Origin: the human T2T-CHM13v2.0 reference genome, Homo sapiens
Reading direction: 5' to 3'
NCBI GenBank assembly: GCA_009914755.4
Contig: CP068257.2
Coordinates: 7,712,001-7,776,000, forward strand
DNA: 64,000 nt
The notes beneath the pieces were generated by a model. The model was not told the origin of the DNA, did not search any database, and saw only the letters and a program-made list of their open reading frames with translations. Each line of letters starts with the position of its first letter. Positions within the stretch are counted from its first letter, which is position 1. The translations under genes and the position numbers were made by a program. This document shows positions 1-64,000 of the stretch, in pieces.

Positions 1-3000
1 CGATTGGAGTCAAATAAAATGGAATGGAAATGAATGGAATAGAATGGAATGGAATGGAACGGAAAGGAATGGCATGAACCCGAGTGGAATGGAATGGAAT
101 GGAATGGAATGGAATGGAATGGAATGGAATCGAAAGGCACGGAATGGAATGGAATGGAATGGAATGGAATGGAATGGAATGGAATCAACCCGAGTGGAAT
201 GGAATGGAATGGAATCAAACTGAGTGGAATGGAATGGAATGGAATGCAATGGAATGTAATGGAGTGGAAGGCATTAGAATCAACTGGAATGGAATGGAGT
301 GGAATGGAATGGAATCAACGCCAGTGGAATGGAATGGAATGGAATGGATAATAATGGAATGGAATGGAATCAACCCGGGTGGAATGGAATGGAATGGAAT
401 GCAATGGAATGGAATGGAATCAACTCGAGTGGAATGAAATGTAACGTAATGTAATGGAATGGAATGGAATGGAATGGAATAGAATGGAATCAATTCGAGT
501 GTAATATAACGGTATAGAATGGAATGGAATGGAATGGAATGGAATCAACTAGAGTGGAAACGAATGGAAAGGAATGGAATGGAATGGAATGGAGTGTAAT
601 GGAATGGAATGGAATGGAATGGAATGGCATGGAATGGAATGGAATGGAGTGGAATCAACCAGAGTGGAATGGAGTGCAATGGACTGTAACGGCATGGAAT
701 GGAATGGAATGGAGTGGAATAAACACGAGTGGAATGGAATGGAATGGAATGGACTGGAATCAACCAGAGTGCAATGGAATGAAATAGAATGGAATGGAAT
801 GGAATGGAATGAAATAAACACGAGCGGAATGGAATGGAATGGAATGGAATGGAAAGGAATGGAATGCAATGGAATCAACCCGAGTGGAATGGAATGGAAT
901 GGAATGGAATGGAATGCAATGGAATGGAAAGGAATGGAATGTAATGGAATTCAATGGAATGGAATGTACAGGAATGGAATGAAATGTAATGGAATGGAAT
1001 GCAATGGAGTGGAATGGACTAGAATGGAATGGAATGGAATGAAATCAACCCGATTGGAATGGATTGGAATGCAATGGAATGGAATGGAATCAACTGGAAA
1101 GGAATGAAATGGAACGGAATGGAATAGAATGGAATGGATTGGAATGGAATGGAATGGATTCAACCCGAGTGGAATGGAATGGAATAGAATGGAATGGAAT
1201 CAACTCGAGTGGAATGAAATGTAATGTAATGGAATGGAATGGAATTGAATGGAATAAACACGAGTGGAATGGAATGGAATGGAATGGAATGGAATGGAAT
1301 AGAATAGAGTCAATTCAAGTGCAATGGAATGGTATACAATGGAATCGAATGGAATGGAATCAACCAGAGTGGAATGGAATGGAAAGGAATGGAATGGAAT
1401 GGAATGGAATGGAAAGGAATGGCATGGAATGGAATGGAATGTAACGGCATGCAATGGAATGGAATGGAGTGGATTCAACCCGAGTGGAATGGAGTGGATT
1501 GGACTGTAACGGCATGGAATGGAATGGAATGGAGTGGAATAAACACGAGTGGAATGGAATGGAATGGAATGGACTGGAATCAACCCGAGTGCAATGGAAT
1601 GGAATACAATGGAATGGAATGGAATGAAATAAACACGAGTGGAATGGAATGGAATGGAATGGAATGGAATGGAATGGAAAGGAATGGAAGAGAATGGAAT
1701 GGAATCAACTCGAGTGGAAAGGAATGGAATGGAAAGGAATGGAATGGAATGGAAAGGAATGTAATGCAATGGAATGCAGTGTTATGGAATGGAATCAACC
1801 CGAGTGGAATGGAATGGAATGGAATGGAATGGAATGGAATGGAATGCAATGGAATGGAAAGGAATGGAATGGAATGGAATGGAACGGAATGGAATGGAAT
1901 GGAATGGACAGGAATGGAATGGAACGGAATGGAATGGAATGGAATGGAGTGGAATGGACTAGAATGGAATGGAATGGAATGAAATCAACCCGATTGGAAT
2001 GGAACGGAATGCAATGGAATGGAATGGAATCAACTGGTAAGGAATCAAATGGAACGGAATGGAATAGAATGGCATGGATTGGAATGGAATGGAATGGAAT
2101 CAAACCTAGTAGAATGGAATGGAAAGAATGGAGTGAACAGGAATGGAATGGAATGGAATGGAATTTAATGGAATGGAATGGAATTTAATAGAATGGAATG
2201 GAATGGAATGGAATGGAATGGAATGGAATCAACCTGAGTGGAGTGGAATGGAATGGAATGGAATGGAATGGAAATGAATGGAATAGAATAGAATGGAATG
2301 GAACGGAAAGGAATGGAATGAACCCGAGTGGAATGGAATGGAATGGAATGGAATGGAATGGAACGGCACGGAATGGAATGGAATGGAATGGAATGGAATG
2401 GAATGGAATGGAATGGAATCAACCCGAGTGGAATGGAATGGAATGGAATCAAACTGAGTGGAATGGAATGGAATGGAAAGCAATGGAATGTAATGCAGTG
2501 GAAGGCATTAGAATCAACTGGAATGGAATGGAGTGGAATGGAATGGAATCAATGTCAGTGGAATGGAATGGAATGGAATGGATAATAATGGAATGGAATG
2601 GAATCAATCCGGGTGGAATGGAATGGAATGGAATGCAATGGAATGGAATGGAATCAACTCGAGTGGAATGAAATGTAACGTAATGGAATGGAATGGAATG
2701 GAATGGAATAGAATGGAATCAATTCGAGTGTAATATAACGGTATAGAATGGAATGGAATGGAATGGAATCAACTAGAGTGGAAACGAACGGAAAGAATGG
2801 AATGGAATGGAATGGAGTGTAATGGAATGGAATGGAATGGAAAGGAATGGAATGGAATGGAATGGCATGGAATGGAATGGAATGGAGTGGAATCAACCAG
2901 AGTGGAATGGAGTGCAATGGACTGTAACGGCATGGAATGGAATGGAATGGAGTGGAATAAACACGAGTGGAATGGAATGGAATGGAACGGACTGGAATGG

Positions 3001-6000
3001 AATGGAATGGAATCAACCCGAGTGAAATGGAATGGAATAGATTGGAATGAAACAAACACGAGTGGAAAGGAATGGAATGGAATGGAATGGAAGAGAATGG
3101 AATGGAATCAACTCGAGTGGAAAGGAATGGAATGGAAAGGAATGGAATGGAATGGAAAGGAATGGAATGCAATGGAATGCAATGTTATGGAATGGAATCA
3201 ACCCGAGTTGAATGGAATGGAATGGAATGGAATGCAATGGAATGGAATGGAATCAACTCGAGTGGAATGAAATGTAATGGAATGGAATGGAATGGAATGG
3301 AATGGAATGGAATAGAATGGAATCATTTCGAATGCAATGTAATGGTATAGAATGGAATGGAATGGAATGGAATCAACCAGAGTGGAATGGAATGGAAAGG
3401 AATGGAATGGAATGGAATGGAAAGGAATGGAATGGAATGGAATGGAATGCAATGTAACGGCATGGAATGGAATGGAATGGAGTGGAATCAACCCGAGTGG
3501 AATGGAGTGGAATGGACTGTAATGGAATGGAATGGAATGGAGTGGAATAAACACAAGTGGAAAGGAATGGAATGGAATCAAACTGAGTGGAATGGAATGG
3601 AATGGAAGGCAATGGAATGTAATGCAGTGGAAGGCATTAGAATCAACTGGAATGGAATGGAGTGGAATGGAATGGAATCAACGCCAGTGGAATGGATTGG
3701 AATGGAATGGATAATAATGGAATGGAAGGGAATCAATCCGGGTGGAATGGAATGGAATGGAATGCAATGGAATGAAATGGAATCAACTCGAGTGGAATGA
3801 AATGTAACGTAATGGAATGGAATGGAATGGAATAGAATGGAATCAATTCGAGTGCAATATAATGGTATAGAATGGAATGGAATGGAATGGAATGGAATGG
3901 AATCAACCAGAGTGGAATGGAATGGAAAGGAATGGAATGGAATGGAATGGAATGGAATGGAATGGAATGGAATGGAATGGAATGGAACGGCATGGAATGG
4001 AATGGAATGGAGTGGAATCAACCCGAGTGGAATGGAGTGGAATGGACTGTAATGGCATGGAATGGAATGGAATGGAATGGAGTGGAATAAACACAAGTGG
4101 AATGGAATGGAATGGAATGGACTGGAATCAACAAGAGTGCAACGGAATGGAATAGAATGGAATGGAATGGAATGGAATGAAATAAACACGAGCGGAATGG
4201 AATGGAATGGAATGGAATGGAATGGAATGGAATGGAATGGAAAGGAATGGAATGCAATGGAATCAACCCGAGTGGAATGGAATAGAATGGAATGGAATGG
4301 AATGGAATGCAATGGAATGGAAAGGAATGGAATGTAATGGAATTCAATGGAATGGAATGTACAGGAATGGAATGGAATGTAATGGAATGGAATGCAATGG
4401 AGTGGAATGGAGTAGAATGGAATGGAATGGAATGAAATCAACCCGATTGGAATGGATTGGAATGCAATGGAATGGAATGGAATCAACTGGAAAGGAATGA
4501 AATGGAACGGAATGGAATAGAATGGAATGGATTGGAATGGAATGGAATGGATTCAACCCGAGTGGAATGGAATGGAATAGAATGGAATAAACACGAGTGG
4601 GATGGAATGGAATGGAATGGAATCAACTCGAGTGGAATGAAATGTAATGTAATGGAATGGAATGGAATTGAATGGAATAAACACGAGTGGAATGGAATGG
4701 AATGGAATGGAATGGAATAGAATAGAGTCAATTCAAGTGCAATGGAATGGTATACAATGGAATCGAATGGAATGGAATCAACCAGAGTGGAATGGAATGG
4801 AAAGGAATGAAATGGAATGGAATGGAATGGAATGGAATGGAATGGAATGGAATGTAACGGCATGCAATGGAATGGAATGGAGTGGATTCAACCCGAGTGG
4901 AATGGAGTGGATTGGACTGTAACGGCATGGAATGGAATGGAATGGAGTGGAATAAACACGAGTGGAATGGAATGGAATGGAATGGACTGGAATCAACCCG
5001 AGTGCAATGGAATGGAATACAATGGAATGGAATGGAATGGAATGAAATAAACACGAGTGGAATGGAATGGAATGGAATGGAATGCAATGGAATGGAAAGG
5101 AATGGAAGAGAATGGAATGGAATCAACTCGAGTGGAAAGGAATGGAATGGAAAGGAATGGAATGGAATGGAAAGGAATGTAATGCAATGGAATGCAGTGT
5201 TATGGAATGGAATCAACCCGAGTGGAATGGAATGGAATGGAATGGAATGGAATGGAATGGAATGCAATGGAATGGACAGGAATGGAATGGAATGGATTGG
5301 AATGGAATGGAATGGACAGGAATGGAATGGAATGGAATGGAATGGAATGGAGTGGAATGGACTAGAATTGAATGGAATGGAATGAAATCAACCCGATTGG
5401 AATGGAACGGAATGCAATGGAATGGAATGGAATCAACTGGTAAGGAATCAAATGGAACGGAATGGAATAGAATGGAATGGATTCGAATGGAATGGAATGG
5501 AATCAAACCTAGTAGAATGGAATGGAAAGAATGGAGTGAACAGGAATGGAATGGAATGGAATGGAATTTAATGGAATGGAATGGAATTTAATGGAATGGA
5601 ATGGAATGGAATGGAATGGAATGGAATGGAATCAACCTGAGTGGAGTGGAATGGAATGGAATGGAAATGAATGGAATAGAATAGAATGGAATGGAACGGA
5701 AAGGAATGGAATGAACCCGAGTGGAATGGAATGTAATGGAATGGAATGGAACGGCACGGAACGGAATGGAATGGAATGGAATGGAATGGAATGGAATGGA
5801 ATGGAATCAACCCGAGTGGAATGGAATGGAATGGAATCAAACTGAGTGGAATGGAATGGAATGGAAAGCAATGGAATGTAATGCAGTGGAAGGCATTAGA
5901 ATCAACTGGAATGGAATGGAGTGAAATGGAATGGAACCAACGCCAGTGGAATGGAATGGATTGGAATGGATAATAATGGAATGGAAGGGAATCAATCCGG

Positions 6001-6350
6001 GTGGAATGGAATGGAATGGAATGCAATGGAATGAAATGGAATCAACTCGAGTGGAATGAAATGTAACGTAATGTAATGGAATGGAATGGAATGGAATGGA
6101 ATAGAATGGAATCAATTCGAGTGCAATATAATGGTATAGAATGGAATGGAATGGAATGGAATGGAATCAAACAGAGTGGAATGGAATGGAATGGAATGGA
6201 ATGGAATGGAATGGAATGGACTGTAACGGCATGGAATGCAATGGAATGGAGTGGAATCAACCCGAGTGGAATGGAATGGATTGGACTGTAATGGCATGGA
6301 ACGGAATGGAATGGAGTGGAATCAACGTGAGAGGAATGGAATGGAATGGA
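1..6350 (+). repeat. HSat3 higher-order repeat domain, period ~3.35-3.42 kb, with nested ~1.1 kb and ~2.25 kb sub-periodicities
   Basis: Diagnostic diverged blocks recur at fixed offsets. caattcgagtg(t/c)aatataa(c/t)ggtatagaatgg occurs at 491, 2720, 3844 and 6113. caattcaagtgcaatggaatggtatacaatgg occurs at 1311 and 4729 (delta 3418). ggaacggaaaggaatgg(c/a)atgaacccgagtgg occurs at ~60, ~2300 and ~5690. Confidence 0.7.
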
Positions 6351-9300
6351 ATGGAATGGAATGGAATGGAATGGAATCATCCAGAGTGGAATGGAATGGA
6401 ATGGAATGGAATGGAATGGAATGGAATGGAATCATCCAGAGTGGAATGGAATGGAATGGAATGGAATGGAATATATTGGAATGGAATGCAACGGAATCAA
6501 CTGGAATGGAATGGAATGGATTATAATGGAATGGAATGGAATCAATCCGGGTGGAATGGAATGGAATGGAATGGAATTCAATGTAATGGAAACAAACCGA
6601 GAGGAATGTAATGGAATGGAAAGGACTGGAATGTAATGGAATGGATTGGAATCAAACCGATTCCAATGCAACGGAATGGAATGGAATGGAATGGAAAGAA
6701 ATCAACCCGAATGGAATGGATTGGAATAGAGTGGAATGGAATGGAATGGCATGGAATGCAATGAAATCAACTAGAATGGAATGGAATGGAATGGAATGAA
6801 CAGGAATGGAATGGAATGGAATGAACAGGAATGGAATGGAATGGAATGGAGTGGAATGGAATGGAATGGAGTGGAATGGAATGGAATGGAATGAAATCAA
6901 CCCGATTGGAATCGAATGGAATGCAATGGAATGGAATGGAATCAACTGGAAAGGAATCAAATGGAACGGAATGGAATGGAATGGAATGGAATGGAATGGA
7001 ATGGAGTGGAATGGAATGGAATGGAATGGAATGGAGTGGAATGGAATGGATTATAATGGAATGGAATGGAATCAACCCGAGTGGAATGGAATGGAAAGGA
7101 ATGGAATGGAATCAACCTGAGTGCAATGGAAAGGAATGGAATGGAATGGATTATAATGGAATAGAATGGAATCAATCCGGGTGGAATGGAATGGGATGGA
7201 ATCAACTCAAGTGGAATGAAATGGAATGGAATGGAATGGAATGGAATGGAATGGAATGGAATGGAATCAATTCGAGTGCAATTTAATGGTATAGAATGGA
7301 ATGGAATGGAATGGAATGGAATGGAATGGAATCAACCAGAGTGGAAACGAATGGAAAGGAATGGAATGGAATGGAATGGAATGGAATGGAATGGAATGGA
7401 ATGGAATGGAATGGAATGGAATCGAATGGAATGTAACGGCATGGAATGGAATGGAATGGAGTGGAATCAACCCGAGTGGAATGGAGTGCAATGGACTGTA
7501 AAGGCATGGAATGGAATGGAATGGAGTGGAATAAACACGAGTGGAATGGAATGGAATGGAATGGAACGGAACGGAATCAACCCGAGTGCAATGGAATGGA
7601 ATAGAATGGAATGAAATAAACACGAGTGGAAAGGAATGGAATGGAATGGAATGGAATGGAAGAGAACGGAATGGAATCAACTCGAGTTGAAAGGAATGGA
7701 ATGGAAAGCAATAGAATGGAATGGAAAGGAATGGAATGCAATGGAATGCAATGTTATGGAATGGAATCAACCTGAGTGGAATGGAATGGAATGGAATGGA
7801 ATGGAATGGAATGGAATGGAATGGAATGCAATGGACTGGAATGGAATGGAATGCAATGGAATGGACAGGAATGGAATGGAAAGGAATGGAATGGAATGGA
7901 ATGGAATGGAATGGACAGGAATGGAATGGAATGGAATGGAACGGAGTGGAATGGACTAGAATGGAATGGAATGGAATGAAATCAACCCGATTGGAATGGA
8001 ATGGAATGCAGTGGAATGGAATGGAATCAACTGGAAAGGAATCAAAAGGAATGGAATGGAATAGAATGGAATGGAATGGAATGGAATGGAATGGAATGGA
8101 ATGGAATCAACCCGAGTGGAATGGATTGGAATGGAGTGGAATGGAATGGAACGGCATGGAATTCAATGGCATCAACTAGAAAGGAATGGAATGGAATGGA
8201 TTGGAATGGAATCGAACGGAATCGCACTGAGTGGAATGGAATGGAATGGAATCAAACTGAGTGGAATGGAATGGAATGGAATGCAATGGAATGTAATGGA
8301 GTGGAAGGCATTAGAATCGACTGGAATGCAATGGAATGGAATGGAATGGAATGCAATGGAATGCAATGGAATGGAATGGAATGGAATTCAATGTAATGGA
8401 AACAAACCAAGTGGAATGTAATGAAATGGAAAGGACTGGAATGTAATGGAATGGATTGGAATCAACCCAATTCCAATGCAGCGGAATGGAATGGAAGGGA
8501 ATGGAATGGAATGGAAAGGAATGGAATGAACTGTAATGGAATGGAATGGAATGGAATTTAATGGAATGGAATGGAATCAACCCGAGTGGAGTGCAATGGA
8601 ATGGAATAGAAATGAATGGAATGGAATGGAATGGAATGGAACGGAACGGAATGGAATGAACCCGAGTGGAATGGAATGGAATGGAATGGAATGGAATGGG
8701 ATGGAATGGAATGGAATGGTTTCAACCCGAGTGGAATGGAATGGAATGGAATCAAACTGAGTGGAATGGAAGGGAATGGAATGCAATTGAATGTAATGGA
8801 GTGGAAGGCATTTGAATCAACTGGAATGGAATGGAATGGAATGGAATGGAATGGAATGGAATCAACCCCAGTGGAATGGAATATATGGAAATGGATTATA
8901 ATGGAATGGAATGGAATCAATCCGGGTGGAATGGAATGGAATGGAATGGATTATAGTTGAATGGAATGGAATCAATCCTTGTGGAATGGAGTGGAATGGA
9001 ATGGAATAGAATGGAATGGAATTCAATGTAATGGAAACAAACCGAGTGGAATGTAATGGAATGGAAAGGACTGGAATCTAATGGAATGTATAGGAATCAA
9101 CCTGATTCCAATGCAACGAAATGGAATGGAATGGAATGCAATGGAAGGGAATGGAATGGAATGGAAAGGAAAGGAATGAACTGGAATTGAATGGAATGGA
9201 ATGGAATTTAATGGAATGGAATGGAATGGAATGGAATGGAATGGAATGGAATGGAATCAACCCGAGTGGAGTGGAATGGAATGCAATGGAAATGAATGGA

Positions 9301-12300
9301 TTAGAATGGAATGGAATGGAATGGAATGGAATGGAATGGAATGGAATCAACCAGAGTGGAGTGGAATGGAATGCAATGGAAATGAATGGAATAGAATGGA
9401 ATGGAATGGAACGGAACGGAATGGAATGAACCCGAGTGGAATGGAATGGAATAGAATGGAATGGAAAGGCACGAAATGGAATGGAATGGAATGGAATGGA
9501 ATGGAATGGAATGGAATGGAATGGAATCAACCCGAGTGGAATGGAATGGAATGGAATCAAACTGAGTGGAATGGAATGGAATGGAATGCAATGGAATGGA
9601 ATGGAATGGAATGGAATGGAATGGAGTGGAAGGCATTAGAATCACCTGGAATGGAATGGAATGGAATGGAATGGAATCAACCCGAGTGGAATGGAATGGA
9701 ATGGAATCAAACTGAGTGGAATGGAATGGAATGGAATGCAATGGAATGGAATGGAATGGAATGGAATCAACCACAGTGGAATGGAATGGAATGGAATGGA
9801 TTATAATAGAATGGAATGGAATCAATCCGGGTGGAATGGAATGGAATGGAATGGAATGGAATGGAATGGAATGGAATCAACCCGAGTGGAATGGAATGGA
9901 ATGGAATCAAACTGAGTGGAATAGAATGGAATGCAATGGAATGGAATGGAATGGAATGGAATCAACAACAGTGGAATGGAATGGAATGGAATGGATTATA
10001 ATAGAATGGAATGGAATCAATCCGGGTGGAATGGAATGGAATGGAATGGAATGGAATGGAATGGAATCAACTCGAGTGGAATGACATGTGACGTAATGGA
10101 ATGGAATGGAATGGAATGGAACACAATGGAATCAATTCGAGTGCCATGTAATGGTATAGAATGGAATGGAATGGAATGGAATGGAATGGAATGGAATGGA
10201 ATCATCCAGAGTGGAATGGAATGGAATGGAATGGAATGGAATGGAATGGAATGGAATGGAATATATTGGAATGGAATGCAACAGAATCAACTGGAATGGA
10301 ATGGAATGGATTATAATGGAATGGAATGGAATCAATCCGGGTGGAATGGAATGGAATGGAATGGAATTCAATGTAATGGAAACAAACCGAGAGGAATGTA
10401 ATGGAATGGAAAGGACTGGAATGTAATGGAATGGATTGGAATCAAACCGATTCCAATGCAACGGAATGGAATGGAATGGAATGGAAAGAAATCAACCCGA
10501 ATGGAATGGATTGGAATAGAGTGGAATGGAATGGAATGGCATGGAATGCAATGAAATCAACTAGAATGGAATGGAATGGAATGGAATGAACAGGAATGGA
10601 ATAGAATGGAATGGAGTGGAATGGAATGGAATGGAGTGGAATGGAATGGAATGGAATGAAATCAACCCGATTGGAATCGAATGGAATGCAATGGAATGGA
10701 ATGGAATCAACTGGAAAGGAATCAAATGGAACGGAATGGAATGGAATGGAATGGAATGGAATGGAATGGAATGGAGTGGAATGGAATGGAATGGAATGGA
10801 ATGGAGTGGAATGGAATGGATTATAATGGAATGGAATGGAATCAACCCGAGTGGAATGGAATGGAAAGGAATGGAATGGAATCAACCTGAGCGCAATGGA
10901 AAGGAATGGAATGGAATGGATTATAATGGAATAGAATGGAATCAATCCGGGTGGAATGGAATGGGATGGAATCAACTCAAGTGGAATGAAATGGAATGGA
11001 ATGGAATGGAATGGAATGGAATGGAATGGAATAGAATGGAATCAATTCGAGTGCAATTTAATGGTATAGAATGGAATGGAATGGAATGGAATGGAATGGA
11101 ATGGAATGGAATGGAATGGAATCAACCAGAGTGGAAACGAATGGAAAGGAATGGAATGGAATGGAATGGAATGGAATGGAATGGAATGGAATGGAATGGA
11201 ATGGAATCGAATGGAATGTAACGGCATGGAATGGAATGGAATGGAGTGGAATCAACCCGAGTGGAATGGAGTGCAATGGACTGTAAAGGCATGGAATGGA
11301 ATGGAATGGAGTGGAATAAACACGAGTGGAATGGAATGGAATGGAATGGAACGGAACGGAATCAACCCGAGTGCAATGGAATGGAATAGAATGGAATGAA
11401 ATAAACACGAGTGGAAAGGAATGGAATGGAATGGAATGGAATGGAATGGAAGAGAACGGAATGGAATCAACTCGAGTGGAAAGGAATGGAATGGAAAGCA
11501 ATAGAATGGAATGGAAAGGAATGGAATGCAATGGAATGCAATGTTATGGAATGGAATCAACCCGAGTGGAATGGAATGGAATGGAATGGAATGGAATGGA
11601 ATGCAATGGACTGGAATGGAATGGAATGCAATGGAATGGACAGGAATGGAATGGAATGGAATGGAATGGAATGGAATGGAATGGAATGGACAGGAATGGA
11701 ATGGAATGGAATGGAACGGAGTGGAATGGACTAGAATGGAATGGAATGGAATGAAATCAACCCGATTGGAATGGAATGGAATGCAGTGGAATGGAATGGA
11801 ATCAACTGGAAAGGAATCAAAAGGAATGGAATGGAATGGAATGGAATGGAATGGAATGGAATGGAATGGAATGGAATGGAATGGAATCAACCCGAGTGGA
11901 ATGGATTGGAATGGAGTGGAATGGAATGGAACGGCATGGAATTCAATGGCATCAACTAGAAAGGAATGGAATGGAATGGATTGGAATGGAATCGAACGGA
12001 ATCGCACTGAGTGGAATGGAATGGAATGGAATCAAACTGAGTGGAATGGAATGGAATGGAATGCAATGGAATGTAATCGAGTGGAAGGCATTAGAATCGA
12101 CTGGAATGCAATGGAATGGAATGGAATGGAATGCAATGGAATGCAATGGAATGGAATGGAATGGAATTCAATGTAATGGAAACAAACCAAGTGGAATGTA
12201 ATGAAATGGAAAGGACTGGAATGTAATGGAATGGATTGGAATCAACCCAATTCCAATGCAGCGGAATGGAATGGAAGGGAATGGAATGGAATGGAAAGGA

Positions 12301-14510
12301 ATGGAATGAACTGGAATGGAATGGAATGGAATGGAATTTAATGGAATGGAATGGAATCAACCCGAGTGGAGTGCAATGGAATGGAATAGAAATGAATGGA
12401 ATGGAATGGAATGGAATGGAACGGAACGGAATGGAATGAACCCGAGTGGAATGGAATGGAATGGAATGGAATGGGATGGAATGGAATGGAATGGTTTCAA
12501 CCCGAGTGGAATGGAATGGAATGGAATCAAACTGAGTGGAATGGAAGGGAATGGAATGCAATTGAATGCAATGGAGTGGAAGGCATTTGAATCAACTGGA
12601 ATGGAATGGAATGGAATGGAATGGAATGGAATGGAATGGAATGGAATCAACCCCAGTGGAATGGAATGTATGGAAATGGATTATAATGGAATGGAATGGA
12701 ATCAATCCGGGTGGAATGGAATGGAATGGAATGGATTATAGTTGAATGGAATGGAATCAATCCTTGTGGAATGGAGTGGAATGGAATGGAATAGAATGGA
12801 ATGGAATTCAATGTAATGGAAACAAACCGAGTGGAATGTAATGGAATGGAAAGGACTGGAATCTAATGGAATGTATAGGAATGAACCTGATTCCAATGCA
12901 ACGAAATGGAATGGAATGGAATGCAATGGAAGGGAATGGAATGGAATGGAAAGGAAAGGAATGAACTGGAATTGAATGGAATGGAATGGAATTTAATGGA
13001 ATGGAATGGAATGGAATGGAATGGAATGGAATGGAATCAACCCGAGTGGAGTGGAATGGAATGCAATGGAAATGAATGGAATAGAATGGAATGGAATGGA
13101 ATGGAATGGAATGGAATGGAATCAACCAGAGTGGAGTGGAATGGAATGCAATGGAAATGAATGGAATAGAATGGAATGGAATGGAACGGAACGGAATGGA
13201 ATGAACCCGAGTGGAATGGAATGGAATAGAATGGAATGGAAAGGCACGAAATGGAATGGAATGGAATGGAATGGAATGGAATGGAATGGAATCAACCCGA
13301 GTGGAATGGAATGGAATGGAATCAAACTGAGTGGAATGGAATGGAATGGAATGGAATGGAATGGAATGGAATGGAGTGGAAGGCATTAGAATCACCTGGA
13401 ATGGAATGGAATGGAATGGAATGGAATCAACCCGAGTGGAATGGAATGGAATGGAATCAAACTGAGTGGAATGGAATGGAATGGAATGCAATGGAATGGA
13501 ATGGAATGGAATGGAATCAACCACAGTGGAATGGAATGGAATGGAATGGATTATAATAGAATGGAATGGAATCAATCCGGGTGGAATGGAATGGAATGGA
13601 ATGGAATGGAATGGAATGGAATCAACCCGAGTGGAATGGAATGGAATGGAATCAAACTGAGTGGAATGGAATGGAATGCAATGGAATGGAATGGAATGGA
13701 AAGGAATCAACCACAGTGGAATGGAATGGAATGGAATGGATTATAATAGAATGGAATGGAATCAATCCGGGTGGAATGGAATGGAATGGAATGGAATGGA
13801 ATGGAATCAACTCGAGTGGAATGACATGTGACGTAATGGAATGGAATGGAATGGAATGGAACACAATGGAATCAATTCGAGTGCCATGTAATGGTATAGA
13901 ATGGAATGGAATGGAATGGAATGGAATGGAATGGAATGGAATGGAATGGAATGGAATGGAATCATCCAGAGTGGAATGGAATGGAATGGAATGGAATGGA
14001 ATGGAATGGAATGGAATATATTGGAATGGAATGCAACAGAATCAACTGGAATGGAATGGAATGGATTATAATGGAATGGAATGGAATCAATCCGGGTGGA
14101 ATGGAATGGAATGGAATGGAATTCAATGTAATGGAAACAAACCGAGAGGAATGTAATGGAATGGAAAGGACTGGAATGTAATGGAATGGATTGGAATCAA
14201 ACCGATTCCAATGCAACGGAATGGAATGGAATGGAATGGAAAGAAATCAACCCGAATGCAATGGATTGGAATAGAGTGGAATGGAATGGAATGGCATGGA
14301 ATGTAATGAAATCAACTAGAATGGAATGGAATGGAATGGAATGAACAGGAATGGAATGGAATGGAATGGAATGGAGTGGAATGGAATGGAATGGAATGAA
14401 ATCAACCCGATTGGAATGGAATGGAATGCAATGGAATGGAATGGAATCAACTGGAAAGGAATCAAATGGAACGGAATGGAATGGAATGGAATGGAATGGA
14501 ATGGAATGGA
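6350..14510 (+). repeat. HSat3 higher-order repeat, unit ~3.76-3.79 kb, ~2.2 tandem copies
   Basis: Long, nearly identical marker stretches recur at ~3.77 kb. atcatccagagtgg...ggaatatattggaatggaatgcaac(g/a)gaatcaactgg occurs at ~6430, ~10200 and ~13962. gaaacaaaccgagaggaatgtaatggaatggaaaggactggaatgtaatggaatggattggaatcaaaccgattccaatgcaacgg occurs at ~6590, ~10380 and ~14135. gaaacaaaccaagtggaatgtaatgaaatgg occurs at ~8400 and ~12180. caattcgagtgccatgtaatggtatag occurs at 10133 and 13873. The third copy diverges after ~14510. Confidence 0.8.
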
Positions 14511-17196
14511 ATGAATGGAAAGGAATGGAATGGAAACTAATGGAATGGAATGGAAAGGAAACAACCCGAGTGGAACGGAATGCAATGGAATGCAATGGAA
14601 TGGAATGGAATTCAATGTAATGGAAACAAACCGAGTGGAATGTAATGGAATGGAAAGGACTGGAATGTAATGGAATGGATTGGAATCAACCCGATTCCAA
14701 AGCAATGGAATGGAATGGAATGGAAGGGAAGGGAATGGAATGGAATGGAAAGGAATGGAATGAACTGGAATGGAATGGAATGGAATGGAATTGAATGGAA
14801 TTGAATGGAATGGAATCAACCCGAGTGGAGTGGAATGGAATGGAATGGAAATGAATGTAATCGAATGTAATGGAATGGAAACTAATGGAATGGAATGGAA
14901 ACAACCCGAGTGGAATGGAATGGAATGGAATGGACTGGAAGCAACCCGAGTGCAATGGAATGGAATAAAATGGAATCGCATGGAATGGAATGAAATAAAC
15001 ACGAGTGGAATGGAATTTAATGGAATGGAATGGAATGGAATGGAATGGAATCAACCAGAGGGTAATGGAATGGAATGGAATGGAATGGAATATAACGGCA
15101 TGCAATGGAATGGAATGGAGTGGATTCAACCCGAGTGGAATGGAGTGGATTGGACTGTAACGGCATGGAATGGAATGGAATGAAGTGGAATAAACACGAG
15201 TGGAATGGAATGGAATGGAATGGACTGGAATCAACTCGAGTGCAATGGAATGGAATAGAATGGAATGGAATGGAATGGAATGAAATAAACACGAGTGGAA
15301 TGGATTTTAATGGAATGGAATGGAATGGAATGGAATGGAATGGAATGCAACTGAATAAACTGGAATGTAATGCAATGGAATGGAATGGGATGGAACGGAA
15401 TCAACCTGAGTGGAAAGGAATGTAATGGAATGGAATGGAAACTAATGGAAAGGAATGGAAACATTCCGAGTGGAATGGAATGCAATGGAATGGAATGGAA
15501 TGGAATGGAAATGAACCGAGTGGAGTGGAATGGAATAGAATGGACTGGAATGAAAAGGAATGGATTGGAATCAACCCGATTCGAGTGCAATGGAATGGAA
15601 TGGAATGGAATTGAATGGAATGGAAGGGAATGGAATGGAACGGAATGGAATAAAATCAACTGGAATGGAATGCAATGGAAAGGAATTTAATGGAATGGAA
15701 CGGAACAGAATGGAATGGAATGGAATCAACCCGAGTGGAGTAGAATGGAATGGAATGGAGTGGAATGGAATGGAGTGGAATTGAATGGAATAGAATGGAA
15801 TCAAACTGAGTGGAATGGAAATGAAAGAAATTGAAAGGAATGGAATGGAATGGAATGGAATGGAATGGAATGGAATGGAATGGAATGGAATCAACCCGAG
15901 TGCAATGGAATTGTATGGAATGGAATGGAATGGAATGGAATAGAATGGAATGGAATGGAATAGCATTGAATGGAATCAACACGAGTGGAATGGAATGGAA
16001 TGGAATGGAATTCAATGGAATGGAATAAACCCGAATGGAATGGAATGGAAATGAATGAAGTTGATTGGACTCAACCCGAGTCGAATGGAATGGAACAGAA
16101 TGCAACGGAACGGAATGGAATGGAATCAAACCGAATGAAATGGAATAGAATGTAATATAATGGAATGGAATGGAATGGAATGGAATCAACCCGAGTGGAA
16201 TGCAATGGAATGGGATGGATTGGAAAGGAATGGAACGGAATTGAATGGAATGGAAAAGAATGGAATGGAGTGGAATCAACCCGAGTGGAATGGAATGGAA
16301 TGGAATGGAAAGGAATGGAATGGAATGGAATGCTATGGAATCAACCCTAGTGGAATGGTATGGAATGTTATGGAATGGTATGGAATGGAATGGAATAAAA
16401 TGGAATGGAATGGAATGGAATCAAACCGAGTGGAATGGAATGGAAAGGAATGCAATGGAATGGAATGGAATGGAATAGAATGGAATGAAATGGAATCAAC
16501 TGGAATGGAATGGAATGGAATGGAATGGAATGGAACAGAATAAACCTGAGTGGAATGGAATGGAATGGAGTGGAAACAAATGGAATGGAATGGAAACAAC
16601 CCAATAGGAATGGAATGCAATGGAATGGAATGGTATGGAATGGAATGGAATTCAACAGAATGTAATAAACCCGAGTGGAATGGAATGGAATAGAATGGAC
16701 TGGAATGGAATGGAATGGATTGGAAAGAACCCGAGTAGAATGCAATGGAATGGAATGGAATGGAATGGAATGGAATCAACTCGAGTGGAATGGAATGGAA
16801 TGGAAGGGAATTGATTGGAATGGTAACTACCTAGTGGAATGGAATGGATTCGAATGGTATGGAATCAATCCCAGTGGAATGGAATGCAATGGAATGGAAT
16901 GGAATGGAATGGAATGGAATGGAATGAAATCAACCTGAGTGGAATGGAGTGATATAGAAGGGAATGCAATGGAATGGAATGGAATCAACCCGAGTGGAAT
17001 GGAATGGGTCGGAATGGAATGAACTAGAATGCAATGGAATGGAATGGAATGGAATCAACTGGAATGGAAGGTAATGGAATGAAATGAAATGGAATGGATT
17101 CAACCTGAGCGGAATGGAATGCAATGAAATGGAATGGAATTGAATGAAATGGAATGGATTGGAAAAAACCCGAGTGGAATGGAATAGAAAGGAATG
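14510..17196 (+). repeat. Diverged HSat3 lacking a clear HOR, degenerating toward the junction with the AT-rich satellite
   Basis: Still GGAAT-based, but with more irregular variants (ggaaactaatgg, ggaattgaatgg, gtaactacctagtgg, gagtgatatagaaggg) and no long-range match to the upstream HOR copies. Confidence 0.6.
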
Positions 17197-17205
17197 AAAT
17201 ATCAA
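17190..17205. other. Direct junction between the HSat3 array and the HSat1A-type 42-bp satellite
   Basis: Sequence reads ...cccgagtggaatggaatagaaaggaatgaaat|atcaaagtacagaaacatatattatatactgtacataaaatatc.... The GGAAT-type repeat ends at ~17196 and the 42-bp AT-rich unit starts immediately. 'gaaat'/'aaaat' is shared by both repeat types at the join. No transposon, unique sequence or other spacer intervenes. Confidence 0.85.
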
Positions 17206-20200
17206 AGTACAGAAACATATATTATATACTGTACATAAAATATCACAGCACCCAAACATATGTTATATACTGTACATAAAATATCAAACAACAAAAAAAA
17301 TATACTGTACATAAAATATCAAAGTACCCAAACTATATATTATATACTGTACATAAAATAGTAAACTATGCAAACTATATATTATATACTGTACATAAAA
17401 TATCAAGTACCCAAACTACATATTCTATAATGCACATAAACTATCAAGAAACCAAACTATATATTATATACTGTACATTAAATATCAAAGTACCCAAACT
17501 ATATATTATATGCTGCACATAAATTATGAAAGTCCACCAAATATATATTATATGCTGTATATAAAATATCAAAGTACAACAAATATATATTATATACTGT
17601 ACATAAAATATCAACGTACCCAAAATATATATTATATATTCTACAAAAAATATGAAAGTACCCAAAATATTTATTATATTCTGTAGATATAATATCAAAG
17701 TACCAAAACTATATATTATATACAGTACATAAAATATCAAAGTACCCGAACAGTATATTATATAGTGTACATAAAATATCAAAGTACAAAAATATATATG
17801 GTATACTGTAAAAAAATATCAAAGTTCAAAAATATATCTTCTATACTGTATATAAAATATCAAAGTACACCAAATATATATTCTATACTGTACATAATGT
17901 ATCAAAGTACCCAAACTATATGTTATATACTGTACATAAAATATCAAAGTAGTGAAACAATATACTATATAATGTGCATAAAATATAAAAGTACCCAAAC
18001 CGTACATTATATACTGTATATAAAATATCAAATAACCCAAACTTTATATTATATACTATACAAAAAATATTAATTTACCCATACTGTATATTACATTCTG
18101 CACATATAATATCAAAGTACACAAACTGTATATTATATAATGCACATAAAATATCAAAGTACACAAACTATATATTATATATTGTACATAAAATATCAAA
18201 GTACCCAAACTATATATTGTATACTGTACATAAAGTATGAAAGTACCCAAACTATATATTTTATACTGTATATAAAATATCAAAGTACACAAACTATATA
18301 TTATATACTGTACATAAAATATCAAACTACACAAACTGTATATACTATACTGTACATAAAATATGAAAATACACCAAATATATATTCTATACTGTACATA
18401 AAAAATCAAAGTACACCTAATATCTATTCTATACCATACATAAAATATGAAAGTACACCAAATATATATTCTATACTGTACACAAAATATGAAAGTACAC
18501 CAAATATAAATTCTATACTGTACTTAAAATAGGAAATTACACCAAATATATATTTTATGCTGTACATAAAATATCAAAGTACACCAAATATATTTTATAT
18601 AGTGTTCATAAAATATCAAAATAGCCAAAATATATATTATATACTGAACATAAATTATCAAATTCACAAACTATATATTATAAACTCTACATAAAATATC
18701 AAGGAACACAAACTATTTATTATATACTGAACATAAAATTTCAAAGTACAAATCAATATATTATGTACTGTGCATAAAATATCAAAATACACAAACGATA
18801 TACTATATACTTTACATAAAATATCAAAGTACCCAAACTATATAGTCTATACTGTAAATAAAATCGCTAAGTACACCAAATATATATTCTTTTCCATATA
18901 TAAAATATCAAATTTTACGAAATATATATTGTATACTGTGCATAAAATATAAAATTACACCAAATATATATTGTATACGTATATAAAATATCAAAGGACA
19001 GTAAATATATATTATATACCTTACATAAAATATCAAAGTACACCAAATATATATTCTATACTGTACATAAAATATCAAAGTAACAAAAGTATATATTATA
19101 TAATTTACATAAAATATCAAAGTACCCATATTATATATTATATACTGTACATAAAATATCAAATTAACAAAGGTATATATTATATACTGTACATAAAATA
19201 TCAAAGTACAAAAAGTACATATGATGTACTGTACATAAAATATCAAGGTACCAAAAATATATATCATTTACTGTACCTAAAATATCAATGTACCCAAAGT
19301 TTATATTATGTACTGTACAAAAAATATCCAAGTACCCATACTATATAGTATATTCTGTATATAAAATATGAAAGTACACAAACTATATATTATAAAATGT
19401 ACATAAAATATCAACGTACAAAAAACATATATTATATACTGTACATAAAATATCAAAGTACCGAAACTATATATTATATACTGTATATAAAATATCACAG
19501 TACCCAAACTATATATTAAATACTGTATATAAAATATCAAAGTACCCAAACTATATATTATATACTGTACTTAAAATATCAAAGTACCAAAATTACGTAA
19601 TACATACTGAACATAAAATACCAAAGTATTCAAACTATATATTATATACCGGACATAAAACATCAAACTACCCAAACTATATATTATATACCGTACATAA
19701 AATATCAAAGTACCCAAAATATATATTATATACCATACATAAAATATCAAAATACCCAAACTGTATATTATACACTGTACATAAAATATCCAATTACCCA
19801 AAATATATATTTTGCACTGTACATAAAACATCAAAGTAGACCAAATATATATTATGTACTGAAAAAAAAACATCAAAGTACATAAAACGTATATTATATA
19901 CTGTACATAAAATATCAAAGTACATCAAGTGTATATTTACACTGTAGATAATGTATCAAAGTACCCAAATTATATATTAAATACTGTACATAAAATATCA
20001 AATTATGCAAAGTATATATTAAATACTGTAAGTAAAATATAAAAGTACCAAAACAATAAATTATATACACTGCATAAAATATGTAAGTAAACCAAATATA
20101 TATTATATACTGTACATAAAATATCAAAGTACACGAAATGTATATTATATACTGTACATAAAATATCAAAGTACACCAAATATACATTATATACTGTACA

Positions 20201-22750
20201 CAAAATATCAAAATACACCTATTATATATTATACACTCTACATGAAATGTCTAAGTACAGCAAATATATATTATATACTGTACATAAAATACCAAACTGC
20301 CCGAAATATATATGATATACTGTACATAAAATATCAAGGTACAAAAACTATATATTATACACTGTACATAAAATATCAATGTACACAAAGTATATATTCC
20401 ATACTGTACCTAAAATAATAAAGTACCCAAAATATATATTTTATAGTGTTCATAAAATATCAAAGTACCCAAAATATATATTATACTCTGTACTTAAAAT
20501 ATCAAACTACCTAAACTATATGTTATATACTGTACATAAAATATCAAATTACACAAACTACATATTATATACTGTACATAAAATATCAAATTACACAAAG
20601 TATATACTGTATGCTGTACATAAGATATTAAAGTACCAAAAATATATATTATATGCTGTACAGAAAATATCAAATTTCCCATATATATATTATATACGGT
20701 ACATAAAATATCAAAGTACCCAAAAAATATATTATATACTATACATAAAATATGAAATACACCAAATATATATTATAGGCTGTACATAAAACATCAAATT
20801 ACACCAAATATATATTACATGCTGTACATAAAATATCACAGTACTCAAAATATATATTGTATACTGTACAAAAAAAATCAAAGTACCCAAAATGTATATT
20901 ATATACTGTACATCAAATATGAAAGTAACCAAAGTATATATTACATACTGTACATCAAAAATCAAGGTACATATACTATATATTATATACTGTACATAAA
21001 ATATCAAAGTACCAAAGCTATAAATTATATAATGTACATTAAATATCAAAGTAATCAAACTATATATCATATACTGTACCTAAAATATCAAAGTACACAA
21101 AATATATACTCTATACTCTACAGAAAATATCAAAGTACACAAACTATATATTATATCATGTACATAATATGTCAAAGTAGACAAACTATGTATTATATAC
21201 TGTACATAAAATATCAAAATACACCAAGTATATATTATATACAACACAAAAAATATAAAAGTACCCAAAGTATATATTATATACTGTACATAAAATATCA
21301 AAGTACAAAAACTATAAATTATATACTGTACAAAAAATTTTAAGTACACCAAATATATATAATATAGTATACCTAAAATATCAAAGTACCCAAACTATAT
21401 ATTTTATACTGTACATAAAATATCAAAGTACCCAAACTATATATTATATACTGTACATAAAATATCAAAGTACACCAAATACATATTATGTACTATACAT
21501 AAAATATCAAAGAAAACCAAATATATATTATAAGCTGTACATAAAATATCAAAGAATCCAATCAATATATTATATAATTTACATAAAATATCAAAGTAAC
21601 CAACTATATGTTATATACTGTACATAAAATATGAAAGTACCGAAACTATATATTATATACTGTATATTAAGTATCAAATACGCAAAACATATATTATACA
21701 CTGTATATAAAATATCAAAGTAACCTAAATATATATTATATACTATACATATATCAAAGTACCCCAAATATATATTATAAGCTGTACATAAAATATCAAA
21801 GTACACCAAATATATACTCTATACTGTACATAAAATATGAAAGTACACCAAATATAAATTATACACTATACCAAAAATATCAAAGTACACCAATATATAT
21901 TACAAAATACAAATAAATTATCAATGTACACCAATTATATCGTATATACTCTACATGAAATAACCAAATACAGGAAATATTAATTAAACAGTGTACATAA
22001 AATATAAAAGTACACCAAATATATATTATATACTGTACATAAAATATCATATACCCAAAGATATATTATATACTGTACATAAAATATCAAAGTACCGAAA
22101 ATACATATTTTATACTATACATAAAATATCACAGTACACCAAATATATATTATATACTGTACATAAAATATGAAAGATCACGTAATATATATTATATACT
22201 GTACATAAAAAATCAAAGTTCATGAAATGTGTTATATACTGTACATCAAATATGAAAGTACACCAAATATATATTATACACTGTACCTAAAAGCAAAATA
22301 CACCGAATATATATTATATACTGTACATAAAATATCAAAATACACCAATTATATATTATACACTATACAGAAAATATCAACGTACACCAAATATATATTA
22401 TATACAGTACATAAAATATCAAAGTACACCAAATATATATAATATATTGTACATAAAATGTCAAAGTACACCAAATATATATTATATACTGTACATAAAA
22501 ATAGAAAGTACACCAAATATGTATTATATACTGTACATAAAATATCAAAGTACACCAAATATATATAATATACTGTACATAAAATACCAAAGTAAACCCA
22601 ATACATATTTTATGCTGTACATAAATATGAAAGTACACAAAATATATATTATATACAGTATATAAAGTATTAACGTACACCAAAAACATATTATGTACTG
22701 TACATAAAATTAAATACACCAAATACATTTTATATACTAGACCTAAAGTA
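17197..22750 (+). repeat. Classical satellite I-type (HSat1A) array, 42-bp monomer (17-bp A + 25-bp B), variant atcaaagtacccaaactatatattatatactgtacataaaat, grading into acaccaaatatatatt variants after ~21.4 kb
   Basis: Strict 42-bp periodicity is visible over >5 kb, and AT content is extreme. The monomer has the ACATAAAATATCAAAGT / ACCCAAACTATATATTATATACTGT organisation described for human satellite I. Confidence 0.85.
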
Positions 22751-25700
22751 TCAAAAGTTACTCTAGATAAATATTATGTATTTTACGTAAAATAACAAAT
22801 ATTACACCAAATATATATTATATTCTGCCCAAAAAATACCAAAAATTACACCAAATACATACTATATACTGTACATAAAATATCAAATAGTACACCAAAT
22901 ACATATAACGTACTGTACGTAAAATATCAAAAAGTACACCAAATACATATTATGTACTGTATATAAAATATCAAAGAACACAAAATATATATCATATAGT
23001 GTAAATAAAAAATCAAGTTACACAATACATATATTATATACTGTAGATAAAATATCAAATTACTCAAAATACATATTATGTACTGTACATAAAATATCAA
23101 AGTAAAGTAAAAACATATTATATACTGTGTATAAATATCAAAGTACACCGAATACATATTATATACTGTACATAAAATATCAAAAGTACACCAAATACAT
23201 GTTATATACTTTACATAAAATATCTAAGTACACCAAATTCATATTATATACTGTACATAAAATATGAAAGTAAACCAAATGCATATTATATACTACACAA
23301 AAAAATTGAAAGCACACCAAATTCATATTATATACTGTACATAAAATAACAAGGGACACAAAATAAGTATTATACACTGTACATAGAGTAACAAAGTACA
23401 CAAAATACATATTATACACTGTACATAACATATCAATGTACACAAAATAGAAATTATATACTGTACATAAAATATAAACTATACCAAAAACATATTCTAT
23501 ACTGTACATAAAATATCAAAGTACACAAAATACACATTATATACTTTACATAGTTTATCAAAGTACACAAAATACATCTAAAATGTACATAAAATGTCAA
23601 AGTTACACAAAATACATATTATATACCATAGATAAAATATCAAAGTACACAAAATACATATGATATACAGTACACAGAATATAAAAGTACACCAAATACA
23701 TATTATATGCTGTACATAAGATATCAAAAAGTGCACAGAATTCATAATATATACTGTATATAAAATATCAGAGTACACTAAATACATATTATATACTCTA
23801 CATAAAATATAAAAGTACACAGAATACATATTATATACTGTACATAAAATATGAGAGTACACAAAATACATATTATATACTGTACATAAAATATCAAACA
23901 GTACACCAAATACATCCTATATACTGTTCATAAAGTATCAAAAATTACACCAAATACATATTGTATAGTGAACATAAAGTATAAAAAGGACACCAAATAC
24001 ATATTATATACTCTACATATAATATCAAAATGTACAACAAATACATATTATATAATCTCCATAAAATATCAAAGTACAAAAAATACATGTGTTGTGTGCA
24101 TAAAATATCAAGTTACACAAAATACTTATGATATACTGTACAGAAAATATCAAAGTACACAGAATACATATTATATACTGTACATAAAATATCAAAGTAC
24201 ACAAAATACATATTATATACTGTATATAAGATATCAAACAGCACACCAAATACTTATTATATACTGTACATAATATATCAAACAGTACACCATATACATA
24301 TTATATACTGTACATAAAGTATCAAAAATTACACCAAATACATATTATATACTGTACATATAATATCAAAATGTGCACCAAATACATAATCTATACTGTA
24401 CATAAAATATCAAAATGTACACCAAATACATATTATATACTGTTCATAAAATATCAAAAACTACACCAAATTCATAGTATATACTTTACATAATATATCA
24501 AAGTACAAAAAATACATATTATATTGTGTACAGAAAATATAAAGGTACACAAAATACTTATTATATACTCTACATAAAATATCAGATTTCACAAAATACA
24601 TATTGTATACCGCACAAAAAATATCAAAGTACACTAAATACATATTTTACACTGTATATAAAATATCAAAGTACAACAAATACATATTAGGCACTCTACA
24701 TAAAATATAAAATTACACAAAATACGTATTATATACTGTACATAAAATATAAAATACACAAAAAATATATTATATACTCTACATAAAATATCAAATAGTA
24801 CACCAAATACATATTATATACTGTACATAATGTATCAAAAGGTACACCAAATACTTATTATATACTGTACATAAAGTATCAAAAAGTACACCAAACACAT
24901 ATTATATAATGTATATAAAATATCAAAAAGTATACCAAATACATATTATATACTGTAAATAAATTATCCAAAAGTACACCAAATACACATTATATACTGT
25001 ATATTAAATATCAAAATGTATACCAAATACATATTTTATACTGTATATAAAATCAAAAATTACACCAAATACATATTACATACTGTACATAAAATATCAA
25101 AAAGTACACCAAATACATGTAATACACCGTACATAAAAAATCTTAAAGTACACCAAATACATATTATATACTGTACATAGAATATCAAAGTTCACAAAAT
25201 ACACATTATATACCGCACATAAAATATCAAAGGACACTAAATACATATTTTACACTGTACATAAAATATCAAACTACAACAAATACATATGCACTGTACA
25301 TAAAATATCAGAGTACACAAAAAACATATTATATACTGTACATAAAATAACAAAGTACACAAAATACATATTATATACTTTACGTAATATATCAAAGTAC
25401 ACAAAATATATATATACTGTACATAATATGTGAAAGTTACACAAAATACATATTATATACCGTAGATAAAATATCAAAGTACACAAAATACATATTATAT
25501 ACAGTACATAAAATATCAAAGTACACCAAATACATATTATATACTGTACATAAGATATCAAAAAGTACACAGAAATCATGATATATACTTTATATAAAAT
25601 ATCAAAATACATCAAATACATATTATGTACTCTACATAAAGTATCAAAAAGTACACAAAATACATATTATATAATGTACATAAAATATCAAACAGTACAC

Positions 25701-27840
25701 CAAATACATATTATATACTGTACATAAAGTATCAAAAGGTACACCAAATACATACTATATACTGTACATAATATATCAAAGTTCAAAAAAATACATATTA
25801 TATTGTGTTCATAAAATATCAAGTACACAAAATACATATTATATACTGTACAGAAAATATCAAATAGTGTACCAAATATTTATTTTATATTATAAATAAA
25901 ATACCAAATAGTACACCAAATATATATTACATTCTCTATATAAAATACCAAAATATACAACAAATACATATTATATACTGTACATATATTATCAATTACT
26001 ACACGAAATACATATTATAAACTTTACCTAAAATATCAAAGTACAACGAATACATTTCATATACTGCACATAAAATATCAAATAGTACACCAAATACATG
26101 TTATATACAGTACATAAAATATGAATGTACACAAAATACATATTATATACTGTACATAAAATATCGAAGTACACAAAATACATATTATATACTGTACACA
26201 AAATATCAAAGTACACAAAATACATATTATATACTATACTTAGTATATCAAATAGTAAACCAAATACATATTATATACTGTACATAATGAATCAAAGGGT
26301 ATACCAAATACATATTTTATACTGTACATAAATTATCAAAAAGTACACCAAATACATATTATATAATGTACATAAAATATCAAAAAGTACACCAAATACA
26401 TATTATATACTGTACATAAAATATCAAAAAGTACACGAAATACATATTATATACTATTCATAAAATATCAAAATGTACACCAAACACAATTATATAGTGT
26501 ACTTAAAATATCAAAAAGTACACCAAATACATATTATATACCATACATAAAATATGATAAAGTACACCAAATACATATTATATACCATACATAAAATATC
26601 TAAAAGTACACCAAATACATATTATATACTGTACAGAAAATATCAAATAGTACGCCAAATATTTATTATATATTATACATAAAATACCAAATAGTACACC
26701 AAATATATATTACATACTCTATATAAAATAGCAAAATATACACCAAATACATATTATATACTGTACATATATTATCAATCACTACATGAAATACATATAA
26801 TAAACTTTATATAAAATATCAAAGTACACCAAATACATATTATATACTGTACATAAAATATCAAAAAGTACACCAAATACATACTATATACAGTACATAA
26901 AATATGAATGTACACAAAATACAAATTATATACTGTACATAAAATTTGAAAGTACACAAAATATATATTATATACTGTACATAAAATACCAAAGTACACA
27001 AAATACATATTATATACTTTACATAATATATCAAAGTCCACAAAATACATATATACTGAACAAAAAATGTCAACGTTACACAAAATACATATTATATACC
27101 ATAGATAAAATATCAAAGTACACAGAATACATGTTATATACTGTACATAAGATATCAAACAGTACACAAAATACATATTACATACTGTAGGTAAAGTATC
27201 AAAAATTACACCAAATACATATTATATCCTGTACATATAATATCAAAATGTACACCAAGTACATATTTTATACTGTACATAAAATATCAAAAAGTACACC
27301 AAATACATAATATATACTGTACATAAAATATCAGAAACTACAGGAAATACATAGTATATACTCTACATAATATATGAAAGTGCAAAAAATACATATTATA
27401 TAGTGTACATAGAACATCAAGCTACACAAAATACATATTATATAATGTACATAAAATATCAAAGTTCACAAAATACATATTGTATACCGCACATAAAATA
27501 TCAAAGTACACTAAATCCATATTTTACACTGTACATAAAATATCAAAGTACAACAAATACATATTATGCACTGTACAGAAAATATAAAAGTACACAAAAT
27601 ACATATTATATTCTGTACATAAAATATAAAAGCACACAAATATCATATTATATACTCTACATAAAATATCAAATAGTACACCAAATACATATTATTTACT
27701 GTACATAAAGTATCAAAACGTACACCAAATACATATTATATACTGTAAATAAATTATCAAAAAGTACACCAAATACACATTATACACTGTGTATAAAATA
27801 TTAAAAAATTACACCAAATACATATTATATACTGTATATA
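22750..27840 (+). repeat. HSat1A monomer variant block, 42-45 bp, consensus atcaaa(aa)gtacaccaaatacatattatatactgtacataaaat
   Basis: A short disordered patch at ~22,700-22,800 marks the switch. After it the B-subunit carries caccaaatacat instead of cccaaactatat, and the A-subunit often carries atcaaaaagt / atcaaatagt. Period therefore varies between 42 and 45 bp. Confidence 0.8.
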
Positions 27841-27880
27841 ATATATATATAGTATATACATGTACTATAAATATATATAT
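27838..27880. other. Inversion breakpoint (strand switch) inside the HSat1A array
   Basis: Up to ~27,838 the + strand reads ...tatatactgtacataaaatatcaaa...gtacaccaaata.... From ~27,878 it reads the reverse complement, ...tttgatattttatgtacagtagataatatatatttggggtac.... Between them lies a ~40-bp irregular, partly self-complementary AT tract: atatatatatagtatatacatgtactataaatatatatataaatat. Confidence 0.85.
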
Positions 27881-30100
27881 ATAAATATGGTACAATATGT
27901 GTATTTTTGATATTTTATGTACAGTAGATAATATATATTTGGGGTACTTTTATATTTTAGGTACAGTATATAATATATATTTGGAGTACCTTCATATTTT
28001 ATGTAAAGAATATAATATATACTTGATGTACCTTCATATTTTAAGTCCAGTATATAATATATAGTTTTGGTACTTTGATATTTTATGTACAGTAAATAAT
28101 ATATAGCTTGAGTACTTTGATTTTTATGTACAGTTTATTATAAATTTTTGGGTACTTTCATATTTTATATACAGAATATAATACATAATTTGGGTGCTTT
28201 GATATATTATGTATAGTATATAAAACATACTTTTTGTAATTTGATATATTATGTACAGTATATAATATATATTTTGTGTACTTTGAAATTTTGTGTACAG
28301 TATATAATATATATTTGGGGTAATTTTATATTTTATGTACAGTATATAATATGTATTTGGTGTACATTGATATTTTATGTACAAAATATAATTTATACTT
28401 TGGGTAGTTTGATATTTTATGTATACTATGTAATATATAGTTTGAGTACTTTGATATATTATGAACAGTTTATTATAAATGTTTGTGTACTTTCATATTT
28501 TATGTACGGTATATAATACATACTTTGGCTACTTTGATATTTTATGTACAGTATATAATATATACTTTGGGTACTTTGATATATTATGTACAGTATATAA
28601 TATATATTTGGGGTAGTTTTATATTTTATGTTCAGTATATAATATATATTTGGTGTACATTGATATTTTATGTACAGAATATAATATATATTTGATGAAT
28701 CCTCATATTTTATGTATAGTATATAATAAATATTTGGATAGATTGACATTTTGTGTACAGTATAAAATACATATTTTTGGTACTTTGATATTTTATGTGC
28801 AGTATATAATATATATTTTGTGTACTTTCATATTTCATGTCCAGTATAAAATATATAGTTTTGGTACTTTGATAATTTATGTGCAGTATATAATACGTAC
28901 TTTGGGTACTTTGATATTTTATGTAGAGCATATAATACATACTTTGGATACTTTGATATTTTATGTACAGTATATAATACATAAGTTGGGTACTTTGATA
29001 TTTTATATACAGTATATATTACATACTTTGGGTACCTTTATATATTATGTACAATATATTAAATATTTTGGGGAGTTTGATATTTTATGTACAGTATAAA
29101 ATATGTAGTGTTGTTACTTTGATATTTTATGTCCAGTATATAATATATAGTTTGGGTACTTTGATATTTTATGTACAGTATATAATATATACTTTGAGAA
29201 CTTTAATATTTTATGTACAGTATATAATATATACTTGAGGTATTTTGATATTTTATGTACAGTATATAATATATACTTTGGGTAGTTTGATATTTTATGA
29301 CAGTTTATAATTTATAGTTTGAGTACTTTGATATTTTATGTGCAGTATACAATATATATATTGGGTAATTTGATATTTTATGTACAGTATACAATATATA
29401 TTTTGGGTACTTTGATATTTGATATCCAGTATATAATATATAGTTTGGGTACTTTGATATTTTTTGAACAATATATAGTATATATTTTGGGTACTTTGAT
29501 ATTTTATGTACAGTACATAATATATAGTTTGAGAATTTTGATATTTTATGTACAGTATATAATATATATTAGGAGTACTTTTATATTTTATGTACAGTAT
29601 ATAATATATATGTGGTGTACATTGATATTTCATGTACAGAATATAACATATATTTGATATACCTTCATATATTATGTACAGTATATAATATATAATTTGG
29701 GTAATTTGATATTTTGTGTGCAGTATATAATACATATTTTTTGTACTTTGATATTTTATTTACAGTATGTAATATATATTTTGTTTAGTTTGATATTTTA
29801 TGTACAGTATACAATATATATTTTGGGTACTTTGATATTTTATGTACAGTATAAAATACATAATTTGGGTACCTTTATATTTTATGTACAGTATATAATA
29901 TATATTTTGGGTAGCTTGATATTTTATGTACAGTATAAAATATGTAGTGTTGTTACTTTGATATTTTATGTCCAGTATATAATATATAGTTTGGGTACTT
30001 TGATATTTTATGTACAGTATATAATATACAGTTTGGGTACTTTGATATGTTATGTACAGTATATAATATATAGTTTGAGTACTTTGTTATTTTATGTACA
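27880..30100 (-). repeat. HSat1A array in inverted orientation, mostly monomeric 42-bp organisation (+ strand reads ttgggtactttgatattttatgtacagtatataatatata)
   Basis: Its reverse complement matches the cccaaa...tatattatatactgtacataaaatatcaaagtac variant of the left arm. The HOR marker monomer (cagtttattataaat(g/t)tttgggtactttcat) appears at 28,130 and 28,465, then is absent until 30,101. Confidence 0.8.
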
Positions 30101-33100
30101 GTTTATTATAAATGTTTGGTTACGTACATAATTTATGTACAGTATATTATACATATTTTGGGTACTTTGATATTTTATGTACAGTATACAAAATATATTT
30201 TTGGTACTTTGATATTTTATGTACAGTATATAATATACAGTTTGGGTACTTTGATATTTTATGTACAGTATATAATACAAAGTTTGGGTACTTTGATATT
30301 TTATGTACAGTATATAATATATACTTTGGGTACTTTGATATTTTATGTACAGTATATAATACATACTTTGGGTACTTTGATATTTTATGTATAGTATATA
30401 ATATACAGTTTGGGTACTTTGATATTTTATGTACATTATATAATATATATTTGGTGTACTTTGATATTTTATGTACAGAATATAATATATATTTAATGTA
30501 CCTTCATATTTTATATACAGTATATAATATATACATTGGGTACCTTGATATTTTATGTACCGTATATAATATATACTTCGGGTACTTTCATATTTTATGT
30601 GCAGCACATAATATATATTTGATGTAACTTCATATTTTATGTACAGTATATAATATATATTTGGTGTACTTTGATATTTTATGTACAGAATATAATATAT
30701 TTGATGTACCTTCATATTTTATATACAGTATATAATATATACTTTGGGTCCTTTGACATTTTATGTACAGTATATAATATATAGTTTGGGTACTTTGATA
30801 TTTTATGTACTGTATAGAATATATAGTTTGAGTACTTTATTTTATGTATAGTTTATTATATATGTTTGGGTAGTTTCATAATTTATGTCCAGTATATTAT
30901 ACATATTTTGGGTTCTTTGATATTTTATGTACATTATATTACATAGTTTGGGTACTTTGATATTTTATGTGCAGCATATAATATATATTTGGTGTAATTT
31001 GATATTTTATGTGCAGTACATAATGTATATTTGATGTACCTTCTTATTTTATGTACTGTATATAATATATATTTGGGCGACTTTAATATACTATGTCCAG
31101 TATATAATATATTTTGGTGTACTTTGATATTTTATGTACAGAATATAATATATATTTGATGTACCTTCATATTTTATGTACAGTACATAATATATATTTT
31201 GGGTACTTTGATATTTTATGTACAGAATATAATATACATTTTGGGTACTTTGATATTTTATGTACAGTATATACTATATAGTTTGAGTACTTTTTTATTT
31301 TATGTACAGTTTATTATAAATGTTTGGGTACTTTCATAATTTATTTACAGTATATTATACATATTTTGGGTACTTTGATATTTTATGTACAGTATATAAT
31401 ATATGTTTGGTGTAATGTGATATTTTATGTACAGTATATAATATATATTTGGTGTACTTTGATATTTTATGTACAGAATATAATATATATTTGATGTACC
31501 TTCATAATTTATGTACAGTACATAATATATATTTTGGGTACTTTCATATTTTATGTACAGTATATAATATACAGTTTGGGTACTTTGATATTTTATGTAC
31601 AGTATGTAATATATAGTTTGAGTACTTTGTTATTTTACGTACAGTTTATTATAAATGTTTGGGTACTTTCATAATTTATGTACAGTATGTTATACATACT
31701 TTTGGTACTTTGACATTTTATCTACAGTATATAATACATACTTTGTGTACTTTGATATTTTATGTACAGTATATAATATATATTTGGTGTACTTTTATAT
31801 TTTATGTACAGAATATAATATATATTTGATGTACCTTCATATTTTATGTACAGTATATAATATATACTTTGGGTACTTTGATATTTTATGTGCAGTATAT
31901 AATATACACTTTGGGAACTTTGATATTTTATGTACAGTATATAATATACAGTTGTGTACTTTGTTATTTTATGTACAGTATATTATAAATTTTTCGGTAC
32001 TTTCATATTTTATGTACAGTATATAATACAAATTTTGGGTACTTTGATATTTTATGTACAGTATATAATACATAATTTGGGTACTTTGATATTTTATGTA
32101 CAGAATATAATATATACTTGATGTACCTTCATATTTTATGTACAGTATATAACATATACATTGGGTACTTTGATATTTTATGTACAGTATATAATATATA
32201 TTTGGTGTAATGTGATATTTTATGTACAGAATAATATATATATTTGATGTACCTTCATATTTTATGTACAGTACATAATATATATTTTGGGTACTTTGAT
32301 ATTTTATGTACAGAATATAATATACATTTTGGGTACTTTGATATTTTATGTACAGTATATACTATATAGTTTGAGTACTTTTTTATTTTATGTACAGTTT
32401 ATTATAAATGTTTCGGTACTTTCATAATTTATGTACAGTATATTATACATATTTTGGGTACTTTGATATTTTATGTACAGCATATAATATATATTTGGGG
32501 TATTTTATATTTTATGTACAGTATATAATATATACTTTGGGTACTTTGATATTTTATGTACAGTATATAATACATACTTTGGGTACTTTGATATTTTATG
32601 TGCAGCATATACTATATATTTGATGTACCTTCATATTTGATGTACAGTATATAATATATATTTGGGCAACTTTAATATATTATGTACAGCATATAATATA
32701 TATTTGGTGTACTTTGATATTTTATGTACAGAATATACTATATATTTGATGTACCTTCATATTTTATGTACAGTATATAATATATACTTTGGGTCCATTG
32801 ATATTTTATGTACAGTATATAATACACAGTTTGGATACTTTGATATTTAATATACACTATATAATACATAGTTTGGGTACTTTATTTTATGTACAGTTTA
32901 TTATAAATGTTTGGGTAGTTTCATAAATTATGTACAGTATATTATACATATTTTGGGTACTTTGATATTTTATGTAGAGTATATAATATATATTTGGTGT
33001 AATGTGATATGTTATGTACAGAATAATATATATATTTGATGTACCTTCATATTTTATGTACAGTATATAATATATACTTTGGGTACTTTGATATTTTATG

Positions 33101-36100
33101 TACAGTATATAATATATATTTGGGTACTTTGATATTTTATGTGCAGCATATAATATACAGTTTGGGTACTTTGATATTTTATGTACACTATATAATATAC
33201 AGTTTGGGTAGTTTATTTTATCTACAGTTTATTATAAATGTTTGGGTACTTTCATAATTTATGTACAGTATATTATATATATTTTGGGTACTTTGATATT
33301 TTATGTAGAGTATATAATACATACTTTGGGTACTTCAATATTTTATGTGCACCATATAATATGTATTTGGTGTACTTTCAGATTTTATGAACAGAATATA
33401 ATATATATTTGATGTATCTTCATATTATATGTACAGTATATAATATATATTTGTGCGACCTTAATATATTATGTACAGTATATAATATATATTTGGGTGA
33501 CTTTATTATATTATGTACAGTATATAATATATTTTGGTGTACTTTGATATTTTATGTACAGAATATAATATATATTTGATGTACCTTCATATTTTATGTA
33601 CAGTACATAATATATATTTCGGGTAATTTGATATTTTATGTACAGTATATAACATACAGTTTGGGTATTTTGATATTTTATGTGCTGTATAGAATATATA
33701 GTTTGAGTACGTTTTTATTTTATTTACAGTTTAGTATAAATGTTAGGGTACTTTCATAATTTATGTACAGTATATTATATATATTTTGGGTACTTTCATA
33801 TTTTATGTACAGTATATAATACATACTTTGGGTACTTTGATATTTTATGTGCAGCATATAATATATATTTGGTGTACGTTCAGATTTTATGTACAGAATA
33901 TAATATATATTTGATGTACCTTCATATTTCATGTACAGTATATAATATATATTTGGGTACTTTGATATTATATGTACTGTATATAATATACACTTTGGTA
34001 CTTTGATATTTTATGTACTGTATAGGATATATAGTTTGAGTACTTTGTTATTTTATGTACAGTTTATTATAAATGTTTGGGTACTTTCATAATTTATGTA
34101 CAGTATATTATACATATTTTGGTACTTTGATATTTTATGTACAGTATATAATACATTGTGTGAGTACTTTTATATTTTATGTACAGTATATGATATATAT
34201 TTGGTGGATTTTAATATATTATATACAGTATATAATATATATTTGGGTGACTTTAATATATTATGTAGAGTATATAATATATTTTGGTGTACTTTGATAT
34301 TTTATGTACAGAATGTAATATATATTTGATGTACCTTCATATGTTATGTATAGTACATAATATATATTTTCGGTACTTTGATATTTTATGTACAGTATAT
34401 AATATATATTTTGGGTAATTTGATATATTATGTACAGTATTTAATACACAGTTTGGGTACTTTGATATTTTATGTACAGTTTATTATAAATGTTTGGGTA
34501 CTTTCATAATTTATGTACAGTATATTATACATATTTTGGGTACTTTGATAATTTATGTACAATATACAATATTTATTTTGTGTACTTTGATATTTTATAT
34601 ACAGTATATAATATACAGTTTGTGTACTTTGATATGTTATGTACAGTATACAATATATAGTTTCTGTACTTTGATATTTCATGTACAGTTTATTATAAAT
34701 GTTTGCTTACTTTCATATTTTATGTATAGAATTTAATACAGATTTTTGGTACTTTGATATTTTATGTACAGTATACAATATATATTTTGGTTCTTTGATA
34801 TTTTATGTACAGTATATAATACATATTTCGAGTACTTTGTTATTTTATGTACAGTTTATTATAAATGTTTGGGTACTTTCATTATTTATGTACAGTATAT
34901 TATACATACTTTGGGTACTTTCATATTTTATGTACAATATACAATATATACTTTGGGTACTTTGATATTTTATGTGCAGCATATAATATATATTTGGTGT
35001 ACTTTGATATTTTATGTACAGAATATAATATATATTTGAAGTACCTTCATATTTAATGTACAGTATAAAATATATAAGTTTGGGTACTTTGATATTATAT
35101 GTACAGTATATAATATACAGTTTGGGTACTTTGATATTTTATGTGCTGCTAATAATATATATTTGATGTTCCTTCATATTTTATGTACAGTATATAATAA
35201 ATATTTTGGAGACTTATTATATTATGTACAGTATATAATATATTTTGGTGTACTTTGATATTTTATGTACAGAATATAATATATATTTGATTTACCTTCA
35301 TAGTTTATGTACAGTATAAAATATACACTTTGGGTACTTTGATTATTATATGTACAGTATATAATATACACTTTGGTACTTTCATATTTTGTGTACAATA
35401 TATAATATATAGTTTGAGTACTTTGTTATTTTATGTACTGTTTATTATAAATGTGTGGGTACTTTCTTAATTTATGTACAGTATATTATACACATTTTTG
35501 TAGTTTGATATTTTATGTACAGTATACAATATATATTTTTGGTACTTTGATATTTTATGTACAGTATATAATATACAGTTTGTGTACTTTGATATTTTAT
35601 GTACAGTATATAATATATAGTTTGAGTACTTTGTTATTTTATGTACAGTCTATTATAAATGTTTGGGTACATTCATAATTTATGTACAGTGTATTATACA
35701 CATTTTCGGTACTTTGATATTTTATGTACAGTGTACAATATATATGTTGGGTATATTGATATTTTATGTACAGTACATAATATACAGTTTACTTTGATAT
35801 TTTATATACAGTATATAATATATAGTTTGATTACTTTATTTTATGTACAGTTTATTAGAAATGTTTGGGTACTTTCATGATTTATGTACAGTATATTATA
35901 CATATTTTGGTTACTTTGATATTTTATGTACAGTATATAATATATATTTGGTGTACTTTGTTATTTTATGTACAGAATATAATATATATTTGATGTACCT
36001 TCATATTTTATGTACAGTACATAATATATACTTTGGGTACTTTGATATTTTATGTACAGTATATTATATATAGTTTGAGTACTTTGTTATTTTATGTACA

Positions 36101-36479
36101 GTTTATTATAAATGTTTGGGTACTTTCATAATTTATGTACAATATATTATATATATATTGAGTACTTTGTTATTTTATATACAGTTTATTATAAATGTTT
36201 GGGTACTTTCATAATTTATGTACAGTATATTATACATATTTTGGGTACTTTGATATTTTATATACAATATAAAATACATACTTTGGGTACTTTGTTATTT
36301 TCTGTGCAGCATATAATATATATTTGGTGTAATTTGATATTTTATGTACAGTATATAATACATACTTTGGGTACTTTGATATTTTATGTATGGTATATAA
36401 TACACAGGTTGTGTACTTTGATATTTTATGTACAGTATATAATATATAGATTGAGTACTTTTTCATTTTATGTACAGTA

Positions 36480-38730
36480 TATTATAAATATTTGGGTACT
36501 TTCATATTTTATGTACAGTATATAATACATACTTAGGGTACTTTGATATTTTATGTACAGTATATAATACATACTTTGGGTACTTTCATATTTTATATAC
36601 AGTATATAATACATGCTTTGGGTACTTTGACATTTTATGTACAGTGTATAATACATACTTTGGGTACTTTCATATATTATGTACAGTATATAATATATAG
36701 TTTGGGTACTTTGATATTTTATATACAGTATATAATACTTTGGGTACTTTGATATTTTAAGAACCGTATATAATACATACTTTGTTTACTTTGATATTTT
36801 ATGTACAGTATACAATATATAGTTTAAGTACCTTGATATTTTATGTCCAGTATGAAACATATAGTTTTGGTACTTTGATATTTTATGTAAAGTATATAGT
36901 TTGAGTACTGTGATATTTTATCTACAGTTTATTATAAATGTGTGGGTACTTTCACATTTTATGTACAGTATATAATATATAGTTTGGGTACTTTGATATT
37001 TTAAGTACAGTATATAATACATACTTATTGTATTTTGGTATTTTATGTAAAGTATATAATACATACTTTGGGTACTTTGATATATTATGTACAGTATATA
37101 ATACATACTTTGGGTACTTTGATATATTATGTACAGTATATAATACATACTTTGGGTACTTTGATATTTTATGAACAGTACATAATACACACTTTGGGTA
37201 CTTTGATATTTTATATACAGTATATAGTTTGAGTACTTTGATATTTTATGTACAGTTTATTATAAACGTTTGGGTGCTTTCATATTTTATGTACAGTATA
37301 TAATACATACTTTGGGCCCTTTGATATTTTATGAACAGTATATAATACATACTTTGGGTACTTTGATATTTTATGTACAGTATATAATACATACTTTGGG
37401 TACTTTGATATTTTATGTACAGTATATAATATATAGTTTGTGTACTTCGATATTTTATATACAGTATATAATATATATTTTGTGTACTTGGTATTTTATG
37501 TACAGTATATAATATATAGTTTGGGTAGTTTGATATTTTTTGTACAGTATATAATATATAGTTTCGGTAGTTTGATATTTTATGTACAGTATGTAATATA
37601 CAGTTTGGGTAATTTAATATTTTATGTACAGTATACAATATATAGTTTGGGTACTTTGGTATTTTATGTACAGTATATAGTTTGAGTACTTTGATATTTT
37701 ATGTACAGTTTATTATAAATGTTTGGTACTTTCATACTTTATGTACAGTATATAATACATACTTTGGGTACTTTTATATTTTGTGTACAGTATATAATAC
37801 ATACCTTGGGTACTTTGATATTTTATGTACCGTATATAATACATACTTTGTGAATGTTGGTATTTTATGTACCGTATGTAATACATACTTTGGGTACTTT
37901 GATATTTTATGTACAGTGTATAATACATACTTTGGGTACTTTGATAATTTATCTACAGTATATAATACATACTTTAGGTACTTTGATATTTTATGTACAG
38001 TATATAATACACACTTTGGGTACTTTGATATTTTATCTATAGTATATAATACATACTTTGGGTACTTTGATAGTTTATGTACATTATACAATATATAATT
38101 TGACTACTTTGATATTTTATGTCCAGTATAGAATATATAGTTTTCGTAGTTTGATATTTTATGTACAGTATATAGTTTGAGTACATTGATATTTTATGTA
38201 CACTTTATTATAAATGTTTGGGTACTTTCATATTTTATGTACAGTATATAATACATACTTTGGGCACTTTGATATTTTATGTACAGTATAAAATACATAC
38301 TTTGGGTACTTTGATAATTTATATACAGTATATAATACATATTTTGGGTACTTTTATATTTTATGTACAGTACATAATGCATACTTGGGGTACTTTGAAA
38401 TTTTATGTACAGTATATAATGCATACTTTGGGTACTTTGATATTTTATGTACAGTATATAATACATACTTTGGGTACTTTGATATTTTATGTACAGTATA
38501 TAATATATAGTTTGGGTACTTTGATATTATATGGACAGTATATAATACACACTTTGGGTTCTTTGATATTTTATGTACAGTATACTATATATAGTTTGGG
38601 TACTTTGATATTTTATGTCCAGTATAAAATAAATAGTTTTGATACTTTCATATTTTATGTACAGTATATAGTTTGAGTTTTGTACTTTGATATTGAGTTT
38701 GAGTTTGAGTACTTTGATATTTTATGTACA
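36480..38730 (-). repeat. Homogeneous HSat1A sub-block dominated by the single monomer tataatacatactttgggtactttgatattttatgtacag, with its own HOR marker (gtatatagtttgagtactttgatattttatgtacagtttattataaa(c/t)gtttgggtgctttcatattttatgtac)
   Basis: Near-identical monomers repeat 6-10 times in a row. The block-specific marker occurs at ~37,255, ~37,708, ~38,204 and ~38,731 (spacing 450-530 bp) and differs from the marker of the flanking 8/12-mer HORs. Confidence 0.6.
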
Positions 38731-41700
38731 GTTTATTATAAATGTTTGGGTGCTTTCATATTTTATGTACAGTATATAATACATACTTTGGGCACTTTGA
38801 TATTTTATGAAGAGTATATAATACATACTTTGGGTACTTTCATATTTTATGTACAGTATATAATACATACTTTGGGTACTTTGATATTTTATGTACAGTA
38901 TGTAATATATAGTTTGTGTACTTCGATATTTTATATACAGTATATAATGTATATTTTGTGTACTTGGTATTTTATGTACAGTTTATAATATATAGTTTCG
39001 GTAGTTTGATATTTTATGTACAGTACATAATATATAGTTTCGGTAGTTTGATATTTTATGTACAGTATGTAATATATAGTTTGGGTAATTTAATATTTTA
39101 TGTACAGTATACAATATATAGTTTGGGTACTTTGATATTTTATGTACAGTATATAATATATATTTTGGGTACTTTGATATTTTATGTGCAGCGTATAATA
39201 TACAGTTTGGGTACTTTGATATTTTATGTACAGTATATAATATACACTTTGGGTAGTTTGTTATTTTATGTACAGTTTATTATAAATGTTTGTGTACTTT
39301 CATAATTTATGTACAGTATAATATACACATTTTGGGTACTTTTATATTTTATGTACATTATATAATATATATTTGGAGTAATGTGATATTTTATGTACAG
39401 AATAATATATATATATTTGATATACCTTCATATTTTATGTACAGTATATAATATACACTTTGGGTACTTTGATATTTTATGTACAGTATATAATATATAC
39501 TTTGGGTACTTTGATATTTTATGTGCAGCATATAATATACAGTTTGGGTACTTTGATATTTTATGTACAATATACAATATACAGTTTGGGTAGTTTTTTT
39601 ATGTACAGTTTATTATAAATGTTTGGGTACTTTCATAATTTATGTACAGTATATTATACATATTTTGGGTACTTTGATATTTTATGTACAGTATATAATA
39701 CATACTTTGGGTACTTTGATATTTTATGTGCATCATATAATATATATTTGGTGTACTTTCATATTTTATGTACAGAATATAATATATTTTGATGTACTTT
39801 CATATTTTATATACAGTATGTAATATATATTTGGGCGACCTTAATATATTATGTACTGTATATAATATATATTTGCGTGACTTTAATATATTATGTACAG
39901 TATATATTTTGGTGTACTTTGATATTTTCTGTAGAGAATATAATATATATTTGATGTACCTTCATATTTTATGTACAGTACATAATATATATTTTGAGTA
40001 ATTTGATATTTTATGTACAGTATATAATATACAGTTTGGGTACTTTGATATTTTATGTACTGTATAGAATATATAGTTTGAGTACTTTGTTATTTTATGT
40101 ACAGTTTATTATAAATGTTTGGGTACTTTCATAATTTATGTACAGTATATTATACATATTTTGGGTACTTTGATATTTTATGTACAGTATATAATACATT
40201 CTTTGTGTAATTTGATATTTTATGTACAGTGTATAACATATATTTGGTGTACTTTGATATTTTATGTACACTATATAATACATACTTTGGGTACTTTGAT
40301 ATTTTATGTACATTATATAATATATATTTTGTGTACTTTGATATTTTATGTACAGTATATAATATATATTGGGAGGAATTTAATATATTATCTACAGTAT
40401 ATAATATGTTTTGTTGTACTTTGATATTTTATGTGCAGCATATAATATATATTTGGTGTACTTTCAGATTTTCTGTACAGAATATAATATATATTTGATG
40501 TAACTTCATATTTTATGTACACTATATAATATATATTTGGGTGACCTTATTATATTAAGTACAATATATAAAATATATTTGGGCGGCTTTAATATATTAT
40601 GTACAGTATATAATATGTTTTGGTGTACCTTGATATTTTATGTACAGGATATAATATATATTGGATGTACCTTCATATTTTATGTACAGTACATAATATA
40701 TATTTTGGGTACTTTGATATTTTATGTACAGTATATAATATACAGTTTGGGTACTTTGATATTTTATGTACTGTATAGAATATATAGTTTGAGTACTTTG
40801 TTATTTTATGTACAGTTTATTATAAATGTTTGGGTACTTTCATAATATATGGACCGTATATTATACATATTTTGGGTACTTTTATATTTTATGAACAGTA
40901 TATAATATATATTGGGAGTAATGTTATATTTTATGTATAGAATAATATATATATCTGATATACCTTCATATTTTATGTACAGTATATAATATACAGTTTG
41001 GGTACTTTGATATTTTATGTACAGTATATAATATTTACTTTGGGTACTTTGATATGTTATGTGCAGCATATAATATACAGTTTGTGTACTTTGATATTTT
41101 ATGTACAATATATAATATACAGTTTGGGTAGTTTGTTATTTTATATACAGTTTATTATAAATGTTTGGGTACTTTCATGATTTATGTACAGTATATTATA
41201 CATATTTTGGGTACTTTGATATTTTATGTACAGTATATAATACATACTTTGGGTACTTTGATATTTTATGTGCATCATATAATATATATTTGGTTTACTT
41301 TCAGATTTTATGTACAGAATATAATATATATTTGATGTACTTTCATATTTTATATACAGTATGTAATATATATTTGGGCGACCTTAATATATTATGTACA
41401 GTATATAACATATATTTGGGCGAGTTTAATATATTAGTTACAGTATATATTTTGGTGTACTTTGATATTTTAAGTACAGAATATAATATATATTTGATGT
41501 ACCTTCATATTTTATGTACAGTGCACAATATATATTTCGGGTACTTTGATATTTCATGTACAGTATATAATATACAATTTGGGTACTTTGATATTTTATG
41601 TACAGTATAGAATATATAGGTTGAGTACTTTGTTATTTTATGTACAGTTTATTATAAATGTTTGGGTACTTTCATAATTTATGTACAGTATATTATACAT

Positions 41701-44700
41701 ATTTTGGTTACTTTGATATTTTATGGACAGTATATAATATATATTTGGGGTAATGTGATATTTTATGTACAGAATAATATATATATTTGATGTACCTTCA
41801 TATTTTATGTACAGTATATAATATATACTTTGGGTACTTTGATAATTTATGTACAGTATATAATATATAGTTTGGGTACTTTTATATTTTATGTGCAGCA
41901 TATTATATACAGTTTGGGTACTCTGATATTTTATGTACAGTATATAATATACAGTTTTGGTAGTTTGTAGTTTTATGTACAGTTTATTATAAATGTTTGG
42001 GTACTTTCATAATTTATGTACAGTATATTATACATACTTTGCGTACTTTGATATTTTATATACTGTATATAATATATATATGTTATAATGTGATATTTTA
42101 TGTACAGAATAATATATATATTTGTTGTACCTTCATATTTTATGTACAGTATATAATATATAGTTTGGGTACTCTGATATTTTATGTACAGTATATAATA
42201 TATATTTGGTTTAATGTGATATTTTATGTACAGAATAATATATATATTGGATGTACCTTCATATTTTATGTACAGTATATAATAAATACTTTGGGTACTT
42301 TGATATTTTATGTACAGTATATAATATATACTTTGGGTACTTTGATATTTTATGTGCAGCATAAAATATACAGTTTGGGTACTTTGATATTTTATGTACA
42401 GTAAGTAATATACAGTTTGGGTAGTTTGTTATTTTATGTACAGGTTATTATAAATGTTTGGGTACTTTCATAATTTATGTACAGTATATTCTACATATTT
42501 TGGGTACTTTGATATTTTATGTACAGTATATAATACATACTTTGGGTACTTTGATATTTTATGTGCAGCATATAACATATATTTGGGGTACTTTCAGATT
42601 TTTTGTACAGAATATAATATATATTTGATATACCTTCATATTTTATGTACAGTGTATAATATATATTTGGGCGACCTTAATATATTATGTACAGTATATA
42701 ATATATTTTGGTGTACTTTGATATTTTATGTACAGAATATAATATATATTTGATGTACCTTCGTATTTTATGTACAGTACATAATATATATTTTGGGTAC
42801 TTTGATATTTTATGTACAGTATATAATATACAGTTTGGGTATTTTGATATTTTATGTAATGTATAGAACATATAGTTTGAGTACTTTGTTATTTTACGTA
42901 CACTTTATTATAAATGTATGGGTAATTTCATAATTTATGTACAGCATATGATACATATTTTGGGTACTTTGACATTTTATGTACAGTATATAATACATAC
43001 TTTGGGTAATTTGATATTTTTTGTACAGTATATAATATATATTTGGTGTAATTTGATATTTTATGCACAGTATATAATAGATACTTTGGGTACTTTGATA
43101 TTTTATGTACAGTATATAATATATATTTTGGGTACTTTGATATTTTATGTACAGTATATAAAAAATTCTTTGGGTAATTTGATATTTTATGTACAGTATA
43201 TAATATATATTTGGTGTAATTTGATATTTTATGTACAGTATATAATACATGCTTTGTGAAGTTTGATATTTTATGTACAGTAAATAATATATATTATGGG
43301 TACTTTGATATTTTATGTACAGTATATAATATGCAGTTTGGGTACTTTGATATTTTATGTACAGTGTATAATATATACTTTCAGTACTTTGTTATTTTAT
43401 GTACAGTTTATTATAAATGTTTGGGTACTTTTATAATTTATGAACAGTATATTATACATATTTAGGGTACTTTGATATTTTATGTACAGTATATAATGCA
43501 TACTTTGGTTACTTTGATATTTTATGTGCAGCATATAGTATATATTTGGAGTACTTTCAGATATTATGTACAGAATATAATATATATTTGATGTACCTTC
43601 ATATTTTATGTACAGTATATAATATATATTTGGGCGACCTTAATATGTTATGTACAGTATATAATATATATTTGGTGTACTTTAATATTTAATGTACAGA
43701 ATAAAATATATATTTGATGTACCTTCATATTTTATGTACAGTACATAATATATATATTGGGTACTTTGATATTTTATGTACAGTATATAATATACAGTTT
43801 GGGTACTTTTATATTTTATGTACTGTATAGAATATATAGTTTGAGTACTTTGTTATTTTATGTACAGTTTATTATAAATGTTTGGGTACTTTCATAATTT
43901 ATGTACAGTATATTATACATATTTTGGGTACTTTTATATTTTATGGACAGTATATAATATATATTTGTTGTAATGTGATATTTTATGTACAGAATGATAT
44001 ATATATACTTGATGTACCTTCATATTTTTGGTACAGTATATAATATATACTTTGGGTACTTTGATATTTTATGTACGGTATATAATATATCCTTTGGGTA
44101 ATTTGATATTTTATGTGCAGAATATAATAAACAGTTTGGATACTTTTATATTTTATGTACAGTATATAATATACAGTTTGGGTAGTTTGTTATTTTATGT
44201 ACAGTTTATTATAAATGTTTGGGTACTTTCATAAATTATATGCAGTATATTATACATATTTTGGGTACTTTGATATTTTATGTACAGTATATAATATACA
44301 GTTTGGGTACTTTGATATTTTATGTACTGTAGAGAATATATAGGTTGAGTACTTTGTTATTTTATGTATAGTTTATTATAAATGTTTGGGGAGTTTCATA
44401 ATTTATGTACAGTATATTATACATATTTTGGTTACTTTGATATTTTTTGTACAGTATATAAAACATACTTTGGGTAATTTAAAATTTTATGTACAGTATA
44501 TAATATATATTTGGTGTAAATTGATATTTTATGTACAGTATATAATACATACATTGCATACTTTTATATTTTATATAGAGTATATAATATATATTTTGGG
44601 TAGTTTGATATTTTATGTACAGTATATAATACAGAGTATGGGTACTTTGATATTTTATGTACAGTGTATAATATATAGTTTGAGTACTTTGTTATTTTAT

Positions 44701-47700
44701 GTACAGTTTATTATAAATTTCTGGGTACTTTCATAATTTATGTACAGTATATTATACATATTTAGGGTACTTTGATATTTTATGTACAGTATATAGTACA
44801 TACTTTGGGTATTTTGATATTTTATGTGCAGCATATAGTATATATTTGGTGTACTTTCAGATTTTATGTACAGAATATAATATATATTTGATGTACCTTC
44901 ATATTTTATGTACAGTATATAATATATACTTTGGGTACTTTGATATTTTATGTACCGTATATAATATACAGTTTGGGTACTTTGATATTTTATGTACAGT
45001 ATATAATATATAGTTTGAGTACTTTGTTATTTTATATACAGTTTATTATAAATGTTGGGGTACTTTCATAATTTATGTACAGTATATTATACATATTTTG
45101 GGTACTTTGTTATTTTATGTACAGTATATAATATATATTTGGTGTAATGTGATATTTTTTGTACAGTAAGTAATACATACTTTGGGTACTTTGATATTTT
45201 ATGTACAGTATATAATATATATTTTGTGTACTTTGATATTTTATGTACAGTATATAATATACAGTTTGGGTACTTTGATATTTTATGTACAGTATATAAT
45301 ATATAGTTTGAGTACCTTGTTTTTTTATGTACAGTTTATTATAAATGTTTGGGTACTTTCATAATTTATGTACAGTATATTATACATATTTTTGTACTTT
45401 GATATTTTATGTACAGTAGATAATATATATTTGGTTTAATGTGATATTTTATGTACAGAATACTATATATATTTGATTTACCTTCATATTTTAGGTACAG
45501 TATATAATATATACTTTGGGTACTTTGATATTTTATGTACAGTATATAATATATATTTTCGTACTTTGATATTTTATGTGCAGCATATAATATACAGTTT
45601 GGGTACTTTGATATTTTATGTACAGTATATAATATATAGTGTGAGTACTTTGTTATTTTATGTACAGTTTATTATAAATGTTTGGGTACTTTCATAATTT
45701 ATGTACAGTATATTATACATACTTTGGGTTCTTTGATATTTTATGTACTGTATATAATATATATTTCTTATAATGTGATATTTTATGTACAGAATAATAT
45801 ATATATTTGATGTACCTTCATATTTTATGTACAGTGTATAATATATATTTTGGGTACTCTGATATTTTATGTACAGTATATAATATATATTTGATGTACC
45901 TTCATATTTTATGTACAGAACTTATATATTTTGGATACTTTGATATTTTATGTACAGTATATAATATACAGTTTGGGTACTTTGATATTTTATTTACTGT
46001 AGAGAATATATAGTTTGAGTACTTTGTTATTTTATGTACAGTTTATTATAAATGTTTGGGTACTTTCATAATTTATGTACAGTATATTATACATATTTTG
46101 GGTACTTTGATATTTTATGTACAGTTTATAATACATACTTTGGGTAATTTAATATTTTATGTACAGTATGTAATATATATTTCGTGTAATTTGATATTTT
46201 ATGTACAGTATATAATACATACTTTGGGTACTTTTATATTTTATATACAGTATATAATATATATTTTGGGTAGTTTGATATTTTATGTACAGTATATAAT
46301 ACTCAGTTTGGGTACTTTGATATTTTATTTACAGTGTATAATATATAGTTTGAGTACTTTGTTATTTTATGTACAGTTTACTATAAATTTCTGGGTACTT
46401 TCATAATTTATGTACAGTATATTATACATATTTAGGGTACTTTGATAGTTTATGTACAGTATATAGTACATACTTTGGGTACTTTGATATTTTATGTGCA
46501 GCATAGAGTATATATTTGGAGTTCTTTCAGATTTTATGTACAGAATATAATATATATTTGATGTACCTTCATATTTTATGTACAGTATATAATATATACT
46601 TTGGGTACTTTGATATTTTATGTACAGTATATAATATACAGTTTGGGTACTTTGATATTTTATGTACTGTATAGAATATATAGTTTGCGTACTTTGTTAT
46701 TTTATGTACAGTTTATTATAAATATTTGGGTATTTTCGTAATTTATGTTCAGTATACTATGCATATTTTGGGTACTTTGATATTTTATGTACAGTATATA
46801 ATATATATTTGGTGTAATGTGATATTTTATGTACAGAATAATATATTTATTTGATGTACCTTCATATTTTATGTACAGTATGTAATATATACTTTGGGTA
46901 CTTTGATATTTTATGTACAGTATATAATATATACTTTGCGTACTTTGATATTTTATGTTCAGCGTATAATATACAGTTTGGGTACTTTGATATTTTATGT
47001 ACAGTATATAATATACAGTTTGGGTAGTTTGTTATTTTATGTACAGTTTATTATAAATGCTTGGGTACTTTCATAATTTATGTAGAGTATATTATAAATA
47101 TTTTGTGTACTTTGATATTTTATGTATAGTATATAATACATACTTTGGGTAATTTGATATTTTATGTACAGTATATAATATATATTCGGTGTAATTTGAT
47201 ATTTTATGTACAGTATATAATACATACTTTGGGTACTTTGATATTTTTTGTGCAGCATATAACATATATTTTGTGTACTTTCAGATTTTATTTACAGAAT
47301 ATAATATATATTTTATGTACCTTCATATTTTATGTACAGTATATAATATATATTTTGGTGACCTTAATATATTATGTATAGTATATAATATATATTTGGG
47401 TGACTTTAATATATTATGTACAGTATATAATATATTTTGGTGTACTTTGATATTTTATGTACAGAATATAATATATATTTGATGTACCTTCATATTTTAT
47501 GTACATTATATAATATACATTTGGGGGACCTTAATATATTATGTACAGTATATAATATATATTTGGGCGACTTTAATATATTATGTACAGTATATATTTT
47601 GGTGTACTTTGATATTTTATGTACAGTATATAATATATATTTGATGTACCTTCATATTTTATGTACAGTACATAATATATATTATGGGTACTTTGATATT

Positions 47701-50700
47701 TTATGTACAGTATATAATATACAGATTGGGAACTTTGATATTTTATGAACAGTATATGATATATAGTTTGAGTACTTTGTTATTTTATGTAGTTTATTTG
47801 AAATATTTGGGTACTTTCATAATTTAGGTACAGTATATTATACATATTTTGTGTACTTTGATATTGTATGTACAGTATATAATACATACTTTGGGTACTT
47901 AGATATTTTATGTGCAGCATATAACATATATTTGGTGTACTTTCATATTTTATGTACAGAATATAATATATATTTGATGTACCTTCATATTTTATGTACA
48001 GTATATAATATATATTTGGGCGAACTTAATATATTACGTACAGTATATAATATATATTTGGGTGACTTTAATATATTATGTAGAGTATATAATATATTTT
48101 GGTGTACTTTGATAATTTCTGTACAGAATATAATATATACTTGATGTACCTTCATATTTTATGTACAGTATATAATATATATTTCGGATAATTTGATATT
48201 TTATGAACAGTATATAATATAGAGTTTGGTTACTCTGATATTTTATGTACTGTATAGAATATATAGTTTGAGTACTTTGTTATTTTAGGTACAGTTTATT
48301 ATCAATGTTTGGGCACTTTCATAATTTATGTACAGTATATTATACATATTTTGGGTACTTTGATATTTTATGTACAGTATATAATACATACTTTGGGTAA
48401 TTTGATATTTTATGTACAGTATATAATATATATTTGGTGTAGTTTTATATTTTTTGTACAGGAAATAATATATACTTTTGGTACTTTGATATTTTAAGTG
48501 CAGCGTATAATATACAGTTTGGGTACTTTGATATTTTATGTACCGTATATAATATACCGTTAGGGTACTTTGATATTTTATGTACTGTATAGGATATATA
48601 GTTTGGTACTTTGTTATTTTATGTACACTTTATTATAAATGTTTGGGTACTTTCATAATTTATGTACAGTATATTATACATATTTTGGGTACTTTGATAT
48701 TTTATGCACAGTATATAATATATATTTGGTGTAATTTGATATTTTATGTACAGTATATAATAAATAATTTGGGTACTTTGATATTTTATGTACAGTATAA
48801 AATACATACTTTGGGTAATTTGATATTTTATGTACAGTATATAATATATATTTTTCCATACTTTGATATTTTATGTACAGTATATAATATACAGTTTGAG
48901 TACTTTGATATTTTATGTACAGTACATAATATATAGTTTGAGTACTTTGTTATTTTCTGTACAGTTTATTATAAATGTTTGGGTACTTTCATAATTTATA
49001 TACAGGATATTATATATATTTTGTGTACTTTGATATTTTATGTACAGTATATAATGTATATTTGGTGTAATGTGATATTTTATGTACAGAATAATATATA
49101 TATTTGATGTACCTTCCTATTTTATGTACAGTATATAATATATACGTTGGGTACTTTGATATTTTATGTACAGTATATTATATATACTTTGGGTACTTTG
49201 ATATTTTATGTGCAGCGTATAATATACAGTTTGGGTACTTTGATATTTTATGTACAGTGTATAATATACAGTTTGGGTAGTTTGTTATTTTATGTACAGT
49301 TTATTATAAATGTTTGGGTACTTTCATAATTTATGTACAGTATTTTATACATATTTTGGGTACTTTGATATTTTATGTACAGTATATAATACATACTTTG
49401 GGTAATTTGATATTTTATGTGCAGCATATAACATATATTTGGCGTACTTTCAGATTCTATGTACAGAATATAAAATATATTTGATGTAACTTCATATTTT
49501 ATGTACAGTATGTAATATATATTTGGGAGAACTTAATATATTATGTACAGTATATAATATGTATTTGGGTGACTTTAATATATTATGTACAGTATATAAT
49601 ATATTATGGTGTACTTTGATATTTTATGTACAGAATATAATATATATTTGATGTACCTTCATATTTTATGTACAGTACATAATATATGTTTTTGGTACTT
49701 TGATATTTTATGTACAGTATATAATATACAGTTTGGGTACTTTGATATTTTATATACAGTATATAATATATAGTTTGGGTACTTTATTTTATGTACAGTT
49801 TATTATAAATGTTTGTGTACTTTCATAATTTATGTACAGTATATTATACATATTTTGGGTACTTTGATATTTTATGTACAGTATATAATATATATTTGTT
49901 GTAATTTGATATTTTATGTACAGTATATAATACATACTTTGGGTACTTTGATATTTTATGTACAGTATAAAATACATACTTTGGGTAATTTGATATTTTA
50001 TGTACAGTACATTATACATATTTTGGGTACTTTGATATTTTATGTACAGTATATAATATATACTTTGGGTACTTTGGAATTTTATGTGCAGCATATAATA
50101 TACAGTTTGGGTACTTTGATATTTTATGTACAGTATATAATATACAGTTTGGGCAGTTTGTTATTTTATGGACAGTTTATTATAAATGCTTGGGTACTTT
50201 CATAATTTATGTACAGTATATAATACATATTTTGGGTACTTTGATATTTTATGTGCAGCATATAACATATTTGGTGTACTTTCAGATTTTATGTACAGAA
50301 TATAATAAATATTTTATGTACCTTCGTATTTTATGTACAGTATATAATATATATTTGGGAGACCTTAATATATTATGTACAGTATATAACATATATTTGG
50401 GCGACTTTAATATATTATGTACAGTATATAATATATTTTGGTGTACTTTGATATTTTATGTACAGAATATAATATATATTTGATGTACCTTCATATTTTA
50501 TGTACAGTACATAATATATATTTTCGGTACTTTGGTATTTTATGTACACTATATAATATAGAATGTGGGTAATTTGATATTTTATGTACAGTATATAATA
50601 TATACTTTGGGTACTTTGTTATTTTATGTACAGTTTATTATAAATGTTTGGGTACTTTCATAATTTATGTACAGTATATTATACATATTTTGGGTACTTT

Positions 50701-53700
50701 GATATTTTATGTACAGTATATAATATATATTTTGTGTAATTTGATATTTTATGTACAGTATATAATACATACTTTGGGTACTTTGATATTTTATGTACAG
50801 TATAAAATACAAACTTTAGGTAATTTGATATTTTATGTACAGTATATAATATATATTTGGCATAGTTTGATATTTTATCTACAGTATATAATAAATACTT
50901 TGGGTACTTTGATATTTTATGTACAGTATATAATATATAATTTGGGTACTTTGATATTTTATGTACAGTATATAATATACAGTTTGAATACTTTGTTATT
51001 TTATGGACAGTTTATTATAACTGTTTGGATACTTTCATAATTTATATACAGTATATTATATATATTTTGGGTACTTTGATATTTTATGTACAGTATATAA
51101 TATATAGTTTGAGTACTTTGTTATTTTATGTACAGTTTATTATAAATGTTTGGGTACTTTCATAATTTATATACAGTATATTATACATACTTTGGGTACT
51201 TTGATATTTTATGTACAGTATATAATATGTAGTTTGGTTACTTTGATATTTTATGTACAGCATATAATATATATTTTCGGTACTTTGATATTTTATGTAC
51301 AGTATATAATATACAGTTTGAGTACTTTGATATTTTATGTACAGAATATAATATATAGTTTGAGTACTTTGTTATTTTATGTACAGTTTATTATAAATGT
51401 TTGGGTACTTTCATAATTTATATACAGTATATTATACATATTTTGGGTTCTTTGATATTTTATGTACACTATATAATATATATTTGGTGTAATGTGATAT
51501 TTTATGTACAGAATAATATATATATTTGATGTACCTTCATATTTTATGTACAGCATATAATATATACTTTGGGTACTTTGATATTTTATGTACAGTATAT
51601 TATATATACTTTGGGTCCTTTGATATTTTATGTGCAGCATATAATATACAGTTTGGGTACTTTGATATTTTATATACAGTGTATAATATACAGTTTGGGT
51701 AGTTTGTTATTTTATGTACAGTTTATTATAAATATTTGGGTACTTTCATAATTTATGTAGAGTGTATTATACATATTTTGGGTACTTTGATATTTTATGT
51801 ACAGTATATAATACATACATTGGGTACCTTGTTATTTTATGTGCAGCATATAACACATATTTGGTGTACTTCCAGATTTTATGTACAGAAGATAAAATAT
51901 ATTTGATGTACCTTCATATTTTATATACAGTATATAATATATATTTGGGCGACCTTTATATATTATGTACAGTATATATTATATATTTGCGTGACTTTAA
52001 TATATTATGTACAGTATATAATATATTTTGGTGTACTTTGATATTTTATGTACAGAATATAATATATATTTTATGTACCTTCATATTTTATGTACAGTAC
52101 ATAATATACATTTTGGGTAATTTGATATTTTATGTACAGTATATAATATAAAGTTTGGGTACTTTGATATTTTATATACTGTAAAGAATATATAGTTTGA
52201 GTACGTTGATATTTTATGTACAGTTTATTATAAATGTTTGGGTACTTTCATAATTTATGTACAGTATATTATACATATTTTGGGTACTTTGATATTTTAT
52301 GTACAGTATATAATACATACTTTGGGTACTTTGATATTTTATGTGCAGCATATAACATATATTTGGTGTACTTTCAGATTTTATGTACAGAATATAATAT
52401 ATATTTGATGTACCTTCATATTTTATGTACAGTGTATAATATATATTTGGGCGACCTTAATATATTATATACAGTATATAATATCTATTTGGGCAACTTT
52501 AATATATTACGTACAGTATATAATATATTTTGGTGTACTTTGATATTTTATGTAGAGAATATAATATATATTTGATTTACCTTCATATTTTATGTACCAT
52601 GCATAATATATATTTTGGGTACTTTGATATTTTATGTACAGTATATAATATACAGTTTGGGTACTTTGATATTTTATGTACTCTATAGAATATATAGTTT
52701 GAGTACTTTGTTATTTTATGTACAGTTTACTATAAATGTTTGGGTACTTTCATAATTTATGTACAGTATATTATACATAATTTGGGTACTTTGATATTTT
52801 ATGTGCAGCATGTAATATATATTTGGTGTACTTTCAGATTTTATGTACAGAATATAATACATACTTTGGGTACTTTGATATTTTATGAACAGTATATAAT
52901 ATATATTTTGGGTACTTTGATATTTTATGTACAGTATATAATATACAGTTTGGGGACTTTGATATTTTATGTACCGTATATAACATATAGTTTGAGTACT
53001 TTGTTATTTTATGTACAGTGTATTATAAATGTTTGGGTACTTTCATAATTTATGTACAGTATATTATACATATTTTGGGTACTTTGATATTTTATGTACA
53101 GTATATAATACATACTTTGGGTACTTTGATATTTTATGTGCTGCATATAACTTATATTTGGTGTACTTTCAGATTTTATGTACAGAATATAATATATATT
53201 TGATGTACCTTCATATTTTATGTACAGTGTATAATATATATTTGGGCAAACTTAATATACTATGTACAGTATATAATATATATTTGGGCGACTTTAATAT
53301 ATTACGTACAGTATATAATATATTTTGGTGTACTTTGATATTTTATGTACAGAATATAATATGTATTTGATGTACCTTCATATTTTATGTACAGTGCATA
53401 ATATATATTTTGGGTACTTTGATATTTTATGTACAGTATATAAGATACAGTTTGGGTACTTTGATATTTTATGTACTGTATAGAATATATAGTTTGAGTA
53501 CATTGTTATTTTATGTACAATTTATTATAAATGTTTGGGTACTTTCATAATTTATGTACAGTATATTAGACATATTTTGGGTACTTTGATATTTTATGTA
53601 CAGTATATAATATACAGTTTGGGTACTTTGATATTTTATGTGCAGCATGTAATATATATTTGGTGTACTTTCAGATTTTGTTTACAGAATATTATACATA

Positions 53701-56700
53701 CTTTGGGTACTTTGATATTTTATGAACAGTATATAATATATATTTTGGGTACTTTGATATTTTATGTACAGTATATAACATACAGTTTGGGTACTTTGAT
53801 ATTTTATATACAGTATATAATATACAGTTTGAGTACTTTGTTATTTTATGTACAGTTTATTATAAATGTTTGGGTATATTCGTAATTTATGTACAGTATA
53901 TTATGCATATTTTGGGTACTTTGATATTTTATGTACAGTTTATAATATATATTTGGTGTAATGTGATATTTTATGTACAGAATAATATATATATTTGATG
54001 TACCTTCATATTTTATGTACCGTATGTAATATATACTTTGGGTACTTGGATATTTTATGTACAGTATATAATATATACTTTGCGTACTTTGATATTTTAT
54101 GTGCAGCGTATAATATACAGTTTGGGTACTTTGATATTTTATGTACAGTATATAATATACAGTTTGGGTAGTTTGTTATTTTATGTACAGTTTATTATAA
54201 ATGCTTGGGTACTTTCATAATTTATGTACAGTATATTATACATATTTTGGGTACTTTGATATTTTATGTACAGTGTATAATACATACTTTGGGTACTTTG
54301 ATATTTTATGTGCAGCATATAACACATATATGGTGTACTTTCAAATTTTATGTACAGAATATAATATATATTTGATGTACCTTCATATGTTATGTACAGT
54401 ATACAGTATATATTTGGGCGACCTTAATATATTATATAGAGTATATAATATATATTTGGGCGACTTTAATATATTACGTACAGTATATTATATATTTCGG
54501 TGTACTTTGATATTTTATGTACAGAATATACTATATATTTGATGTACCTTCATATATAATGTACAGTACATAATATATATTTTGGAGTGTTTGATATTTT
54601 ATGTACAGTATATAATATCCAGTTTGGGTACTATGATATTTTATGTACTGCATAGAATATATAGTTTGAGTACTTTGTTATTTTATGTACAGTTTACTAT
54701 AAATGTTTGGGTACTTTCATAATTTATGTACAGTATATTATGCATATTTTGGGTACTTTGATATTTTATGTACAGTATATAATACATACTTTGTGTACTT
54801 TGATATTTTATGTGCAGCATATAACATATATTTGGTGTACTTTCAGATTTTATGTACAGAATATAATATATATTTGATGTACCTTCATATTTTATGTACA
54901 GTGTATAATATATATTTGGGCGACCTTAATATATTATGTACAGTATATAATATATATTTTGGCGACTTTAATATATTACATACATTATATAATATATTTT
55001 GGTGTACTTTGATATTTTATGTACAGAATATAATATATATTTGATGAACCTTCATATTCTATGTACAGTGCATAATATATATTTTGGGTAATTTGATATT
55101 TTATGCACAGTATATAATGTACAGTTTGGGTACTTTGATATTTTATGTACTGTATAGAATATATAGTTTGAGTACTTTGTTATTTTATGTACAGTTTACT
55201 TTAAATGTTTGGGTACTTTCATAATTTATGTACAGTATATTATACATATTTTGGGTTCTTTGATATTTTATGTACAGTATATAATACATACTTTGGGTAA
55301 TTTGATATTTTATGTGCAGCATGAAATATATATTTGGTGTACTTTCAGATTTTATGTACAGAATATAATACATACTTTTGGTACTTTAATATTTTAGGAA
55401 CAGTATATAATATATATTTTGGGTACTTTGATATTTTTATGTACAGTATATAATATACAGTTTGGGTACTATGATATTTTATGTACAGTATATAATATAT
55501 AGTTTGAGTACTTTGTTATTTTATGTACAGTTTATTATAAATGTTTGGGTACTTTCATAATTTATGTACAGTATATTATACATATTTTGGGTATTTTGAT
55601 AATTTATGTACAGTATATAATATATATTTAGTGTAATTTGATATTTTATGTACAGTATATAATACATACTTTGGGTACTTTGATATTTTATGTACAGGAT
55701 AAAATACATACTTTGGGTAATTTGATTTTTTATGTACAGTATATAATATATATTTGGCGTAGTTTGATATTTTATGTACAGTATATAATATATATTTGGT
55801 GTAATGTGATATTTTATATAGAGAATAATATGTATATTTGATGTACCTTCATATTTTATGTACAGTATGTAATATATACTTTGAGTACTTTGACATTTTA
55901 TGTACAGTATATAATATATACTTTGGGTACTTTGATATTTTATGTGCAGCGTATAATATACAGTTTGGGTACTTTGATATTTTATGTCCAGTATATAATA
56001 TACAGTTTGGGTCGTTTGTTATGTTATGTACAGTTTATTATAAATGTTTGGGTACTTTCATAATTTATGTACAGTATATTATACATATTTTGGGTACTTT
56101 GATATTTTATGTACAGTATATAATACATACTTTGGGTACTTTGATATTTTATGTGCAGCATATAACATATATTTGGTGTACTTTCAGATTTTATGTACAG
56201 AATATAATATATATTTGATGTACCTTCATATTTTATGTACAGAATATAATATATATTTGGGTGACCTCAATATATTATGTACAGTATATAATATATATTT
56301 GGGTGACCTTAATATATTATATACAGTATATAATATATATTTGGGCGACTTTAATATATTATGTACAGTATATAATATATTTTGGTGTACTTTGATATTT
56401 TATGTACAGAATATAATATATATTTGATATACCTTCATATTTTATGTACAGTGCATAATATATATTTTGGGTACTTTGATATTTTATGTACAGTATATAA
56501 GATACAGTTTGGGTACTTTGATATTTTATGTACTGTATAGAATATATAGTTTGAGTTCTTTGTTATTTTATGTACAGTTTACTAAAAATGTTTGGGTACT
56601 TTCATAATTTATGTACAGTATATTATACATATTTTCGGTACTTTGATATTTTATGTACAGTATATAATACATACTTTGTGTAATTTGATATTTTATGTAC

Positions 56701-59700
56701 AGTATATAATATATATTGGGTGTAATTTGATATTTTATGTACACTATATAATACATACTTTGGGTACTTTGATATTTTATGAACAGTATATAATATATAT
56801 TTTGGGTACTTTGATATTTTATGTACAGTATATAATATATAGTTTGAGCACTTTGTTATTTTATGTACAGTTTATTATAAAAGTTTGGGTACTTTCATAA
56901 TTTATGTATAGTATATTAGACATATTTTGGGTACTTTAATATTTTATGTACAGTATATAATATATATTTGGTGTAATGTGATATTTTATGTACAGAATAA
57001 TATATATATTGGATGTACCTTCATATTTTATGTACAGTACATAATATATATTTTGGGTACTTTGATATTTTATGTACAGTATATAATATAGAGTTTGGGT
57101 ACTTTGATATTTTATGTGCAGCGTATAATATACAGTTTGGGTACTTTGATATTTTATGTACAGTATATAATATACAGTTTGGGTAGTTTGTTATTTTATG
57201 TACAGTTTATTATAAATGTTTGGGTACTTTCATAATTTATGTACAGTATATTATACATATTTTGGGTACTTTGATATTTTATGTACAGTATATGATACAT
57301 ACTTTGGGTACTTTGATATTTTATGGGCAGCATATAACATATATTTGGTGTACTTTCAGATTTTATGTACAGAATATAATATATATTTGATGTACATTCA
57401 TATTTTATGTAAAGTATATAATATATATTTGGGCGACCTTAATATATTATGTACAGTATATAAAATATATTTGGTGTGATGTGATATTTTATGTACAGAA
57501 TAATATATATATTTGATGTACCTTCATATTTTATGTACAGTATGTAATATATACTTTGGGTACTTTGACATTTTATGTACAGTATATAATATATACTTTG
57601 GGAACTTTGATATTTTATGTGCAGCATATAATATACAGTTTGGGTACTTTTATATTTTATGTACAGTATATATTATACAGTTTGGGTAGTCTGTTATTTT
57701 ATGTACAGTTTAGTATAAATGTTTGGGTACTTTCATAATTTATGTACAGTATATTACGCATATTTCGGTACTTTGATATTTTATGTACAGTATATAATAC
57801 ATAATTTGGGTACTTTGATATTTTATGTGCAGCATATAACATATATTTGGTGTACTTTCAGATTTTATGTACAGAATATAATATATATTTGATGTACCTT
57901 CATATTTTATGTACAGTGTATAATATATATTTGGGCGACCTTAATATATTATGTACAGTATATAATATATATTTGGGCGACATTAACATATTATGTACAG
58001 TATATAATATATTTTGGTGTACTTTGATATTTTATGTACAGAATATAATATATATTTGATGTACCTTCATATTTTATGTACAGTACATAATATATATTTT
58101 GGGTACTTTGATATTTTATGTACAGTATATAATATACATTTTGGGAACTTTGATATTTTATGTACTGTATAGAATATATAGTTTGAGCACTTTGTTATTT
58201 TATGTACAGTTTACTATAAATGTTTGGGTACTTTCATAATTTATGTACAGTATATTATACATATTTTGTGTACTTTGATATTTTATGTACAGTATATAAT
58301 ACATACTTTGGGTAATTTGATATTTTATTTACAGTATATAATATATATTGGGTGTAATTTGATATTTTATGTACAGTATATAATACATACTTTGGGTACT
58401 TTGATATTTTATGAACAGTATATAATATATATTTTGGGTACTTTGATATTTTATGTACAGTATATAATATATAGTTTGAGCACTTTGTTATCTTTGTTAT
58501 TTTATGTACAGTTTATTATAAATGTTTGGGTACTTTCATAATTTATGTATAGTATATTAGACATATTTTTGGTACTTTAATATTTTATGTACAGTATATA
58601 ATATATATTTGGTGTAATGTGATATTTTATGTACAGAACAATATATATATTTGATGTACCTTCATATTTTATGTACAGTATGTAATATATACTTTGGGTA
58701 CTTTGATATTTTATGTACAGTATGTAATATATACTTTGGGTACTTTGATATTTTATGTGCAGCGTATAATATACAGTTTGGGTACTTTGATATTTTATGT
58801 GCAGCGTATAATATACAGTTTGGGTACTTTGATATTTTATGTACAGTATATAATATACAGTTTGGGTAGTTTGTTATTTTATGTACAGTTTATTATATAT
58901 ATTTGGGTACTTTCATAATTTATGTACAGTATATTATACATATTTTGGGTACTTTGAAATTTTATGTACAGTATATAATACATACTTTGGGTACTTTGAT
59001 ATTTTATGTGCAGCATATAACATATATTTGGTGTACTTTCAGATTTTATGTACAGAATATAATATATATTTGATGTACCTTCATATTTTATGTACAGTGT
59101 ATAATATATATTTGGGCGACCATAATATATTATGTACAGTATATAATATATATTTGGGCGAGTTTAATATATTACGAACAGTATATATTTCGGTGTACTT
59201 TGATATTTTATGTACAGAATATAATATATATTTGATGTACCTTCATATTTTATGTACCCTATATAATATATACTTTGTGTACTTTGATATTTTCTGTACA
59301 GTATATAATATATACTTTGGGTACTTTGATATTTTATGTACTGTATAGAATATATAGTTTGAGTACTTTGTTATATTATGTACAGTTTATTATAAATGTT
59401 TGGGTACTTTCATAATTTATGTACAGTATATTATACATATTTTGGGTACTTTGATATTTTATGTACAGTATATAATACATACTTTGGGTACTTTGATATT
59501 TTATGGGCAGCATATAACATATATTTGGTGTACTTACGGATTTTATGTACAGAATATAATACATATTTTATGTACCTTCATATTTTATGTACAGTATATA
59601 ATATATATTTGGGCGACCTTAATATATTATGTACAGTATATAATATATATTTGGGTGACTTTAATATATTATGTACAGTATATAATATATTTTGGTGTAC

Positions 59701-60054
59701 TTTGATATTTTATGTACAGAATATAATATATATTTGATGTACCTTAATATTTTATGTACAGTACATAATATATATTTTGGGTACTTTGATATTTTATGTA
59801 CAGTATATAATATATATTTGGTGTAATGTGATATTTTATGTACAGAATAATATATATATTTGATGTACCTTCATATTTTATGTACAGTATATAATATATA
59901 CTTTGGGTACTTTGATATTTTATGTACTGTATATTATATAGACTTTGGGTACTTTGATATTTTATGTGCAGCGTATAATATACAGTTTGGGTACTTTGAT
60001 ATTTTATGTACAGTGTATAATATACAGTTTGGGTAGTTTGATATTTTATGTACA

Positions 60055-62065
60055 ATTTATTATAAATGTTTGGGTACTTTCATAATTTATGTACAGTATA
60101 TTATACATATTTTGGGTACTTTGATATTTTATATACAGTACATACTACAAACTTTGGGTAATTTGATATTTTATGTACAGTATATAATATATATTTGGTG
60201 TAGTTTGATATTTTATGTACAGGGTATAATACATACTTTGGGTACTTTGATATTTTATGTACAGTATACAATATATATTTTGGGTACTTAGATATTTTAT
60301 GTACAGTATATAATACATACTTTGTGTAATTTGATATTTTATGTGCAGCATATAACATATATTTGATGTACATTCATTTTTTATGTACAGAATATAATAT
60401 ATATTTGATGTACCTTCATATTTTATGTACAGTATATAATATAAATTTGGGCGACCTTAATATATTATGTACGGTATATAATATATATTTGTGCGTCTTT
60501 AATATATTATGTATAGTATATAATATATTTTGGTGTACTTTGATATTATATGTACAGAATATAATATATATTTGATGTACCTTCATATTTTATGTACAGT
60601 ACATAATATATATTTTGGGAAATTTGATATTTTATGTTCAGTATATAATATACAGTTTGGGTACTTTGATATTTTATGTACTGTATAGAATATATAGTTT
60701 GAGTACTTTGTTATTTTATGTACAGTTTATTATAAATGTTTGGGTACTTTCATAATTTATGTAGAGTATATTATACATATTTTGGGTACTTTGATATTTT
60801 ATATACAGTATATAATACATACTTTGGGTAATTTGATATTTTATGTACAGTATATAATATATATTTGGTGTAGTTTGATATTTTATGTACAGGGTATAAT
60901 ACATACTTTGGGTACTTTGATATTTTATGTACAGTATAGAATATATATTTTGGGCACTTTGATATTTTATGTACAGTATATAATACATACTTTGGGTACT
61001 TTGATATTTTATGTGCAGCATATAACATATATTTGGTGTACATTCATTTTTTATGTACAGAATATAATATATATTTGATGTACCTTCATATTTTATGTAC
61101 AGTATATAATATAAATTTGGGCGACCTTAATATATTATGTACGGTATATAATATATATTTGTGCGACTTTAATATATTATGTATAGTATATAATATATTT
61201 TGGTGTACTTTGATATTTTATGTACAGAATATAATATATATTTGATGTACCTTCATATTTTATCTACAGTACATAATATATATTTTGGGTAATTTGATAT
61301 TTTATGTACAGAATATAATATACAGTTTGGGAACTTTGATATTTTATGTATTGTATAGAATATAGAGTTTGAGTACTTTGTTATTTTATGTACAGTTTAT
61401 TATAAATGTTTGAGTACTTTCATAATTTATGTACAGTATATTATACATATTTTGGGTACTTTGATATTTTATGTACAGTATATAATACGTACTTTGGGTA
61501 ATTTGATATTTTATGTACAGTATATAATATATATTTGGTGTAGTTTGATATTTTATGTACAGGATATAATACATACTTTGGGTACTTTGATATTTTATGT
61601 ACAGTATATAATATACATTTTGGGTACTTTGATATTTTATGTACAGTATATAATATACAGTTTGGGTACTTTGATATTTTATGTACAGTATATAATATAT
61701 AGTTTGAGTACTTTGTTATTTTATGTACAGTTTATTATAAATGTTTGTGTACTTTCAAAAATTATGTACAGCATATTATACATATTTTGGGTACTTTGAT
61801 ATTTTATGTACAGTATATAATACATACTTTGGGTACTTTGATATTTTCTGTGCAGCATATAATATATATTTGGTGTAATTTCAGATTTTATGTACAGAAT
61901 ATAAAATATGTTTCATGTACCTTCATATTTTATGTACAGTATATAATATATATTTGGGCGACCTTAATATATTATGTACAGTATATAATATATTTTGGTG
62001 TACTTTGATATTTTATGTACAGAATATAATATACATTTGATGTACCTTCATATTTTATGTACAGT
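60055..62065 (-). repeat. Three tandem, nearly identical copies of a 16-monomer (670 bp) HSat1A HOR
   Basis: The marker sits at 60055, 60725 and 61395 (exactly 670 bp apart). Lines 60061-60720 and 60721-61380 differ by only a handful of substitutions (for example cagtacatactacaaactttggg vs cagtatataatacatactttggg; gcgtctttaat vs gcgactttaat). Confidence 0.8.
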
Positions 62066-64000
62066 ACATAATATATATTTTCGCTACTTTGATATTTTAT
62101 GTACAGTATATAATATACAGTTTGGGTACTTTGATATTTTATGTACAGTATATAATAAATAGTTTGGGTACTTTGTTATTTTATGTAAAGTTTATTATAA
62201 ATGTTTGGGTACTTTCATAATTTATGTACAGTATATTATATATATTTTGGGTACTTTGATATTTTATGTACAGTATATAATATATATTTGGTTTAATTTG
62301 ATATTTTATGTACAGGATATAATACATACTTTGGGTACTTTGATATTTTATGTACAGTATAAAATACATACCTTGGGTAATTTGATATTTTATGTACAGT
62401 ATATAATATATATTTGGCGTAGTTTGATAATTTATGTACAGTATATAATACATACTTTGGGTAATTTGATATTTTATGTACAGTATATAATATATATTTT
62501 GGGTACTTTGATATTTATGTACAGTATATAATATACAGTTTGAGTACTTTGATATTTTATGTACAGTATATAATATATAGTTTGAGTACTTTGTTATTTT
62601 ATGTACACTTTATTATAAATGTTTGGGTACTTTCATGATTTATATACAGTATATTATACATACTTTGGGTACTTTGATATTTTATGTACAGTATATAATA
62701 TATATTTGGTGTAATGTGATATTTTATGTACAGAATAATATATATATTTGATGTACCTTCATATTTTATGTACAGAATGTAATATATACTTTGGGTACTT
62801 TGATATTTTATGTACATTATATAATATATACTTTGGGTACTTTGATATTTTATGTGCAGCATATAATATACAGTTTGGATACTTTGATATTTTATGTACA
62901 GTATATACTATACTCTTTGGGTAGTTTGTTATTTTATGTACAGTTTATTTTAAATGTTTGGGTACTTTCATAATGTATGTACAGTATATTATACATATTT
63001 TGGGTACTTTGATATTTTATGTACAGTATATAATACATACTTTGGGTACTTTGATATTTCATGTGCAGCATATAACATATATTTGGTGTACTTTCAGATT
63101 TTATGTACAGAATATAATATATATTTGATGTACCTTCATATTTTATGTACAGTATATAATATATATTTGGGCGACTTTAATATATTATGTACAGTATATC
63201 ATATATTTTGGTGTACTTTGATATTTTATGTACAGAATATAATATATATTTGATGTACCTTCATATTTTATGTACAGAATATAATATATATTTGATGTAC
63301 CTTCATATTTTATGTACAGTAGATGATATATATTTTGGGGAATTTGATATTTCATGTACAGTATATAATATACAGTTTGGGTACTTTGATATTTTATGTA
63401 CTGTATAGAATATATAGTTTGAGTACGTTATTATCTTATGTACAGTTTATTATAAATGTTTGGGTACTTTCATAATTTATGTACAGTATATTATACATAT
63501 TTTGGGTACTTTGATATTTTATGTACAGTATATAATACATACTTTGGGTACTTTGATATTTTATGTGCAGCATATAACATATATTTGGTGTACTTTCAGA
63601 TTTTATGTACAGAATATAAAATATATTTGATGTACCTTCATATTTTATGTACAGTATATAATATATATTTGGGCGACCTTAATATATTATGTACAGTATA
63701 TAATATATATTTGTGCGACTTTAATATATTATGTACAGTATATAATATATTTTGGTGTAGTTTGATATTTTATGTACAGAATATAATATATATTTGATGT
63801 ACCTTCATATTTTATGTACAGTACATAATATATATTTTGCGTAATTTGATATTTTATGTTCAGTATATAATACACAGTTTGGGTACTTTGATATTTTATG
63901 TACTGTATAGAATATATAGTTTGAGTACGTTGTTATTTTATGTACAGTTTATTATAAATGTTTGGGTACTTTCATAATTTATGTACAGTATATTATACAT

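What the first reader, a model, noticed from the sequence alone, without database searches (positions are those of the whole stretch)
52224..60055. Two interleaved HSat1A higher-order repeat types (12-mer ~502 bp and 8-mer ~335 bp) built from distinct monomer sets
Marker spacings in this stretch are 501, 293, 501, 336, 335, 502, 502, 336, 504, 543, 293, 335, 503, 501, 302, 377, 497 and 670 bp.

The 12-mer type contains a characteristic monomer series: ...gtgcagcatataacatat / ggtgtactttcagatttt / gatgtaccttcatatttt..gtgtataat / gggcgaccttaat / gggcgactttaatatattacgtac / ggtgtactttgatattttatgtacagaatat / gatgtaccttcat...gtacataat / ...atacag / tactgtatagaatatatag / tttgagtactttgttatttt.

The 8-mer type uses a different set: ggtgtaatgtgatattttatgtacagaataatatatatat / gatgtaccttcat / ...gtgcagcgtataatatacag / ...gggtagtttgttatttt.

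The two types alternate in a semi-regular way and sometimes fuse, as in the 670-bp unit at 59,385 (12-mer-type front plus 8-mer-type back). Classical satellite I is usually described simply as a 42-bp A+B repeat. An explicit multi-monomer HOR grammar with two interleaved HOR families suggests a super-HOR organisation that, to my knowledge, is not well documented for this satellite.
Basis: seen in the sequence. Interest (0 to 1): 0.55.

Follow-up and report, generated by a model that had tools for sequence, protein, structure and literature searches.

The report
Mosaic higher-order repeats in HSat1A satellite
This stretch is ordinary human-type 42-bp satellite DNA (HSat1A) whose monomers really are arranged in recurring 12-, 8- and 7-monomer blocks; the blocks look like recombination variants of one repeat family, and higher-order structure in this satellite has been reported before.

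Summary
Monomers within a unit are only ~80% alike, and the order is far from random.

The interpretation needs correcting:
- There are at least four recurrent unit types, not two.
- Length does not equal type. Only 2 of the 4 335-bp units and 6 of the 8 ~502-bp units in the flagged stretch are canonical.
- The types share their first, last and two other monomers. The "private" monomers L, M and J are close derivatives of E, G and H/C, and intermediates are present.
- Deletion, duplication and fusion variants sit at register shifts between look-alike monomers, which is the signature of unequal exchange.
- Unit order is non-random (II followed by I, P about 0.001), but there is no fixed super-period.

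HORs in HSat1A are already published: 378-bp 9-mers on chr13 and a 2.97-kb HOR. This is a local variant at the array edge beside HSat3, probably on an acrocentric short arm. Interest is low.

The parts
18..17200 (+). Context: (AATGG)n HSat3-like array
   Evidence: TRF period 5, 3436 copies. GC 0.41. 167 matches to CAACCCGAGTGGAATGG with up to 2 mismatches, all inside this block.
17197..27846 (-). 42-bp HSat1A-type satellite in inverted orientation, monomeric with no HOR. A 44-bp variant period dominates near 24.2-27.8 kb.
   Evidence: TRF. No lag peaks beyond 42/84. Only ~79.5% identical to the plus block. Lag-44 identity 0.69-0.71 in the 24197 and 26197 windows.
27847..27905 (.). Junction between the minus- and plus-oriented satellite blocks (inversion breakpoint)
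   Evidence: Skew sign change. TRF array ends. Sequence read.
27906..39288 (+). HSat1A plus orientation, poorly ordered. Isolated HOR-like units only.
   Evidence: Lag 293-502 identity 0.43-0.47. No 6-class word seen 3 times or more. Class strings.
39289..63960 (+). HOR mosaic domain. Every unit starts with monomer D and ends with F/Q. It runs off the window end.
   Evidence: Class strings. Conditional entropy 1.57 vs 3.47 bits shuffled.
52237..52738 (+). Type I 12-mer DBHEGKPE.CIQ
52739..53031 (+). 7-mer DHEACAF (type I front plus type III back)
53032..53533 (+). Type I 12-mer DBHEGKPEGCIF (canonical)
53534..53868 (+). 8-mer DCH.ACCF (I/III recombinant type, not the L-M-J type)
53869..54203 (+). 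Type II 8-mer DALMAJCF (canonical)
54204..55207 (+). Two type I 12-mers (DBHEGKPAGCIQ, DBHEGKPEGCIQ)
55208..55543 (+). 8-mer DBHEACAF (type I front plus type III back)
55544..56046 (+). 12-monomer hybrid DANBAALMAJCF (type III front plus type II back)
   Evidence: The same unit order appears in independent contig L001 at 97.3% identity.
56047..56590 (+). 13-mer DBHEGOOPEGCIF (type I with one extra K/P-class monomer)
56591..56883 (+). Type III 7-mer DBANAAF
56884..57218 (+). Type II 8-mer DALACJCF
57219..57721 (+). 12-monomer hybrid DBHEGKLMAJCQ (type I monomers 1-6 plus type II monomers 3-8)
57722..58222 (+). Type I 12-mer DBHEGKPEGAIQ
58223..58524 (+). Type III 7-mer DBANAAF
58525..58901 (+). 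Type II 9-mer DALMAJJC. (J duplicated)
58902..59398 (+). Type I 12-mer DBHEGK.AGAIF
59399..60068 (+). 16-mer fusion DBH.GKOEG|ALMAJCF. It equals type I followed by type II with the four boundary monomers C-I-F-D missing.
60069..61408 (+). Two 16-mers DBAN(S/A)BH(G/E)GKOEGCIF. Each equals type III followed by type I with four boundary monomers missing.
   Evidence: The 670-bp offset self-match is 95.4% over 1117 bp.

Best explanation
The flagged stretch lies inside a 42-bp, 78% A+T classical satellite I / HSat1A array that abuts an HSat3-type (AATGG)n array. From about 39.3 kb to the end of the window, the monomers form one HOR family present as a mosaic of structural variants.

**Shared frame.** Every unit begins with the same monomer (D, ...CTTTCATAATTT...) and ends with the same monomer (F, ...GAGTACTTTGTTATTTT...TTTATTATAAATG).

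**Main forms.**
- A 12-mer, D-B-H-E-G-K-P-E-G-C-I-F.
- An 8-mer, D-A-L-M-A-J-C-F.
- A 7/8-mer, D-B-A-N-A-(C)-A-F.
- A recombinant, D-(B)-H-E-A-C-A-F.

**Mechanism (inferred, not observed).**
1. Repeated out-of-register (unequal) exchange or gene conversion occurs between look-alike monomers at different positions. This adds or removes whole monomers and fuses neighbouring units.
2. Blocks of one to four units are then duplicated locally. This spreads particular variants and particular neighbour orders (II then I; III-II-I).
3. Homogenisation weakens towards the array edge, so the part nearest the HSat3 junction and the inverted block remain monomeric.

No coding or structured-RNA role is implied. 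The HOR grammar is a by-product of how tandem arrays turn over.
For: **Shown: the units are HORs.**
- Copies of a unit are far more alike than monomers within it. Type I copies are 93.6% identical (66 pairs), type II 93.9% (28 pairs), and monomers within a unit are 79-81% identical.

**Shown: the types share a frame.**
- Type I vs type II consensus monomers differ by 0, 2, 1 and 2 mismatches at monomer 1, monomer 2, C and the last monomer.
- L is 4 mismatches from E, M is 3 from G, and J is 3 from H and from C.
- Intermediates DREGAJC(F), with E-G where type II has L-M, sit at 39289 and 43881.

**Shown: register-shift products at predictable places.**
- Type I contains an internal duplication: m4 vs m8 differ by 2 mismatches, m5 vs m9 by 1, and K vs P by 2-5.
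- Deleted by 4 monomers: 8-mers DBHEGCIF (33743, 46389) and DBHEGCAF (44720).
- Deleted by 1 monomer (K/P): 11-mers DBHEG(K|P)EGCIF (42457, 43420, 61744).
- The reciprocal gains are also present: a 13-mer DBHEGOOPEGCIF (56047) and an 18-mer carrying an extra K.EG block (47060).
- Fusions lose exactly the boundary monomers (59399, 60069, 60739, 55544) or swap halves (57219).

**Shown: block duplication.**
- 0.9-1.6 kb colinear self-matches occur at 91-95% identity, at offsets of 670, 1674, 1670, 2424, 11223 bp and others.
- Three of the four type I copies ending in Q (52237, 54706, 57722) differ by only 19-21 of 504 positions.

**Shown: gradient towards the edge.**
- Lag-502 identity is 0.43 at 28-40 kb, 0.51 at 40-52 kb, 0.59 at 52-60 kb and 0.70 at 60-64 kb.
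- The inverted block shows no HOR signal.

**Shown: independent sequence.**
- Metagenome contig L001 recodes as .KPEGCIF|DBH.ACAF|DANBAALMAJCF|D. It matches window 54895-56090 over its full length at 97.3%, with the next best place at 91.1%.
- L002 uses the same monomer alphabet in a different arrangement.

**Context.** In CHM13 all five acrocentric short arms carry hsat3(B4) directly followed by hsat1(HSat1A).
Against: - No exchange event is observed directly, so the mechanism rests on reciprocal products and established theory of tandem-array evolution.
- Direction cannot be polarised. The 12-mer could be an expansion of an 8-mer, or the 8-mers could be deletions of the 12-mer.
- Four of the eight type II monomers are still 3-6 mismatches from their type I counterparts. 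A separate, older origin for the two units, followed by mixing, is not excluded.
- Monomer classes rest on 42-bp units that differ at only a few positions. About 7.5% of monomers (65 of 865) stayed unclassified.
- The permutation tests ignore relatedness by duplication.
- I could not map the window to a reference genome, so species, chromosome and the acrocentric placement are inferences.
Confidence: 0.78

Rival explanations
1. A true super-HOR. The amplified unit is a fixed multi-unit block, for example III-II-I at about 28 monomers (1172 bp) or a 39-40-monomer block. The two or three HOR types are separate families kept interleaved because the large block is what is copied.
For: - Unit order is non-random: II>I occurs 12 times vs 6.3 expected (P = 0.0008), and III>II>I occurs 4 times vs 0.83 (P = 0.005).
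- There are minor peaks at 1172 bp in the autocorrelation (0.571) and in the k-mer interval spectrum.
- There are two-copy blocks at offsets of 1674 bp (94.7% over 1066 bp) and about 1632 bp, and three consecutive 670-bp 16-mers.
- L001 keeps the same three-unit order.
Against: - There is no dominant super-period. The longest colinear self-matches are 0.9-1.6 kb and are spread over dozens of offsets.
- TRF with periods up to 2000 reports only 42, 293 and 335 bp.
- Multi-unit matches are no more identical (91-95%) than single-unit copies (about 94%).
- The types are not independent families: they share a frame and have intermediates.
- No block recurs more than 2-3 times in tandem.
Confidence: 0.15
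2. Assembly artefact. Reads from two different HSat1A arrays, one of 12-mers and one of 8-mers, were interleaved by mis-assembly.
For: HSat1A arrays on acrocentric arms are hard to assemble and are shared between chromosomes (PMC9909926). I have no read-level data.
Against: - An independent contig (L001) reproduces a I-tail / DBHEACAF / DANBAALMAJCF / D junction series at 97.3% identity.
- Hybrids join in monomer register, and reciprocal products are present.
- Composition and phase are continuous across all unit boundaries.
Confidence: 0.03
3. Chance recurrence of short markers in a low-complexity AT-rich repeat, with no real ordered series.
For: Monomers differ at only a few positions, so single markers could recur by chance.
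Against: - Shuffling monomer order destroys the pattern: 35 six-class words are seen at least 3 times, vs 0 in 1000 shuffles.
- Conditional entropy is 1.38 bits, against a minimum of 2.69 across the shuffles.
- The spacing excess has P around 1e-10 to 1e-13.
- Full 502-bp units are about 94% identical.
Confidence: 0.01

Closest known systems
HSat1A 378-bp (9-monomer) HOR of the large chr13 array in T2T-CHM13 (Altemose et al., 10.1101/2021.07.12.452052, Fig. S10E; also seen in GM12878 reads, PMC9909926)
   Same: Same satellite family (42-bp monomer, extreme A+T content) and the same phenomenon: monomers organised into multi-monomer HORs detected by k-mer interval periodicity.
   Different: Here the dominant periods are 502 and 335 bp (12 and 8 monomers), with 293 bp as well. 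Nine-monomer units are a minority (6 of 87 intervals, no excess). The published description is a periodicity spectrum, not a monomer-class grammar.
pTRI-6 satellite I subfamily with a 2.97-kb HOR on chr13/21 (Kalitsis et al. 1993, as cited in PMC8125562)
   Same: Satellite I on acrocentric chromosomes with higher-order organisation.
   Different: No 2.97-kb period is seen here. I could not compare sequences because pTRI-6 is not available to these tools.
Alpha-satellite HOR structural variants and hybrid HORs. One example is the CHM13 chr15 array, with 379 copies of the 11-mer S2C15H1L.1-11 and 344 copies of the 4-mer S2C15H1L.1-4 (supplement of 10.1101/2021.07.12.452052).
   Same: - One HOR family is present as two or more abundant length variants mixed in one array.
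- Rarer deletion, duplication and hybrid forms arise by register shifts.
- The array edges are more diverged and monomeric.
   Different: - The monomer is 42 bp, not 171 bp.
- There is no centromere function or CENP-B box.
- Runs of identical units are very short here (at most 2-3), so the array is much less homogenised than active alpha arrays.

Membership tests
HSat1A (classical satellite I, RepeatMasker SAR) | Tandem 42-bp repeat unit | tested here: met
   TRF period 42, 863.7 copies over 27906-63997 and 252.1 copies over 17197-27846. Lag-42 identity 0.74. 668 of 864 chopped monomers are exactly 42 bp.
HSat1A (classical satellite I, RepeatMasker SAR) | [quoted passage not shown] | tested here: met
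   GC 0.205-0.230 across 18-64 kb.
HSat1A (classical satellite I, RepeatMasker SAR) | Sequence match to the SAR/HSat1A consensus, with A (17 bp) plus B (25 bp) subunits | not testable with these tools
   No Dfam or human reference is available here. From memory the consensus ...ACATAAAATATCAAAGT/ACCCAAATATATATTATATACTGT... fits the published A+B units, but that is a recollection, not a test.
HSat1A (classical satellite I, RepeatMasker SAR) | Genomic setting next to HSat3 on acrocentric short arms (CHM13: hsat3(B4) then hsat1(HSat1A) on chr13, 14, 15, 21 and 22) | tested here: inconclusive
   The window has an HSat3-type array (167 CAACCCGAGT-type motif hits) directly abutting the 42-bp satellite at about 17197. 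This matches the annotation order. The window could not be mapped, and the HSat3 subfamily was not determined.
Higher-order repeat (HOR) | Units made of an integer number of monomers, with position-specific monomer types in a fixed order | tested here: met
   Class strings DBHEGKPEGCIF, DALMAJCF and DBANA(C)AF recur. Per-position identity to consensus is 0.86-0.98 for the 12-mer.
Higher-order repeat (HOR) | Identity between unit copies clearly above identity between monomers within a unit | tested here: met
   93.6% and 93.9% between copies, against 79% and 81% between monomers.
Higher-order repeat (HOR) | Long homogeneous head-to-tail runs of the same unit | tested here: not met
   The longest runs of one unit type are 2 copies (type I at 51735/52237, 54204/54706 and 62957/63459; the III+I 16-mer at 60069/60739). 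The three consecutive 670-bp 16-mers are of two types (I+II, then 2x III+I). The array is a mosaic.
Super-HOR (regular higher level of repetition above the HOR) | A fixed multi-unit period that dominates the array | tested here: not met
   Many offsets and none dominant. TRF with periods up to 2000 finds none. The 1172-bp peak is minor.
Super-HOR (regular higher level of repetition above the HOR) | Non-random order of unit types | tested here: met
   II>I 12 vs 6.3 expected, P = 0.0008. III>II>I 4 vs 0.83 expected, P = 0.005. The test ignores relatedness by duplication.
Super-HOR (regular higher level of repetition above the HOR) | Super-unit copies more alike than unit copies in general | tested here: not met
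   Multi-unit matches are 91-95% identical, against a unit-copy mean of about 94%. The nearest neighbours of type I copies do not follow super-block positions.

The most novel reading that the evidence does not exclude
The distal edge of the acrocentric HSat1A arrays, next to HSat3, may carry its own HOR family that differs from the published 9-mer of the chr13 bulk array. It would consist of 12-, 8- and 7-monomer variants with a preferred cyclic unit order III-II-I. That unit order would be conserved between individuals or between heterologous acrocentric arms, as hinted by contig L001 at 97.3% identity with identical unit order. It could then serve as a fine-scale marker of exchange between acrocentric short arms and of array-edge dynamics.
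Probability: 0.25. Interest if true: 0.35.

Novelty: new member of a known kind. Interest (0 to 1): 0.2.

Why it matters
It matters little beyond description. If the 12/8/7-monomer grammar proves specific to one array edge or one set of chromosomes, its monomer classes would give ready-made markers. The type-specific 20-mers GGGCGACCTTAATATATTAT and GGTGTAATGTGATATTTTATG are examples. Such markers could track unequal exchange, heterologous recombination between acrocentric short arms, and de novo deletions in HSat1A, which pedigree studies now observe (10.64898/2025.12.16.694519). The window also gives a clean small-monomer example of reciprocal register-shift products, useful for testing HOR-calling software that was tuned on 171-bp alpha satellite.

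Tried and rejected
- **Loose marker threshold.** A first attempt to define units by edit distance of 5 or less to the marker monomer was too loose: it gave 209 "markers". I dropped it in favour of the 31-mer boundary marker.
- **TRF.** TRF with maximum period 2000 did not resolve the 502-bp or larger periods, because units of different length are mixed. The default run reported 293 bp.
- **Recent palindromic duplication.** I tested whether the inverted block 17197-27846 is a recent palindromic copy of the adjacent plus block. It is not: identity is about 79.5% to every part of the plus block, which is monomer-level similarity only.
- **Distance effect.** I tested whether physical distance predicts divergence between type I copies. 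The effect is weak and not significant (Spearman 0.21, P = 0.089).
- **Literature and database look-ups that failed.**
  - The published Science version (PMC9233505) is not held.
  - A viral-contig scan for the K marker found nothing.
  - No paper mentions the VNIW01 accession.
- **HSat3 long period.** A long-lag autocorrelation of the HSat3 block was uninformative because indels break the 5-bp frame.
- **Searches not run.** I ran no protein, RNA-family or structure searches. The region is a non-coding AT-rich satellite with no long ORF rationale.


Full report
**Layout of the window.** Three satellite blocks fill the window.
- Positions 18-17200 are an (AATGG)n array with GC 0.41. It carries 167 copies of the CAACCCGAGT-type motif, all within this block. 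From my own knowledge, that motif is typical of human satellite 3.
- At about 17197 it changes abruptly to a 42-bp satellite of 78-79% A+T, read on the minus strand up to 27846.
- After a roughly 60-bp junction, the same satellite runs on the plus strand from 27906 to the end of the window.

The 42-bp period and the composition meet two defining features of HSat1A (classical satellite I, "SAR"). The consensus itself could not be compared with Dfam using these tools.

In the CHM13 satellite annotation, all five acrocentric short arms carry hsat3(B4) directly followed by hsat1(HSat1A). The window is therefore most likely that boundary on chr13, 14, 15, 21 or 22. This is an inference, because no human reference was available.

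Across the plus array, 8-monomer and 12-monomer spacings occur 25 and 18 times in 87 intervals. Random placement would give 4.2 and 2.7 (P = 2.5e-13 and 2e-10).

In the flagged stretch:
- Autocorrelation peaks at 293/335, 502/544, 795/837 and 1172 bp.
- A k-mer interval spectrum built like NTRprism peaks at 42, 502, 335, 167 and 293 bp.

**Monomer decomposition.**
- I cut the plus array into 865 monomers with a wrap-around alignment and clustered them by Hamming distance without using the marker.
- I then recoded the array as a class string.

The order is far from random. In 52224-60055 the conditional entropy of the next class is 1.38 bits, against 2.88 +/- 0.05 after shuffling. Thirty-five six-class words recur at least three times, against none in 1000 shuffles.

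Twelve canonical 12-mers are on average 93.6% identical to each other, and eight canonical 8-mers 93.9%. Monomers inside a unit are only 79-81% alike. That is the standard criterion for a higher-order repeat.

First, the structure is not limited to the flagged coordinates.
- It starts near 39.3 kb and runs off the window end.
- The 28-39 kb part and the inverted block are essentially monomeric.

Second, there are more than two unit types.
- D-B-A-N-A-(C)-A-F (7 or 8 monomers) recurs at 45055, 48642, 56591, 58223, 61409 and elsewhere.
- D-(B)-H-E-A-C-A-F recurs at 52739, 53534 and 55208.

Third, length class is not type.
- In the flagged stretch only two of the four 335-bp units are the L-M-J type.
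- Two of the eight ~502-bp units are hybrids: 55544 (DANBAALMAJCF) and 57219 (DBHEGKLMAJCQ).

Fourth, the monomer sets are not distinct.
- Types I and II share the first monomer exactly.
- Three more monomers differ by only 1-2 mismatches.
- L, M and J are 3-4 mismatches from E, G and H/C.
- Units with E-G in place of L-M (DREGAJCF) survive at 39289 and 43881.

**How it most likely arose.** The 12-mer contains an internal duplication: monomers 4-5 are nearly identical to monomers 8-9 (2 and 1 mismatches), and K resembles P. The variants found are exactly those expected from misaligned exchange at these look-alike positions.

| Variant | Positions | Reading |
|---|---|---|
| 8-mers DBHEGCIF / DBHEGCAF | 33743, 46389, 44720 | four monomers lost between the two E-G pairs |
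| 11-mers with a single K/P monomer | 42457, 43420, 61744 | one monomer lost at K/P |
| 13-mer with an extra K/P-class monomer | 56047 | reciprocal gain of one monomer |
| 18-mer with an extra K.EG block | 47060 | reciprocal gain of a four-monomer block |

The "fusions" are two adjacent units minus the four boundary monomers:
- 59399 is I+II.
- 60069 and 60739 are III+I.
- 55544 is III+II.

The unit at 57219 is instead a half-and-half swap.

Finding both deletion and duplication products at the same registers is the classical signature of unequal crossing-over or gene conversion in a tandem array. The events themselves are inferred, not observed.

Local block duplication is visible as 0.9-1.6 kb colinear self-matches at 91-95% identity. 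It is also visible as a subgroup of type I copies ending in the Q variant: 52237, 54706 and 57722 differ at only 19-21 of 504 positions, and 54204 also ends in Q but is more diverged (31-35 of 504).

Homogeneity rises with distance from the HSat3 junction. Lag-502 identity goes 0.43, 0.51, 0.59 and 0.70 across successive segments. This is the usual edge effect of satellite arrays.

**The super-HOR question.** Unit order is not random. Type II is followed by a type I front in 12 cases against 6.3 expected (P = 0.0008). The triad III-II-I occurs 4 times against 0.83 expected (P = 0.005).

There is nevertheless no regular higher period.
- Self-matches are spread over many offsets and none dominates.
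- TRF allowed periods up to 2000 bp and reports only 42, 293 and 335 bp.
- Multi-unit matches are no more identical than single-unit copies.
- The nearest relatives of each 12-mer do not track block position.

The preferred orders are best read as the footprint of a few two- to four-unit duplications, not as a defined super-HOR.

**Independent sequence.** A scan of public metagenome contigs for a type I-specific 20-mer returned two short contigs.
- L001 recodes as .KPEGCIF|DBH.ACAF|DANBAALMAJCF|D. It aligns over its full length to window 54895-56090 at 97.3%, with the next best place at 91.1%.
- L002 uses the same monomer alphabet in another arrangement, including a II-front/I-back hybrid DALMAEGCIF.

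These contigs are presumably host DNA in a metagenome. They show that the grammar, and even a specific three-unit order, exists outside this assembly. That argues against an assembly artefact.

**Comparison with what is known.**
- The T2T-CHM13 centromere study states that NTRprism "discovered new HORs in HSat1". It shows the large chr13 HSat1A array organised into 378-bp units.
- Lopes et al. found the same 9-mer in GM12878 long reads.
- A 2.97-kb satellite I HOR is cited from 1993.
- Mixed length variants of one HOR within an array are routine in alpha satellite. One example is 379 11-mers and 344 4-mers of S2C15H1L on CHM13 chr15.

I found no paper giving the 12/8/7-monomer grammar described here. 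Nine-monomer units are not enriched in this window. This is therefore a locally different HOR variant of a known kind, not a new kind of organisation.

**Verdict.** The feature is a mosaic of structural variants of one HSat1A HOR family at an array edge, generated by unequal exchange and local duplication. It counts as a new member of a known kind, and interest is low (0.2).

Noticed in passing
window 27846-27906: This is a strand-switch (inversion) junction between minus- and plus-oriented HSat1A blocks, with about 60 bp of out-of-phase AT-rich sequence between them. The two arms are not a recent palindrome. The minus block is only about 79.5% identical to any part of the plus block.
   Followed up: partly
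window 24197-27846 (minus block): Close to the inversion junction the satellite shifts to a 44-bp variant period. Lag-44 identity is 0.69-0.71 against lag-42 identity of 0.54-0.56. Further from the junction (18-21 kb) the period is the normal 42 bp.
   Followed up: partly
window 18-17200: The HSat3-type array shows recurring constellations of the CAACCCGAGT-type motif at kilobase offsets. For example 8658/8723/8753 recur as 12438/12498/12528, and 9428/9528/9558 recur as 13203/13293/13323, about 3.78 kb apart. This suggests a nested kb-scale repeat. A simple autocorrelation could not confirm it because of indels.
   Followed up: partly
window 17190-17200: The HSat3-to-HSat1A transition is abrupt, within about 10 bp (…ggaatagaaaggaatgaaatatcaaagtac…). 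There is no spacer or transposon.
   Followed up: no
L001 1-1194 (VNIW01011067.1) and L002 1-1677 (VNIW01006455.1): Two metagenome-assembly contigs are pure HSat1A with the same monomer classes. L001 matches window 54895-56090 at 97.3% with identical unit order. L002 holds a hybrid not seen in the window (DALMAEGCIF). They are probably host DNA contamination.
   Followed up: yes
window 52237, 54204, 54706, 57219, 57722 (last monomer of each unit): A local sub-haplotype of units ends in the Q variant of the last monomer (…TTTACTATAAATG instead of …TTTATTATAAATG). Three of these type I copies differ by only 19-21 of 504 positions.
   Followed up: partly
window 40000-63997: A 167-bp (4-monomer) sub-period is the fourth strongest k-mer interval peak. 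It is explained by the E-G…E-G internal duplication of the 12-mer and by the 4-monomer length difference between unit types.
   Followed up: partly
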